Virus record (IMG/VR): IMGVR_UViG_3300044620_001243
Source: a virus
DNA length: 64,000 nucleotides
Strand: one strand, 5' to 3'
Part shown: positions 1 to 64,000 of the stretch, one piece after another
Layout: each line of letters opens with the position of its first letter
How positions within the stretch are numbered: position 1 is the first letter of the stretch
Notes under the pieces: generated by a model
What the model was told of the DNA's origin: nothing
Databases searched by the model: none
The model's input: the letters and a program-made list of their open reading frames with translations, nothing else
Translations under genes and position numbers: made by a program

Positions 1-231
1 TCTTATCAATGATTTCATTGATTTGTTTGTCCATTACTGTTATTTCTTGAGGAGAACTATTTGTAGTTCCTTCTGTTAATTGTACAGTGATTGTTTGATT
101 GTTAACTGCTTGATTGTTTTTTTTACATCCGCATCCGGCCATAATTAGTGTTTTTTTATAAATATTTGGTTTATTGAAAATAATTTACTATATTTTTGAT
201 GAAAAAATATTAAAATACAAACAAAAAGTAA

Positions 232-885
232 ATGGAAAAAGATTTTAAAATCGTAAAAAGTGTCCAACATTCAAACTATGAGGCGATAAAAAACATCATG
301 GAACTCTATGGTATAGAGAGATTTGACTTAGATTGCACCTACTCAAAAGGTAATTTTTGGAAAAATTTACCTGAACCATTACATAAAACCGACTTGTATC
401 CACATTATGAACATGTTATTGAGGCGAATTCTGAAAATTTACCATTCGAAGATGGTTCAATGAAAAGTATTATGTACGACCCACCTTTTGTTATTGCGGG
501 AAAAACATTTAAAGAAAACAGACCCGGAAGTTCGATTATAGCAAAAAGATTTGAAGGTTATACCACATATAAGGAATTACAAGAAAATTACCACAATACA
601 TTAAAAGAATTATATAGAATTTGTCAAAAAGATGGATTTGTGGTTATGAAATGTCAAGATACCGTGTCAGGGGGTAAACAACACTTTAGTCACGTAATGA
701 TAATGAATATGGCGTTTAAGCTTGGATTTTATCCATTAGATATGTTTGTTTTAATAAATAATGTGAGACTTAATAGTTTTGGTACAAAATGGACAAAACA
801 AGAACATTGTCGAAAATACCACAGTTATTTTTGGGTATTCAAAAAAATTAAACCAAAAGTTAATTATGATTTTATTGGGTTTTGA
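232..885 (+). CDS. putative DNA N6-adenine methyltransferase (phage Dam-like; DPPF motif)
   Basis: 217-aa ORF with SIMYDPPF, the motif IV signature of N6/N4 DNA methyltransferases. No clear FxGxG motif was seen, so the call is tentative. Confidence 0.4.
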   Translation: MEKDFKIVKSVQHSNYEAIKNIMELYGIERFDLDCTYSKGNFWKNLPEPLHKTDLYPHYEHVIEANSENLPFEDGSMKSIMYDPPFVIAGKTFKENRPGSSIIAKRFEGYTTYKELQENYHNTLKELYRICQKDGFVVMKCQDTVSGGKQHFSHVMIMNMAFKLGFYPLDMFVLINNVRLNSFGTKWTKQEHCRKYHSYFWVFKKIKPKVNYDFIGF

Positions 886-1235
886 GGTGAACCCAAATAC
901 ATATTAACCTTGTCTCCAACTTTCATACCTGAACACGTTCCCGATGGAAATTCAATTACATGGTCACCAATACCCGAATATCTTTTTGGGTTCATTTCGT
1001 TTCGACCAGCGGGTTCACAATTTAGGTGAATTTTACTGATTCGACCATTTAATATAAAAACAATATCCAAATTAATAAGACAATTTTTCATCCAAAATGA
1101 ATGATGACCAATTTTACCCATATTAAAAACCATACACCCGTCTAAATGGTCTCTACCCATCATACCTCTTTGGATTTCTTCTGGAGTCGATAGATATTCC
1201 GCAGAATACTTTTGGTTATTAATTATTACTGACAT
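864..1235 (-). CDS. DUF192-family protein
   Basis: Minus-strand 123-aa ORF. STPEEIQRGMMGR...DGCMVF...FWMKNCLINLDIVF resembles the conserved DUF192/COG1430 fold. One of only three minus-strand genes. Confidence 0.5.
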   Translation of the reverse strand: MSVIINNQKYSAEYLSTPEEIQRGMMGRDHLDGCMVFNMGKIGHHSFWMKNCLINLDIVFILNGRISKIHLNCEPAGRNEMNPKRYSGIGDHVIEFPSGTCSGMKVGDKVNMYLGSPQNPIKS

Positions 1236-1806
1236 TTTTTTATAAATATTTGTTTATCTCATTATTTTTTTTTATATTTTAGATATGAGACCCATTTTTG
1301 ACGGAAACTTTAATTTTGAAAACCACATTGAGTTGGAATATGTTTTGGATAATTTAAATCCAAAAATAGCAATTAACATACTAGAATTAGGAATAGAACA
1401 GGGACTAAGGGAAGGTATATATGATTTGACCGAAGTTCATTGTTTATATAAATCACTTAGATTTTTAAAAAATTATGAAGATAAGAATAATAATTTATTC
1501 AATGATAATAATGATGGGGATAATAACTAAATTATTTGTTGATACAACATACATATTTAATCATTATTTTTTGAATGGAATGATTTTCATGTCTTTAGTG
1601 AATATTTTATTAGAATATTTAATTAATAGAAAAAATGGGTAAAATAGAAACTAAAAAATATTTATACGATTTTTTTATTCTTAAAAAGAAACATTTTTGG
1701 TTTTTAATACCAACCCCAATTTTTTATTATAATAAAGAAACGTTTTTTGAAACCGGTGTATATACACCATCATTTGGGTTTACATTTAGGTTTTTAAATA
1801 TTATGA

Positions 1807-2958
1807 TTGGAATACAAATTCAAAAAAACTTATATATTAAAAATGAAAACAAAAATTGAATACGTATGGTTAGATGGATATATATCTGAACCTAATTTAA
1901 GAAGTAAAATAAAAATAATCGATTACGCCAATCCATCAAGAATAACATTGGGGGATATACCTAATTGGGGGTTTGACGGTAGTTCAACAAAACAAGCCGA
2001 AGGTAATTTTTCTGACTGTTATCTTAAACCAATCAAATTATATCGTTCGGATAATAATGAATCAGATACGATTTACGTATTATGTGAAGTTTTGGATGGA
2101 GACAATAATACACATGACTCAAATACTCGAGCATTAATTGGTGATGAAGATATTGATTTTTGGGTGGGTTTCGAACAGGAGTACTTTATCAGAAAAGGTC
2201 ATAATCAAAACATTTTAGGATTTAACGGTACAATCATTGACCCACAAGGAAAATACTATTGTGGTGTTGGTGGACAAATGCATGGAAGACATCTAAGTGA
2301 TGAACATTTGGATATGTGTCTAAAGTATGGAATCAATATTGAAGGAACAAACGCAGAGGTTGCTATTGGTCAATGGGAATACCAAATATTTGGTAAGGGT
2401 AAAATATCAACATCAGATGACTTATGGATGTCTCGATATTTTCTTTATAAATTGGCCGAAAAATATGGATACCAAATTGATTTACATCCAAAACCTATTC
2501 AAATTGGTGAGTGGAATGGTTCAGGTTTACATACAAATTTTTCAAATAAAAAAATGAGAGAAGTTGGAGGAGAAGAATATTTTAACTCAATTTTTAAATC
2601 TTTTTCAAGTAGAACAAAAGAACACATTGATGCATATGGTTCCGATAACCATTTAAGATTAACCGGAAAGTATGAAACACAATCGATTGACAGGTTTAGT
2701 TGGGGATTTTCTGATAGGGGAGCGTCTATTAGGGTACCTAAAATGGTATCTGAAAATTGGACAGGGTATTTGGAAGACAGGAGACCGGCTTCACATGCTG
2801 ACCCATATAGAATTGTTAAAGTTATTTCAGATACGTTAAAATTTGCGGATGAATTATATAAAACGTTATATATGATGTATTACGAATCGGATGTTATTAA
2901 AAATGATTATGGTACATTAACAAAAGATGAACTTCTTAATGATTTCAAACAAGACTAA
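1807..2958 (+). CDS. glutamine synthetase type II-like (catalytic domain)
   Basis: GSII hallmarks are present: EQEYF, NGSGLHTNFS and RFSWGFSDRGASIRVP. The likely true start is the ATG at 1843 (MKTKIEYVWLDGY). Confidence 0.7.
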   Translation: MEYKFKKTYILKMKTKIEYVWLDGYISEPNLRSKIKIIDYANPSRITLGDIPNWGFDGSSTKQAEGNFSDCYLKPIKLYRSDNNESDTIYVLCEVLDGDNNTHDSNTRALIGDEDIDFWVGFEQEYFIRKGHNQNILGFNGTIIDPQGKYYCGVGGQMHGRHLSDEHLDMCLKYGINIEGTNAEVAIGQWEYQIFGKGKISTSDDLWMSRYFLYKLAEKYGYQIDLHPKPIQIGEWNGSGLHTNFSNKKMREVGGEEYFNSIFKSFSSRTKEHIDAYGSDNHLRLTGKYETQSIDRFSWGFSDRGASIRVPKMVSENWTGYLEDRRPASHADPYRIVKVISDTLKFADELYKTLYMMYYESDVIKNDYGTLTKDELLNDFKQD

Positions 2959-3353
2959 TGTTTATACATATAACACCCGACGAACTCGAGGATGAATTTA
3001 AAAATTCTTGGAAAAGTGGATTGTTAACAAACGCTCACATTGATTACGCCACCAATGCGATTCATTGTTTATTTATGAATAGACAAGAAGTTATTGTTTT
3101 TAAATTCGATAAATATGGATTTATAAACGATAATCGATGTAACAAATATTCACTCTCTTCAGGTTCCGCTGGAATAACCATTAAAATAGAAAAAACATGA
3201 TACATCAAGAAATTTTAGACACATTTGTATTTGAAACAATAAATGGTCAGTTCGGTGTTTGCGACCCAACAGAATTCGACCAAATTATTGGTTATTACAG
3301 TACAAAAATTGAAGCTGAAAACGCTTTAAAAGAATATGTAACTCGAGAACAGA

Positions 3354-3734
3354 TTGTTTTTGAATAATATGAGTAGAATATTCTTAATCGATATTGATGG
3401 TACCATTTGTGATGATATCAGTAATGAAAATAGTCACCTTTATCCAAATGCAAAACCTATGGTTGGTGCTCAAAACATCATCAATAAATGGTACGATGAA
3501 GGAAATATCATTACTTTCTTTACCGCTCGTGAATCCAAAGACAGGACAATCACCGAAAATTGGTTAGATACACACGGATTCAAATATCATGGTTTGATTA
3601 TGGATAAACCGCGTATTCAAGATGGTCAAGAATACGTGTGGATTGATAATAGAAAAGTTAGAGCCATAACTTATCTTGGTACTTGGTCTGAGTTAACAGA
3701 AGTAGACGCTAAAATTCAAATGTTTAAAAAATGA
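3354..3734 (+). CDS. HAD-superfamily phosphatase
   Basis: The N-terminal LIDIDGTICDD sequence is the DxDGT motif I of HAD hydrolases. 126 aa. Confidence 0.55.
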   Translation: MFLNNMSRIFLIDIDGTICDDISNENSHLYPNAKPMVGAQNIINKWYDEGNIITFFTARESKDRTITENWLDTHGFKYHGLIMDKPRIQDGQEYVWIDNRKVRAITYLGTWSELTEVDAKIQMFKK

Positions 3735-3919
3735 ATATACGTTTAATAACAAAAATGAAAGAGATACAGACTTTTTATAGAGAAATAGGAAGTTTTTGTT
3801 ACGAATTGTATACGTTGATGTACGCATTCGCATTAAAAGAAAATATACCTTACGGCTTAGATATTCATCTGAAACTCATGGATGTAGTAGAAGAAGAATA
3901 TGCGGGAATTTGATTTTTT

Positions 3920-4567
3920 TTGAATTTTTGTTATATTTGTATTAAACCGAAAATTATTAAAAAAGTTATGAACAACGAGATGAATAACAAAGGAGGAAAA
4001 ACAATTATTATTGATGATGCTAAAGCATTTTTCGAACATCTATCATTTTGGCATAACAAATCAGATGATGAGTGTATTGAATTAGCAACAAATGAATATG
4101 GTTTAGACGCCGAACAAGCATTGAGGAACATGTTCGAAAGAGATTTTGTTACTGGTATGAATAATAATTTAATTGAAGAACTTAAAAATTTAAGAGACAA
4201 TGAGGATGAAGAAAGATACAATCGGATTATTGATGATGCTTATAAGAATTTCAAGAATAATTTCCCGATGAAAAAATCTAACCCACCGAAAGACTATATT
4301 AATAGTAAAGGACAATTACTAACAAAAGAAGAATTCATCAACAAATGTAAAACCGATACAGAATTCTCCCAAAGGTGGGGATTGAAGATTGAACAACGAG
4401 AGTTGAGTTTGGAAGAAAGAGCAAAATGGTTACAAGATAATAAAGGATACGACTTATTGGTTGGTAATTTAGACCACGACCATATAAGAGAAGTTGTTGA
4501 AGAAGAAGCACCAACCAAACTAATCACAATAACATATAACGATAAAACAATAGAAAGCTATGAGTAA
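3920..4567 (+). CDS. hypothetical protein (junction-motif family; contains thyA-derived segment)
   Basis: 215-aa ORF. Its C-terminus TKLITITYNDKTIESYE is shared with downstream ORFs. An internal EEFINKCKTDTEFSQRWG...RELSLEER segment resembles two separated segments of the thyA at 6871. Confidence 0.45.
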   Translation: MNFCYICIKPKIIKKVMNNEMNNKGGKTIIIDDAKAFFEHLSFWHNKSDDECIELATNEYGLDAEQALRNMFERDFVTGMNNNLIEELKNLRDNEDEERYNRIIDDAYKNFKNNFPMKKSNPPKDYINSKGQLLTKEEFINKCKTDTEFSQRWGLKIEQRELSLEERAKWLQDNKGYDLLVGNLDHDHIREVVEEEAPTKLITITYNDKTIESYE

Positions 4568-4868
4568 AGAAATTAGCCCTGTTATTATAGTAGCAGTAGA
4601 TTTAATGAAACGTGTTAATGAGGGTTTGGAAGTGGAATTCATAGGTGAAATGAAAAGAACAGAACCATCGGAATACTATCCAATTGGTCAGTTGGGGATT
4701 TCCACTAAAATGACCTTGTTAGGTCTTGAAGAAAATGTTTTTTTAGGAGCACAACAATGTGAAGACATGATAAACCCTCTCGGACATCTCTTAGCTGAGG
4801 ATTTAGTGATGACAGTTTTTAGAGACAAGCTAAAAGTATTATTTGAGCAGATAAGCCAAAATAATTGA
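4560..4868 (+). CDS. hypothetical protein
   Basis: 102-aa ORF whose start overlaps the upstream stop (ATGAGTAAA). Confidence 0.35.
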   Translation: MSKEISPVIIVAVDLMKRVNEGLEVEFIGEMKRTEPSEYYPIGQLGISTKMTLLGLEENVFLGAQQCEDMINPLGHLLAEDLVMTVFRDKLKVLFEQISQNN

Positions 4869-5311
4869 AAATTATGAATAAAGAACAACAAGAATTATTG
4901 GATGATGTTTATGAGACATACACAAATTATCCATTAGCAACAATACAAGACCATCATACAAACATACTTTATCAAAATTTATACAAAGGTTGGTGTATTC
5001 TCATTGGTCTTTCTATCGTATCCCCGCACCCAACTAGACATCTAACAAAAGAAGAATTCATCAACAAATGTAAAACCGATACAGAATTCTCTGAAAGGTG
5101 GGGATTAAAAATTGAAGAACGAGAGTTGAGTTTGGAAGAGAGGAGTATTATAGCAAAATCAAACCACTATGAAGTATCTCAGAACATAAAGAGGTCTGTT
5201 CGTGTTGATGAAGACCGCACATTACATAAAAATTTGGATGAAATTAACATCCCAACAAAACTAATCACAATAACATACAACGATAAAACAATAGAAAGTT
5301 ATGAAAGTTAA
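4865..5311 (+). CDS. hypothetical protein (paralog of 3920..4567)
   Basis: Shares the EEFINKCKTDTEFSERWGLKIEERELSLEER segment and the C-terminal TKLITITYNDKTIESYE with 3920..4567. Confidence 0.45.
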   Translation: MKIMNKEQQELLDDVYETYTNYPLATIQDHHTNILYQNLYKGWCILIGLSIVSPHPTRHLTKEEFINKCKTDTEFSERWGLKIEERELSLEERSIIAKSNHYEVSQNIKRSVRVDEDRTLHKNLDEINIPTKLITITYNDKTIESYES

Positions 5312-5591
5312 AATTAATGAAAAATGGTTTGAGGGTAGATATGATGATGAAAGAAAATTTATTATACCTCTATCTGAAGAACAAGATGTGATTTTTTTTT
5401 ATAAATGGCAAAAAAAATGTAATCTTGGATTGAATGGACAAATACCTAAATCAGATTATGTGAAAGATGTTGAATATAAAAGAATTTGCGAGTCTGGTAT
5501 TTTAAATAATTGTTACCCAACACTAAACCTAAATGAAGATGCGGTATGGTTAAAATTTGATAGTTATAAAACAATAGAAAGTTATGAATAA
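5301..5591 (+). CDS. hypothetical protein (junction-motif family)
   Basis: 96 aa, ending in KTIESYE, with an overlapping start and stop. Confidence 0.4.
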   Translation: MKVKINEKWFEGRYDDERKFIIPLSEEQDVIFFYKWQKKCNLGLNGQIPKSDYVKDVEYKRICESGILNNCYPTLNLNEDAVWLKFDSYKTIESYE

Positions 5592-5862
5592 AGAAATCAA
5601 AAAAGGAAATCTGAATTACGACGGGTCAGGTAGAGCATACCCTGATAATCCACAAATAAAAGAAAATTGGGATTGTATTTGGGAAAATAATGGTAAACAT
5701 TATATGCTAGTTGGTAGTGATGAACACAAGAAGTGGGAAATTTACTTGGGTGAAATGATTAATGTTTGGATTGAACGTCGTGGGTATCTTGATTTTGATA
5801 CTGATGAACAGGAGATTATTGATTTTTACAATAAGACACAACAAAACAATAGAAAGTTATGA
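5584..5862 (+). CDS. hypothetical protein (junction-motif family)
   Basis: 92 aa. The 3' end carries the same AAAACAATAGAAAGTTATGAA junction. Confidence 0.4.
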   Translation: MNKEIKKGNLNYDGSGRAYPDNPQIKENWDCIWENNGKHYMLVGSDEHKKWEIYLGEMINVWIERRGYLDFDTDEQEIIDFYNKTQQNNRKL

Positions 5863-6434
5863 AAGGAATATTAACAAGGAATGAAGATGGTATTTGGATG
5901 GTAAAATGGTCTGATTTACATTCATTCGGTCACGGAACGCATTGGTCTTATACAGAACTATCTAATGATAGTAATTCAATCAAGTACATTAAAGATGGTG
6001 AAATTAAATATAACGTACTTAAAGAAGGTTTGGAAGTTGATTTCGAAATTATAACATCAGGATACGATAGGGTAAACTTTACACCAAATAATTCAGCTAA
6101 ACTTATATTCCCAGAAGTTGATATTTTTGAAAAAGAAGGTTATATTAAAGAGTATGTTAAAGAAGGTGGTGACCTATGGTCAATATACAATATATCAACT
6201 ATTAGGGATGGTGGTACAATTATGTTAATAAGACCACCACAAAGTAAATTAAACCCAATTTATATTCATAAAGATTATTGGACATTACATGATGGTTATC
6301 CAACAACGGATGAAAATCTAATAACTAATACAAATGAACAATATTACATAATAGATAGGTTACAAAAATATAAAAGAGATTGTGAATTTAATTTACGACA
6401 AATTAAAGATATTATAGAAAAAATAAAGCTATGA
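5859..6434 (+). CDS. hypothetical protein
   Basis: 191-aa ORF coupled to its neighbours by overlapping ATGA. Confidence 0.4.
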   Translation: MKGILTRNEDGIWMVKWSDLHSFGHGTHWSYTELSNDSNSIKYIKDGEIKYNVLKEGLEVDFEIITSGYDRVNFTPNNSAKLIFPEVDIFEKEGYIKEYVKEGGDLWSIYNISTIRDGGTIMLIRPPQSKLNPIYIHKDYWTLHDGYPTTDENLITNTNEQYYIIDRLQKYKRDCEFNLRQIKDIIEKIKL

Positions 6435-6868
6435 ATAAAGAAATAATAAAAAATAAATTTGGTGATGAATCCGTGTGGAATCAACCAGAATTAAATGAAG
6501 GATTTGATAAATTTATTAAGGAAAAAACATCTCCCATAGGTGAGGGAAATGACCCGTGGAACTACAATATTCCATTAAATGAATTAAACATTAATATAAC
6601 AAAAGTAGAAGGACCTACATTTGAATACAATGGACGAGCATTCATTTGTCAAATTAGAAAAGCACCTCTGTTAAGAATCCATAATTTAGATGAAAACTTT
6701 TCAAATCTTACAGATAACTCTAGAATAAAAAAAGAGTTGGAGGATTTTATAAATGATAACTTCACCCATATCTACCAAGTTTTTGAGGAGAGATTATTGT
6801 CCTTTGTTGGTGATAATAGAGTGATGAACGAAATCAAATATGTCGTTAGAGGAACTAAAATAATTTAA
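6431..6868 (+). CDS. hypothetical protein
   Basis: 145-aa ORF. Confidence 0.4.
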   Translation: MNKEIIKNKFGDESVWNQPELNEGFDKFIKEKTSPIGEGNDPWNYNIPLNELNINITKVEGPTFEYNGRAFICQIRKAPLLRIHNLDENFSNLTDNSRIKKELEDFINDNFTHIYQVFEERLLSFVGDNRVMNEIKYVVRGTKII

Positions 6869-6870
6869 TT

Positions 6871-8016
6871 ATGAACAATTTAGATAAAAAATACATAGCA
6901 CTCCTACAAGACATACTTGATAATGGAGTAGAAAAGAAAGACAGGACAGGTACGGGGACTCTATCAGTATTCGGTAGACAAATCCGTCATTCTATGAAAG
7001 ATGGTTTCCCACTATTAACTACAAAGAAGATGTATTTCAAAGGAATTGTAACTGAATTGTTATGGTTCTTGCGTGGCGACACAAACATCAAATTCCTTGT
7101 TGATAATGATTGTCATATTTGGGATGGGGACGCATACAAAAACTATACCAAAAAAATGACATACCACCCAGAAGAAAATTGGTTAGATGATGGAATAGGT
7201 GGGAAAACTTATCGTCAACTCACACAAGAAGAATTCATTAACAAAATCAAGACAGATGATGAGTTTGCTAAGAAGTGGGGGTCGCTCGGGCCCGTGTATG
7301 GTAAGCAATGGAGAAGTTGGAGTAAATTAGAACTTACTGAGGTTGGTAAAGAATTATCTGAAATTTGGGATGGTAGAACACATACTAAACTTGATTTTCC
7401 GATAGACCAAATCGCAAACCTAATCAACGACCTTAAAACAAACCCAGACTCAAGACGATTGATGGTTAGTGCTTGGAATGTTGGAGAATTAGACCAAATG
7501 GTTCTTCCTCCTTGTCACTACAGCTTTCAAGTTTATACAAGAGAGTTGAGTTTACTAGAAAGATATGAACTGATGAAAAAATTAGATAATTGGGTGTCGG
7601 TTCACTACAAAGAGCCTAAGACAATGGAGTATATGGATAAACATAATATCCCAACCAGAGCAATCTCATTAATGTATAACGCCAGAAGCCAGGACGTACC
7701 ATTAGGAACGCCCTTCAACATAGCCTCCTATGCACTACTCTTGGAAATAATTGCAAAGATGGTTAATATGGTTCCTGATGAATTGATTACTAATATGGGG
7801 GATTGTCATATCTACCTCAATCAAATTGAAGGTATTAAAGAACAATTGACAAGAGAACCTTACACACTGCCAAAATTATTGGGAAAGGATGAATATTATT
7901 ACTTAATGGATTTGGATATTCCTTTCTCTGAAAAAATTGATGCATTCAAACCCGATTTTTGGAAATTGGAAAACTACCAATCTCACCCAGCAATTAAATT
8001 ACCATTATCAAATTAA
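6871..8016 (+). CDS. thyA: thymidylate synthase (ThyA, phage td-like with insertions)
   Basis: Carries DRTGTGT, LGPVYGKQWRSW, NPDSRRLMVSAWNVGELD, the catalytic PCH and LGTPFNIASYALL. It is 381 aa because of a T4-td-like insert (…DDEFAKKWGSLG). Confidence 0.85.
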   Translation: MNNLDKKYIALLQDILDNGVEKKDRTGTGTLSVFGRQIRHSMKDGFPLLTTKKMYFKGIVTELLWFLRGDTNIKFLVDNDCHIWDGDAYKNYTKKMTYHPEENWLDDGIGGKTYRQLTQEEFINKIKTDDEFAKKWGSLGPVYGKQWRSWSKLELTEVGKELSEIWDGRTHTKLDFPIDQIANLINDLKTNPDSRRLMVSAWNVGELDQMVLPPCHYSFQVYTRELSLLERYELMKKLDNWVSVHYKEPKTMEYMDKHNIPTRAISLMYNARSQDVPLGTPFNIASYALLLEIIAKMVNMVPDELITNMGDCHIYLNQIEGIKEQLTREPYTLPKLLGKDEYYYLMDLDIPFSEKIDAFKPDFWKLENYQSHPAIKLPLSN

Positions 8017-8031
8017 CACACAAATAAACAC

Positions 8032-8206
8032 TATGAAAAATCTACAAATTGAAATAACCATCACCGATGGCGAAAAAGAGGCAAAGGCATCAATCAATGT
8101 TGGAGAATATCAAATGATGAAAGAACTACACAATGTTAGTTTAATAGATATGCAAGTTGATGTTTTACTCAATGAAATCAAAAAATCAATCACACCCATC
8201 AATTAA
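8032..8206 (+). CDS. small hypothetical protein
   Basis: 58-aa ORF. Its 3' end duplicates the 3' end of thyA (…ATTAAATTACC..TCAAATTAA). Confidence 0.3.
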
Positions 8207-8228
8207 ATTACCGCTTTCAAATTAAAAA

Positions 8229-8498
8229 ATGGAAAAATATTACATCAATGTTAAAATTTCTGGCGGAAAATCAGAAATTAGTGAAATTCTAAATCTTTTT
8301 GCTAAGATACAATATCTTGGAAATGTCGGTGCCACCCGCACAATTCCGGTCGTTGTTGATGGGGATGGGTCAGGTCAGTTACGATTTGAAACTATTGAAA
8401 CGGACAACAATATAATTGACAACTTTGAATTAGAAAATTTCAAAAGTCAAGTTGACTCAGGCATAGATAAACTAGATGACCATTGGATAGGGGAGTAA
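8229..8498 (+). CDS. hypothetical protein
   Basis: 89-aa ORF. Confidence 0.35.
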   Translation: MEKYYINVKISGGKSEISEILNLFAKIQYLGNVGATRTIPVVVDGDGSGQLRFETIETDNNIIDNFELENFKSQVDSGIDKLDDHWIGE

Positions 8499-8526
8499 TA
8501 CATTTAAAAATTAAAATTAAAAAATT

Positions 8527-9099
8527 ATGAGTTTAACAAATTACGCAAAAAAAGAATTACAGACCGCCGGTTTCTTTGATGAAGATTCCGATTACGGGGG
8601 TTTAATTGGAGAGGCTGTAATGGAACTTATTGAAGTGTTCGATAAACAAGGACACTCGGGTATGTCTGCTCCTTATGTTGCTTCAATCTTTAACAAACTT
8701 GCCAACTTTGAACCTTTACTACCTATTACAGGTAAAGATGAAGAATGGGGAGATGTTAAGGATTTGGAAAGTGGAAAACCTTGGTATCAAAACAGGAGAT
8801 GTTCTGCTTTATTTAAAGATGGGAAGGATGGAAAACCCTACTTCATACACGCAATTATTAAAAGAGACCAAAATGGGAGTTGTTGGAGTGGAATGGCGTG
8901 GTTAAATGAAGAAGATTACAAATCAGGCGATAGAAGTAAAATGGTTGGAAAGAAGGGGTATGTTAAATCATTTCCTTTTGTTCCTAAAACATTTTACATT
9001 GATGTTAAGGATGTTGAGGTAGGAAAAGATGATTGGGAATCATTTGTTGTCGACCCATCACAATTGGAAGAGGTGTGGGAGTATTATGATAAGGATTAA
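8527..9099 (+). CDS. hypothetical protein
   Basis: 190-aa ORF. Confidence 0.4.
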   Translation: MSLTNYAKKELQTAGFFDEDSDYGGLIGEAVMELIEVFDKQGHSGMSAPYVASIFNKLANFEPLLPITGKDEEWGDVKDLESGKPWYQNRRCSALFKDGKDGKPYFIHAIIKRDQNGSCWSGMAWLNEEDYKSGDRSKMVGKKGYVKSFPFVPKTFYIDVKDVEVGKDDWESFVVDPSQLEEVWEYYDKD

Positions 9100-9356
9100 T
9101 AGATATGGTTACTAAGATACACGTCAATCAACACCACATTCGTTCCAACAAAACCAAAGGAACTGATTTACCTGTTATCACCGTTAAACAGGGTAGAAAA
9201 AACACCTATTGTAATGAAGTGGAGATATTGGGACCAAGTAAAATAACTTACTGTGGAGCTGGGGATGATGTAAAACCTTTAATTTCTTGTGGAGCAAGAG
9301 TGGTTATTGAGACTGAATCTGATGTACGGATTTTGAATTGATTTATATTTATTGAT

Positions 9357-9788
9357 ATGATAAAACTTATAAATGTATTGAAAGAAATCGATGAACCACA
9401 AGAAATTGACCAAAAAGATTTGTTTAGATTTTTTGAAAAAGTATTTTATGAAATAAAAGATAAAAGACATGGTTTACCAACGTCAGACCAATTGGCCCAA
9501 TTAACACCTGAAGCAAAATCTTATTTGCTGACTGTGTTAGATACAGTTAAGATGTATGACAGCAAATATCAAAGACTAGGAAAATTCCTACACCCAGACA
9601 ACAACAAAGAACTTACATCAGAAGACGAGTTAATATCGTATCTTTCTTCTATGTACTTTGCTGGTTTTGATAGACCTTCAATATTGGGTAAACCAAATAA
9701 ACCTATTCAAGGGTTGAAATTACCCCAACCACCATCTCAAGAAGTGGTGAACAGTATAATCAATTTCGCTAAGGCTAGAAAAACTTAA
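9357..9788 (+). CDS. hypothetical protein
   Basis: 143-aa ORF. Confidence 0.35.
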   Translation: MIKLINVLKEIDEPQEIDQKDLFRFFEKVFYEIKDKRHGLPTSDQLAQLTPEAKSYLLTVLDTVKMYDSKYQRLGKFLHPDNNKELTSEDELISYLSSMYFAGFDRPSILGKPNKPIQGLKLPQPPSQEVVNSIINFAKARKT

Positions 9789-10139
9789 ATAAATTTGGAT
9801 ATGATACTTTTTTTTATTATATTATCAATGACAATACCTCTTTCCATTCTTTGGGTGCGAGGTATTGATTACATGAAAGAAAATCATCCTGACTATTGGG
9901 GTGAGAATTTATTTGATGAAGAAGATAAAATACACATAAGTTAATTTTTATGAAAGAAACTAATTATAAATTCAAAGTAGGCGATAAGGCTTACAAACCA
10001 AAAGGATATAAATTTCCTTGTACAATTGTATCCGTTTTTGAAACAACTTCCTCTCAAGTAAGGGTGGTAGCGGAAATGGATGAATACGGATTGTTACATA
10101 TTTTTAACGAAGAACAGTTAGAACATTACACTCAATAAA

Positions 10140-10787
10140 ATGGCATATTTAAATCACAATTTACCTTTAACATCCTGTCTAATTAGAAATGAATTTTTAT
10201 ACAACCACGAAAAGGGACATGGAGAATATACCGTCGCAAATATGCATTCTGTGGCATCAGTGGAGGGTATGGTACCATTATTCGAAGCCTTTTTAGAAAA
10301 TGGTGTAAATTGGACTCGAAGACCGATTCATGCTTTTTGTTGGAAAAAAGATGCAGAAGTATTACCACTAACCGAACATGTATATTGGGATTCTTTTAGT
10401 CCGTACATTGATGTTCAAGTTAGGGCAAGGTTGTATCCACTCAGTGCTGAGTTAATTTCAATCACGGGAGTGAAAAGAAGAGGTGTTTATATGTTCACAC
10501 TTGACTGGTCTCATGAAAATAAAACCATGTTAGATACAAATTTTTCAGAAACAACTGAACACAAATGTGGACATATGTTCAAGATGGATAATGGCAATTA
10601 TTTTATTTACCCAAATAATCGAATTTTGTGGATAGATAAGGCATTTACATTTAAAAGAATAGACAAAAATCCTGGATTTAAAATAGATAGGACAATATAC
10701 ACGGTTGATTCCAATTCAGATTATTTCACGGATGAGAATTATATCACAAATTTTGAAAAAAATCCAAACACCAATGATAAAAGTTAA
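10140..10787 (+). CDS. hypothetical protein
   Basis: 215-aa ORF. Confidence 0.35.
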   Translation: MAYLNHNLPLTSCLIRNEFLYNHEKGHGEYTVANMHSVASVEGMVPLFEAFLENGVNWTRRPIHAFCWKKDAEVLPLTEHVYWDSFSPYIDVQVRARLYPLSAELISITGVKRRGVYMFTLDWSHENKTMLDTNFSETTEHKCGHMFKMDNGNYFIYPNNRILWIDKAFTFKRIDKNPGFKIDRTIYTVDSNSDYFTDENYITNFEKNPNTNDKS

Positions 10788-11139
10788 AACTATAATTAAA
10801 CTATCACCAGGTAAAGGAGTTGGATTATTTGCTTTAGAAAATATTATGAAAGGTCAATTAATTTACGATGAGGGAAGTTATGAAAAAATATTTCATAAAG
10901 ATAATCTGTCAAATTTAAACCAACATGAAATAGATTATTATGAAAATTATTCTTGGCGTGTTGGTGATTATATTTACCTTTCTACTGACAATACTATGTA
11001 CATAAATCATTCAAATGAACCAAATATAGATGGTATGAGTGGACGAGCGTTGAAAAATATTAAAATTGGAGAAGAATTAACTGAAGATTATTCAACATTT
11101 GATGCGGATTTTAATGATTACATCGAAACTTACATTTAA
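10774..11139 (+). CDS. SET-domain protein (putative protein-lysine methyltransferase)
   Basis: GKGVGLFA, NHSNEPN (compare the SET motif NHSCxPN) and GEELTEDY (compare ELTxDY). Start moved to the in-frame ATG at 10774. Confidence 0.6.
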   Translation: MIKVKTIIKLSPGKGVGLFALENIMKGQLIYDEGSYEKIFHKDNLSNLNQHEIDYYENYSWRVGDYIYLSTDNTMYINHSNEPNIDGMSGRALKNIKIGEELTEDYSTFDADFNDYIETYI

Positions 11140-11403
11140 AAAAAACAATTAAAAAAAAATGAAAACACTTGGATTAATAAATTACGAAGGTGATAACCTA
11201 AGTCTAAAAAAAGTCGCACCCAATAAATTTATTGTGGTCGACCAATTTGATGTCAAGGTAAGTGAGTTAACTTTGGAAGAATTGTGTGATTGGATTGAAG
11301 GTAGAACCTCAATTAAAGATTCTCAAGGTATGGATTGGTATTACACATATCAACCTCAAGATGCGAGAGTCTCATTGTTTAAAATTATAAATTACATAAT
11401 GCG

Positions 11404-12246
11404 ATGATAAAATGGGTCACCTCCATTATAGAAAAATATAAAAAATCATTATTATTAATTTATTTTTACATTTTTATCTCCCAAATTATTTTTTTACTTG
11501 AACCATATGTTTTGGGTAAATCAATAGACGGATTGATAAATAAAGACTATTCGTGGATAATCGTTTTTTTACTTATAGATTTACTTGGATGTTTTTTTAT
11601 ATATAAAAGAATGGTATTTGATACAAAAATTTATACATCAATATACAACGATATTGTTTTTAATTATTTAGACAACACGAAAGATGGTGATGTTTCTACC
11701 AAATTGGGTAGAACAGACTTAGCACACAATATCATTGATTTTCTCGAACACCATATTCACTATTACATTGTTTCAATATTAACGGTTGTTGGTACACTTA
11801 TTTTTATAATGTATTCACATTTATTGACGGGATTAATTGCATTATCTACAACACCTTTTATTTGTTTTATTGTTTGGAAGTTTTATAGGAAAATTGCTCA
11901 ATCAACACAAGTAAGCCATAATCATCATGAAAAAAAAATGAACATTTTCAACACCAATAATGATGGATTTATAAAATCATTTTTTGAGAGAAGAAAAAAA
12001 TTGTGGATTTTTGGTTCAACAATTCAGGGAAAAAATTGGACAGCATTAAACACTACAAAAACATTTTTTTTGGTTTTATGTTTGGTGATATTTACAAATA
12101 AAAATATTAATTTATCACAAGGGGAGGCGATAGCAATGTATTCTTACATTAATCAATTTTTAAATTCTTTATTGTCTATACCTGTTGGTATGGAAATGTT
12201 TACAAGAATGAAAGATGTTATTCAAAGATTAAACACAACAATATGA
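11404..12246 (+). CDS. integral membrane protein
   Basis: 280 aa with multiple hydrophobic segments. Confidence 0.4.
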   Translation: MIKWVTSIIEKYKKSLLLIYFYIFISQIIFLLEPYVLGKSIDGLINKDYSWIIVFLLIDLLGCFFIYKRMVFDTKIYTSIYNDIVFNYLDNTKDGDVSTKLGRTDLAHNIIDFLEHHIHYYIVSILTVVGTLIFIMYSHLLTGLIALSTTPFICFIVWKFYRKIAQSTQVSHNHHEKKMNIFNTNNDGFIKSFFERRKKLWIFGSTIQGKNWTALNTTKTFFLVLCLVIFTNKNINLSQGEAIAMYSYINQFLNSLLSIPVGMEMFTRMKDVIQRLNTTI

Positions 12247-12463
12247 TAAAAAAAATAATAGTTTCAATTAGAAAATTATTCTCACCTGAAATAAAAAAAG
12301 AATTGTCATGGACGGTTAACGATTTTAATATTGCAAAAAAATGGGCAAGTTGTCGTTTTCATCCAAATCATGAAAATAAAACAATATGGGAAATTGTTTA
12401 TTCACCAAGACAAGATTCTGTTGATGTAATATACGAAATAAATAAACTAACAAAAAAAATAAA

Positions 12464-13846
12464 ATGAAAGCAATAAAAGTACTAATAATAATTTTCGGTG
12501 TAATTTTTACAATTTACTCCTGTACAAAAGAAGAAACAATAACACCTGTTGATTTCCCTAAAGATTTGGGGATTGATAATTTTAAATTTCCTGAAGATTC
12601 TCTTGAGATAATGAAATGGGTCGAAAATCAAGATACACATAAAATAGTTTCACATGCTTGGGGTATTTGGGCGGGGTTAACCGAACCAACAAATCAAAAA
12701 TACAACGGTCAGACCTTATTGGTTTTTGAAACATGGATGGGAGTTCAAGAACTTGCGGCAATGTCCGCAAATGGACAAATCGCAAACAATAATATGGTTC
12801 GAAAAAATAGAACAAATTTAAATGTACCAAAACAATTTGTTCACGGTTTTTTATTAACTGGCGAAAAACACATCGTTGACACCAATTTTTCGGTGTTGGA
12901 AACGGTTTCTTATGACCCATCCGCATCAAAATTTGTAACAGAAAACTCACTTTTTAACCAATCAAAATTAAATTCATATAAAAAAGATGGACAAATAAGT
13001 AGTATTCCTGAGTTTCCAAATACATCAATCACAATAAAACCAACGTATTACGCTGGTGTTCCAAATAAAGATGGTTATATAAGAGTCCCTGTTTGGACAG
13101 AACCATACGGACCGGGTGCTTACAAATATACTGAATGGAAAGAATGGGTCTTTGTCGATATAAAAAATAGACAAGAAGAAGGTAAAGTTATATATCCAAC
13201 AACAGACCCATCTCCATCAAATAATGATATGTATTGGTCAACATGCAACTTAAAGGACTTTATTCATTATAAAATTGATAGAGTTGGTGCTGATTATTTA
13301 AATAATCATCAAGATGTTGGAACATCACCGAGTAGACAATTTATTGATGGTGATTACGTATTGTTAGTGGCAATGCACGTTACAACTAAGGAATTTAAAA
13401 ATTGGACTTGGCAAACATTTTTTTGGGTTCCTAATATTGAAAGTCCACCATATCCAAGTTCGTGGTTTGAATCAAATTTAATGCCCGTTGAATTAAAAGG
13501 AGCTGCTTCACATTATGCCGTTAGTGTGGCATATGCCATGGTTTGGCCAAATCAACCTGTTACTGGTGGTACGGATAAAGACGCCAGACCTATAATTGCC
13601 TTTAACCCATATTTGGAAGGTGGATTTGGACCAAAAGTTTTCAAATTACCAAATAAATTTAGAACTGATTTTGTTTACGGCATGCAAACCAATTGCATGT
13701 CCTGTCACGCGTTATCAACAATGTCTGGTAAAAATGGATATACAACAAACCAATACATTGATATGATGGATACTACACTTTTTAAAAACGACGTAAAATT
13801 AGATTTTACGTGGTCTATTCAAGGAAATATTAATTTGGATAAATAA
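12464..13846 (+). CDS. secreted lipoprotein with CxxCH motif
   Basis: Signal peptide with a lipobox (…FTIYSC). The C-terminal TNCMSCH is a heme-binding-type CxxCH motif. 460 aa. Confidence 0.45.
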   Translation: MKAIKVLIIIFGVIFTIYSCTKEETITPVDFPKDLGIDNFKFPEDSLEIMKWVENQDTHKIVSHAWGIWAGLTEPTNQKYNGQTLLVFETWMGVQELAAMSANGQIANNNMVRKNRTNLNVPKQFVHGFLLTGEKHIVDTNFSVLETVSYDPSASKFVTENSLFNQSKLNSYKKDGQISSIPEFPNTSITIKPTYYAGVPNKDGYIRVPVWTEPYGPGAYKYTEWKEWVFVDIKNRQEEGKVIYPTTDPSPSNNDMYWSTCNLKDFIHYKIDRVGADYLNNHQDVGTSPSRQFIDGDYVLLVAMHVTTKEFKNWTWQTFFWVPNIESPPYPSSWFESNLMPVELKGAASHYAVSVAYAMVWPNQPVTGGTDKDARPIIAFNPYLEGGFGPKVFKLPNKFRTDFVYGMQTNCMSCHALSTMSGKNGYTTNQYIDMMDTTLFKNDVKLDFTWSIQGNINLDK

Positions 13847-13893
13847 AATAATTTTATTAATTTTGTGATATTTATAAATAAAAAAATATCACT

Positions 13894-15225
13894 ATGAAAA
13901 TGAACTTTTTCAACAGATTTCTAAGTTTTGTAAATAAAAAAAACCATAACAAAGAAAGGGCAAAAAAAATAGAAGAACTAAGTAAAAAAATTACATTACT
14001 TGAGCCCGTAGTTGCGGTGGTACCTGTCGTGGAAGAAACACCTGTTGTAGAAGAAATACCGGTAATTGAAGAAACACCTGTCGTGGAGGAACCCGTTGTA
14101 GAAGAGGTACCAGTAATTGAAGAGACACCTGTAGTTGAAGAAACACCTGTTGTAGAAGAACCTGTCGTGGAGGAAACACCTGTTGTAGAAGAAACACCTG
14201 TTGTAGAAGAGGTACCAGTAGTTGAAGAAGTACCTGTTGTAGAAGAGGTACCAGTAATTGAAGAAACACCTGTCGTGGAGGAACCTGTTGTAGAAGAGGT
14301 ACCGGTAATTGAAGAAACACCTGTTGTAGAAGAACCTGTCGTGGAGGAAACACCTGTTGTAGAAGAACCTGTCGTGGAGGAAACACCTGTTGTAGAAGAA
14401 ACACCTGTTGTAGAAGAGGTACCAGTAGTTGAAGAAGTACCTGTTGTAGAAGAGGTACCAGTAATTGAAGAAACACCTGTTGTAGAAGAACCTGTCGTGG
14501 AGGAAACACCTGTTGTAGAAGAACCTGTCGTGGAGGAAACACCTGTTGTAGAAGAAACACCTGTTGTAGAAGAGGTACCAGTAGTTGAAGAAGTACCTGT
14601 TGTAGAAGAGGTACCAGTAATTGAAGAGACACCTGTAGTTGAAGAAACACCTGTTGTAGAAGAACCTGTCGTGGAGGAAACACCTGTTGTAGAAGAAACA
14701 CCTGTTGTAGAAGAGGTACCAGTAGTTGAAGAAGTACCTGTTGTAGAAGAGGTACCAGTAATTGAAGAAACACCTGTCGTGGAGGAACCTGTTGTAGAAG
14801 AGGTACCGGTAATTGAAGAAACACCTGTTGTAGAAGAACCTGTCGTGGAGGAAACACCTGTTGTAGAAGAACCTGTCGTGGAGGAAACACCTGTTGTAGA
14901 AGAAACACCTGTTGTAGAAGAGGTACCAGTAGTTGAAGAAGTACCTGTTGTAGAAGAGGTACCAGTAATTGAAGAAACACCTGTTGTAGAAGAACCTGTC
15001 GTGGAGGAAACACCTGTTGTAGAAGAACCTGTCGTGGAGGAAACACCTGTTGTAGAAGAAACACCTGTTGTAGAAGAGGTACCAGTAGTTGAAGAAGTAC
15101 CTGTTGTAGAAGAGGTACCAGTAATTGAAGAGACACCTGTAGTTGAAGAAACACCTGTTGTAGAAGAACCTGTCGTGGAGGAAACACCTGTTGTAGAAGA
15201 ACCTGTGGTAGAGGAGACACCATAA
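13894..15225 (+). CDS. acidic tandem-repeat protein (PVVEE/PVIEE hexapeptide repeats)
   Basis: About 70 copies of (E/T/V)PV(V/I)EE, organised into a higher-order repeat of roughly 240 nt. The minus-strand ORF over the same span is a repeat artefact. Confidence 0.55.
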   Translation: MKMNFFNRFLSFVNKKNHNKERAKKIEELSKKITLLEPVVAVVPVVEETPVVEEIPVIEETPVVEEPVVEEVPVIEETPVVEETPVVEEPVVEETPVVEETPVVEEVPVVEEVPVVEEVPVIEETPVVEEPVVEEVPVIEETPVVEEPVVEETPVVEEPVVEETPVVEETPVVEEVPVVEEVPVVEEVPVIEETPVVEEPVVEETPVVEEPVVEETPVVEETPVVEEVPVVEEVPVVEEVPVIEETPVVEETPVVEEPVVEETPVVEETPVVEEVPVVEEVPVVEEVPVIEETPVVEEPVVEEVPVIEETPVVEEPVVEETPVVEEPVVEETPVVEETPVVEEVPVVEEVPVVEEVPVIEETPVVEEPVVEETPVVEEPVVEETPVVEETPVVEEVPVVEEVPVVEEVPVIEETPVVEETPVVEEPVVEETPVVEEPVVEETP

Positions 15226-15300
15226 AGATTTTTTTATTTTACAGTAAAAACTTTTTTTGTTGATTTAAGTTTTTTCCGTATCTTTACAAAAAAAACGGAT

Positions 15301-17031
15301 ATGGAGATTTTAAACCAAAGATTTCAGTATTTCACAATAGACTTGTGCCAAAATTATTCAAACATAAATGGCTCGGATTGTTCCGATTCATATGATTTTG
15401 AAAAGTACAGGTACATGTCATTGACCCCAAAAGAAAAAAATCCAAAAAGAACAAAATACTATTACACAAATGACGCGCGTGGTGAAAGAATAATATTAAA
15501 ATCTTGTTTCCCAAAACCAATTGAGACACAAAAAGAAAAACAATTAAAAAGACATTATGGTAATCCTTTTGCTCAAGTAGAGACACATTTTAAACAAAGG
15601 AGTGTTAAAATTATTGATAATAAAATTTCTTTTAGAATTTTTAGTCATTCAAAATATAGGGGTATCAATGATAAATTTTTTATAAAAACCTCAAATGTCA
15701 AAATCATAAAAATGGATTTAAATACTGGAGATTTTACCTTATGCGATATTAATTCTAAATTGAAAAGGAAACAATTTAGAAAAAATAATTTTGAAACTTT
15801 AAAAAATTTTATAACTGAACATGATTTTTTTACAAAAAAATATCATTTATCTAATGAATCTTTAATGAAAGAACAAAACATATCATTAAATGATGATATG
15901 TTTATTGATGTTTTATTGAAAAAAATTTCTTCAAATTTGGAAAGTAAAGAGGTTTCCAATATGGATATTTACAATGCATTTATTGATTTTTTCGTTATGA
16001 AGAAAAAAATCAAAACACCAAACAACTACCACTCTCTTATTTCAAATTTATACCCAACAGAAAAATTTCTCAAGAAAAACGATAGAAAATTAATACTATC
16101 CGTTTTAGATAGTTTTGGGATGAAATCAAAATTTTTCATAAAATATTTTCATGAAAATTCAGACAAATCAATAGTGGTGCACTCATTTTTTGTTAAGTTT
16201 TTTGGTGACGATTATCCAAAATACATGACAGCATTGTCTCCGATGTACTATCACCAATCAAAAATTGAGAATTCCAAAGTTTCAGTTCCTACCGTTAAAG
16301 ATAGAAAAATAAAATTTATTACTTTTTTAGAAAAGAAAGAAAAAGAGAATCTTGTTAAAATAATTAATTCATTTATTAATTGTCAAGATTTTTTAAAACA
16401 TGAATCGACACCACTTAGAACTCTTTGTTTACTTATAGATGACCATATTGAAATGTACAAAAAAATAAAAGATTATGAAATCGATGTCAAAATTAATGCA
16501 ACTAATAAGGAATCATTTATGTTAGAACACCAAGAATTTACTAGACTATCTTCTTTGATAAAAAAAGGTTGGACGATAGAATATCAATATGACAATAGAA
16601 TGGTTAGATACGTGGAATCACCAATTACAGTAAATTATGTGAATAAAGAATATACGTTTTTCCCAATCATACTAAAAAGAGAAGAAGAATATGAAACCGA
16701 AGGTGATTTTATGCACCACTGTGTTGCGTCTTATTCATCAAAAGAAAATTCGTTAATTGTTTCACTGAGGACAAATAATGGGATGGATAGGGTGACCTGT
16801 GAGTTCAATAAAAAAACAGGTGAATGTGTGCAATCGAGACATTTTTGTAATGCCAATCCCCCAAAACATTTTGAAAGGGCACTAGATATTTTAGATTCAA
16901 GAGTTAAAAGATTCAAAAACCAAAGATTACTTAACCATGTGGATGTTAAAAAAGTTAGGGTATGTATAAATGGAATAGAAATAAAAAATAATACGGTTAA
17001 CAATGAAGTGTTACATCATTTACCATTTTAA
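15301..17031 (+). CDS. hypothetical protein
   Basis: 576-aa lysine-rich ORF. Confidence 0.45.
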   Translation: MEILNQRFQYFTIDLCQNYSNINGSDCSDSYDFEKYRYMSLTPKEKNPKRTKYYYTNDARGERIILKSCFPKPIETQKEKQLKRHYGNPFAQVETHFKQRSVKIIDNKISFRIFSHSKYRGINDKFFIKTSNVKIIKMDLNTGDFTLCDINSKLKRKQFRKNNFETLKNFITEHDFFTKKYHLSNESLMKEQNISLNDDMFIDVLLKKISSNLESKEVSNMDIYNAFIDFFVMKKKIKTPNNYHSLISNLYPTEKFLKKNDRKLILSVLDSFGMKSKFFIKYFHENSDKSIVVHSFFVKFFGDDYPKYMTALSPMYYHQSKIENSKVSVPTVKDRKIKFITFLEKKEKENLVKIINSFINCQDFLKHESTPLRTLCLLIDDHIEMYKKIKDYEIDVKINATNKESFMLEHQEFTRLSSLIKKGWTIEYQYDNRMVRYVESPITVNYVNKEYTFFPIILKREEEYETEGDFMHHCVASYSSKENSLIVSLRTNNGMDRVTCEFNKKTGECVQSRHFCNANPPKHFERALDILDSRVKRFKNQRLLNHVDVKKVRVCINGIEIKNNTVNNEVLHHLPF

Positions 17032-17360
17032 TTAACTTAAAATCACAATTATGACAAAAATAAACCCGCACAACCCAAATGAAAAAGATGTAACATTTGA
17101 ATATGGTTACATCAATATAAAAACATCAACAATCGTAAAATTAAATGAAACATTTATTGTTGATACCGAAGACGGACCTGTTTATTTAAATGTTGAAATT
17201 TCCTCAGATTTCAAATTAATAGATGAGAAATATCATGAATTGTTTCTTAATATCTTATCATCAAAATATCTCAATAGAGTTTCATTTGGTAAAAATCCAT
17301 TTTCAGAATGTAAACCAATGAAAAAAAGAAAATGGTATGAATTTTGGAAATCAGAATACT

Positions 17361-17822
17361 TCACTTAAACCAATACGGTATCTCTCTGTTTTTCCATTTC
17401 GCAAATTTTGATTTATCACCAATATAGTACTTTCTATACGATTCGACTACCGAATCTGTTTTATATTGGTCAGGCATTGCCATTGGTGGTATAGTAAAAC
17501 CTTTGTCACAAATATTGATTTTATTTGTGACACACCATTCAATTATGTATTTAGATTTGTGTTGGTTATTGTATCTATGATTATACTCTTTACATAATTC
17601 TAAACCTAATTCACATAGGTATAGATAATTTGACAAAGACTCTCTAACCCATTTAGAACATGGGTGATTTTTGTGTACCATTTTGTATGGGGCCTCTGAA
17701 CCTGAAACCCAATGGGAGGTGCATAATAATTGAGCACTTTCTAATATCATTTTAACAACATGTTTGTCACAATGATATTGGGCACATTTTCTGACATCTT
17801 CGTCTAAAAAGAATATATTCAT
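17361..17822 (-). CDS. conserved Cys/His-rich hypothetical protein
   Basis: Minus-strand 153-aa ORF, MNIFFLDEDVRKCAQYHCDKHVVKMILESAQLL… I recall this pattern from large DNA viruses and phages. Function unknown. Confidence 0.45.
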   Translation of the reverse strand: MNIFFLDEDVRKCAQYHCDKHVVKMILESAQLLCTSHWVSGSEAPYKMVHKNHPCSKWVRESLSNYLYLCELGLELCKEYNHRYNNQHKSKYIIEWCVTNKINICDKGFTIPPMAMPDQYKTDSVVESYRKYYIGDKSKFAKWKNREIPYWFK

Positions 17823-17872
17823 GGTGTAAATATACTTATTATACCTTATATTTAAAAAAAAATTAAAAAAAG

Positions 17873-18541
17873 ATGAAAATTAATCATCCATTATTAAAGT
17901 GTGAAGTGGTTGAAATTAAACCGAGAATTTTTGTTGTGACCGTTAAAAATGATTATGATAGGTCAATGTTGTTTTGTAGATACCAAGAATACTACGAGTC
18001 ACCACATTCAATGTTTTATCGTAAATTTTTTACATTAGAAGAATTTATGAAAATCTATTCCAAAAAAAGAAAAACATCATTTTTTTCATATCCTCTTGAT
18101 TGGATTGGATTTAATATTCCATCAGAAGTTTTAATCGAATCCCACAATTTATTTAAAAACTCTGGCAGTTTTTATGATGATATCATGGGTCAGATTATTT
18201 CTTTCTGTAAAAAAGAAATAAATGATGATAGTAAAAATTGGTATTTAATTGGTACGGATAAATTAAATTCTAAAATTTTAAAACATGAAATTTCACATGG
18301 TTTTTATTATACAAATGTAGACTATAAGAAAAATATGGATAAAATTATTAAAAAAATAGATAATGAAGACTTTCTTTTAATGAAAAAAAAATTGATTTTG
18401 ATGGGGTATCGAAATGAAAAGAAAATAATTTATGATGAAATACAAGCATACATGTCAAGTTATAAACTACCATCATGGAGTGATAATATTTATATGAAAT
18501 ATAGGTATGAATTTATTGAAGTTTTTGATATTTATAAATAA
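17873..18541 (+). CDS. hypothetical protein
   Basis: 222-aa ORF. Confidence 0.4.
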   Translation: MKINHPLLKCEVVEIKPRIFVVTVKNDYDRSMLFCRYQEYYESPHSMFYRKFFTLEEFMKIYSKKRKTSFFSYPLDWIGFNIPSEVLIESHNLFKNSGSFYDDIMGQIISFCKKEINDDSKNWYLIGTDKLNSKILKHEISHGFYYTNVDYKKNMDKIIKKIDNEDFLLMKKKLILMGYRNEKKIIYDEIQAYMSSYKLPSWSDNIYMKYRYEFIEVFDIYK

Positions 18542-18551
18542 ATATATTATT

Positions 18552-18722
18552 ATGAAACCTACAAAAGAACAAATTTTTGGAATGATAAGACACGGATTAA
18601 CATTTATTGGTGGTGTTTTAGTTATGAACGGATTAATAAATGAAGGAATGTCTCAAGAACTAATTGGCGGTTTAATGACATTTATTGGAACCGTTTGGTC
18701 GGTTTTTGATAAAAAAAAGTAA
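18552..18722 (+). CDS. putative holin (two TM helices, charged C-terminus)
   Basis: 56 aa (MKPTKEQ…LTFIGGVLVMNGLI…LIGGLMTFIGTVWSVFDKKK), immediately upstream of the M23 lysin. Confidence 0.4.
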   Translation: MKPTKEQIFGMIRHGLTFIGGVLVMNGLINEGMSQELIGGLMTFIGTVWSVFDKKK

Positions 18723-18731
18723 TTTTATTTA

Positions 18732-20066
18732 ATGAAAAAACTCACGATTGAAGAGGAAATCAAAAGATTTCATGAGATAACTTTTGGAAAAACATTTCTA
18801 CCAGAAGAAGATAGGGGTTTTTTAAGTAGACTTTTTGGGAAGAAAAAAATTGATGACCCCAAGAAAGCAGATTTCGTAACTGATGATGTTACTCAATTTT
18901 TTAAAACCATAGAAGATGCTTCGAATTCAGGGGGACTGAAACAGAGTGAAAAGGGTAGTATGAATTTTCAAAAAGAAGTTGAGTCAATGCAAATTGGTTT
19001 AAAATTATTAGACCCAACAGTTTTACCAAAATATGGGGTTGACGGTTTATATGGACCCGAAACGGCGGCGGCGGTTAAGAGTTTTGTTGAGAAAAATTTA
19101 AGTCAACAAAAAACAGTTAATGAAGTTGCACTATCTTCTCCGATTGGTGACACTGTTATTACATCACCATATGGACCAAGAAATGGAAAGACTCACCATG
19201 GTATCGATTTAAAAGCTGATTCAGGTACACCAATTAAGGCCCCATTGGATGGTCAAATCATTGACGCAGAAATAAGGGCAGATGCATGTGGAGGAACGAT
19301 TAGAATACAACACGCTGATGGATTAACAAGTAGATATTGTCATTGTAAACAAATTAATGTGAAAAATGGTCAATCAGTAAAAAAAGGAGAGATAATTGGT
19401 TTAACAGGTGGAGGTCAAGGTGATTCGGGAAAAGGTCGTTCTACTGGTCCACATTTACATTTTGAACTTTATAAAAATGGACAGATTGTAAACCCCGTAC
19501 AGTATTTAGGTTCAGAAGTTGGGGAGTTTACAGGGGTAAATAGTGGTGGTTTTATGTATAATGCGTCTCCTGAAATGTTGAGAAAACTATTGGAGATGTT
19601 GAAAGAAAGAGGAGTTAAATCTGAAGAATTAAAATCGTTTATTGATGTTGGTGTTACATTTGTTGGTGAAGTTACCGATAAAGCAGTTTATGAAAAAATA
19701 TTACAAGAATTGGGGGCACCAATTACAGATGAAAATATGAAATTTATGTTTGCTTGGAGACAAGCGGAAGGAAAAGGAGGAAAAAATAACCCATTTAATA
19801 CCACTCAAAATATGGCAGGTGCAACCAATTTTAATAGTGTTGGTGTTAAAAATTATTTAACAATATCGGACGGAGTTAATGCAACATTAAAAACCTTAAA
19901 AAATGGTCGATATAATTGTATCATAAATGGTTTACAACAAAATATTGGAGCAAGTGAAATTGCGAAATGTCAATCATTAAAAACTTGGGGAACGGGTGAT
20001 TTGGTTGCAACAGTATTGAACGGATATGATAGTGGGGCTAAACCAAAAATCTCAAGTCTTGCATAA
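18732..20066 (+). CDS. peptidase M23 with peptidoglycan-binding domain (putative endolysin/lysin)
   Basis: PG_binding_1-like segment (GVDGLYGPETAAAVKSF) plus the M23 motifs HHGIDL…D and GPHLHFE. Confidence 0.8.
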   Translation: MKKLTIEEEIKRFHEITFGKTFLPEEDRGFLSRLFGKKKIDDPKKADFVTDDVTQFFKTIEDASNSGGLKQSEKGSMNFQKEVESMQIGLKLLDPTVLPKYGVDGLYGPETAAAVKSFVEKNLSQQKTVNEVALSSPIGDTVITSPYGPRNGKTHHGIDLKADSGTPIKAPLDGQIIDAEIRADACGGTIRIQHADGLTSRYCHCKQINVKNGQSVKKGEIIGLTGGGQGDSGKGRSTGPHLHFELYKNGQIVNPVQYLGSEVGEFTGVNSGGFMYNASPEMLRKLLEMLKERGVKSEELKSFIDVGVTFVGEVTDKAVYEKILQELGAPITDENMKFMFAWRQAEGKGGKNNPFNTTQNMAGATNFNSVGVKNYLTISDGVNATLKTLKNGRYNCIINGLQQNIGASEIAKCQSLKTWGTGDLVATVLNGYDSGAKPKISSLA

Positions 20067-20373
20067 CATTTACTTTTTATAGTTATTATTTTATAATATA
20101 ATTAAAAAGTAAAAATATGAAAGATAAATGTGTTATATGTGGAAAAGAATCACCTTATGATATTACAACCAATGTAGATTATAGAATCGGTTACATTGAT
20201 GGAGGTGGTCAGGGTTGTTTTCAATCCGAAATTTGTAAAAAAACAATTTCAATTAATGAAGAATTAATTAAAGATACCCCAAATGATTTTGAATTGGGTG
20301 GTAAAGTTAGAGAATTATTTAATAAAATTAAATAATATCTAATTTTTAGATATTTATAATAAAAAAATATTTT

Positions 20374-21570
20374 ATGGATAAATTAACTGAAAGTTATCTC
20401 AAAAAAATCATAATAGAATCACTATCTAGAGAAGTTGAAGAATTAGCTTATGTTCGTAAAGACAAACAAAGTACCTCACTAAAATCTGGCGAAAAAAGAT
20501 TAAGACAATATGTCCCAATGAATGACGATGGTTCGCCTTTTCCAGAAGAAGATAGAAAAAAAAGTATACCCGATTATGTTATTGCAAATCCAAATTTAAT
20601 AGATGGTGGGGAAATTATTGTCGTTCCATTAGGATGTAATGAACTTGAAATGTTTAAAGACCAAAACAAAGAATGGTTAGAAAGTCTTGGAGTTAAACAT
20701 GGTAATCTTGAAGTACAATTAATACAATGTGGTAGAACTAAATATCCACATAAGTCTCTTGAAAAATTTTATCCCAAAGAAAAAACGGGAGAAAAAATGG
20801 GAGAACAAGAAAAAATTAAGAGAAAATTTTTTAGAATTGTATACAATGAATTAGATAATTCTGAGTTTCAAGGAATATTGAATAAGGCTAGCATTCCCGC
20901 TTTAAATATGAAAGATAATTCGGAATTTGGTAAAGCTCAAACAAAGAAAACAAATATAAGTCAATATGATATGTACGGTAACGATAAAATTGAATTTAAT
21001 TTACACAGTTACAATGGATATGATAGTTTAAAAAATTTCTTAGATTCAGTAATTGGTCGAATAAAAGGTACAGAAAATATCCCTAATACGTTTTTTATGT
21101 CAAGACAATATAACACAGGAGGATATGGTAATTACGATGCTGCTAGAAAAATGGAAAAAAAATATAAAGGTAAAACACCAGTACAGAAAAAAGATTCAAG
21201 AGATTACTACGAACAAAATTTAGATGCGACAGTTAGACTTGAAATTAATATTACAGGTGAGTTAATGGATAATAGTTATTTGTGGAATTTTGGATTAAAA
21301 ACACTTATCGGAAGAAAACTTGAAGATGAAAGTGGATTGAAAGGTGGTTATTTGGACAATAATTTAATACAGTCTTCAGAGACCGTACAATTGGAACCTA
21401 ATATCGAATTCAATGAAGAAAATACAGTTATGGATAATAAAGACATTGTTAATGGATTGATAAATGTATTAGATGATGTGAAATCACAAATTGAACAAAT
21501 TAGTCCTAAAACCATGTTAAAATGGGCAACAGTGAGAAGGAACGAAGTAGTAAGAAACGAATTAGCATAA
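20374..21570 (+). CDS. hypothetical protein
   Basis: 398-aa ORF. Confidence 0.4.
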   Translation: MDKLTESYLKKIIIESLSREVEELAYVRKDKQSTSLKSGEKRLRQYVPMNDDGSPFPEEDRKKSIPDYVIANPNLIDGGEIIVVPLGCNELEMFKDQNKEWLESLGVKHGNLEVQLIQCGRTKYPHKSLEKFYPKEKTGEKMGEQEKIKRKFFRIVYNELDNSEFQGILNKASIPALNMKDNSEFGKAQTKKTNISQYDMYGNDKIEFNLHSYNGYDSLKNFLDSVIGRIKGTENIPNTFFMSRQYNTGGYGNYDAARKMEKKYKGKTPVQKKDSRDYYEQNLDATVRLEINITGELMDNSYLWNFGLKTLIGRKLEDESGLKGGYLDNNLIQSSETVQLEPNIEFNEENTVMDNKDIVNGLINVLDDVKSQIEQISPKTMLKWATVRRNEVVRNELA

Positions 21571-21784
21571 ATTTAAAAAAATAAGAAAAATGAAAAAAAA
21601 TATTGTAAAGTTGTCACTTAAGGACATTGAAAACATCGTAGAGAGAACAATTAATGAATCAATGAATGAAGACGATTCTTTAGAGGGTGTTTCTTCGGAC
21701 AGAAATATAATGATTGGTAAAGACGAGGATGGTAAAATATATGTTATGGATGTTGAGACGGGTGATATTTTAGGTACAAAATAA

Positions 21785-22264
21785 TTAATTACTTTTTTTA
21801 CAATTTGTTTTTAATTTTTGCACCATCCGTATAAGTTTCTCATCTTTTTCTAATTGAATTTCTGTTTCCATCATTTTACCATTCACTACTCCACCATATA
21901 TGGTGTCACCATGGTAGATTTCACTAACCCTGTAAGTCGTTGATTTTTTAGGTTTTTTAACATAGTTTTCAATCTCATTAACAATTAATAAAATTTCATT
22001 TTCTCTTTCTATAATACGATTGGTACATTCTATCTGATTTTTTATAACTTTTTGATTTAAATCATTTACATTTTCATTTAATTCAGTTATTAATTTTTTT
22101 TGTAATTCAATCTTTGTTTCCAATTCTTCGTTGTTATATGTTGTTAATTCAACAATTTTTGGACCAATTGAGATAGATACAATTGAAAATAAAATAATAA
22201 TAAGTGCAACTACCCTTTGTGTTTGAGTGAATTTTGATAAAATCTCAGATATATATTTAAACAT
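21785..22264 (-). CDS. membrane-anchored coiled-coil protein
   Basis: Minus-strand 159-aa ORF with an N-terminal TM segment followed by a coiled-coil region. Confidence 0.4.
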   Translation of the reverse strand: MFKYISEILSKFTQTQRVVALIIILFSIVSISIGPKIVELTTYNNEELETKIELQKKLITELNENVNDLNQKVIKNQIECTNRIIERENEILLIVNEIENYVKKPKKSTTYRVSEIYHGDTIYGGVVNGKMMETEIQLEKDEKLIRMVQKLKTNCKKSN

Positions 22265-22710
22265 AATAATAAATATTATACATTAAAAAAATGGCAAAAA
22301 AAGATATTGAAGCAAAACTAGTGAATGTTTTCAATCCTGAAAACGGTGATGAATTTGAAGTTTTTGTTACTTATGAATTCATAAACGATAATTTGTTGGA
22401 AGAAGATGAAGAAATCTACATGTACAATTATGGTTTCGACATAAAAAGTTATGTTTCATCCAACAATGAAGACGTACCCGAGTGGATGACCGAAGAAATG
22501 GTGTACCACTCATTAAGTGAGATTATTAATGATTCAATGATTGAAGATATGTTTTATGATGATGGAGACATTGACGATGCCGATGAAATTGAAGATTATG
22601 ATGACGATTTAAATTTCTCCGAATCTGATGATGAGGATGATTGGTAAAAATTTGTTATCCATTTTGATTTTTAATGTTTTTTTTATATATTTGTTTTATA
22701 ATCGACAAAT

Positions 22711-23811
22711 ATGAAAATAAACATATCTAATGCAACCTTTTCTTCTATTGTGGGTATTGGGCAGAAAGTAAAAAGAGCAGCTAAAGAAACTGGACACGAG
22801 TATTTGGAGTTAAATAGGGGGGTCAATGCTGTTGTTGAAATCGATTTAGAAAATATTATTAAAACTATTGATTTTAATTCAAAAGAATTTCAAGTATATG
22901 CGCCAAATTTAGGTATAGAATCTTTTAGAAAATCGATTCTTAAAGAATATTTTCCATCAATAGATGTTAACGAAGAATCATTAAATTATGTGTCGGTAAC
23001 ACCGGGGGGAATGCCCGCACTTGATTTAGTAATTCAAATATTGAACGTTGAAAATGTTTTATTTCCCAAATTTTATTGGGGGTCTTATTCTAAAATGGCA
23101 ACAATAAGAAAACGTTCATTCTCCTTTTATGAATCAATAGAATCTTTAGATGTTGATAAACTCAACGAATCCTCTTGTGTTTTCATATGTGACCCAAATA
23201 ACCCAACGGGAATAAAAATTAACGATGGGAAGTTATTAAACAAAATAGAGGAATTAACAAAAAAAGGAGTAATTGTCGTATTTGATTCACCATACAGAAA
23301 ACTTTTTTTTGACAATGATGATTTTTTTAATACGATATCCAAATTCGATAATTTAATTATTACAGAGTCGTTTTCTAAATGGATTGGACTATCTGGACTT
23401 AGAATGGGATTTATCTTCTGTAAAAATAAGGATTTCAATTCCGAATTAAATATACGTTTATTATACGAATTTAATGCTGTATCCTCACCATCACAAATGA
23501 TTGTCGAAAGAGTAATATCAACACCAGAAGGTAAAGAGGCTCACACAAAATTTAGAAATATTACGGTAGATAACATTCGTAAAAATATTGAACTATTAAA
23601 AAATTTAGAACTCTTACCTTATGAAATATATGGTGATAAATCACCAATAGGTATTTTTTCTGTAATAAAAAAATCTGAAGATTTTCTATTTCAAAACAGA
23701 ATAGGTGCGGTAGGAATGGATAAATTTGTTTATCACGATAAAGATTACTGGTCATCATATTCCAGAATATGTGTGTCAGTTAAACATGAATTATTTTATA
23801 AATTTTTTTAA
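22711..23811 (+). CDS. PLP-dependent aminotransferase (class I/II)
   Basis: SFSKWIGLSGLRMGF matches the SxSKxxxxxGxRxG pyridoxal-lysine motif. Confidence 0.6.
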   Translation: MKINISNATFSSIVGIGQKVKRAAKETGHEYLELNRGVNAVVEIDLENIIKTIDFNSKEFQVYAPNLGIESFRKSILKEYFPSIDVNEESLNYVSVTPGGMPALDLVIQILNVENVLFPKFYWGSYSKMATIRKRSFSFYESIESLDVDKLNESSCVFICDPNNPTGIKINDGKLLNKIEELTKKGVIVVFDSPYRKLFFDNDDFFNTISKFDNLIITESFSKWIGLSGLRMGFIFCKNKDFNSELNIRLLYEFNAVSSPSQMIVERVISTPEGKEAHTKFRNITVDNIRKNIELLKNLELLPYEIYGDKSPIGIFSVIKKSEDFLFQNRIGAVGMDKFVYHDKDYWSSYSRICVSVKHELFYKFF

Positions 23812-24056
23812 AAAAAACAAAAATGCAAACACTATTATTTAACACAACAAATAAAGAAGTAAAATTATTTAGTTCTTCTTTACATGAATCAAAACTATTA
23901 TTGATGTTTACCGATATTCCAACTGTTAGAATGTCCTCCGATGGGTATTATGAAGTTATGAAAAGAGATGAACTAAACGATAGGAACATTCCGGTTCTTA
24001 GAGTTCCTATTGCAAATACAAACATGTTAATTGAGCGATAATTCTTTAAAAGAAAT

Positions 24057-25970
24057 ATGACAAATTTTGTTCCAAGTAAGTATCAAAAAGAAATTTTTAA
24101 CTTTATTTCAAAAGACACCAAAAATGCGGTAGTATCTGCCGTTGCTGGTAGTGGTAAGACCACAACTTTGATAAATGCGTTGGATAAAGTACCTGACACA
24201 AAAAGTGTTTTATTTTTGGCATTTAATGTTAGTATTGTTGAGGAACTACAAAAAAGATTGGTTGGTAAAAACAACATTCGAATTAGTACTGTTCACAAAT
24301 TCGGATTCGATATTTTAAGGAACAATTTTTCTTGTGAAAAAAATAATCAAAAATATCGAGACATCTTTAAACAAATATTGTGCGAATATTTTGATGTAAA
24401 AAAATACATCACAAATATTACATTTGATGAAATTCATTATCCATATGTTGAAAAAATATATCAATTTCTTTCGGCTGATGGATTAGATAGGACAAAATTT
24501 ATTTCCAATTGTATTTCTTTATGTGATTTGGCTCGTTCAAATTATGTTGATTTTGAAATAAAAGCAATTGGAATTGGTGAAATAAATAGTTTGGCCGAAA
24601 ATCATGGTATTAGTAATGAAGATGGGGAATCAACAGTTACATGGTATTTGGGTAAATTAGGTTCTATGTTTACTAATGTGATTGATTTTACCGATATGAT
24701 TTTTTTACCAAATATCTTAAATGTAAAATCTGAAGAATTTGACTTTGTGTTTATTGATGAGTGTCAAGATTTAAATAGTTGTCAGAGATTAATAATGCAA
24801 AAAGCGGTTAAACTAGAAACAGGTAGATTTATTGCCGTTGGAGACCCAAAACAAGCAATATATGGTTTTGCCGGTGCCGATTATCAATCGTACAATAAAT
24901 TAAAATCTTTACCAAATACTGTTGAACTACCGTTATCATTCACATATCGAGTGGCCCCTGAAATTTTAAATTTGGTTAAACACATAAACCCTTCAATATC
25001 TGCACACAGTAAAAATAAAAAGGGAAGAATAGATAACAATTCATCATACAAAGACATTATGGATGGTGACATGGTCTTATGTAGAAATACTTTTCCCTTG
25101 GTTGTTTTATGTATCAGGTTATTACAAGAAAATAAAAAATCATATATTATTGGTTCAGATATTGGCGCATCCTTAAAATTTTTAATTTCAAACCATATAA
25201 ATCACAATGAACCACATACAATGGAAAACGTGATTATTAGTTTAATAAAAGAAAAGGAGAGAATGATTGAGAAAATTATGTCAACACACAATGTTGATAG
25301 GTCAGTTGCATGTGAAGAAAATTCAGTAATATTATTTAGTGAAAATATAAAAGTTATTGAAGCGTTATCTGAAAATATTGAGAATCCCGATAAGGTAATT
25401 GAAAAAATAGATAGTATTTTTTCAAAAGATACTAAAATAGGTATTTGTTTGAGTACAATACATAAAGCAAAAGGATTGGAATCCGATAGAGTATTCATTT
25501 TACACCCTGAACTAATACCTTCAAAATATGCTAAATTAAGTTGGCAATTAGAACAAGAAAAAAACTTAGAATATGTGGCCTATACTAGAGCAAAAACGTT
25601 TTTAGGTTTCATAACCGATTTCGATGCGTTTAAAGAACATAAATCAAAAAATTATGATTCAAATAAACTTAAAGTAAGTAAACATATTGGTAAACCAAAT
25701 GATAAACTTTGGTTAAGTTTAACAGTTACAAATATTAGACAAGTTGATTCTAAATTTGGTGGGGGAAAAACGCTAGTGTATGATATGGTTGATGATGAAG
25801 GAAATGTTTTTTGTAAATTTGATAAAATTGATAATTCTTTTTTAGATGATGACAATGATACCGATAGAATTGAAATAAATTCCAAAGTATCTTTTTATGC
25901 AAAAGTAAAAAACCACGGAGAATTTAAAGGTATAAGATATACCAATTTATCCACAATTTCACATTATTAA
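24057..25970 (+). CDS. UvrD/PcrA-like SF1 DNA helicase
   Basis: Walker A (AVAGSGKTT), DExx (FIDECQD) and motif VI (TIHKAKGLESDRVFI). Confidence 0.8.
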   Translation: MTNFVPSKYQKEIFNFISKDTKNAVVSAVAGSGKTTTLINALDKVPDTKSVLFLAFNVSIVEELQKRLVGKNNIRISTVHKFGFDILRNNFSCEKNNQKYRDIFKQILCEYFDVKKYITNITFDEIHYPYVEKIYQFLSADGLDRTKFISNCISLCDLARSNYVDFEIKAIGIGEINSLAENHGISNEDGESTVTWYLGKLGSMFTNVIDFTDMIFLPNILNVKSEEFDFVFIDECQDLNSCQRLIMQKAVKLETGRFIAVGDPKQAIYGFAGADYQSYNKLKSLPNTVELPLSFTYRVAPEILNLVKHINPSISAHSKNKKGRIDNNSSYKDIMDGDMVLCRNTFPLVVLCIRLLQENKKSYIIGSDIGASLKFLISNHINHNEPHTMENVIISLIKEKERMIEKIMSTHNVDRSVACEENSVILFSENIKVIEALSENIENPDKVIEKIDSIFSKDTKIGICLSTIHKAKGLESDRVFILHPELIPSKYAKLSWQLEQEKNLEYVAYTRAKTFLGFITDFDAFKEHKSKNYDSNKLKVSKHIGKPNDKLWLSLTVTNIRQVDSKFGGGKTLVYDMVDDEGNVFCKFDKIDNSFLDDDNDTDRIEINSKVSFYAKVKNHGEFKGIRYTNLSTISHY

Positions 25971-26226
25971 TTATGAAATTCTTAGAATTACTTGCGATTT
26001 TAATATCTACAATTTTGGGATTTGTACCAATGTATTTAATTATTTTTTTTCTAACAAAAAACCCATATCTGTTGGAATGGGATTTGTGGGAAAAAATTCT
26101 TTTTCTTTTCATTTCATACGGATTATCCGGTATCTTATACGATAAGATAAAAAAAAATGTAGATGAAGATGATGAAGTTGTTTGATTTTTGAACTTTTTT
26201 TCTTATATTTTTTATAAAAAAACATT

Positions 26227-27081
26227 ATGATAATAAAAACTTTTACACCCGAATGGAAACTGTGGATATGGTCGAATATTGTAAACGGATTTAATAAAGA
26301 ATCTGTTTTTAATATTTTGTTAAATAACGGATTTGATTATTCACTAATAAGAAATGAGCTTGGAATTGAACCAACAAACTCTTTAATATGGAGAAGACAA
26401 TACAACCAAGAAAGTTTAAATACACCATATGAAGTTGAACTATATCCATATAATAAATTCATATGTGATAATCCGAGAGCGTATCGTATAGAAAATAATC
26501 AAATGGAAATATATCATTTTCCTGAATTGTTAACATATGAAGAGTGTGATGAATTACTTTCAATAACAAATAAAAAATTAAATAAGAAAAATCAAGTAGC
26601 ACATAAATTGGACATGTCGTTAGATATATCCAAAACAATTAATAAGAGACTATGTGATGTTATTGGTCTTTCAGAAGATTTTGGTGAGGACATCTTTATT
26701 CAAAAATATTCATCAAATGTTGAATATGGTGAAAATGTTGATTATATGTTACCAGAATTAACAGACAATTTGTTTCAGACAAAAGGTCAACGAGTTTGGA
26801 GTGTGCACATTTGGTTAAATAATGTTAATGAAGGTGGACATTTAACTCTAAAATCGATAGATAAAAGTATTAAACCAGTTAAAGGGGAGGCGACCATATG
26901 GAAAAACATTCATCACGATGGTAGTATTAACGAAAACACTAGTTATGTTCACAACTCATTTACCGATGGCGATAAATACGTTTTAGTAAAATATTTTAGG
27001 GAAAGAGGCGATGTTAGTGTTGAGGTTTTAGAAAGTAAGGGTCCTACTGAAATTGAGTTCGAAATTACAGAAATTAAATAA
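26227..27081 (+). CDS. 2OG-Fe(II) oxygenase (prolyl 4-hydroxylase-like)
   Basis: A P4Hc-like C-terminal half (…HIWLNNVNEGGHLTL…GEATIWKN…) with candidate His/Asp residues. Confidence 0.5.
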   Translation: MIIKTFTPEWKLWIWSNIVNGFNKESVFNILLNNGFDYSLIRNELGIEPTNSLIWRRQYNQESLNTPYEVELYPYNKFICDNPRAYRIENNQMEIYHFPELLTYEECDELLSITNKKLNKKNQVAHKLDMSLDISKTINKRLCDVIGLSEDFGEDIFIQKYSSNVEYGENVDYMLPELTDNLFQTKGQRVWSVHIWLNNVNEGGHLTLKSIDKSIKPVKGEATIWKNIHHDGSINENTSYVHNSFTDGDKYVLVKYFRERGDVSVEVLESKGPTEIEFEITEIK

Positions 27082-27634
27082 AATGGGAAATTACAATTTC
27101 TCTGAAGATTTAAAATTTGGTAATATTGGTGAGGAAATTGTTGCAAAATATCTAACCAAAAATTATGGCGCGAAATTAATCGGTAAAAGTGATGTAAAAG
27201 AAAAAAACCATAAACATTTTGATTTATCTTTTGAATTTCCACATTCCAAAAATGTAACTTACGAAGTTAAGTCTGAAGACATTTATATTGTACCAAAAAA
27301 AGTTTTACCTAATGGTGCAATTTTTCCAGGAAAAGATACGGGTAATCTTTTTATCGAATATATGTGTTATCAAAAAGATAGTGGTATTATGGTGACGATG
27401 GCAGATTGGTGGGCACATGTTTTGGTACACATTGGTGAAATATGGTTTATTAAATGTGAAGAACTAAAATCGTTATTAGACAAAAACAATTTTCCAAAAA
27501 CTATTGGTGGGGATTCTAAAGATAGAAGTGGTAATATAATAAAAGAAGAAGATAGGTCACATGGTTATTTGATTCCAAGAAAAGAAGTTGAAGAACATTT
27601 TATCATAAAAAAATTTAACATCAAAAACTTGTAA
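27053..27634 (+). CDS. hypothetical protein
   Basis: 193-aa ORF. Confidence 0.35.
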   Translation: MSSKLQKLNKMGNYNFSEDLKFGNIGEEIVAKYLTKNYGAKLIGKSDVKEKNHKHFDLSFEFPHSKNVTYEVKSEDIYIVPKKVLPNGAIFPGKDTGNLFIEYMCYQKDSGIMVTMADWWAHVLVHIGEIWFIKCEELKSLLDKNNFPKTIGGDSKDRSGNIIKEEDRSHGYLIPRKEVEEHFIIKKFNIKNL

Positions 27635-27872
27635 TTTATTTAACAAAAAGATAAATATTTATCTTAATAAAGAATTTAATACCTATGACATCAGAAGAAA
27701 TGTATGAATATTACGGTTGGATGGCGTATCGCCATGGTTTTTTTAATGAATGGAGAAATGAAGTAACCAAAGAAATTAAACAAAACATAAAAGAACATGA
27801 ATTTTCCACAAAAAAAGCGGAAATTTCTGAAATCGTTTTTAGTAAAATATTATCAATTAAAAACATAAACGA

Positions 27873-28574
27873 ATGAAAGTAGAATCGTTGTTTTTATCTG
27901 ACATTCATTTGGGTTCAAAAGGTTCCAATTCAGATTTAGTTCTTAAAATATTAAAAAAATATGAACCCGAATATCTTTTTTTAGTTGGGGATATTATAGA
28001 CGGTTGGTTATTGAAAAGAAGATTTAGGTGGAAACAATCTGATACAAATGTTATAAGAAAAATTCTTTCATATTCAAAAAATGGAACAAAGGTAATTTAC
28101 ATAACTGGTAATCATGATGATTTTTTAAGAGAATATGGTGATTTAAATTTTGGTAATATTGAAATTTGTTTAGAATATAAATATAAAAATATTTTTATAA
28201 CCCATGGTGATTTATATGATGGAGTTATAAAATTAAAATGGTTGGGCGTGTTAGGTTCTTTTGGATACGATTTAGCAATTTCAATCGATAGATTTTTAAA
28301 AAAAATTGGATATAAACGTTCATTGTCTAAATTCTTAAAAGATAAAGTAAAAGAGGCGGTAAAATTTATAACCAGTTTTGAAAATGAATTAGTTAGACAA
28401 GCGAAAAAAAGAGAGTGTGATGTGGTGATTTGTGGACACATTCACAACCCCGAAGATAAAACAATTAATAATGTTCGTTATTTAAATTGTGGGGATTGGA
28501 TTGAAAACAACACATACATTACTTTTGATAAAAATATATTCAAAATTAATTATATTAAAAATGAAATACCTTAA
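27873..28574 (+). CDS. calcineurin-like metallophosphoesterase (LpxH-like)
   Basis: FLSDIHLG, LVGDIIDG, GNHDDF and THGD motifs. Confidence 0.7.
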   Translation: MKVESLFLSDIHLGSKGSNSDLVLKILKKYEPEYLFLVGDIIDGWLLKRRFRWKQSDTNVIRKILSYSKNGTKVIYITGNHDDFLREYGDLNFGNIEICLEYKYKNIFITHGDLYDGVIKLKWLGVLGSFGYDLAISIDRFLKKIGYKRSLSKFLKDKVKEAVKFITSFENELVRQAKKRECDVVICGHIHNPEDKTINNVRYLNCGDWIENNTYITFDKNIFKINYIKNEIP

Positions 28575-29289
28575 TATAAAAGAAAAATTGACCATTGTCA
28601 TTCCTTGTTATAATGAAGAAAATTATTTGAAAAAAACTGTTGAATCTATATATAAACAAATTTATATAGAAGGAACTAGAGTAATTATATCAGATAATCA
28701 TTCGACAGACAGAACAAGACAGATTATTCATAATTTATCTAAAATGTATGCCGATAAGTTGAGAATTGAGTTAATTGATGGTGGGCCCGTTGCTGTATCG
28801 AGAAACTTGGGTAGTGATTTAGTGGATACCGAATATGTTTTATTTATGGATGCGGATACTCATTTATTTACGATTACAACAATATATGAAACATTGAATA
28901 ACATGATTGATTATGAATTAGATTTATTAACTTGTAAAATAAAATCTATTTCAAATGACATAAAAAGCAAAATAATATTTTCATTGTTTAATATTTTAAA
29001 TAACTTCATAAGTCTTACAAGTCCATTTGCTGTTGGTACTTATTTTTTAACACGAATTGATATTTTTAGAAAACTCGGTAAATTTGATGAAACATATAGA
29101 CATAGTGAAGATTATGGGTTAAGTAGAAAATACAACCCAACTAATTTCATGATATCTAAAAATTTTGTTGGTCAAGACAATCGTAGATTCAAAAAGTTTG
29201 GTTATATTAATATGTTAAAGTTGGTAATAAACTCATATAAAAATAGAAACAACCCTAATTTTTTTAAAAAAGATGTTGGGTATTGGTAA
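28561..29289 (+). CDS. family 2 glycosyltransferase
   Basis: LTIVIPCYNEENYL, DNHSTD and the DAD motif. Start moved to the ATG at 28561. Confidence 0.7.
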   Translation: MKYLNIKEKLTIVIPCYNEENYLKKTVESIYKQIYIEGTRVIISDNHSTDRTRQIIHNLSKMYADKLRIELIDGGPVAVSRNLGSDLVDTEYVLFMDADTHLFTITTIYETLNNMIDYELDLLTCKIKSISNDIKSKIIFSLFNILNNFISLTSPFAVGTYFLTRIDIFRKLGKFDETYRHSEDYGLSRKYNPTNFMISKNFVGQDNRRFKKFGYINMLKLVINSYKNRNNPNFFKKDVGYW

Positions 29290-29299
29290 AAAATAAGAT

Positions 29300-29737
29300 A
29301 TGACAAAAAAAATTTATATCGCATCGGACCACGCGGGTCTTGAATTAAAAAAAATTTTAATAAATAGAATAGTAAAATCGAACATAGATTTTGAAGATAT
29401 GGGTCCATTCACATATGAACCTGTTGATTATCCAGAATTTGCCCATAAGGTGTCCGATTGTGTATCGAAAAATGGGGGCACAATGGGAGTGTTAATTTGT
29501 GGTAGTGGTAATGGTGTTGCAATGACCTCAAATAAATGGGAAAATATAAGAGCATCTCTTTGTTGGAGTAGAGAAATTGCGAGTTTAGCTAGGTCACATA
29601 ACGATTCGAATGTCTTATGTATACCTGGAAGATTTTTATCAGTTGAAGACGCTATCGATATTTTGGATTATTTTATACACACACCCTTTGAAGGTGGAAG
29701 ACACGAAAATAGAGTCAAAAAAATAAACAAAACATGA
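29300..29737 (+). CDS. rpiB: ribose-5-phosphate isomerase B / sugar-phosphate isomerase RpiB-LacAB family
   Basis: KIYIASDHAGLELK…GVLICGSGNGVAMTSNK. Confidence 0.8.
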   Translation: MTKKIYIASDHAGLELKKILINRIVKSNIDFEDMGPFTYEPVDYPEFAHKVSDCVSKNGGTMGVLICGSGNGVAMTSNKWENIRASLCWSREIASLARSHNDSNVLCIPGRFLSVEDAIDILDYFIHTPFEGGRHENRVKKINKT

Positions 29738-30498
29738 ACGTAACAATTCTTCAAACCGACATCAAGTGGAATGATGTTATTTATAATAGAAATAGAATAG
29801 AAAATAATTTAATTGATTTAAAAGACAGTGATTTAGTTATTCTTCCTGAAATGTTCACAACGGGGTTTAACATGAACCCATCTGAATCATTCGAAACAAT
29901 GGAAGGGGATACAGTTAACTGGATGAAAAAAATATCAAACGATAACGGTTTTGCGATTTGTGGGTCGATTATAATTAAAGAAAACAATAAATTTTACAAT
30001 AGATTTTTGTGGGTTGAACCAAATGGCACAGTTAAGTCTTATGATAAAAGACATTTATTTTCTTATTTGGGTGAAAATGTTAATTATGTTAAAGGTAACA
30101 AAAAAGTTATTATAGAATATAAAGGTTTTAAATTTTTACCTTTAATTTGTTATGATTTGAGATTTCCTGTTTTTTCAAGAAACAGTGAAAATTATGATGT
30201 TTTAATTTATATTGCAAATTGGCCATCAAAAAGAATAGATTCATGGGGAAACTTATTAACCGCTAGGGCGATTGAAAACCAATCTTACGTATTTGGGGTA
30301 AACAGGGTGGGTGAAGATGAGAATGGATTAACATACAGTGGTATGTCTCAAATCATTGACCCAAATGGAAACAAAATAATAATTATGTTACACATTGAGG
30401 GTAAATACACCTATACAATTGAAAAAGACCACATATCACAGATAAGGTCTGAATTTCCCTTTTTAAAAGACAAAGATTATTATCAACTATATATGTGA
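29734..30498 (+). CDS. carbon-nitrogen hydrolase (nitrilase superfamily)
   Basis: Candidate E-K-C triad contexts ILPEMFTTGF, …K… and ICYDLRFPV. Confidence 0.75.
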   Translation: MNVTILQTDIKWNDVIYNRNRIENNLIDLKDSDLVILPEMFTTGFNMNPSESFETMEGDTVNWMKKISNDNGFAICGSIIIKENNKFYNRFLWVEPNGTVKSYDKRHLFSYLGENVNYVKGNKKVIIEYKGFKFLPLICYDLRFPVFSRNSENYDVLIYIANWPSKRIDSWGNLLTARAIENQSYVFGVNRVGEDENGLTYSGMSQIIDPNGNKIIIMLHIEGKYTYTIEKDHISQIRSEFPFLKDKDYYQLYM

Positions 30499-30542
30499 TT
30501 CAATTGAACATGGTTGCATAATATAAATTTTATTTTTAATTC

Positions 30543-30568
30543 ATCGGTAAAATTTTACCGATTTTTTG
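30543..30568 (+). terminator. rho-independent terminator
   Basis: ATCGGTAAAA/TTTTACCGAT palindrome followed by T6, after the nitrilase-family gene. Confidence 0.7.
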
Positions 30569-30623
30569 GTTTTTACGAAAAAAACCACTATATTTGACTG
30601 TAATTTGAAAATTAAAAAACGTT

Positions 30624-31046
30624 ATGAAGATAACTCAATCAATGAAGTTAAATGATTGGACCTACAATCAAAAAAGAAATGTCGTTTCAAGGGCAATTAA
30701 ATGGTGTAAAGAAAATATTAAATCAAATAAGAAAAGTAAAATTCCATTAACATATGTTGTAAAAAAATACGAAAAAGATAAAATAACCTACGGAGGTTAT
30801 AGTCATGATTATAATAGAATATTTATTTACTTTAAAAATATAAATAATTTAAAATTATTATTGTGTACAGTAATTCATGAATACCAACATTCAACTCAAC
30901 CAATGATAGTAAAATATAATTTGTATTCAAAAAAATATGGTTATTGGAAAAATCCATTAGAAATTGAAGCGAGAGACGCAGAAAAGAAGTATTTTCGCGA
31001 ATTGTATAAACACATTAAAAAAACACAAAATGAAAACCAAAATTGA
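30624..31046 (+). CDS. hypothetical protein with HExxH motif
   Basis: VIHEYQHS. 140 aa. Confidence 0.35.
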   Translation: MKITQSMKLNDWTYNQKRNVVSRAIKWCKENIKSNKKSKIPLTYVVKKYEKDKITYGGYSHDYNRIFIYFKNINNLKLLLCTVIHEYQHSTQPMIVKYNLYSKKYGYWKNPLEIEARDAEKKYFRELYKHIKKTQNENQN

Positions 31047-31145
31047 GTTTATTATAAATCTAATCATTAGTTCAACTTCGATTATTGCTTTTTCAATTCT
31101 TGTTTATGGGGTATACACCTTAATAAATGATATGTTTAATAGAGG

Positions 31146-31817
31146 ATGATTTTAATATCTAAATTAAAAAAAACCATGAAAAGTAAATTCGAATTCAAAG
31201 ACAATCGTTCTTTTAGTGTAAAGATGAAAGATTTTGCTCAATCTCTACTTTTTTGGAAAGGTAGAAAAAAAGGAATGATTTACACTCGTGATATTGTGTG
31301 GGGTGATATTCGTGAAATATTCTTTCCTAAAAACTTTGAGGAAAAATATGGTTATTTAGGTTCGGTTCCTTATGACCCGAGGACAAATACTTTTAAGGCA
31401 CTTTTACCCTTAGTTCTTGCTATGGATTACGAAGCAAAACCTAAATGGTGTCCTCGTTGGGTATTGAGATTTCTTTATGTATTTGGTGATGATAAATCTA
31501 TGGTAAGGGTTCGTAATAGGTTTTTATCTAATTTATCTAAAAAACTAACCAAAGGAATTACATTATACGATTACAAGACTAAATGGTCGTACTATGATTT
31601 AAGGATTAGTATTGGTGCTCCCCAATATCTACAAGATTTGGCCGATGACATTGAGCATGGTTATTACCAAAGAGGTAGGAGAGAAGAACTATTGAGTAAT
31701 ATCAAAAAGTATGAACCAGATTTTAATAAATGGATGACCATAAAAGAATTAGGTGAATATTTGGATGGTTTATCAGAAAAAAAAATAGTTAGAAAAAATG
31801 ATGAGGAGGGCGATTAA
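31146..31817 (+). CDS. hypothetical protein
   Basis: 223-aa ORF. Confidence 0.4.
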   Translation: MILISKLKKTMKSKFEFKDNRSFSVKMKDFAQSLLFWKGRKKGMIYTRDIVWGDIREIFFPKNFEEKYGYLGSVPYDPRTNTFKALLPLVLAMDYEAKPKWCPRWVLRFLYVFGDDKSMVRVRNRFLSNLSKKLTKGITLYDYKTKWSYYDLRISIGAPQYLQDLADDIEHGYYQRGRREELLSNIKKYEPDFNKWMTIKELGEYLDGLSEKKIVRKNDEEGD

Positions 31818-32067
31818 ATTAGAGATGAAGCAGATAAAATACTGAGCGAAGGTAGAAACAAACTCCTACAAGAAGATTTGGGTAAAAATGGAAGTTATAG
31901 TATTTATAACCCCAATGAAGTAGATGAAAGTTGTAGGGTTGCTTTTGACTTGATACAGGTTATTAGACATGAATTTTGGAAAAACGAACCAAACAGAAGT
32001 AGCATAACTGTCGATTCATCAGTACATTTGAGAACAAAGGAATCAGGTAAAATTAAATGTAAAATAG

Positions 32068-33363
32068 ATGTCTAAATACAAACCCATAGGGATTACACCC
32101 AAAGAAAAAGCAGACCAGTTGTTAGAATCTGTTATGTTTAGTCTAAATAAACAATTTGACCCAAACACAGGTGAATATCAACCAATCCCAACCAACCCGC
32201 ATTATAAAGAATGCGCATTAGCAATTGTAAACGAAATCTTTGAGTTTATTAAAAAAGATGATTTAGATTCCGAAACGGCGTATTGGGCAAATCATCCTAT
32301 TTCTAATTTTTGGGTTGAAGTTGAACGTGAAATTAAAAAACAAATGAATTTGATTCAAATTTTAGAGAATTATTTTCAAAAAGGTTGGTTGATTAAACAA
32401 ACTCACCCAACTTTACCTCTGACAATTTGGAATTATTCCCAAACAACCCAATACGAGGGTAGGTGGGATGAAATAACCCTCATGTGTAGAGGTTTGGTTA
32501 CAGATGATGATGGAAATATTGTTGCCAGACCTTTCAAGAAGTTTTTCAATTTAGAAGAGGGAAAACACACACCAACCTCAGAATTCGAAGTATATGAAAA
32601 GATGGATGGTTCTTTGGGTATTTTCTTTTATTATCAGGAGCAACCCGTTTTTGCATCCAGAGGTTCTTTCACTTCCGACCAAGCCATCAAAGGAAGAACT
32701 CTTTTAGATAAGTATAATTGGCAAGGTGGAACTTACCCTGGCTACACTTACCTATTTGAGATTCTTTACCCGGAAAATCGGATAGTAGTAAATTACGGTG
32801 ATTTAGAAGAACTGGTTGTTTTGGGTGTGCTCAATACCCAAACTGGAGAAGAGTGTGATTTTTCAGAAATGAAAAACGAAGGATTCGTTCTAGTTAAAAA
32901 ATACGATGGAGTTAAAGACTATACCAAATTAAAGAGTATGATTTTTAACAATCAAGAAGGGTTTGTTGTAAAGTTTTCAAACGGAAATAGGGTAAAAATC
33001 AAAGGAGAAGAATACTTGCGTCTTCATAAGATTATGACTGAAGTTTCGACTAAATCTGTTTGGGAGATTTTATCCAATGGTGATAATATGGAAGAGATAC
33101 TCAGAGATGTTCCTGATGAATTTTTTGATAAGGTCAAGGAATATGAAACAGAACTTGTTTCTAAATTTGATGATATAAAGAATGAATACACTTGGATTTA
33201 TAAAGTTTTAGAAAGAAACGAGGAAATTTCAGAAAATAGAGCTATCTTTGCCCAATACGCTAAAAGATACAAACACCCATCCATTTTATTTGGTCTATTG
33301 GACGGTAAAAATATAGACCCTATGATTTGGAAAATAATACAACCCGAATATAAAAAACTATGA
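32068..33363 (+). CDS. ATP-dependent RNA ligase (nucleotidyltransferase motif I KxDGS)
   Basis: EVYEKMDGSLGIFF is the ligase adenylation motif I. Its size and its position next to the phosphatase and kinase genes suggest a T4 RnlA-like tRNA repair ligase. Confidence 0.55.
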   Translation: MSKYKPIGITPKEKADQLLESVMFSLNKQFDPNTGEYQPIPTNPHYKECALAIVNEIFEFIKKDDLDSETAYWANHPISNFWVEVEREIKKQMNLIQILENYFQKGWLIKQTHPTLPLTIWNYSQTTQYEGRWDEITLMCRGLVTDDDGNIVARPFKKFFNLEEGKHTPTSEFEVYEKMDGSLGIFFYYQEQPVFASRGSFTSDQAIKGRTLLDKYNWQGGTYPGYTYLFEILYPENRIVVNYGDLEELVVLGVLNTQTGEECDFSEMKNEGFVLVKKYDGVKDYTKLKSMIFNNQEGFVVKFSNGNRVKIKGEEYLRLHKIMTEVSTKSVWEILSNGDNMEEILRDVPDEFFDKVKEYETELVSKFDDIKNEYTWIYKVLERNEEISENRAIFAQYAKRYKHPSILFGLLDGKNIDPMIWKIIQPEYKKL

Positions 33364-33773
33364 AATACTCAATTTACTTAGATGATGTGAGGACACCCAT
33401 TCCGGGTAATATAGACTGGATTGTTGTCAGAAGCTACGACGAGTTTGTGAGTAAAGTCACCCAAATCGGTCTTGACAACATAGACCTTATTTCCCTCGAC
33501 CATGACCTTGGCGACTCTGCTATGAAGGAGTGGCACACAAATGTCTATCACAACTACACGCTGGATTACAACAACATTACAGAAAAAACAGGTATGGACT
33601 GTGCAAAATGGTTGGTTAATCAGTGGCTGGACGGTGCTCCCGTGGTGAAAGTTATGGTTCATTCTGCAAACGCTATCGGCTCGGCTAATATGATGGGTTA
33701 CATCAACAATTACAAGCATGTGCATAGAATGATACAAGATTGCCAAAGGTGGGTAGTTCCACACACGGTTTGA
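33360..33773 (+). CDS. hypothetical protein (GC-richer, possibly receiver-like fold)
   Basis: 137-aa ORF whose GC content is noticeably higher than the surrounding sequence. Confidence 0.35.
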   Translation: MKYSIYLDDVRTPIPGNIDWIVVRSYDEFVSKVTQIGLDNIDLISLDHDLGDSAMKEWHTNVYHNYTLDYNNITEKTGMDCAKWLVNQWLDGAPVVKVMVHSANAIGSANMMGYINNYKHVHRMIQDCQRWVVPHTV

Positions 33774-33972
33774 TTTTTTGGGAATTTTTTTGTATGTTTG
33801 TGTAAAATGAAATGATGAAAAAATTGTTGTTCCTGATATGTTTTTTCACAATCTCCTGCAATAATGAACGTCCGTGGCGAGTCATTGAGGTGAGACAAAA
33901 AAGTGAAATGTGTGAGTACGTTCTGAGCCGCAGTAACGGACTAGGTCCACAGTTAAAAGAAGTAATCGACAC

Positions 33973-34452
33973 TTGTGGAAAATACCAATGGAATCAAGTA
34001 ATTCAAAACAAAGACCTATGAAACAATACTTAGAGTGGCTTGAAAAACAAATTGACTTTTATTTAGAGGATAAAACGATGCAAAGAGAACATTGGGCTTT
34101 TTGTAAGGCATACGAGAAGTTCAAAAGCCTTGAAACGACCGCTGAATCAGAAGAACTCACACCCTACATTGAATACTACTCCAACGGAAATGTATCTATT
34201 AAAGGACAATTGAACTCCAAAGGACAAGAAGAAGGTCTTTGGGAGTGGTTCTATCCAAACGGAAACATCGAATGGAGAACCCCATACAAGGAGGGTAAGA
34301 TGGATGGAATTGAGGAGCGGTTTGATAAACAAGGAAACATCAAATGGAGAATCCCATACAAAGAGGGAAGGAGGATGGGATTGAGGAGGAATTTGATGAA
34401 CGAGGAAACATCACCGAAACCCATATTTGGAAAGATGGAGAACTAATTGAAT
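33973..34452 (+). CDS. YwqK/MORN-variant repeat protein (3' frameshift)
   Basis: Repeats YxNGNIEWRTPYKEGKxDGIEE. The reading frame breaks near 34367 relative to the paralogs (gagggaagg versus gagggtaagg). The other frame continues …KEGKEDGIEEEFDERGNITETHIWKDGELIE*. Confidence 0.45.
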
Positions 34453-34719
34453 AAACTAAACACTAAACCTATGAAAGACGGACAAACAATCGGCCAATGG
34501 CTGAACTGGGACTTTGAGGACAATGGTAACCTTAATGTTAAAGACAAGAATGGCAATCTCATCTACCAAGAATCTCCAAGTGGCTTTTGGGATAGGCGCG
34601 AATTTAATTCGAATGGCTTTGTCATCTACTATGAAAATTCAGATGGTGTCATTACTGACAACCGCACTCCCGAAATCATCGAACACAACGGACGCAAATA
34701 CCAATTAATTCCTAACTAA
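34447..34719 (+). CDS. hypothetical protein
   Basis: 90-aa ORF. Confidence 0.3.
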   Translation: MNKLNTKPMKDGQTIGQWLNWDFEDNGNLNVKDKNGNLIYQESPSGFWDRREFNSNGFVIYYENSDGVITDNRTPEIIEHNGRKYQLIPN

Positions 34720-34725
34720 AACAAA

Positions 34726-35382
34726 ATGAAACTAATTTTAGAAAAAGACCAAAGATTATTTTTTACTAGTGATACCCACTACAATCACTCTAATATTTGT
34801 AGGGCAACTACAAAATGGGAGGACAGTTATGATGCCACTCGTGATTTTAAATCTTTAAGTCACATGAACGACAGTATTGTTCAGAATATTAATGATTTGG
34901 TAAAAGAAAATGATGTTTTAATCCACATGGGAGATTGGTCATGGGGTGGATTTGAATATATTGAAGAATTTCGAAAAAGGATTGTTTGTAAAAACGTTCA
35001 CTTAGTTTTTGGAAACCATGATGAACATATTAAAAAAAATACAGAAAACATTCAAGATATATTCACATCAACTCATGATTATTTACATTTGGATGTTAGA
35101 CAACCTTCCTCAACCAACAAAGGGTCAGTAAATAAGTTTGAATTTATTTGTATGCACTATCCTATTGCTAGTTGGGATGGTTTGTACCACGGTACAATTC
35201 ATTTACATGGTCACACACATCTAACTCCTAACTCTAGAATTTCACAAGGAAAAGCAATGGATGTTGGTGTAGATGGTAACGAGTATAAACCTTTACTTAT
35301 GCAAGAGATTATTGTTATCATGGGAAATAGAGAAATAAATCACCTTTGTTTACCAAAAGACCGTAACGAAAAAAGAATTTGA
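34726..35382 (+). CDS. metallophosphatase (polynucleotide 3'-phosphatase-like)
   Basis: Calcineurin-like motifs (DTHYNH, GDWSWGG, GNHDEH, GHTH). It is adjacent to and overlaps the kinase gene. Confidence 0.55.
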   Translation: MKLILEKDQRLFFTSDTHYNHSNICRATTKWEDSYDATRDFKSLSHMNDSIVQNINDLVKENDVLIHMGDWSWGGFEYIEEFRKRIVCKNVHLVFGNHDEHIKKNTENIQDIFTSTHDYLHLDVRQPSSTNKGSVNKFEFICMHYPIASWDGLYHGTIHLHGHTHLTPNSRISQGKAMDVGVDGNEYKPLLMQEIIVIMGNREINHLCLPKDRNEKRI

Positions 35383-35783
35383 AAATTATGAAAAATCTAA
35401 TATTATTAAGGGGTTTACCTGGTTCGGGAAAATCGACAGTCGCAAAAATGTTGGTCAACAAAGACTACTGTCATAAAGAAGCAGATATGTTTTTCGTCGA
35501 CAGAGAAGGCAACTATAAGTTCGAGCCGTCGAAAATCAAAGACGCACACGCTTGGTGCCAAGAAGAAGTTGAGTTCTTGTTGAGACTCGAACACACGCCG
35601 GTGGTTGTTTCCAACACATTCACACAAGAATGGGAGATGGAAGCTTATTATAAGTTGGCCAAAGATTACGGTTACACAGTTTTCTCATTGATTGTTGAAA
35701 ACCGACACGGCGGAAGGAATATTCACGGTGTTCCTGATGATAAGTTAGAAATTATGAAAAACAGATTTGAAATAAAATTATGA
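35379..35783 (+). CDS. P-loop polynucleotide kinase-like protein
   Basis: Walker A LRGLPGSGKST. 134 aa. ATGA overlap with the phosphatase gene. Confidence 0.55.
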   Translation: MKIMKNLILLRGLPGSGKSTVAKMLVNKDYCHKEADMFFVDREGNYKFEPSKIKDAHAWCQEEVEFLLRLEHTPVVVSNTFTQEWEMEAYYKLAKDYGYTVFSLIVENRHGGRNIHGVPDDKLEIMKNRFEIKL

Positions 35784-37006
35784 AAGAAAAACAAATTGAT
35801 AAGTTATACCTAGACAGATTCATCGATTCGATGGAGAATGATTATGAAAATTGGAAAATGGACCATTACGCCGGACCAGGGATGTCATGGGCAGAATTTC
35901 ATAGTCCAACTTATGAAAAAGAAAATGGAGGAAGGTTATCTTTTGGTTGGAGTTCAAATCATATTGGTGCCTGGGTGAACGGTCATTTTTCTTGGAAAAT
36001 ACCGTTTGCTGTTTTGAATCCATTCAATCCTATTTTTTGGAAATTCAGAAGGGCCGAAAAAAGAATGAAAAATTATTTGAGAAGTAAAGAAAAAGAGTTA
36101 TATTTGGATAATTTAAAAAACGTATTGTAATGATTAAACTATATTATATAATACTCAAAGATAAAATCCGGTCTTGGAAAAACTTTATCAAAAATATTTG
36201 GTTATTTAGAAAGGAGCTTACTGATTTTCATTGGTGGGATTATAGTGGTCTAATTCAATTTATGAACACAGGCATTAATGAAATGGTTAATGGGATTGAG
36301 AATAAAGGTAGTGAGATTAAGTCCACTAAAATGAAAAAAGTGGACAAAATGAGGCGTGCTTGTGAGATTTTACAAAACCATATAGATGATAACTACACCA
36401 CAATGGCTGAAAACATTTTGGGTAAACTTTACGATTCTGAAATTAAATTTGTTCCTTTGGAAGATAGACCTGATTTATTTAGATATGAAGATGGTTTAAC
36501 TGAAGAACAAAGTGAACACAACTTAAAAGTTTTTTTAAAATCTCGTGAACTTGAAGTTAAGGAATGGGAAGAATTTTGTGAAATAATTAAAGGACAGGGA
36601 GATTTTTTCGAACAAGATAGTTGGGAGGAAGAGTTTGATGGTTCGGGACTTAAAAATTGGTGGAATTAAAATTTTCAAAGCATAAAAAATTATGAAAATA
36701 GAAATAAACAAAACATATTTAACAAAGCACGGTCGATTTGTGAAAATGGTATGTGAGCCTTGGTCCGGAGTATTTAACGGTGAATATGAAGAAGATGGAA
36801 GAGGGGGGGATATGGTTCCCAGATATAAAGAAGATGGAAAAGCGTGGAATGTTTTTTTTACCATGGGGGGTGTTTATTTTCCCGAACACGACATCATAAT
36901 GGAAGATAGTGCTGAAGCAAGAAAACTTGCTCAAGAAATGAAGTTAGAAAGAAAGAGGAAAGCATACGAAGAAACTAATTAAGTATTAATTTTTAATCGA
37001 AAAAAT

Positions 37007-38032
37007 ATGAAAAAACTAGAATTAACAAAAGACGAATTGGAAAAACTTTATTATCTCCCCCCAAAGGATGTTGAGAAAGAAACAGAATTCCAAATAACCT
37101 ATCGAATGGGTAGAAACTCATTAGTGTTGGAGTTGATAAAAAAGATAGATGAGGAACTCACACCCTACATTGAATACCACGACAACGGAAATGTGTGGAT
37201 TAAAGGACAAGAGAACTCCGTAGGACAACGAGAAGGCATTTGGGAGTATTTCTGGGTGAACGGAAACATCGAAAGGAGAATCCCTTTTAAAGAGGGTAAG
37301 GTGGACGGTATTCAGGAGGTTTTCTATCCAAACGGGAACATCGATTTTAGAACCCCATTCAAAGATGGTAATATGGATGGAATTCAGGAGTGGTTTGATG
37401 AACAAGGAAACATCACCAAAACCACTCTATGGAAAAATGGTGAAGTAATTGAAGAAACTGAACCCGAACTCACACCATACGTTGAATACCACGACAACGG
37501 AAATGTAGCGGTAAAAGGACAAAAGAACTCCGTAGGACAGGAAGAAGGTATTTGGGAGTTCTTCTATTCAAACGGAAATATCCAATATTCAAACGGAAAT
37601 ATCCAATGTAGAACCCCATACAAAGAGGGTAAGGCGGATGGTATTCAGGAGGTTTTCTATGAAAGCGGAAACATCCATTGGAGAACCCCATACAAAGAGG
37701 GTAAGAGGGATGGAATTGAGGAGTGGTTCTATGAAAACGGAAACATCGAATGGAGAACCCCATACAAGGAGGGTAAGATGGATGGAATTGAGGAGCGGTT
37801 TGATAAACAAGGAAACATCAAATGGAGAATCCCATACAAAGAGGGAAAACTGATTGAAGAAACTAAACCCAAACCACAACCTGACCCACAACTAATTGAT
37901 TTTATGGCAATGAGATACAGACATGACTTTGGGTTTTTGGATGAAAAACACAAAGAATCCATCAGAATAACAATGAAACAACTTTGGGAAGAAGTTGTTG
38001 GTCTTGGATTTTATAAACCAAAATCAAAATAA
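37007..38032 (+). CDS. YwqK/MORN-variant repeat protein
   Basis: At least eight repeats of NGNI(E/H)WRTPYKEGKxDGIxE. A 3' block is nucleotide-identical to 34141-34360. Confidence 0.6.
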   Translation: MKKLELTKDELEKLYYLPPKDVEKETEFQITYRMGRNSLVLELIKKIDEELTPYIEYHDNGNVWIKGQENSVGQREGIWEYFWVNGNIERRIPFKEGKVDGIQEVFYPNGNIDFRTPFKDGNMDGIQEWFDEQGNITKTTLWKNGEVIEETEPELTPYVEYHDNGNVAVKGQKNSVGQEEGIWEFFYSNGNIQYSNGNIQCRTPYKEGKADGIQEVFYESGNIHWRTPYKEGKRDGIEEWFYENGNIEWRTPYKEGKMDGIEERFDKQGNIKWRIPYKEGKLIEETKPKPQPDPQLIDFMAMRYRHDFGFLDEKHKESIRITMKQLWEEVVGLGFYKPKSK

Positions 38033-38380
38033 TGAAATATGAATAAAATTAAATTTTACAGGGATTCTCATAGCATTTCCCGAGATATGTATGAACATAT
38101 TAATGACCCATCTTTGGTAGATGAATTAGATAAATGGGAATCGGTTCGATATAGAATGAGTGATGAAGGAATTGAATATTGTTTTAAACATTATTCTACT
38201 TTTAGTGAAATTGAAGATGAACAATTCCATTCAAAACGTGAAAAACTAATTGAACTGATGGTAGACATAGAAGAATATGTCCAAAATAAAATCACAGAAA
38301 TAAAAGACGAAATAACCAAACTAACAGAAGATGAATAAAATCGAAAAAGCAATTTACGACACAAAACTCCATATTGAAAA

Positions 38381-38418
38381 GTTGGAAAATCAAAATTTAC
38401 TTCGTATATTTACACCAT
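38381..38418 (+). promoter_or_regulatory. Bacteroidetes-type promoter (TTGG-N20-TATATTTA; extended TTCGTATATTTACACCAT)
   Basis: The -7 box TAnnTTTG-like at 38405-38412, 19-25 nt upstream of ATG 38431. Confidence 0.5.
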
Positions 38419-38670
38419 AATTAAATCTCTATGAAATACATTCTCCACAAAACACTCATACTTGTCATGTTTGCATTATTTTGCTCCGAAGTATTGAAAA
38501 TATGCTTCGGATTAATGAACCAACCATCCACACTTCAATTCCTAACGGGCGTTGCAGTACTGATGACAGGAATTTATGGTTCTTTTTACTTTGTAAAATG
38601 GCTTATCAATTACCCAACTTCAAAAACCAAAAATAACTCTCAAAATCAAAACAATTAAAAAACAAAAAAA

Positions 38671-39525
38671 ATGAATCAGAAAAACTTAATTATTCTCGGA
38701 GTTGCCGCCTTTATCTTAGGCCTCTTCTCTATGACCAGCTGTGAAATAATCGACGCTGGTCACGTTGGTGTTAAAGTCAATCTTTACGGCGACGGAAAAG
38801 GTATTGACGATGTGACCGAAGTCAATGGCAGGGTATTCTACAACCCCTTTACCACAAAAATTGTTGAATTTCCAACTTTTATCCAGCACAAAGAATACAA
38901 ACACAACGGAGAAGACAATCCCGATGAATCTTTTGTGGTCAACTCAAAAGATGGGTCAGAGTTTCATGTATCTCCATTATTGAACTATTCAGTCAAGAGG
39001 GAAAGAGTTCCTTATATTTTCGGTAAGTACCGAGTTACTCTGGATGAAATCGAATCTGGTTTCTTAAAAACAGCAGTCTATGATGCCTTTCGTGTTGTCG
39101 CAAATTCATACACCGCAGATGAATTGATTTCAAATCGTGAACAGTTCGAAGTAAAGGTTCGTAAGGTTTTGGTAACCCATCTCTTACCCGAAGGATTCAT
39201 ACTAGCACAATTTACATCTAATCTTGTCTATCCCGAAACATTCAAGAAAGCCATTGAAGCTAAGAACAATGCGGTTCAATCAGCACTCACCGCAGAGAAC
39301 AGAGTAAAACAAGCGGAGGCCGAGGCAAAAATCAAAATTGCACAAGCCGAAGGTAATGCTCAAGCAATGCTGACTTCGGCCAAGGCAGAAGCGGAGTCAA
39401 ACAGGATGAAACAACAAACCATTACACCTATGCTTCTACAACTTGAGTACATCAAGAAATGGAACGGAGTTGAACCCACAACACAATTGTGTTCAGGGTC
39501 AAATATGATGTATAACATAAAATAG
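38671..39525 (+). CDS. SPFH/band-7 (prohibitin-like) lipoprotein
   Basis: Lipoprotein signal (…FSMTSC), a band-7 core and an Ala/Glu-rich coiled-coil C-terminus. Confidence 0.7.
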   Translation: MNQKNLIILGVAAFILGLFSMTSCEIIDAGHVGVKVNLYGDGKGIDDVTEVNGRVFYNPFTTKIVEFPTFIQHKEYKHNGEDNPDESFVVNSKDGSEFHVSPLLNYSVKRERVPYIFGKYRVTLDEIESGFLKTAVYDAFRVVANSYTADELISNREQFEVKVRKVLVTHLLPEGFILAQFTSNLVYPETFKKAIEAKNNAVQSALTAENRVKQAEAEAKIKIAQAEGNAQAMLTSAKAEAESNRMKQQTITPMLLQLEYIKKWNGVEPTTQLCSGSNMMYNIK

Positions 39526-39550
39526 AAATTAAAAGAGAAATGTTTAAAGA

Positions 39551-39577
39551 GGGAAGAATTGTCTTCCCTTTTTTTTG
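39551..39577 (+). terminator. rho-independent terminator
   Basis: GGGAAGA-ATTG-TCTTCCC hairpin followed by T9. Confidence 0.8.
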
Positions 39578-39613
39578 TTTGGTATTTTAAAATTTATTTC
39601 GTATATTTACACT
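39578..39613 (+). promoter_or_regulatory. Bacteroidetes-type promoter (TTTG-N20-TATATTTA; extended TTCGTATATTTACACTAT)
   Basis: Sits just after the terminator and just before ATG 39614. Confidence 0.5.
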
Positions 39614-40333
39614 ATGAAAACCGTATTCATCGGCGATATTCACGGACGTTCCATTTGGAAAGAAATTGTAGAACAGGAAAAACCTGATAGGGTTATTTTT
39701 GTCGGAGACTATTTCGACTCACTTGATATTCCAGGTATTGACCAAATTCATAATTTTAAAGAAATCATTCACCACAAAAAAACAAGTGGAATTGAGGTTG
39801 TACTGTTGGTAGGTAATCACGATTATCATTATATGGATATGGGTGAAACTTACAGTGGATTTCAACCTGCTCTAAAATTTGATATTGGGCAGTTACTCAA
39901 AGAAAATATGGAACATTTACAAATGGCACATTCATTTGATAATTTCCTTTGCACCCACGCTGGTGTATCTTCGGTGTTTATGAATGATAATTTTAGAGAT
40001 AGTTGGGATTGCGATAATTTAGTTGAAAAACTGAATGAAACATTTAAATATTCTCCATTCATTTTTAAGTTCAATGGTTTTAATCCATATGGGGATAATG
40101 AAACACAATCACCTATTTGGATTAGGTTGAATTCATTGAGAAGTTCAAATAACAAACGAGGTAAAGATGGAATTAAAAAGCAATTTATTCAAGTGTTTGG
40201 ACACACCCAAGTTAAAGAAATTGATTTGGTTGGAATGGCGAAATTTTTAGGTGGTAGATATATTATGATTGATGCTTTACCATCCCGTCAATACCTAATT
40301 TACAATGGAGAAATTAAAGTAGGAAAAGTGTAA
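39614..40333 (+). CDS. Ser/Thr protein phosphatase-family metallophosphoesterase
   Basis: VFIGDIHGR, FVGDYFD and GNHD. Start moved to the ATG at 39614, downstream of the promoter box. Confidence 0.7.
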   Translation: MKTVFIGDIHGRSIWKEIVEQEKPDRVIFVGDYFDSLDIPGIDQIHNFKEIIHHKKTSGIEVVLLVGNHDYHYMDMGETYSGFQPALKFDIGQLLKENMEHLQMAHSFDNFLCTHAGVSSVFMNDNFRDSWDCDNLVEKLNETFKYSPFIFKFNGFNPYGDNETQSPIWIRLNSLRSSNNKRGKDGIKKQFIQVFGHTQVKEIDLVGMAKFLGGRYIMIDALPSRQYLIYNGEIKVGKV

Positions 40334-41393
40334 GAAAATGAAAGATTTGATATACGTTAAAGACCCAAAACTAAGTGCCATACCGATTACAAAATTAATG
40401 AAATTAGTTTACGAGTTTATCCCAATAGAACAAAGAGAAGAATTTTTATCTGAATATAAAAAATTATATATGGAATCGTTACAAGACTTACAAAAATCAT
40501 ATGAATATGGACTTAATGAAAAAATACATAACGAATAAAAAAATAGTTATTATTGTTTCAGTAATAATTCTTCAAATACTCTTCGGTTTTGACCCCAAAT
40601 TCACATTTATAAATCTCATCTGGTTACTTTTTTAATATGAACAACAAATTAATATCCACATCAAATTATCTCTATTTGGTAGACGATTCAATAATAAACA
40701 ATGGTGATTATGTTTTTAACATTGAGGCTAAAATTGTGTGTGATTATAATTCTGATTTTAATGTAAACAAATCTTCTCTAAAAAAGATAATCGCCCATTT
40801 ACCATTGAAAGAAGATTCGTTTTATTTAAAAAAATTAAAATTACTTCCAAAATTAGATATGAACCTAATGCCAAATAAATTTATCTGTGAAACAGATTCA
40901 TCAGGTAAACCAGTAATTAAGGTTGACGAAAAAAATAGACCTATTTTGGTTGGAAAATACGAATATTGATGAAAAATTTATTATACGGCATTTTCTTAAT
41001 GGTTATTGCACAAATTTTAACTTTTTATCAAATACAAGGTCCACTTAAAATTGCGTTTTTTAAAAACAATTATTGGTTTGCCATTTTGATGGGTATTCCT
41101 TTATCGATTTTATATGTGGAGTCAGTTAAACAAATTGTAACATATTATGATGGTTTAGTGTGGCCAGGTAGATTAATTGGTTTTGGTGTTGGTGTGATTG
41201 TCTTTGGGATTTTTTCCTATTATGTGTTTAATGAAACATTAACCACAAAAACATTATTGTGTCTTTTACTGTCTTTAGGGATTATAGCTATTCAACTTTT
41301 TTGGAAATGATAGAATATTCAGATGTGATTGTCGATTTACATATGATATATAATTTATTTAATGAAAAATTTGGTTTTTTGAATTTTATTGCG

Positions 41394-41401
41394 TATATTT
41401 G
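41394..41401 (+). promoter_or_regulatory. -7 box TATATTTG
   Basis: 19 nt upstream of the lipoprotein minigene ATG. Confidence 0.4.
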
Positions 41402-41420
41402 AATCATAAAAAAAACACTT

Positions 41421-41579
41421 ATGAAAAACCTATTTATGTTTTTGGTTCTTTGTGGTCTAACAATGACCTCATGTTCCAATGGTGGTGAAAACTCGAGCGA
41501 GACTCCTGTTGAGGTACCACAAGATTCAGTATCCGTCGATACCGTCCCAGCGTATACGGATACTGTTCGTCCACTTTAA
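41421..41579 (+). CDS. small lipoprotein minigene (52 aa)
   Basis: MKNLFMFLVLCGLTMTSC… lipobox. Not in the ORF track because it is shorter than 60 aa. Preceded by a TATATTTG box. Confidence 0.35.
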   Translation: MKNLFMFLVLCGLTMTSCSNGGENSSETPVEVPQDSVSVDTVPAYTDTVRPL

Positions 41580-41587
41580 GTGGAATA

Positions 41588-41725
41588 GTCAGATGGCGAA
41601 ATGTAGCCGCTATTTGGGTAAAACAGTTTAACACGAGACGCGAACCTCACACAAAGCCTGATAATAACCAAATGAAAGTGCGAAGTACAGTAACACTTAT
41701 ACGGGTTCGACTCCCGTTCTGACTG
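41588..41725 (+). tRNA. diverged tRNA-like unit (acceptor AGTCAGA/TCTGACT, T-arm ACGGGTTCGACTCCCGT; non-canonical core)
   Basis: Same architecture as the 44.8-48.2 kb family but diverged in sequence. No canonical anticodon arm was found. Confidence 0.4.
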
Positions 41726-42300
41726 CGAGCCAGAGATATGGTAGTAATCGCACTGGTATATGAAGTAATTCAAATGTTGAATCCTAAGAATCTCAATCTT
41801 ACAACTATGGGTGGCTTAATTGTTGGTTCTACTCCTGAAATTACAGAGGAAATTGTCCTGAGAAAACAAGAGTACTCTGTAATCAGGTTAAATTTAAAAC
41901 AAAAATCATGATACAAATAATTTCAGTTTTATTGATTTACGTTCTTATCTACTTAATAGTTTCCGCTTGGATTAAGTTCTCAAATGAAAACACAATTAAA
42001 AACCTTTACAAAAAATAAAAATATGAAACAAAACAGTCACCTAATTCTTGCAATTAGTTTATTTTTACTTGGAATTTTAATTCAATGTGTATTACCACAG
42101 TTTACCGTTTTAGCGCATTTATCCTGTTTTATTTCGGGATGGTTTTTTGGTAACTATTTTTTCAATAAACAATATTCAGAATAAATTTAACAACAGGGAT
42201 GTATCCCCTCATGCTTATACCATGTAGAAAGGGTAATTGGTGACATATGAGTTCGAGTCTCATCTTCCCTACAATTCAAAAATCAAATTAAAAAAAAACC

Positions 42301-42711
42301 ATGAAAAAACTGTTCACATTTTTATTCTTAATGATTATTTCCATTGTTTCATATGGTCAAAAACCAATGGTTGGTTTTACGGAAGACGATATTAAAACAT
42401 ATAATAGAATTCAAAATGAAACGTTTTTTTGGGATAAAATTTATGAATCAAATATATGGTGTCTTTGGACAAAACACCAAACTCTTGATTTAATGAGCTT
42501 TTATGTTTTTGAATATGGTAAAAATAAAAACACCATGTTTGTAAACGCCACAAAAGATGATGAACTTGCTTTAATTATTTTAGATAAAATAAGAGAAGAT
42601 TGTGTTTTTTTAGGTAATGATAGGTACTTTAACAAAGACAATGGTTTGACAGTAAAATGTGAGTACAACCAAAGTGAGAAATCATTCATGTTTAAGTGGT
42701 GTTTTGAATAG
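42301..42711 (+). CDS. secreted hypothetical protein
   Basis: N-terminal signal peptide. 136 aa. Confidence 0.4.
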   Translation: MKKLFTFLFLMIISIVSYGQKPMVGFTEDDIKTYNRIQNETFFWDKIYESNIWCLWTKHQTLDLMSFYVFEYGKNKNTMFVNATKDDELALIILDKIREDCVFLGNDRYFNKDNGLTVKCEYNQSEKSFMFKWCFE

Positions 42712-42727
42712 TTTAAAAAAACATAAC

Positions 42728-43375
42728 ATGATTAATAATATTGAACTTATTAAACCCCTATTGAATTATGAAGAACACGGGGATTTTTACATGCTCTATG
42801 TTTTTAAAAGAAAAAAAGACCAACCCGAAGGAGAAAAAGATAACCATCAATCTGTTAGGACAATAAAAACATATTGTGTAGAAAGTATTGAATACTTAGA
42901 AAAAAGATTTGATGAGATAAAAGAATTGTGTGAATATTTTAAAGCGAGAGCATACATCCATGTTCAAAAACAAAACCATAAGGATGTCTCATTAGATATG
43001 ATGATTAGTTTGGCGGAAAAAATTAAAAATGGGCAACTGAATCAAAAGAATCTATTTGATTCGGTTGTTGGTCAAATAAAAACACACGAGAAAAGATGGG
43101 TCATTGACATTGATGGGTCTGAAACCCCATCTCCATTAATGATGGCAAATATTGAATATCATTGTAAACCAATAACCACACTTAAATATGATAAATCGGG
43201 GGTGATGAACGGTTATACTTCTGGCCCAAAAATTGAGGCCATTATCCCAACAAAAAACGGTCACCATATCATCACGAAAAAATTTGATGTGATGGAGTTT
43301 AAAAAATATTATCCCGATGTCGATATTCAAAAAAAGAATCCAACATTATTATATTATCCAAAAAGTTTAGGATAA
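42728..43375 (+). CDS. hypothetical protein
   Basis: ORF in the frame of the 42659..43375 track entry, with the start moved to ATG 42728 to avoid overlap. Confidence 0.35.
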   Translation: MINNIELIKPLLNYEEHGDFYMLYVFKRKKDQPEGEKDNHQSVRTIKTYCVESIEYLEKRFDEIKELCEYFKARAYIHVQKQNHKDVSLDMMISLAEKIKNGQLNQKNLFDSVVGQIKTHEKRWVIDIDGSETPSPLMMANIEYHCKPITTLKYDKSGVMNGYTSGPKIEAIIPTKNGHHIITKKFDVMEFKKYYPDVDIQKKNPTLLYYPKSLG

Positions 43376-43399
43376 TTTTTTATTTTCAATTTTTTTTCT

Positions 43400-43407
43400 T
43401 ACATTTG
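43400..43407 (+). promoter_or_regulatory. -7 box TACATTTG
   Basis: Upstream of ATG 43431. Confidence 0.4.
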
Positions 43408-43430
43408 TACTAACAAAAAAAAATACCAAC

Positions 43431-44411
43431 ATGAAAACAAAAAAAACTCAATTTGTAAATCTTTATGACGTATACAAAATAATTTTTAGTGATGATAAAA
43501 CTAAATATATTGATATGTTGTCAAGAATTTCAACTAAAAGTATTGAAAACGTTGAATTAATCAACTTACGAGAACATTTACTATCGTATGGTATTGGCGT
43601 TGATGTTTTAGATAAAATGTCAAATGTTGATTTATTGTTTCTTCATTCTGTTATGGATGGGATATTTCGTTATCACATGAAACTTGATAAGCAAGAAATT
43701 CAAACCGTAAGGAAGTTTATTGAATACAATGAGAGAGGTTTAATTGCAAATAATGATGTGTCCACATATAAAGATTTTAAAGAATTAGAAGATTCTGTTA
43801 GAATTGCAAATCTCAAAAGTCTTGATAAAGAAATGAGTAAAGAAATAAAAGAAATTTATTCTGACGATGAATGGTTTGTTTTAAGACCACTCACCACTTT
43901 ATCTGGTGAAAAATATGGATACGGTACTAAATGGTGCACAACCATGAATTCTGAATATTTTTTAAGATATTCACGAAATGGTATTTTGATTTACATAATC
44001 AATACAAAGACAGGAAAAAAAGTTGCATGTCATTCCTCTTTGGTAGAAGAAAATTCTACTTCTTTTTGGAATGAAGCAGATAATAGGGTGGACTCGATTG
44101 ACACAAATTTACCCGATTTTATTCTTGAAAAATTAAGAGTTGAACTTAAAAGTGGGGTAGACAATTTCAGTTTTCTTTCTGAAGAAAAACAAAAAATTGA
44201 ATTAGATAAAATTCATATAACCCTTAAAGAAAGTCATGAAATTGTAGAAAATATGGCAATGGATGAAATAATGGGGGAGGATGAGATGATTCCGACTCCA
44301 ATAAATCTGCATGAAAATATACGAAGGATGATAAATGGTGGTGGGGTGACGGGATTAAGAGGAAATGAATACGAACCCACGGAACAGAGGGAAGAAATTA
44401 GTGAAGAATAA
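43431..44411 (+). CDS. hypothetical protein
   Basis: 326-aa ORF preceded by a TACATTTG box. Confidence 0.4.
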   Translation: MKTKKTQFVNLYDVYKIIFSDDKTKYIDMLSRISTKSIENVELINLREHLLSYGIGVDVLDKMSNVDLLFLHSVMDGIFRYHMKLDKQEIQTVRKFIEYNERGLIANNDVSTYKDFKELEDSVRIANLKSLDKEMSKEIKEIYSDDEWFVLRPLTTLSGEKYGYGTKWCTTMNSEYFLRYSRNGILIYIINTKTGKKVACHSSLVEENSTSFWNEADNRVDSIDTNLPDFILEKLRVELKSGVDNFSFLSEEKQKIELDKIHITLKESHEIVENMAMDEIMGEDEMIPTPINLHENIRRMINGGGVTGLRGNEYEPTEQREEISEE

Positions 44412-44603
44412 GAAATACCACGGTTTATTGGATAAAATTATGCAACCAAAAGAATCAAAAACAAATACCCATTTTCAATTAAGTTTGATAAAATCTCTTT
44501 TAAGGATATTAGGATGTATTTATCTATTCTTTGGGTGTACAAGTATGTTTGTAATTATTTTCATATTTGCAGAAATTCTTGGAATTTTAGAAGAAATTTT
44601 GTA

Positions 44604-44627
44604 GTTTGAATTTTTTTTCGTATATTT
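44604..44627 (+). promoter_or_regulatory. promoter box TTTG…CGTATATTTG upstream of tRNA-Met
   Basis: An exact TAnnTTTG -7 consensus. Confidence 0.45.
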
Positions 44628-44653
44628 GTATTCTGAATATGAAAATAAACAAT

Positions 44654-44727
44654 AGCGGGGTGGTGGCAGATGGTAGCCCGCCAGGCTCATAACCTGGAGG
44701 TCGTAGGTTCGAGTCCTACCCCCGCAA
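44654..44727 (+). tRNA. tRNA-Met (CAT); 1:72 A:A mismatch, could be an initiator or a tRNA-Ile2-type
   Basis: Anticodon stem CCAGG/CCTGG with loop CTCATAA. T-arm GTAGG-TTCGAGT-CCTAC. Acceptor AGCGGGG/CCCCGCA. Promoter box TATATTTG at 44620. Confidence 0.8.
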
Positions 44728-44791
44728 CCGTATAGTTTTTGTTCTTTGACATCTTGGGAATTAAAAGTAAAAGTCGAGAGACTTAAAAATT

Positions 44792-44901
44792 AGTCAGGTG
44801 GCGGAATTGGTAGACGCAAGTGAGAATAGTAATTGCGCTGATGTAGCGGCAGATGCAGTAAGTTATTATTCATACAGGTTCGAGTCCTGTCCTGACTACC
44901 A
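44792..44901 (+). tRNA. tRNA-like unit 1 (Leu-type scaffold, 56-nt variable core, CCA encoded)
   Basis: 5' AGTCAGGTGGCGGAATTGGTAGACGC … ACAGGTTCGAGTCCTGTCCTGACTACCA 3'. Acceptor strands are complementary. No canonical anticodon arm was found. Confidence 0.5.
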
Positions 44902-44992
44902 AAGAAACAAGTAAAACGCAAACGCACAGTCCCTTGATGCATCAGGTGAGGCGCACACTGTATACTGGATGACCTCTGTTTCTTTTTTAATC
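44902..44992 (+). repeat. 91-nt spacer, identical copy at 45370-45460
   Basis: Exact duplicate following the two CCA-encoding units 1 and 3. It contains an AGAAACA…TGTTTCT helix followed by a T-run (terminator-like). Confidence 0.7.
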
Positions 44993-45101
44993 AGTCAGGT
45001 GGCGGAATTGGATAGACGCATTGAGGAATCTAAACTTGGTAGCATTTGTTAGATTTAATAGTAATCCTCCTTCCTTACAGGTTCGACTCCTGTCCTGACT
45101 A
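44993..45101 (+). tRNA. tRNA-like unit 2 (variable core 57 nt)
   Basis: Same conserved flanks. The core has a GAGGA…TCCTC stem enclosing 37 nt. Confidence 0.5.
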
Positions 45102-45267
45102 CGACAGTTAGCAGATAATACTTGGTAGTTCTTGTAACGTCTGACTATGCGTGAGGTGGTTTTATAACTTTCCACCAGCTGGTCCAAAACTAAAAGTTAA
45201 TACAGGTTTAATAACGGGGTGAAGGAAAGTCTAACTAACAAGTACTTCACTACCTACTGTAAAAATT

Positions 45268-45369
45268 AGTCAGGTGACGAAATTGGTAGACGTGCCACGA
45301 ATAAAACTAAGTGGTGGAGAAACAGCTTTCAGGCACTCCATACAGGTTCGAGTCCTGTCCTGACTACCA
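45268..45369 (+). tRNA. tRNA-like unit 3 (CCA encoded; compensatory D-stem A10:T25)
   Basis: D-stem ACG/CGT versus GCG/CGC in the other units. Followed by the same 91-nt spacer as unit 1. Confidence 0.5.
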
Positions 45370-45460
45370 AAGAAACAAGTAAAACGCAAACGCACAGTCC
45401 CTTGATGCATCAGGTGAGGCGCACACTGTATACTGGATGACCTCTGTTTCTTTTTTAATC

Positions 45461-45558
45461 AGTCAGGTGGCGGAATGGTAGACGCACTGGACAGGCGATG
45501 CATTTAAAACAGAAATAAGCCCAGTCGGTACTTACAGGTTCGAATCCTGTCCTGACTA
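45461..45558 (+). tRNA. tRNA-like unit 4
   Basis: Conserved flanks. The core has an ACTGG…CCAGT stem with a 30-nt loop. Confidence 0.5.
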
Positions 45559-45926
45559 CAAATCTTAGGAGTAATTAACCTAAGACTGAGAGGTTCGAAA
45601 CTCTCGATTGGCTATGGTGTAATGGGCACAGAGAAACGGAGTACGAAAGGGGTTACGGGAATTTTCCCGCAAACATCAGAAACGGGACTCAGGATTATGG
45701 TTCGAATCCATATTAGTCAACAAGCCGTCTTTTTTTCTTGTCCGCCGTGGACGTGGATTGTTGAGACGTAAAAGTAACAATCGATTGATTAGAGAACGGT
45801 AGGATACAGGTTCACTAGACGAAGGTAGAAGTTTTTTTTTGATAGATGGGTTTGAGTTCTTTATAACAACAAACCAACTATAATTCAGTAGGGACAAATG
45901 GGAGCGGCTTACTCCAGTCCCGAAAT

Positions 45927-46085
45927 AGTCAGGTGGCGGAATTGGTAGACGCTATGAAATCATGTTTTAAGATTGAACGGGTAGGCAGACGTAACATATA
46001 GGTAAAAGAGTGTTATCGCCGAATACACTTATAAGGGTCCTATGAAAAAACTTCAATCATACAGGTTCAAGTCCTGTCCTGACTA
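45927..46085 (+). tRNA. tRNA-like unit 5 (110-nt core)
   Basis: Conserved flanks with T-arm ACAGGTTCAAGTCCTGT. The very long core suggests an insertion or intron. Confidence 0.45.
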
Positions 46086-46328
46086 CACGTTCCGAAACAG
46101 ACAACGGATAGTTCCACTATGAACGATGAGAAACAGGGTGATGTCCTGTATTAGTTATCGCCTCCCGAATGCGGTCGGGATAGGTTGACCACCTAAACAT
46201 CAGCAATGTGAACGGTCTATTTCTAACTCACCTACGTTTGTAAGACAACATAGAAGTGACGAGACGGGAAACTCGTCGTGAGGACATCCAAGACACCTGT
46301 AAGTTGGATAAATTAGGGTGTTATTTTT

Positions 46329-46451
46329 AGTCAGGTGTGGGTAAAAATGCGCTAACTGGAAACCCACTGAAAGCGAAAGCAAAGTCGAGGTCTAAATGCG
46401 CACTATGGCCGAGGTAATGGCGAGATACAGGTTCAAGTCCTGTCCTGACTA
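46329..46451 (+). tRNA. tRNA-like unit 6 (altered D region)
   Basis: Acceptor AGTCAGG/CCTGACT and T-arm conserved. The D region is replaced by TGGG…CCCA. Confidence 0.4.
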
Positions 46452-46596
46452 CAAAGACAATGGTTTTCCCCATTCAACGGATGTCGACAATCCAGAATGG
46501 AATCGGAATTCAGCACCCTCAGCCGAGGCGCCTCGTAAAACTACGATTAAGCTGTTAAGATTGGAGCGAGACGGGTACTCCATCATTGTCTTATTT

Positions 46597-46668
46597 GGTC
46601 GGTTCATCTAGAGGTTAGGATACAAGATTTTCATTCTTGTCACATGGGTTCGATTCCCATACCGACTA
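46597..46668 (+). tRNA. tRNA-Glu (TTC)
   Basis: Clean cloverleaf. Acceptor GGTCGGT/ACCGACT, D GGAT-loop-ATCT, anticodon stem CAAGA/TCTTG with loop TTTTCAT, T-arm ATGGG-TTCGATT-CCCAT. 72 nt. Confidence 0.8.
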
Positions 46669-46833
46669 CCTTGGAGGTATAGGGGTAAACCCTTGAGGCG
46701 AAGTACAAGCCATAGTCACTGAACTTAAACTGACCTCCAACCAAATTAGAAGTGTCGCAATACGCGTTTCAATCTAATTGATAGACGTATCAATGAAGAT
46801 GTTCGAGGGTGAAAATCCCAAGCTTCTAATCCT

Positions 46834-46938
46834 CCATTCTTAGTGTTATGTGGTTAAAACACGTTAACTCTTACATCGCCTGATTAGCGCTAATCCGAAT
46901 GTAAGACGAGTAAGTTGGTTCGAATCCAACAGAATGGA
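46834..46938 (+). tRNA. tRNA-like gene with distinct acceptor (CCATTCT/AGAATGG), canonical D and T arms, and a 26-nt insertion inside a TCTTAC/GTAAGA helix (possible intron-containing tRNA)
   Basis: D-arm GTGT-loop-ACAC and T-arm GTTGG-TTCGAAT-CCAAC. The core is too long for a type I tRNA and the anticodon is unresolved. Confidence 0.45.
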
Positions 46939-47216
46939 CAATGAGTAAGAGATACTCAGAGTCTTTGGTCTAAGACTTAAACAATAGACTCGCAGAATGT
47001 CTACGGCGTGAGTGGGACATCATGGGAACAAAGAAGAGTCACACACCTTCTCCCAGTAGTGTTGACAGGTTTTTATGTGGTAAGACACTAATGAAAAAGA
47101 CTCGTTCTATGGGGTACTTATCTGGAGTATCAAACAAGTGTGAGTGATATGGTTCTCGAACAGACAGAGAAACCCGTTAAAATCTACCCGTCTGGAATCT
47201 CAGGATGGGGAAACAT

Positions 47217-47319
47217 AGTCAGGTGGCGGAGTGGGCTAACGCTAACTTGGAAGAGTCTGAGGAGTGGTAACCAAGTACCTATACTCTGATGACCGCAGGT
47301 TCGAATCCTGTCCTGACTA
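47217..47319 (+). tRNA. tRNA-like unit 7
   Basis: Conserved flanks (D-loop variant AGTGGGCTAA, T-stem GCAGG). The core has a CTTGG…CCAAG stem. Confidence 0.45.
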
Positions 47320-47337
47320 CAAAAATAAATTAAAATT

Positions 47338-47598
47338 ATGTTTATAGAAAGATTTTTTAACCCCTATGTGTCATCTCACGAAAGGGTATTATATGAGAAT
47401 AAAGAAGCAATTGAACATTGTTTGAAATATCATACATGGATTAGACATTATTCATTTGAAGGTGATGAATATATCAAAAATGTTAATGGTAAATTAGTTT
47501 GGAATGATGGTAGTAAAGTTGATAAAAGAAAATTACCTAAAAAAGGAAAAGGATGGGGCAGATATTCAAGTGAACTTTATAATTTGTGTTCTTTTTAA
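47338..47598 (+). CDS. small hypothetical protein embedded in tRNA island
   Basis: 86-aa ORF that exactly fills the gap between units 7 and 8. Confidence 0.35.
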   Translation: MFIERFFNPYVSSHERVLYENKEAIEHCLKYHTWIRHYSFEGDEYIKNVNGKLVWNDGSKVDKRKLPKKGKGWGRYSSELYNLCSF

Positions 47599-47605
47599 AT
47601 TAAAT

Positions 47606-47751
47606 AGTCAGGTGGCGGAATTGGTTAGACGCTGTAAAAGTAAGATATGGGAATTGTGCACTCGGTAAACCTACGCACAAGGCTTAGATAGTTGTGCAAC
47701 AGCGGAAAGTCTTACAAAACTATCTTACAGGTTCGAATCCTGTCCTGACTG
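47606..47751 (+). tRNA. tRNA-like unit 8 (95-nt core closed by 8-bp GTAAGATA/TATCTTAC helix; discriminator G)
   Basis: Conserved flanks. The self-contained closing helix suggests an inserted element or intron. Confidence 0.45.
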
Positions 47752-47906
47752 CAAAATTAAAGATATGTTTAGAACATTAAATTATATTTGGAAATTGTTT
47801 TGGAAAAGACCTAGTAGAAGAGTATTTTTTATATTTTTTAGAATGCTAAAAACGGAAATTAAGTGTTTAATGTTGACTGGATACTCAACAGATGAATTAC
47901 TAAATT

Positions 47907-48033
47907 AGTCAGGTGGCGGAATTGGTAGACGCACGATTTATTGTTTAACGATGTGGCTCAATGTCCTAATGGATGAGAGAAAATAAACAGAGAAATATAC
48001 CACATACAGGTTCGAATCCTGTCCTGACTACCA
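47907..48033 (+). tRNA. tRNA-like unit 9 (CCA encoded)
   Basis: Conserved flanks with a 73-nt core. Confidence 0.45.
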
Positions 48034-48085
48034 AGTTAACCCACTAAGACTAGAAACGGGTGACACCTCGGAAAGACGAGGACAT

Positions 48086-48170
48086 AGTCAGGTGGCGGAA
48101 TGGATAGACGCGGCCCTATCAGGGGTAGAGGCGAAAGAAACTCATACAGGTTCGAATCCTGTCCTGACTA
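48086..48170 (+). tRNA. tRNA-like unit 10 (85 nt, type-II length)
   Basis: Conserved flanks. The 34-nt core forms CCCT-ATC-AGGG and GAG…CTC minihairpins but no 7-nt anticodon loop. Confidence 0.45.
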
Positions 48171-48278
48171 CACAGTGTTGGCTTCAAGGACCTATTAGGG
48201 AAGTACACTTAAATAAAACAAGAACGGGGAAAACACCGAATCTGCAGATAACGGCGAAGTACCAACGAAAGGTGAAAC

Positions 48279-48352
48279 GACCTCATAGCTTAATTGGTAA
48301 AGCACCTGGCTTTTAACCAGGGGAGTCCAGAGTTCGAGTCTCGGTGGGGTCA
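48279..48352 (+). tRNA. tRNA-Lys (TTT)
   Basis: Acceptor GACCTCA/TGGGGTC, D GCTT-AATTGGTA-AAGC, anticodon stem CCTGG/CCAGG with loop CTTTTAA, T-loop TTCGAGT. Confidence 0.85.
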
Positions 48353-48553
48353 CAAAGGTTGATTGGGGAATGATGGTGACAAAGACTTGAGAGTTTATGC
48401 CGGTCGTTACCATCGGAGTTGGGAGGTATAAACCTAAGCAATGCCAATCGTAAAAGGAGTTGTCCACTCGACCATCTTCTCCTTTCCTTTTTTTTAAAAA
48501 AATTCTTAAAGACACATTTTGGTTTTATCATTTTACTTTTGTATATTTTACAT

Positions 48554-48820
48554 ATGAAAAACATAATAAACATAAGAAAAGTTGTATCTCAACTAACTCA
48601 AGAATATCTCTTTTTTAAAGAGGCATTTGAATCAGACGTGGATTCTGAAACTATGGAAAACACCAAAACGATTATGGATGATTTTGAAGATTTCGTTGAT
48701 GCATATTTGGATGAAAACGATGTTGATGATACGATAACAGACGATGAGATTTTAGATGATTGGATTGAAAAAAATGAGAGGTCAATGTATAAAAAGTTGA
48801 ATCGAAACGATATCAATTAA
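48554..48820 (+). CDS. small acidic hypothetical protein
   Basis: 88-aa ORF starting at ATG 48554, directly after a TATATTTT box. Confidence 0.35.
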   Translation: MKNIINIRKVVSQLTQEYLFFKEAFESDVDSETMENTKTIMDDFEDFVDAYLDENDVDDTITDDEILDDWIEKNERSMYKKLNRNDIN

Positions 48821-49001
48821 TCAATGGAAAAGAAGTGACCAAGTTTACTTTAATAAAATTTTTGAATTTTTTTGGAATTCTCATTTCTTTTAGTTATATT
48901 TGTATCATATTCGTTCTTTGAAATATTAAAAATGTAATTAATACCATTAACACTTATAAATACCCTTTCTATAACGATATAAATAATTTATAGATATTTA
49001 T

Positions 49002-50435
49002 ATGTGTGAATTTTTACCAAAAAGAATGGGTTATAAGTTAGAATTACTTAAAAGTGCGTTAAGTATTGATGGGGTTGAATCAATAGATAATGTGATAAAT
49101 TGGATTTTACTTCAAAATAAATCAACACATATTTCTGTAAATCGTGTTGATTTAATGTCACTTAAAAATTGGTTTTTTTCAAATGACATTCAAAACATAT
49201 ATCATAAAACTGGTAAATTTTTTTCTATTGATGGAATAACAGTTAAAACTAATTGGGGAACTATTAATGAATGGGACCAACCCATTATTAACCAACCTGA
49301 AATAGGGTTTTTAGGGTTTATCACACAAGAAATAAATGGGGTTTTACATTTCTTATTACAAGCTAAGATTGAACCAGGAAACGTAAATTATGTGCAATTA
49401 TCCCCAACTTTACAAGCCACACGTAGTAATTACACTCAAATTCATAGAGGAAATAAACCTTTTTTTCTTGAATATTTTTTAAATGTTAAATCAGAAAACA
49501 TTCTTTTTGACCAGTTACAATCTGAACAAGGTGCTCGTTTTTTGCGAAAACGAAACAGAAACATTATTATTAAAGTTGACGAACCAATAAAGCCACCTTC
49601 TAATTTTATGTGGTTAACTTTAGGTCAACTCAAACTATTAATGAAGATGTCTAATATCGTAAATATGGATACAAGAACAGTAATTTCTGGTATTTTATTT
49701 GACGGTCTTTCTCAATTTAATTATGAACAAATCATGAATGAAAAAGGAATAGTTCCTTCTGATTTGGGTGTTTCATTTTTTAAATCTGCAATTCTTAATG
49801 AAGGGTCTCTTCATAGTATTGAAGAGATAATTACATTTTTAACTAAACACAAAAGTTTTTTTGAAATTTTTATTGAACGAATACCACTTACTCATTTACG
49901 TAAATGGGAAGTCAAATCAGACGAGATTGTACGTCCTGATAATAAATATTTTAAAATTATTGGTGTAAATGTTGAAATTGATAATCGAGAAGTATCTAAT
50001 TGGGACCAACCGATGTTAATGCCATTGCAAGAAGGTATTTGTGCCATGATTGTTAAAAACATAAATGGTGTAATGCATTTTTTAATGTTAGCAAAATTAG
50101 AGTGTGGTAATCATGATATTATTGAATTTGCACCAACTATTCAACACACATCAACTGGCAATGATTTGTCATCTAATTGTCCACCATTTTTAAATTATGT
50201 GCTTGAATCCAATGAAAAACAAATAATTTACGACACTTATCAATCAGAAGAAGGTGGTAGATTTTATCGAGAACAAAATAGGTATCTAATTGTCCTCGCA
50301 GATGAAGATTTTAAAAACGAAGTGCCTGAAAATTATATTTGGATGACATTGTATCAAATTCAAGTTTTTTTAAAATTTAACAATTATATTAATATACAGG
50401 CACGTAGTCTTATCGCGGCTATTTCTTATTTATGA
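49002..50435 (+). CDS. NDP-hexose 2,3-dehydratase-like (two-domain) protein
   Basis: Internal duplication (…EIGFLGFITQEINGVLHFLLQAKIEPGN… and …EGICAMIVKNINGVMHFLMLAKLECGN…), typical of EvaA/TylX3-type 2,3-dehydratases. Confidence 0.55.
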   Translation: MCEFLPKRMGYKLELLKSALSIDGVESIDNVINWILLQNKSTHISVNRVDLMSLKNWFFSNDIQNIYHKTGKFFSIDGITVKTNWGTINEWDQPIINQPEIGFLGFITQEINGVLHFLLQAKIEPGNVNYVQLSPTLQATRSNYTQIHRGNKPFFLEYFLNVKSENILFDQLQSEQGARFLRKRNRNIIIKVDEPIKPPSNFMWLTLGQLKLLMKMSNIVNMDTRTVISGILFDGLSQFNYEQIMNEKGIVPSDLGVSFFKSAILNEGSLHSIEEIITFLTKHKSFFEIFIERIPLTHLRKWEVKSDEIVRPDNKYFKIIGVNVEIDNREVSNWDQPMLMPLQEGICAMIVKNINGVMHFLMLAKLECGNHDIIEFAPTIQHTSTGNDLSSNCPPFLNYVLESNEKQIIYDTYQSEEGGRFYREQNRYLIVLADEDFKNEVPENYIWMTLYQIQVFLKFNNYINIQARSLIAAISYL

Positions 50436-51418
50436 AAAAACGTTTTGTTGTTGGTATCATGGGTTGTGCAAGTATTGCTGAGAGAATGATGATTCCGGCA
50501 ATACAAAATAGTTTGTATTTTGATTTAAAATTAATAGCGAGTAGGTCTCAATCAAAAGCAAAACAATTTGCTCAAAAGTTTAATATTGAGGCGGTAGTTG
50601 GTTATGAGAATTTATTAAACAATCCAAATATAGAAGTCATATATATGCCTCTCCCAACTGGTCTTCATTTAGAATGGGCAATAAAAACATTAAATGCGGG
50701 AAAACATTTACTTATAGAAAAATCATTAGCAAATAATTACGAAGAAACTAAAACGATAGTATCTTTAGCAAAAAAGAAAGGACTTCTTGTTATGGAAAAT
50801 TTTATGTTTCAGTATCACAGTCAGATGGGTGAATTAAGTAAATTATTAGATTCACATGTAATAGGTGATATTCGTTCTGTACATATTAGTTTTGGATTCC
50901 CACCATTCAAAGATTCCTCTAATATTCGTTACTCTCATGAGCTTGGGGGTGGGTCGTTACTTGATGCGGGGTCATATACATTGAAAATCGCTCAATTATT
51001 ACCTGTAGGTAAATTAAAAATTCAAGGAGCCAGTTTAGTTCAATCAAGAACCCATGGTGTTGATATTTCAGGAGAATGTTTTCTAACTACTAATCAAGGT
51101 ATAGGAATACACACTTCTTTTGGATTTCAACACTATTATCAGTGTAAATTAGAAATATGGGGTAGTCAAGGTAAAATCATCGCTCATCGTATTTTTACCG
51201 CTGGTCCGAATGTGATTCCTAAAATTGAAGTTGAAACAGAAAAAAAAACCATTCAAATATCTACTTCCGCAGATAATCACTTTATAAATCTATTGTCTCA
51301 TTTTGGAAATTGCTTACAACAAATGGATTTTATTGAGTCTGAATATCAATTACTTTTACAACAATCGTATTTATTGGAGGAATTAAGGTTAAAAGCCGAA
51401 ATTTTTTATCAAAATTGA
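50432..51418 (+). CDS. Gfo/Idh/MocA-family NAD(P)-dependent oxidoreductase
   Basis: N-terminal Rossmann fold (VVGIMGCASIAERM) and EKP-like (LIEKSLA). ATGA overlap with the dehydratase. Fits a 3-ketoreductase partner. Confidence 0.7.
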   Translation: MKKRFVVGIMGCASIAERMMIPAIQNSLYFDLKLIASRSQSKAKQFAQKFNIEAVVGYENLLNNPNIEVIYMPLPTGLHLEWAIKTLNAGKHLLIEKSLANNYEETKTIVSLAKKKGLLVMENFMFQYHSQMGELSKLLDSHVIGDIRSVHISFGFPPFKDSSNIRYSHELGGGSLLDAGSYTLKIAQLLPVGKLKIQGASLVQSRTHGVDISGECFLTTNQGIGIHTSFGFQHYYQCKLEIWGSQGKIIAHRIFTAGPNVIPKIEVETEKKTIQISTSADNHFINLLSHFGNCLQQMDFIESEYQLLLQQSYLLEELRLKAEIFYQN

Positions 51419-51469
51419 TAAAAAAAACACAAATACAATCTTAAAATTTACGTAAGATATTTATATCAT

Positions 51470-52702
51470 ATGAGAGAATTAATTAGAAAAATTTTATATG
51501 AGACGGTTGGTGTGCCTTCAGGTATCACCACAGTCGGAAAAAACATTTATAATAAATTAATGGAGTATTTGAGACAAAATCCGGATTTTGCTATAAATGG
51601 TCAAGAAATAAGATTTTACAATGAAGATGGACCCAACGGTCGTATATTTGACTTTGCAGATGTTGGACCAGAATATATCAATATATATATAAATTTAAGA
51701 GAAGTAGATAGTGATGAACTTAATAGATACGTTATGATAGGACTTGGTCTAAGAGAACATATCAAGTTTAACGTAGATACATTAAAAGTTGACATACCAC
51801 CAAGAAATTTCATTAGTTTAAATTTTAATATTGCATATCCGTCCAACGACACTCCAAAACCTGAAAGTGTTATTGATTTATTAAAAAAAGATACGGAAAC
51901 AGAAAAATATGATAATGGAATTGATATAATATCCTCAATCGTTCACGAAATTATGCATGATTACGATTCATTTAAAAAGAAAAGAGAGGGGGTAAGAGAA
52001 AGGACAAAATACTCAAACGCGGCGAATAAACGATTTGGTATTAAAGTTATTGATAAATTTATTTATAATACCTATTTTGTCACCAATATTGAATCGACTG
52101 TTAGACCAAGTGAGATTTTTTCTAAATTTGAATTAATGAATGTAACCCAAGAAACTTTTTTGGAAGAATTAAGAAAGACCAAAACATACGAGAAATTAAA
52201 AGAAATCGAAAGCTTTACGTATGATAAATTTATAGAAAGATTAAAAAATGAAGTTGATTTAGATAGCCCACCCAAGACAGATAATATGACCGAGGAAGAA
52301 AAAGTTAAATTATTTTTAAAGAGAGTATATGTTGCATTTCACCAAAGTTTTGTTGATTTGTTGCCAAGATTTTTAGGAATGGAAACTTTCACATCAATTT
52401 TAGATAGTGATGACACCAAAGAGAAGAAAAGAAATATGTACGATAAACTTTCCAATGAAGTTGTTAGAAACGTTGATAACCCAATAGATTATTTTCAAAA
52501 GACAATAAAAAGAAATTCATTTCTTGCTCAAAACGCAATAAAAAGGATTTCAAAAATTTATTCACTATTACCATCATCAAAAAATCAAAATAATTCAATA
52601 AATCCAAATATTGCATTAAAAGAATATGATTATTTTCCAGAAAAAAGGGTAAAGTTGGGTGGAGTAAAAATTAAACGTCTTAATTTTAAAAAAGATAACT
52701 GA
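51470..52702 (+). CDS. hypothetical protein
   Basis: 410-aa ORF. Confidence 0.4.
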   Translation: MRELIRKILYETVGVPSGITTVGKNIYNKLMEYLRQNPDFAINGQEIRFYNEDGPNGRIFDFADVGPEYINIYINLREVDSDELNRYVMIGLGLREHIKFNVDTLKVDIPPRNFISLNFNIAYPSNDTPKPESVIDLLKKDTETEKYDNGIDIISSIVHEIMHDYDSFKKKREGVRERTKYSNAANKRFGIKVIDKFIYNTYFVTNIESTVRPSEIFSKFELMNVTQETFLEELRKTKTYEKLKEIESFTYDKFIERLKNEVDLDSPPKTDNMTEEEKVKLFLKRVYVAFHQSFVDLLPRFLGMETFTSILDSDDTKEKKRNMYDKLSNEVVRNVDNPIDYFQKTIKRNSFLAQNAIKRISKIYSLLPSSKNQNNSINPNIALKEYDYFPEKRVKLGGVKIKRLNFKKDN

Positions 52703-52746
52703 AATGGTTTTTTACACATCTTGTTAATTTTATATATTTATTATAT

Positions 52747-53517
52747 ATGAAAATAATAAGATTAGTTGAAGAAATTGTTATTGATAAATATAGGTTAAAA
52801 CTATTGACCGAAAACCTTGAGGTTTTTTTATCAAAAAATGTTGGAAATGAGGGTCAGGTAACACAAGAAGAGTACGATAAAATTGATAAAACATTTAGTA
52901 AATACGGCCAGGGTTACGTTCAATGGATGGTAAGGAGAATAAATGAAAAGAAAATAAAACTTGAAGATTTAATTCAATGGGATATCATTATTGATACTTA
53001 TATTAAACCAATATACAAAAATGAATGGGCTCAAAGTGGGGTTCCAAGGGATATCAATCAAATTAAAACGTTGGATGATATTGTAATGTTATCTAAAGCA
53101 TCCCAAGATGTTAGAAGTAAACATAGAGAATCTATGGGTATTACTTCCGATGTTGATGTTCTTGATACAAATAATTATCTAAGTCCGAAAGACATTCAGA
53201 GATTAAAAAATGTGGGAATTATTTTTCATGGCATTGTTGAGGGATATCAATTATTTCAAGTACCACCTTCCGCTGCAAATTTTAATGAGGACCAATGGAA
53301 AGTTTATAAAGGAATACTCGGCCAATGTGCGAACCGTGAAAGTGAAAAAGTTGCATTATGTACGGTGGCCACATTAGAACATTTTCATCATTACCTTAAT
53401 CTACATCCAGATTCCTCTTATTGGGTTTTGTTTAATTTGGGTGACCCGTTGTCCCCATATCAGTTTCATTATGAAAGTGGTCAATTTATGCATAAAAATA
53501 ATCTTACCATCTTATAA
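52747..53517 (+). CDS. hypothetical protein
   Basis: 256-aa ORF. Confidence 0.4.
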   Translation: MKIIRLVEEIVIDKYRLKLLTENLEVFLSKNVGNEGQVTQEEYDKIDKTFSKYGQGYVQWMVRRINEKKIKLEDLIQWDIIIDTYIKPIYKNEWAQSGVPRDINQIKTLDDIVMLSKASQDVRSKHRESMGITSDVDVLDTNNYLSPKDIQRLKNVGIIFHGIVEGYQLFQVPPSAANFNEDQWKVYKGILGQCANRESEKVALCTVATLEHFHHYLNLHPDSSYWVLFNLGDPLSPYQFHYESGQFMHKNNLTIL

Positions 53518-53524
53518 TTAGAAA

Positions 53525-54256
53525 ATGGATAAAGATAAATTAAAAAATATCATTACCAGAATTGGTCAAATAAATCCAAAATATGAATTGGAAAATATTC
53601 TGCCTCAATCGCCAAAATTAATTAAATTAATGCCTAAATTAATTCAACTCATGGGTGACCCATTAGAAGATGCTCAATTGGCTGCAGTTAAAAAAGATGG
53701 TTTAACAATCGAATATATCGTTAAAGGTGGAATCACCCCATCAGAAGATGTTCAATTGGCTGCAGTTAACGAAAATGGTTATGCAATCCAATATATCATT
53801 AATGGTGGAATCGTCCCATCAGAAGGTGTTCAATTGGCTGCAGTTAACAAAAAGGGTTATGCAATCTCAAATATCATTAAAGGTGGAATCGTCCCATCAG
53901 AAGATGTTCAATTGGCCGCAGTTAACGAAGAGGGTTATGCAATAGGATATATCATTGATGGTGGAATCGTCCCATCAGAAGGTGTTCAATTGGCCGCAGT
54001 TAATAATAATGGTTATGCAATCCAACATATCATTAATGGTGGAATCGTTCCATCAGAAGGTGTTCAATTGGCCGCAGTTAACAAAAAGGGTTTATCAATC
54101 GAATATATCATTGATGCCGGAATCATTCCATCAGAAGATGTTCAATTTGGAGCAGTTAATTATAATGGTTTATCAATCCAATATATCATTGATGCTGGAA
54201 TCACCCCATCAGAACGTGTAAAAGAACTTGCTCGTTCCAAGGGTGTTCAAATATAA
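53525..54256 (+). CDS. DUF4116-like repeat protein (paralog 1 of 3)
   Basis: N-terminus MDKDKLKNIITRIGQINPKYELENI, then about eight 24-aa repeats (GI(T/V)PSEDVQLAAVNxNGYAIQYII). C-terminus SERVKELARSKGV. Confidence 0.5.
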   Translation: MDKDKLKNIITRIGQINPKYELENILPQSPKLIKLMPKLIQLMGDPLEDAQLAAVKKDGLTIEYIVKGGITPSEDVQLAAVNENGYAIQYIINGGIVPSEGVQLAAVNKKGYAISNIIKGGIVPSEDVQLAAVNEEGYAIGYIIDGGIVPSEGVQLAAVNNNGYAIQHIINGGIVPSEGVQLAAVNKKGLSIEYIIDAGIIPSEDVQFGAVNYNGLSIQYIIDAGITPSERVKELARSKGVQI

Positions 54257-54261
54257 ATAAC

Positions 54262-54897
54262 ATGGATAAAGATAAATTAAAAAATATCATTACCAGAATT
54301 GGTCAAATAAATCCAAAATATGAATTGGAAAATATTCTGCCCCAATCACCAAAATTAATTCAATTCATGGATAATCCATCAGAAGATGTTCAATTGGCCG
54401 CAGTTAAAAAAGATGGTTTAACAATCTATTATATCATTGAAGCCGGAATCGTCCCATCTGAAGATGTTCAATTGGCTGCAGTTAATAATAATGGTTCATC
54501 AATCTATCAAATCATATATGATGCTGGAATCACCCCATCAGAAGATGTTCAATTGGTTGCAGTTAAAAAAGTGGGCGACTTAATCTATGATATCATTAAA
54601 GTCGGAATAACCCCATCAGAAGATGTTCAATTGGCTGCGGTTAATAATAATGGTTCATCAATAGGATATATCATTAACGGTGGAATCACCCCATCAGAAG
54701 ATGTTCAATTGGCCGCTGCTAATCAAAATGGTAGGGTAATCCAATATATCATTAAAGCTGGAATCACCCCATCAGAAGATGTTCAATTGGCCGCAGTTAA
54801 TAATAATGGTTATGCAATCCAACATATCATTAACGCCCGAATCACCCCATCAGAACGTGTAAAAGAACTTGCTCGTTCCAAGGGTGTTAATATATAA
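54262..54897 (+). CDS. DUF4116-like repeat protein (paralog 2)
   Basis: The first 100 or so nt are nearly identical to paralog 1. Same repeat and C-terminal block. Confidence 0.5.
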   Translation: MDKDKLKNIITRIGQINPKYELENILPQSPKLIQFMDNPSEDVQLAAVKKDGLTIYYIIEAGIVPSEDVQLAAVNNNGSSIYQIIYDAGITPSEDVQLVAVKKVGDLIYDIIKVGITPSEDVQLAAVNNNGSSIGYIINGGITPSEDVQLAAANQNGRVIQYIIKAGITPSEDVQLAAVNNNGYAIQHIINARITPSERVKELARSKGVNI

Positions 54898-54902
54898 GTT
54901 AT

Positions 54903-55616
54903 ATGGATAAAGATAAATTAAAAAATATCATTACCAGAATTGGTCAAATAAATCCAAAATATGAATTGGAAAATATTGTGCAGCAAGCGCCACAATTAAT
55001 TCAATTCATGGATAATCCATCTGAAGAAATTCAATTGGCCGCGGTTGAAAAAGATGGTAAATATATAAAAAATATTATTGAAAGTGGAATCAAACCATCA
55101 GAAGATGTTCAATGGACAGCTGTTAATCAAGGTGGTCAGTCACTTTATTTTATCCTTGAAGCCGGAATCGTCCCATCTGAAGATGTTCAGTTGGCAGCGG
55201 TTAGAAGTAGAGGTTCGGCAATCCAATTTATCATTGAAGCTGGAATCATTCCATCAGAAGATGTTCAATGGTTTGCGGTTAACGAAAATGGTTATGTAAT
55301 CCAAGATATCATTGATGCCGGAATCACCCCATCAGAACGTGTTCAATTGGCCACAGTTAATTATAATGGTTTGTTAATCAAATATATCATTGATGTCGGA
55401 ATCACCCCATCAGAACGTGTTCAATTGGCTGCTGTTAATCAAAATGGTTTGTCAATCAAAGATATCATTGAAGCCGGAATCGTCCCATCTGAAGATGTTC
55501 AGTTGACTGCAGTTAGAAGTAGAGGTTCGGCAATCCAATTTATCATTTATAATGGTGGAATCAAACCATCAGAACGTGTAAAAGAACTTGCTCGTTCCAA
55601 GGGTATTAATATATAA
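54903..55616 (+). CDS. DUF4116-like repeat protein (paralog 3)
   Basis: Same N- and C-terminal blocks, with the repeats more diverged. Confidence 0.5.
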   Translation: MDKDKLKNIITRIGQINPKYELENIVQQAPQLIQFMDNPSEEIQLAAVEKDGKYIKNIIESGIKPSEDVQWTAVNQGGQSLYFILEAGIVPSEDVQLAAVRSRGSAIQFIIEAGIIPSEDVQWFAVNENGYVIQDIIDAGITPSERVQLATVNYNGLLIKYIIDVGITPSERVQLAAVNQNGLSIKDIIEAGIVPSEDVQLTAVRSRGSAIQFIIYNGGIKPSERVKELARSKGINI

Positions 55617-55621
55617 ATAAC

Positions 55622-56194
55622 ATGGAAAAAAATCTAAATGAAGAGATTTCAAGAATAAAATCAATAATCAATTTTATGAATGAAAATGAATTGCCCAAAA
55701 ATTCTGGAGACTTAATAAGGATGTTACCTGAAAAGTTAAAAGAATTATTTTTCAATCAATGGAAAGCAAAACAAAACCCAAAATGGCACCCCGAAGGTAA
55801 CACATTGAAACATATTCTTGTTGTAATTAAAAGGGCTTATCATTATTATCCTGATGACCCCAATATGATTATGGCGGCGTTGTTTCATGATTTGGGGAAA
55901 ATTGATACATACAACATTAACCCAAAAACGGGGGAACCAACTGCGTATGGTCATGAGAACAAGTCAGTGCAATATGTGGAAGAATTCAAAGATTGGATTC
56001 AGAGTTTTGAGGGAACGAACGTGGAAGAGATTAAATATTTGGTTAAAAACCATATGAAGGTAAAACCATCCACATGGGACTCAATGAGGGATATTAAGAA
56101 AGAACCGATACAATCACACCCCGCATTTGATAAATTAATGGGTTTTACAAGTAAATTGGATGGTGGGGGGATTAATTTGGAAAAAAATATTTAA
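55622..56194 (+). CDS. HD-domain phosphohydrolase (CCA-enzyme C-terminal-domain-like 2',3'-cyclic phosphodiesterase)
   Basis: KWHPEGNTLKH…LFHDLGK matches the KWHPE…H…HDxGK pattern of the bacterial CCA-adding enzyme HD domain. Confidence 0.5.
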   Translation: MEKNLNEEISRIKSIINFMNENELPKNSGDLIRMLPEKLKELFFNQWKAKQNPKWHPEGNTLKHILVVIKRAYHYYPDDPNMIMAALFHDLGKIDTYNINPKTGEPTAYGHENKSVQYVEEFKDWIQSFEGTNVEEIKYLVKNHMKVKPSTWDSMRDIKKEPIQSHPAFDKLMGFTSKLDGGGINLEKNI

Positions 56195-56830
56195 ACAAAA
56201 AAGTTAATTTTTTTGGAAGTATGGTATCTTTTACTTATCTTTGTAGAAGATGAAAACAAATCTATTCATGGAAATATTAATTTATATTGGGTTTATCTTG
56301 TGGTTTTTTGCGGGATATAATATGGGTGTGTGTGACCAAAGAATGAAAAATTTATTTAAAAATAAATAAATCCAAAATGGGAACCGAAGTAAAATTGTTT
56401 GTCAAATACAATGAAATTGACGGTAGGTCATATTTTGATTTAAGTGTTGGTGATGGTAATAAAGACATATCTTTACGTGATATTCGTGCAATATTAACTG
56501 GTGCCGTTGCTATGACCATTAGATTATCTGAAAATGATGTCGAGGCAATGACAGAGGTTATAAACTTATTGAATGAACAATTTGTGAGTCCTCATGCATT
56601 CGAAGATGGTAAATTAAAAAAAATAATATGATATTACTTAGACAACAAAAAGTATTGGTGACTGGTGATGAATACGCCGGCGATATTCAGAACAAGATTG
56701 ACAAAATCTTGGAAGATGGTTGGTTCATTGTATCTGTAACAGCACAACACATATCAACAGGTAGTAGTAGTTATCTAAGAGGAGGTTATCTCATCGTGTT
56801 TGAAAGAACCATTAGTTAAATCCAAAACCG

Positions 56831-57448
56831 ATGCAAAAAGTTATTTTCTTGGATATTGATGGGGTAATGAACTCACATATTTTCTATGAACAAAGGCATA
56901 GAAAAAGATGGTTGAAATGGAGAACTTATTATTTTTTGATTAGAAGATTTTTGGGGATTAAATCCAAATCCGTGAGTCTTGCTAACCACAAAACACCCAA
57001 ATCCCATTGCACATACCAACACCAATTTAAAAGATTAAAAGAAGAGACTTGTCAGCAAAAATGGAAATGGCTTGCTAATTTCTGCAACGAGACTGGAACT
57101 AAAATTTGTGTATCATCTGTGTGGAGATTTCATTTTGGAAATGAAGAATCGGTTATACCCCTGTGGTGGGAACGAGCACTGATTGATTTGGGTTTCAACG
57201 AAGGAACATTTGTTGGTATCACCGACAGATTGGGAATGAGAGGAGAAGAAATCAAGGATTGGCTTCAAAAAAATCAGGAAGTTCAGGAATATGCAATTTT
57301 AGATGATGACTCTGATATGCTACCTGAACAGATGGATAAATTTTATCATTGTGATGGATATTTTGGTCTTTCTCCCAATCACTTATATCGTATCCAAAGA
57401 GCCTTCTCGGGTAAAAGTAAATATGGACATTTGAATAAAACCGTATAA
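56831..57448 (+). CDS. HAD-like hydrolase
   Basis: VIFLDIDGVMN (motif I) and ILDDDSD (motif IV-like). Confidence 0.45.
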   Translation: MQKVIFLDIDGVMNSHIFYEQRHRKRWLKWRTYYFLIRRFLGIKSKSVSLANHKTPKSHCTYQHQFKRLKEETCQQKWKWLANFCNETGTKICVSSVWRFHFGNEESVIPLWWERALIDLGFNEGTFVGITDRLGMRGEEIKDWLQKNQEVQEYAILDDDSDMLPEQMDKFYHCDGYFGLSPNHLYRIQRAFSGKSKYGHLNKTV

Positions 57449-57467
57449 ATTTATAATTCAAAATCGA

Positions 57468-58595
57468 ATGAGACACGAAAAATTGATTGAAAAACATTTA
57501 GGTATTAACACACCTGATTGGGTTAAAGAAAAAGTAAATAATGCCATAGATGAAGCACTTGGTTATAATTTGAAAAAATCTGAAGAACTCACACCATACA
57601 TTGAATACTACTCCAACGGAAATGTACTTGTCAAAGGACAAAAGAACTCCAAAGGACAAGAAGAAGGTCTTTGGGAGTGGTTCTATAAAAACGGAAACAT
57701 CCGTATGAGAATCCCATACAAAGAGGGTAAGGAAGATGGAATTGAGGAGGTTTTCTATGAAAACGGAAACATCAGTATGAGAATCCCATACAAGGAGGGT
57801 AAGATGGATGGAATTCGGGAGTGGTTTGATAAACAATGGAACATCAAAGCAAGAATCCCATTCAAAGAGGGTAAGGAGGATGGAATTGCGGAGTGGTTTG
57901 ATGAACAGGGAAACATCACCGAAACCCGTGTATGTAAAAATGGTGAAGTAATTGAAATAACTAAACCCGAACTCACACCCCACATCGAATACTACTCCAA
58001 CGGGAACGTAAGGGTCAAAGGACAAAGGAATTCCAAAGGACAACGAGAAGGTATTTGGGAGTGGTTTTTTGAGAACGGAAACATCCTATGTAGAACCCCG
58101 TACAAAGAGGGTAATATGGATGGTATTGAGGAGTTGTTCTATGAAAACGGAAACACCAAATGGAGAATCCCATACAAAAATGGCGTGGAGGATGGAGTTC
58201 AGGAGTGTTTTGATGAACAGGGAAACATCACCGCGACCAGTCATTGGAAAGATGGTGAAGTAATTGAAGAAACTAAACCCGAACTCACACCCCACATTGA
58301 ATACTACCCCAACGGAAATGTATGGTTCAAAGGTCAAAAGAACTCCAAAGGACAACGAGAGGGGATTTGGGAGATTTTTTGGATGAACGGAAACATCGAA
58401 TGGAGAACTTCTTACAAAGAGGGTAAGGAGGATGGTATTGATGAGGGGTTCTATTCAGACGGAAACATCCGTTGTAGAACCCCATACAAAGAGGGTAAGG
58501 AGGATGGAATTGAGGAGCGGTTTGATGAACAAGGAAACATCACCGAAACCCGTCATTGGAAAGACGGGGAAATAATTGAAGAAACTAAACACTAA
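57468..58595 (+). CDS. YwqK/MORN-variant repeat protein
   Basis: 375 aa with at least 12 repeats. Paralog of 37007..38032 and 33973..34452. Confidence 0.6.
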   Translation: MRHEKLIEKHLGINTPDWVKEKVNNAIDEALGYNLKKSEELTPYIEYYSNGNVLVKGQKNSKGQEEGLWEWFYKNGNIRMRIPYKEGKEDGIEEVFYENGNISMRIPYKEGKMDGIREWFDKQWNIKARIPFKEGKEDGIAEWFDEQGNITETRVCKNGEVIEITKPELTPHIEYYSNGNVRVKGQRNSKGQREGIWEWFFENGNILCRTPYKEGNMDGIEELFYENGNTKWRIPYKNGVEDGVQECFDEQGNITATSHWKDGEVIEETKPELTPHIEYYPNGNVWFKGQKNSKGQREGIWEIFWMNGNIEWRTSYKEGKEDGIDEGFYSDGNIRCRTPYKEGKEDGIEERFDEQGNITETRHWKDGEIIEETKH

Positions 58596-58598
58596 ACT

Positions 58599-59222
58599 AT
58601 GACACACAACATCATTAAAACAGACAACTATCTTTTTATTGGTTCTGATGATGACATTAGAAGAGGATTGTTTTATTGTGTAAGAAGGAAAAATATTTTC
58701 CAAGATGAGGGTGAAGATATTCATTGTTGTATGGGAGATATCAGAATTATGGCCCACTTACCACTCAACAACTCACCTGTTCTTGAAGGTATAGACTTAT
58801 TACCCGCTTTAGAGGATGGTGTTGAGAAGTTGGCTGAGGAATTTAAAAGTTCATATAAAAAAGTTGGAGTTACTGATTATGAGGTTTCATCATTTATTGT
58901 AGGCTACAACAAAGCCAAAGAGAAGTACAAGTACACAGAAGAAGATTTGAGAGAAGCTTTATTTGAAGTATTAAATACATCAAAAGAAGAATGTTGTGCA
59001 ACTCATACGAAAGATAGTATTGTTCGTAGAGTAATCAAATCCCTCCAACAACCAAAGATACCTGATGCTTTTGAGTGTGAGATGGTAACTATGAACAAAG
59101 GTTATACTGAAGAATCTGACTATCCGTATCAACAGTGTGATATACCAAAAATCACAACCAACTCACAAGGTCTCACGCAGTGGGTTGGTAGCTATATCTT
59201 TAAAACCAAAAATCAAAACTAA
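58599..59222 (+). CDS. hypothetical protein
   Basis: 207-aa ORF. Confidence 0.4.
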   Translation: MTHNIIKTDNYLFIGSDDDIRRGLFYCVRRKNIFQDEGEDIHCCMGDIRIMAHLPLNNSPVLEGIDLLPALEDGVEKLAEEFKSSYKKVGVTDYEVSSFIVGYNKAKEKYKYTEEDLREALFEVLNTSKEECCATHTKDSIVRRVIKSLQQPKIPDAFECEMVTMNKGYTEESDYPYQQCDIPKITTNSQGLTQWVGSYIFKTKNQN

Positions 59223-59570
59223 ATTAAAAATTATGCAAAATTTAATCTCAACCGAATTATACGAAGTAACCGAAAAACTTTACAGAGATATGAACCCAAA
59301 TGGCAGGATGTCAGAACCACCGAGTAGTGTCTATGTTACTGTTATTGAAAAGTGGTATCCCGAATACCGGCAATCAAATTCCGAATTGAGTTTCTACGAA
59401 TGGTGTAAAAAAAATAAAAGTAATTAAATATGATAGGACTTATTATTTTCGGATTGTTGATTTTTTGGATTATTATAACGGAAGGAAATATTTTTCTTCG
59501 CGATAATGACGATGATTGGGACGGAACAAATCAAAGTATAGATTTGTGATTATTTTCAAAAATAATTTTT

Positions 59571-59608
59571 TTTTTTGAACTTGTAGTTAGTATATTTACA
59601 CCATCAAA
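59571..59608 (+). promoter_or_regulatory. promoter box (AGTATATTTACACCAT)
   Basis: Third copy of the extended motif, upstream of ATG 59621. Confidence 0.45.
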
Positions 59609-60239
59609 TCAAGATTAAAAATGTACGAAGCAAAATACGTAATCGTTGAAGGGAGTGGAATCATCTTTTCCGCAGCAATCCAACACAAAGACATGGTTGG
59701 TTATAATGAAAAATGCGAAGGTGCTGGGTTCGTAAGGTTTGCCGTTGAAAAAGATAGCTACGGCGATGACATCATCGTTGCCCAATGCTACGGCGAGTCC
59801 ATTTCATTGGGTATCGAATCTCGACCAGAAAAAGATTCAAAAATTCTAACGCGTCAAATCACCAATCCTTTTTGAATGTAAAACTAAAAAATATTAAAAC
59901 GATGATAACAATTTCAACTCTATTCATTTTGCTGTACTCATACAGTCTGTATAAAATTAGAAAAGACTCTGGGTCTTGGAAAGAATTCGACCCATTTGGG
60001 AGTAGTCTATTTGTCTCGTTGGTATTCATATTCGGTACATCAGCAATCATAGTATGTGTGTTAGGAATTCTAGGTTATGTGGTACAAAATAATTTAATAC
60101 CCTAAATAATACAAAACATGAAAAAAGAAAAAACATATTTTGATGGAATTATAGTAGGGTTTGGTATAACTTTTATACTTTATTCAATCTTGTTAGGTTA
60201 TATCATTTCAATCTTAACACCATAAAACTCTTCAACCAC

Positions 60240-60947
60240 ATGTACGTAGTATACGCAAAGAATGATTTCACTCTTTTAGGAAAAGAGTATTTCGGTACTG
60301 ACGAAAAAAGTATCATCGGCTTTCATGACCCAGTTAGAGCTTCTCACTTTGAATCTGTTGAAGCGGCAGAAGAGTTCTGTAAACTTTTTGACTATCCAGA
60401 TAGAAAGATAGAACCTCTGTCAAAACACATAAAGCTTTTTCAAAAGTGCACTTATGTTTACAGAAAGATTGATAAGCTAGATGACTGTATAAACATCAAG
60501 TATGATGAGAAAAAGCACGATGCTCTCGCAGTTCTTGATTGGAGAATGAAACATGCTAAAGAACCAGAAAGAGCGGTTGCTTATGAGAACTATCGAACTT
60601 GGCCAGATTTGTATTCTGTATTTACATACTTATTCAAACTCACTAGATACTACTCAAGAGATTACAAATCCCTGTTCTATTCGGTTCAGTTAAAGACTCC
60701 AAAGAACGGAAACTACGAGGCTTTTTACAAGGAATTCGCACTCGTTCTTGACTATTGTACTTTTGTAGATGAGGATGGCAGAAAGGTATTTGACATTATA
60801 GACCTCGAACTTTGTGAATATGAAAGAAGAAGATTATGTTTCGGTGGAGAAGATGATTGCACCATTTCAAATGGTAGGCGCGACATCTTCAAGGGAACTC
60901 TGAAAGAGTGTTTTGAGGAAATGAGAAAAGACTTTTGGTATAACTGA
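60240..60947 (+). CDS. hypothetical protein
   Basis: 235-aa ORF. Confidence 0.4.
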   Translation: MYVVYAKNDFTLLGKEYFGTDEKSIIGFHDPVRASHFESVEAAEEFCKLFDYPDRKIEPLSKHIKLFQKCTYVYRKIDKLDDCINIKYDEKKHDALAVLDWRMKHAKEPERAVAYENYRTWPDLYSVFTYLFKLTRYYSRDYKSLFYSVQLKTPKNGNYEAFYKEFALVLDYCTFVDEDGRKVFDIIDLELCEYERRRLCFGGEDDCTISNGRRDIFKGTLKECFEEMRKDFWYN

Positions 60948-61015
60948 TATTCCAAGAAATCTTTACCCAGATTTGAATCCTATCTTGACAACAAAAAAAA
61001 CAAAAAACAAAACAA

Positions 61016-61222
61016 ATGAAAAACAAAGTTTGGAACAAAACAGTTATTGCAACTGAAGAACAAAACGTAAGCATTTATCCGACAGATGAGTTTGATGGCA
61101 TTATAGTTGAAACAAAAGAGTTGGACGATAAAACATTAAATGGTAAGTTGTATCTTAACAAAGATGAAATGGAACTGTTGATTCAGAAAATGGTGGAAAT
61201 GATGAATTACGTAAAAAGTTAA
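61016..61222 (+). CDS. small hypothetical protein (leader AAAACAAAACAAATG)
   Basis: 68 aa. Preceded by a degenerate tRNA 3'-half remnant (60978-61003) and the conserved leader. Confidence 0.35.
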   Translation: MKNKVWNKTVIATEEQNVSIYPTDEFDGIIVETKELDDKTLNGKLYLNKDEMELLIQKMVEMMNYVKS

Positions 61223-61412
61223 TCGAATCCTGACTGCAAATCAAATCAACTAAAAACAAAACAAATGAAAAATAAGTTAAAAACAATTTGGCATGATTTT
61301 TGGACTGACCCCCTATACTACATTGTAATTATGTCGTATATTGGTTTGCTTTTAATTATGTTAATAGTTAGTGTGGCTTGGTTTATCCAACCTTTAATAA
61401 AATAACAAAACA

Positions 61413-61501
61413 GTCAGGTGGTGGAATTGGTTAGACCGTCCCCTCCCTTAAGTGGAAGGGGGAGACCGAAAGGTATACAGGTTCGAATCCTGTCCTGACT
61501 A
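61413..61501 (+). tRNA. tRNA-like unit a (89 nt; D-stem shifted with compensatory changes)
   Basis: GGTGG/CCGT D-arm variant. The core folds best as a CTCCCTT/AAGGGGG helix with an AAGTGG loop rather than as an anticodon arm. An alternative reading as tRNA-Leu (CUUAAGU loop) would need a mismatch. Confidence 0.45.
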
Positions 61502-61685
61502 CTAAAAATTAAAGAATTATGAAAATAAAAGTACACTTATTAAGTCAATCTAAACCGATTGAATATGAGGATGTGAAAAACGCATACACAAAAAGCGGTT
61601 TGTATTGTGTCTATCTAAAAAACAATCAAGTACACAAATACCCTTTGTGTAATGTATTTAGAATTGAAGAAGATTATTAAAACAT

Positions 61686-61768
61686 AGTCAGGTGGCGAAA
61701 TTGGATAGACGCTAGGGAAACCTTCCCGAGAATGAAAGTTCATATAGGTTCGAGTCCTGTCCTGACAA
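61686..61768 (+). tRNA. tRNA-like unit b (83 nt; A1:A72 mismatch)
   Basis: 3' acceptor CCTGACA. The core has a GGGAA-ACC-TTCCC minihairpin. Confidence 0.4.
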
Positions 61769-61784
61769 CTAAAAATTAAAGAAT

Positions 61785-61967
61785 ATGGAATGGGTTGAAA
61801 TTAAAAATGGAAAACCAAAAGATGGTAGTTGGGTACTAATTCAAAGTTCTTTGAAGAACGTACCGAAATATGAGGTTTGCTATTATGAAAATGATGAATG
61901 GTACATACCTTCGTATAATGATGTATGTGAAGAGAAACATATTATTAAATGGTCGTACATTGAATAA
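61785..61967 (+). CDS. small hypothetical protein
   Basis: 60 aa, lying between units b and c. Confidence 0.35.
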   Translation: MEWVEIKNGKPKDGSWVLIQSSLKNVPKYEVCYYENDEWYIPSYNDVCEEKHIIKWSYIE

Positions 61968-61973
61968 TCAAAC

Positions 61974-62096
61974 AGTCAGGTGGCGGAATTGGTAGACGTA
62001 TAGAGTAGGGAGTAGCACTCCATTTATGGTAAGGCAAGCAAATAAGACCTAACCCTCTAAGGTAGCACCATACAGGTTCGAATCCTGTCCTGACTA
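61974..62096 (+). tRNA. tRNA-like unit c (123 nt)
   Basis: Conserved flanks (D 3' strand CGT). The core contains GGAGT-AGC-ACTCC. Confidence 0.4.
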
Positions 62097-62115
62097 CAAA
62101 CAAACAAAAAAAAAT

Positions 62116-62322
62116 ATGAGTCAATTTATCAACACAAATCACGCAAACGAAGCGGCAAGAGAAGCCTTTCAGGGTTATAGGAAAGACACAGAAAGAATCA
62201 AACAAATCAGACAGATGTTACAGAATGGTGAATCTGTTAGCAATGAAGATATTCTTTGGTTGTGTCAAAGAGCTCAATCAGGCATACTACAAGAAGAATC
62301 AAGTTGGTATGACCACGGATAA
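62116..62322 (+). CDS. small hypothetical protein
   Basis: 68 aa, after an AAACAAACAAAAAAAAATATG leader. Confidence 0.35.
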   Translation: MSQFINTNHANEAAREAFQGYRKDTERIKQIRQMLQNGESVSNEDILWLCQRAQSGILQEESSWYDHG

Positions 62323-62328
62323 AAATAT

Positions 62329-62435
62329 AGTCAGGTGGCGGAATTGGTAGACGCAATAAGGCATGGAAACATGCGCATCATGACGGATTGGTGATATTAG
62401 CCAAAGTTATACAGGTTCGAATCCTGTCCTGACTA
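62329..62435 (+). tRNA. tRNA-like unit d (107 nt)
   Basis: Conserved flanks. The core contains GCATG-GAAAC-ATGC. Confidence 0.4.
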
Positions 62436-62454
62436 CAATAAAAAAACAAAACAA

Positions 62455-62943
62455 ATGAAACTAAATCAAAACTCACTCTCGGCAAAACTCTATCGTTGGT
62501 TCTATAAAACCGACACAATGCCAACCAACCTATGTCCTTACTTTTGGAAACTGGTCACTGCGGTGATTCTTTCACCTTTGCTTGCAATTCACACCCTACC
62601 CTATGAAATCATCAACTACAAACGTCAGCGTTGGGATACATACAGTGATATGCTCGGAATATCGCTTGTTTGTTGGTGCCTTATCGCTGTTGTTATTTGC
62701 ATGATTTCATCATTGGGTCTTTTCTTTTACATCCCTGATAAGGGTTCATCACTTTGGACAATGATGTCAATCGGTCTTATTTGTTGGGGTACCCTTATCC
62801 TAGTTGGCATTACTTGGGCTATTACTAAAACAGTAGTATACTTAAAATCAAAGAAGAGTGATAATGAAAAGACAGACAACATCATCGTTGAAATGGTGAA
62901 AGCAAAGTATCACAAATACTGCCCTAAAATTGATTGGAAGTAA
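62455..62943 (+). CDS. small integral membrane protein
   Basis: 162 aa with 3-4 TM segments. Leader AAAAACAAAACAAATG. Confidence 0.4.
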   Translation: MKLNQNSLSAKLYRWFYKTDTMPTNLCPYFWKLVTAVILSPLLAIHTLPYEIINYKRQRWDTYSDMLGISLVCWCLIAVVICMISSLGLFFYIPDKGSSLWTMMSIGLICWGTLILVGITWAITKTVVYLKSKKSDNEKTDNIIVEMVKAKYHKYCPKIDWK

Positions 62944-62950
62944 AACAAAT

Positions 62951-63028
62951 AGTCAGGTGGCGGAATGGTAACGCAGCTCGCGGTGTACACAAAGGGGTGA
63001 ATTGCAGGTTCGAATCCTGTCCTGACTA
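62951..63028 (+). tRNA. tRNA-like unit e (78 nt)
   Basis: Conserved flanks (D-loop AATGGTAA, T-stem GCAGG) with a 29-nt core. Confidence 0.4.
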
Positions 63029-63047
63029 CAATAAAAAAACAAAACAA

Positions 63048-63320
63048 ATGAAAAGACTATTTTTATTTCTTCTCAGAAGATACAGCAACACTGAATCACA
63101 ACGAATGGAAATTTACCGTGAGTTGTGGGAAAAAACCAAAGAGGAATATTGGGCACAAACCGCATTTGGAAATGTCTACAATATGAATATTGAGGTTCTA
63201 ATGGCAAATCCATTTTTCGAAAGTAGAGTTAAGTTAGGAGAGGATGAACATTTAAGAATGTTAAAAGCTGGACTATCAGATTCATTTGACGATAGTGTTG
63301 AATATATCCTGAATGGTTGA
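63048..63320 (+). CDS. small hypothetical protein
   Basis: 90 aa starting at ATG 63048 behind the conserved leader. The longer track ORF (62934) would read through the tRNA-like unit. Confidence 0.35.
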   Translation: MKRLFLFLLRRYSNTESQRMEIYRELWEKTKEEYWAQTAFGNVYNMNIEVLMANPFFESRVKLGEDEHLRMLKAGLSDSFDDSVEYILNG

Positions 63321-64000
63321 AAAAATTAATTTACTGTTTCTCTAAATTTAAAAATATGTCAGATTTCAAAGGTAGTAAATTTTTCTTTGGAGATTCGGAA
63401 AATCAAAATTTATTACTTATATTTAGGCCATAATTAAACAAAAAATAAGATGGAAAAACAATTGAATATATCTGATGATAGAAGTAGTAAAATTATATAC
63501 ACAGTTGTACCTTACTTTTCAAATGGATATGAAGTAAATCAAAATGATGTAAAATCTTTCACTGATTTTAAAAAAGCGGAAGAATATACATGGACATTAA
63601 ACTGTCATTTTGATGTGATTGAAAATGAACTTATATAATTTTATTTCATATAACGTCCGCACTTGATTTGAAATTAATTTTAAAACTATGAACGGAAGAA
63701 AATTATACAGAGAGTATGCTCAAAGTAAAGGTAAAGAAGCAAAGGAATTTGTAAAAATAGAAGAAGATTGGTACAACCAAGACACATTAATTACGAAAGA
63801 TAACAAAGGTAATGAAGAACGAACAAGTATTAATTACAAAGACCTTGTGAACTGGATTATACGTACCGTACCCAATGGTGCGTAACGTCCACAAATATGA
63901 GTGGTAAATTTTTCTTTGGAGATTCGGAAAATCAAAATTTATTACTTATATTTGCTGTTAGAAATAGTTAGACATAATTGTTTCTAACGGTTGGGTATAT

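Follow-up and report, generated by a model that had tools for sequence, protein, structure and literature searches.

The window analysed here, a 64,000-nucleotide stretch of IMG/VR virus record IMGVR_UViG_3300044620_001243, carries near its 3' end five tRNA-like units on the plus strand, at 61412..61501 (90 nt), 61686..61768 (83 nt), 61974..62096 (123 nt), 62329..62435 (107 nt) and 62951..63028 (78 nt, the shortest of the five). All five are real, as the initial annotation had claimed: they share a near-identical acceptor stem, D arm and T arm of the tRNA-Leu type, reading AGTCAGG-TG-GCGGAAT(T)GGTAGACGC on the 5' side and ACAGGTTCGAATCCTGT-CCTGACT-A on the 3' side, and the 3' motif was counted 16 times within the 64-kb window against 0.01 expected. 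The Rfam tRNA model matched four of the five units, with 61412, 62329 and 62951 exceeding the gathering score, and its alignments of units always showed a large insertion in place of the anticodon arm. ARAGORN called two of the five, with implausible anticodons. Each unit starts 5-7 nt downstream of a stop codon, and the next ATG lies 16-19 nt downstream of the unit end, at the head of ORFs of 53, 60, 68, 162 and 90 aa. Inside this cluster (the second cluster below), no promoter-like or terminator-like site was found above chance.

These ORFs, o53 (61519..61680), o60 (61785..61967), o68b (62116..62322), o162 (62455..62943) and o90 (63048..63320), lie on the plus strand together with two further small ORFs, o68a (61016..61222, 68 aa) and o46 (61265..61405, 46 aa). 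The units had been described as followed by ORFs of 46-162 aa, which is right for the five just named, whereas the 46-aa and one 68-aa ORF follow remnants of units. Both of these 3'-half remnants, noticed earlier, proved genuine: a decayed 3' half (CAGATTTGAATCCTATCTTGACAAC) at 60968..60992 (+), a 20/25 match to the consensus with an A-rich leader after it, and a truncated 3' half (TCGAATCCTG + ACTGC) at 61223..61237 (+), which abuts the o68a stop codon. At the position homologous to the first remnant, upstream of the 68-aa ORF, related loci L022, L135 and L141 hold a full unit; the o68a-to-remnant junction is kept in L135 and L141, where it reads ATCGAATCCTGTCCTGACTGC, and the remnant is intact in both. 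The suggestion that one conserved leader follows every unit held for units 62329 and 62951 and for both remnants, with exact copies of AACAAAACAAATGAA at four places (61006, 61255, 62445 and 63038), but not for the other three units: 61412 and 61686 have a common different leader (CTAAAAATTAAAGAAT) and 61974 a third one. The 3' half, leader and ATGAAA form a block at 62412..62460 (+) that is exactly repeated at 63005-63053, the longest homology tract between modules; this block and the remnant at 60968..60992 belong to repeat family D1.

TM-like segments were present in just two of the seven ORFs, o46 (one) and o162 (three), rather than in several; o68a has none. Comparison with related genomes revealed homologues of o162 and of the 68-aa ORF without units, and of the latter also with one: o68a has homologues after a full unit in L135 and L141 (93-97% aa identity) and without a unit in L111 and L036, and o162, from a phage membrane-protein family, has homologues in 49 loci, of which about 40 lack any unit nearby. 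A relative of o46 occurs in L140 (45% identity), o53 matches phrog_10299 (function unknown; E = 5e-28), and a family search with o68b gave no match. The o60 cassette is exchanged between phages: together with the adjacent chassis halves it is 99-100% identical at the nucleotide level to L136, L137 and L140, where the neighbouring inserts differ, and 105 blocks of a public collection have the exact protein in their index. For a 235-aa ORF upstream of the cluster, relatives were not found in viral contigs.

A nearly ORF-free RNA island at 41.6-48.2 kb contains eleven further copies. Ten of them make up the first cluster (44792..48170, +), at 44792-44898, 44993-45101, 45268-45366, 45461-45558, 45927-46085, 46329-46451, 47217-47319, 47606-47751, 47907-48030 and 48086-48170, interspersed with a canonical tRNA-Glu and conserved non-coding spacers, with tRNA-Met just upstream and tRNA-Lys just downstream. 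Within about 3.7 kb, this region (44.6-48.4 kb) thus contains ten units and three tRNAs but no more than two plausible ORFs, so that the strict alternation of unit and ORF noted initially applies to the second cluster but not to the first. Its GC content is 39-40%, against about 30% elsewhere, and a Bacteroidota-type promoter motif is located just upstream (44598-44628), with none inside. A larger family was sought for the insert of unit 48086, which was found in L009 alone. The eleventh copy, a diverged unit at 41587..41725 (+, 139 nt), carries compensatory changes in the acceptor stem (AGTCAGA/TCTGACT) and T stem (ACGGG/CCCGT).

Outside the window, at least 120 contigs of uncultured viruses (IMG/VR) contain an exact copy of the 25-nt 3' half, which is absent from cultured phages; among 185,579 species genomes the exact 25-mer was found in 14 MAG contigs only. 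A fragment of a host tRNA or attP was ruled out, given this near absence from species genomes, the phage-derived look of the 14 MAG contigs, and the presence of both halves in full units. Loci collected by exact or near-exact chassis match yielded 189 distinct units of 69 to about 180 nt, about 150 of them with an insert class seen once only; because of this mode of collection, the invariance of the chassis across contigs is partly an ascertainment effect. The same loci also contain about 200 ordinary tRNA genes. In a search for cultured relatives, megablast of 20 kb gave no match and blastn of one unit matched generic T arms only; Rfam holds no chassis family apart from the generic tRNA model, and neither the chassis sequence nor a description of such a family was found in a literature search. 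The units are members of a large phage RNA family, apparently undescribed in the literature searched. A virome structured-RNA survey does mention tRNA-like candidates.

From a class II tRNA-Leu the chassis retains the whole top half and elbow: acceptor stem, D arm, T arm and discriminator A73. In a cloverleaf test, the three helical elements and the conserved tertiary positions were present in the units, which match E. coli tRNA-Leu at 100% identity over nucleotides 5-26 (in the case of unit 62329, the E. coli tRNA-Leu genes). A73 is found in 182/189 units (96%) and U48 in 167/189, a G18G19-type D loop and a TTCGAAT T loop are kept, and pair 3:70 is U-A throughout. E. coli LeuRS requires no more than A73, A15:U48, G18G19 and the D/T-loop tertiary pairs, even when the anticodon and variable arms are missing (PMC9976931), and all of these (for G18G19, the position) are present in the chassis sequence; as every known bacterial LeuRS identity element is thus retained, leucylation is possible. 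At the ends, U(-1) occurs in 162/199 units (81%) and C74 in at least 185/199 (about 93%), giving a U(-1), A73, C74 pattern like that of the phage's own canonical tRNAs; CCA is not encoded. The D stem covaries, with C-G in 157 units and U-A in 13, and compensated acceptor and T stems are found in unit 41587 and L102.

In place of the anticodon and variable arms, almost every one of the 189 units has a different structured insert. That of unit 61412 consists of a long hairpin plus a ACCGAAAGGT hairpin, and that of 61686 contains two short hairpins. Hypervariable overall, the inserts are nevertheless conserved, with compensatory changes, inside insert families: when 19 families were pooled, 17 varying pairs were kept and 2 broken, against 2 kept and 26 broken in a shift-by-one control, the pair counts deriving from RNAalifold and hence being biased toward covariation. 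Insert folding energy was modestly more favourable than that of shuffles (mean z -0.62, p = 3e-13). We sought a motif common to the inserts and found none; no Rfam family was detected in them even at relaxed thresholds, and no antisense match within the 64-kb window exceeded shuffled controls. Chassis and inserts alike thus show constraint at the RNA level.

Several known RNA classes were considered and rejected. A canonical anticodon arm (5-bp stem, 7-nt loop, U33, R37, directly after position 26) was found in 1/175 units (0.05 expected) and in none of the five of the second cluster; with no anticodon stem-loop in 174/175 units and implausible ARAGORN anticodons, the units are not decoding tRNAs. 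A few rare members do carry a canonical or near-canonical anticodon arm on this chassis: Lys-UUU satisfies the strict test, and Ile-UAU is an ARAGORN call. They argue that the chassis works as a tRNA body. tmRNA was dismissed since ARAGORN finds none, both a G3:U70 pair and a tag ORF are lacking, and tRNA is the best match within the Rfam clan. For YrlA or Y RNA, the best YrlA hit scored 18.5 bits (E = 4.4) against a gathering score of 69, and no Ro60/TROVE protein was seen among the roughly 50 ORFs scanned. An integron cassette array was likewise discarded, with no recombinase family linked to the units and the repeats being tRNA folds.

Related contigs carry the ORFs, spacers and inserts in new combinations, at 96-100% identity. 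Unit 61412 recurs at 100% identity in L093, 99% in L059 and 97% in L065, in unrelated flanks; the insert of 61686 is identical in L137-L139, and at the same site L136 and L140 carry an unrelated 133-nt unit. Unit 62951 has a 90%-identical copy in L185, and for the insert of 62329 no exact match was found elsewhere. L184 is a mosaic in which a 98%-identical relative of unit 61974 lies between non-coding spacers of the first-cluster type. In 92 comparisons with both flanks conserved, 52 showed an unrelated insert and none an empty site; conversely, 39/59 pairs had the same insert in different flanks. A CCTGTACTGAC variant present in both units flanking o60 in L137-L139 points to homogenisation within the genome. 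No protein family was present in more than 16/135 loci, so no partner protein is linked to the units, and among these loci no transposase, integrase, endonuclease or recombinase was consistently linked; T5orf172 nuclease-like ORFs occur in 9 loci. The initial annotation had envisaged a duplicating cassette of unit plus minigene. Cassette-like shuffling is indeed strong, yet its junctions fall within the units, in their constant 5' and 3' halves, and therefore ORFs or spacers are exchanged independently of RNA inserts. The initial annotation had counted ORFs without flanking units in related genomes among the refuting signs, and by that standard a set one-to-one pairing of unit and ORF is refuted. 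At the DNA level, the two constant halves are the joints where related phages trade ORFs, non-coding spacers and inserts.

The window also encodes an Rnl1-like ligase, a cREC domain protein, a metallophosphoesterase, a PNK-like kinase and an HAD_SAK_2 protein, which amounts to a full heal-and-seal RNA repair gene set, and repair-gene homologues lie near units in about 12 other loci. This link is modest and confounded by phage relatedness. A role of such enzymes in the repair of tRNA damage has been described (PMC7824862), and a defence nuclease that cuts a class II tRNA in its variable loop is known (PMC13096335). No enzyme using aminoacyl-tRNA was found among the window ORFs scanned.

We give about an even chance to the reading that the units are genes for phage tRNA-like small RNAs that depend on tRNA processing, with a leucine-tRNA chassis, punctuating excision and repeat-driven cassette exchange. 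Long polycistronic transcripts would carry the units as well as small accessory ORFs and canonical tRNAs; cleavage by host RNase P before A1 would set the 5' end, and RNase Z or exonucleases, followed by the CCA-adding enzyme, would complete the 3' end after A73. Stable RNAs of 80-160 nt would be released and, as a by-product, the mRNA would be split into monocistronic pieces with short A-rich leaders. More speculatively, the variable insert might be the working part, and the likeliest arena would be phage-host conflict over tRNAs, for instance as decoys or inhibitors of tRNA-targeting defence nucleases; that sites are always occupied while the insert varies could, however, mean that the chassis rather than the insert is under selection. 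A wider proposal, which we advance only tentatively, is that freshwater Bacteroidota phages maintain hundreds of structured RNA effectors as a library shuffled by recombination and displayed on the top half of a leucine tRNA. Expression would be promoter-independent thanks to the chassis, which would also provide for RNase P/Z excision, stability and perhaps leucylation; the effectors might be decoys, inhibitors or aptamers directed against host tRNA-targeting immunity or translation factors, and the identical halves would serve as homology arms for an integrase-free, integron-like exchange of RNA inserts and small genes.

The punctuation that the initial annotation had in mind, with RNase P and RNase Z cutting between ORFs, fits the anatomy of the second cluster: the units are directly flanked by ORFs in a presumed single transcription unit free of internal promoter or terminator signals, their spacing from stops and starts is suitably tight, and orthologous sites are always occupied with the insert free to vary. 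The tRNA top half and elbow are the part that RNase P and RNase Z recognise, and it is this part that is conserved in the units. Taken alone, however, with the chassis as a processing signal or 3' end protector for neighbouring mRNAs and the insert as tolerated filler, punctuation strikes us as an unlikely account. It cannot be the sole reading because the units also form the ORF-poor array at 44.6-48.4 kb; moreover, only about half of the units have an ORF within 60 nt downstream, ORF homologues do without units, inserts are 90-100% conserved in unrelated contexts with compensatory changes, and structure alone does not demand a near-invariant acceptor sequence. Less probable still is that amplified tRNA-Leu derivatives persist as selfish or structural DNA repeats, kept mainly for recombination or homing of the intervening cassettes and with no RNA function of their own. 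Junctions in the chassis halves, the homogenised CCTGTACTGAC variants on both sides of o60, the T5orf172 nuclease-like ORFs and the precedent of SegB-driven amplification of phage tRNA loci (PMC13096335) would suit such repeats, which would not account for D-stem covariation, compensated stems in diverged copies, conservation of tertiary-pair positions and A73, structural constraint on inserts or the Lys-UUU and Ile-UAU members, nor for the lack of a consistently linked endonuclease or recombinase.

Leucylated mimics, charged by host LeuRS after CCA addition, would work through the aminoacyl end or titrate LeuRS, EF-Tu or the CCA-adding enzyme, with the insert guiding them to a target. They would explain why the full bacterial leucine identity set is conserved and why the arms replaced are the dispensable ones. 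The same features are needed by any L-shaped class II tRNA, though, and may reflect ancestry only; with CCA not encoded, no aminoacyl-tRNA-using enzyme found in the window, and identity rules that are those of E. coli LeuRS and may differ for the Bacteroidota enzyme, we see a slim chance for this idea. The units might also be MITE-like elements or site-specific cassettes of the integron or att type, for they end in an 8-bp terminal inverted repeat (TAGTCAGG...CCTGACTA) with TA at both ends, their T arm resembles a recombinase core site, and identical units occur in unrelated flanks. Against this, 115 flank-conserved comparisons contained no precise empty site, on which count a MITE or transposon was rejected, no transposase or integrase is linked, and the exchanges are replacements with junctions inside the unit, as homologous recombination predicts; such elements are thus very unlikely. 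Intron-containing or split tRNAs, with inserts removed by some nuclease and halves resealed by the phage kinase, phosphoesterase and Rnl1 ligase, are close to refuted. The complete heal-and-seal set and the 'tRNAs' reported by ARAGORN's intron mode in 148/189 units speak for them, but those introns sit at arbitrary, non-canonical positions and give anticodon loops without U33 or with A34, and in an explicit test that exhaustively covered class I geometry, removing one contiguous insertion restored a canonical arm in 1/166 units (0.9 expected), with no case of an intron in the anticodon loop.

If the RNAs of the preferred reading are expressed, they would be the first large family in nature to use a tRNA body as a generic carrier of many different RNA modules, a design reached independently by synthetic biology in tRNA scaffolds and tRNA-gRNA arrays. 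Phage-host conflict over tRNAs would gain an RNA layer, beside phage tRNAs and RNA repair enzymes, and accessory-gene mosaicism in phage tRNA regions would have a concrete mechanism, with short, identical, functionally constrained repeats as recombination linkers. Annotation tools miss the units or mis-call them as odd tRNAs; searching for the chassis sequence is an easy way to find them, and with them hypervariable and possibly anti-defence loci, in viromes.

Among known systems, the closest body is that of class II tRNA-Leu, with its 7-bp acceptor stem and A73, 3-bp D stem, AAUUGGUAGA-type loop, U48, TTCGAAT T loop and 22 nt identical to E. coli tRNA-Leu, and the units lie among ordinary phage tRNA genes; they differ in using one acceptor sequence for hundreds of different 'bodies' and in a first pair A1-U72. 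The phage T4 tRNA cluster encodes the stable RNAs species 1 and 2, of unknown function, which are processed together with the phage tRNAs; these are two unique RNAs, unlike a repeated chassis with variable inserts. In the TMERs of gammaherpesvirus MHV68, in tRNA scaffolds and in tRNA-gRNA arrays, a tRNA-like module gives an attached RNA processing and stability. In TMERs and tRNA-gRNA arrays the attached RNA stands beside the tRNA, whereas the phage insert takes the place of both anticodon and variable arm, a layout shared with the synthetic Ponchon-Dardel scaffold, and the phage system, unlike the TMERs, is bacterial and comprises a family of hundreds of inserts. Mitochondrial tRNA punctuation and plant mitochondrial t-elements place tRNAs or tRNA-like structures between ORFs (PMC1920247, PMC3790967). 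The inter-ORF position in a polycistronic unit is shared, and RNase P/Z could set mRNA ends here too, but the phage units also occur in ORF-free arrays, bear conserved variable inserts and serve as recombination joints. Among bacterial and phage ncRNAs, YrlA, a Y-RNA-like molecule linked to RNA repair operons (PMC4201824), resembles them, as does tmRNA, in joining a tRNA-like acceptor, T-arm and D-loop module to other structure; the topology is different, because the RNA ends of the phage units lie in the acceptor stem. With SegB-type amplification (PMC13096335) the units have in common a recombination-prone, amplifiable tRNA-gene region tied to anti-defence, but their copies are old and diversified rather than tandem identical amplicons, and no segB homologue was identified in the window. 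Like integron attC arrays, finally, they combine promoter-less small ORFs with structured repeats that have inversely complementary conserved ends, a variable middle and shuffled content; unlike in integrons, no integrase was found, and they exchange this content in a manner resembling homologous recombination, within tRNA-derived repeats that are themselves under RNA-level constraint.

The window is a phage region coded on one strand with a GC content of ~30%. Its second cluster of tRNA-like units (~60.9-63.3 kb) contains five members on the plus strand (61412-61501, 61686-61768, 61974-62096, 62329-62435 and 62951-63028), as proposed in the initial annotation. All start with AGTCAGG-TG-GCGGAAT(T)GGTAGACGC and end with ACAGGTTCGAATCCTGT-CCTGACT-A. 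These ends correspond to tRNA parts, namely an acceptor stem of 7 bp, the D and T arms and the discriminator (together the chassis), and enclose 28-73 nt of unrelated sequence (the insert). Chance predicts 0.01 copies of the 3′ motif in the window, which has 16. The Rfam tRNA model fits the five units only if 19-47 nt are skipped at the anticodon arm, and ARAGORN called two of them, as 'Leu-taa' and 'Gly-acc'. Each unit, named here by its start, begins 5-7 nt behind a stop codon and ends 16-19 nt before the ATG of an ORF (53, 60, 68, 162 and 90 aa).

The two 3′-half remnants ahead of the first and second ORF of the cluster were likewise recovered, at 60968-60992 and 61223-61237. The claim of a strictly conserved leader after each unit was overstated: exact AACAAAACAAATGAA occurs in four copies, behind units 62329 and 62951 and behind both remnants, and the A-rich leaders of units 61412, 61686 and 61974 differ from it. 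TM helices, attributed to several of the small ORFs, were confined to TM-like segments in o46 and o162 (ORFs are named by length in aa). Behind the cluster, an exact 39-nt repeat TTTGGAGATTCGGAAAATCAAAATTTATTACTTATATTT (63386-63424 and 63915-63953) precedes further small ORFs, and its second copy terminates in a −7 box of the TAnnTTTG type. For these ORFs, a promoter-like element of their own seems to stand in for a chassis unit.

The units belong to a widespread family in which the top half of a tRNA-Leu is constant and the bottom half hypervariable. The exact 25-nt 3′ half was present in at least 120 IMG/VR contigs, whereas a set of 185,579 species genomes contained it in just 14 contigs, all from MAGs and several of them binned as Chitinophagaceae, Sediminibacterium or Bacteroidota and originating from lakes and rivers. 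Neither the 3′ half nor a unit was found in cultured phage records, and the nearest relatives of the window's helicase reside in Bacteroides, Chryseobacterium and Flavobacterium phages. Rfam returned only its generic tRNA model, and no description of the chassis was found by sequence or keyword in the literature searched. Together with 134 loci from other contigs (L numbers; fragments of ≤15 kb each), the window yielded 199 units, 189 of them distinct and 69 to ~180 nt long, with almost all inserts mutually unrelated and no motif common to the inserts of the 189 distinct units. An acceptor-agnostic structural scan of these loci picked up 127 tRNA-like elements of excessive length (>95 nt), of which 117 sat on this chassis or a one-base variant; ~200 tRNAs of ordinary size, with varied acceptor stems, adjoin them. 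The invariance of the chassis between contigs is inflated by the method of locus sampling. The window itself carries eleven further copies upstream, a diverged one at 41587 and ten within 44792-48170 (cluster 1, ~44.6-48.4 kb). Cluster 1 also holds an oversized element (105 nt, 46834-46938) on another chassis (acceptor CCATTCT/AGAATGG, T arm GTTGG-TTCGAAT-CCAAC), which has a long extended lower arm without an anticodon loop and lies in a region 96% conserved in L009.

The clearest new result is recombination at the chassis, whose constant halves act as junctions. Over the ORF o60 and its adjoining chassis halves, L136, L137 and L140 match the window with 94-100% nucleotide identity. Upstream of o60, L137 carries the window's insert, and L136 and L140 an unrelated one of 133 nt; downstream, all three differ from the window, L137 and L140 carrying the insert of cluster 1 unit 44993 (96% identity). 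L184 is a mosaic of the 45461 insert, the spacer following unit 44993, the 61974 insert and the spacer following unit 45461, each 97-99% identical to the window. In L135 and L141, o68a, a 3′-half remnant and the leader continue straight into an o162 homologue, at a point where the window holds four more ORF-plus-unit modules. Among 59 inter-contig pairs with a common insert (≥90% identity), only 20 had both flanks in common. Conversely, where flanks were conserved around a unit-sized gap (92 of the 115 flank-conserved cases), the insert was unrelated in 52, with the caveat that these comparison pairs are mutually non-independent. At the site upstream of a 215-aa ORF, flanks 82-95% identical enclose six different inserts across eight contigs, one being the window's 61412 insert. 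The small ORFs are independent of the units: ~40 of the 49 loci with o162 homologues have no unit nearby, and o68a homologues are accompanied by a unit in L022, L135 and L141 and lack one in L111 and L036. The idea of a duplicating cassette was right in spirit, but the exchanged segments have their borders within the units and do not amount to a 'unit plus minigene'.

In L137-L139, both units flanking o60 carry the same uncompensated 3′-half variant CCTGTACTGAC (G7 opposite A66), which suggests that chassis copies are homogenised within a genome. The GC-rich, non-coding spacers of cluster 1 (44899-44992, 45367-45460, 45559-45926, 46086-46328, 46939-47216 and 48171-48278) travel as cassettes, as the ORFs do; one of 94 nt is present twice, and several are 82-99% conserved in L004, L009, L015, L038, L045, L126 and L184. 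Some contain T-arm-like hairpins, and the spacers may represent further ncRNAs.

The chassis family is also constrained at the RNA level. At position 11:24 of the D stem, 157 units pair C with G and 13 pair U with A. In the diverged unit 41587, acceptor and T stem both remain paired because each change is matched by one in the partner base, and a T-stem pair is compensated in L102. Within 19 families of related inserts, ten pairs had changed on both sides and seven on one, all still paired, and two were broken, compared with 2 kept and 26 broken in a shift-by-one control; these counts, drawn from small families, are supportive rather than decisive because RNAalifold favours such pairs. Insert folding energies were modestly lower than those of dinucleotide shuffles (mean z −0.62). 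Of the 199 units, 162 have U(-1) and no fewer than 185 have C74, and CCA is not encoded, just as the window's canonical tRNAs have C74 and no encoded CCA.

Several rival explanations were weighed: intron-containing tRNAs, a MITE or integron, a selfish repeat, a leucylated mimic and pure punctuation. Folded without constraint, most copies adopt a cloverleaf-like frame that carries one to three additional hairpins; when this frame was imposed on 175 units, 80 formed one arm, 76 two and 18 three. A canonical anticodon stem-loop follows the D arm in 1 of 175 units, the Lys-UUU gene of L033. The intron model failed its direct test, in that excising any single contiguous 'intron' produced a canonical arm in just one unit out of 166, where chance predicts 0.9; ARAGORN did offer intron-mode solutions, at arbitrary positions and with implausible anticodon loops. 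The units are neither decoding nor intron-containing tRNAs. A MITE model fared no better, with 0 empty sites among the 115 cases in which another contig conserved both 150-nt flanks of a unit.

Leucylation draws on the chassis itself. Nucleotides 5-26 are identical to those of E. coli tRNA-Leu genes, 182 of the 189 distinct units have A73 and 167 have U48, and both the GG of the D loop and the T loop TTCGAAT are kept. These are the elements required by E. coli LeuRS, and tRNA-Leu variants lacking the anticodon arm and the variable arm can still be charged (PMC9976931). Chassis RNAs may, speculatively, be leucylated. For punctuation, the relevant evidence is the transcription context. Cluster 1 opens with tRNA-Met, and 26 nt ahead of this gene, at 44628, is the end of a promoter motif of the Bacteroidota type (TTTG-N17-23-TAnnTTTG); a second such motif, at 41370, precedes unit 41587. 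Neither cluster contains one internally, the nearest ahead of cluster 2 being at 56212, and sigma-70-like and terminator-like sites do not exceed chance level between 59 and 64 kb. Cluster 1 has a GC content of 39-40% and only two plausible ORFs. Both clusters therefore look like pieces of long precursors, which we infer would require endonucleolytic processing. RNase P and RNase Z would excise the units from polycistronic transcripts and in doing so would separate the mRNAs of the small ORFs between them. Punctuation, as raised in the initial annotation, stays plausible as a by-product or partial function of the units.

In one phage lineage (L044, L110, L090, L099 and relatives), a single unit lies 4 nt behind a TATATTTG box, directly upstream of the 215-aa ORF; in L090, of the same contig group, another unit ends 2 nt before the ATG of the terminase large subunit. 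A late transcript may begin with the unit there. Rare members combine the chassis acceptor and T arm with a canonical or near-canonical anticodon arm, namely a 71-nt tRNA-Lys(UUU) in L033 (1217-1287 in reverse-complement coordinates, minus strand) and a 73-nt tRNA-Ile(UAU)-like gene in L059 (4958-5030), and look like chimeras of the chassis with real tRNAs. The L135 unit at 3375-3520 has an insert matching L009 and L136 plus an extra ~35 nt inside the D loop, so insertions also occur beyond the anticodon region.

Elsewhere, the window encodes three tandem paralogous ORFs (243, 211 and 237 aa; 53525-55616) with DUF4116 repeats, whose weak matches to the families DRTGG and Sen15 are probably spurious. 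Sugar-nucleotide genes (NDP-hexose 2,3-dehydratase, GFO/IDH/MocA oxidoreductase, aminotransferase and family 2 glycosyltransferase; 49002-51418, 22711-23811 and 28489-29289) might serve modification of DNA or the cell surface. A glutamine-synthetase-like ORF and a thymidylate synthase occupy 1807-2958 and 6871-8016, the synthase being unusually long (381 aa versus a 266-position profile).

ORFs starting just downstream of units (n = 101) fall into 76 families with a median of 75 aa, a spread typical for accessory phage genes. Among RNA repair components, the window encodes an Rnl1-type RNA ligase (32068-33363), a cREC cyclic-phosphate-processing domain protein (33360-33773), a metallophosphoesterase (34726-35382), a PNK-like P-loop kinase (35379-35783) and a HAD_SAK_2 protein (56831-57448); a second metallophosphoesterase, an SPFH/Band-7 protein and MORN-repeat proteins also lie in the repair gene region (31146-40333). 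Homologues of the repair genes are the window proteins that most often recur near units elsewhere (~12 loci, uncorrected for relatedness). It is tempting to speculate that the inserts are effectors in a conflict over tRNAs. The repair components are the heal-and-seal repertoire known from phages facing tRNA-cleaving defences (PMC7824862). Described as well are a defence nuclease with its cleavage site in the variable loop of a class II tRNA and the amplification of phage tRNA loci through recombination (PMC13096335).
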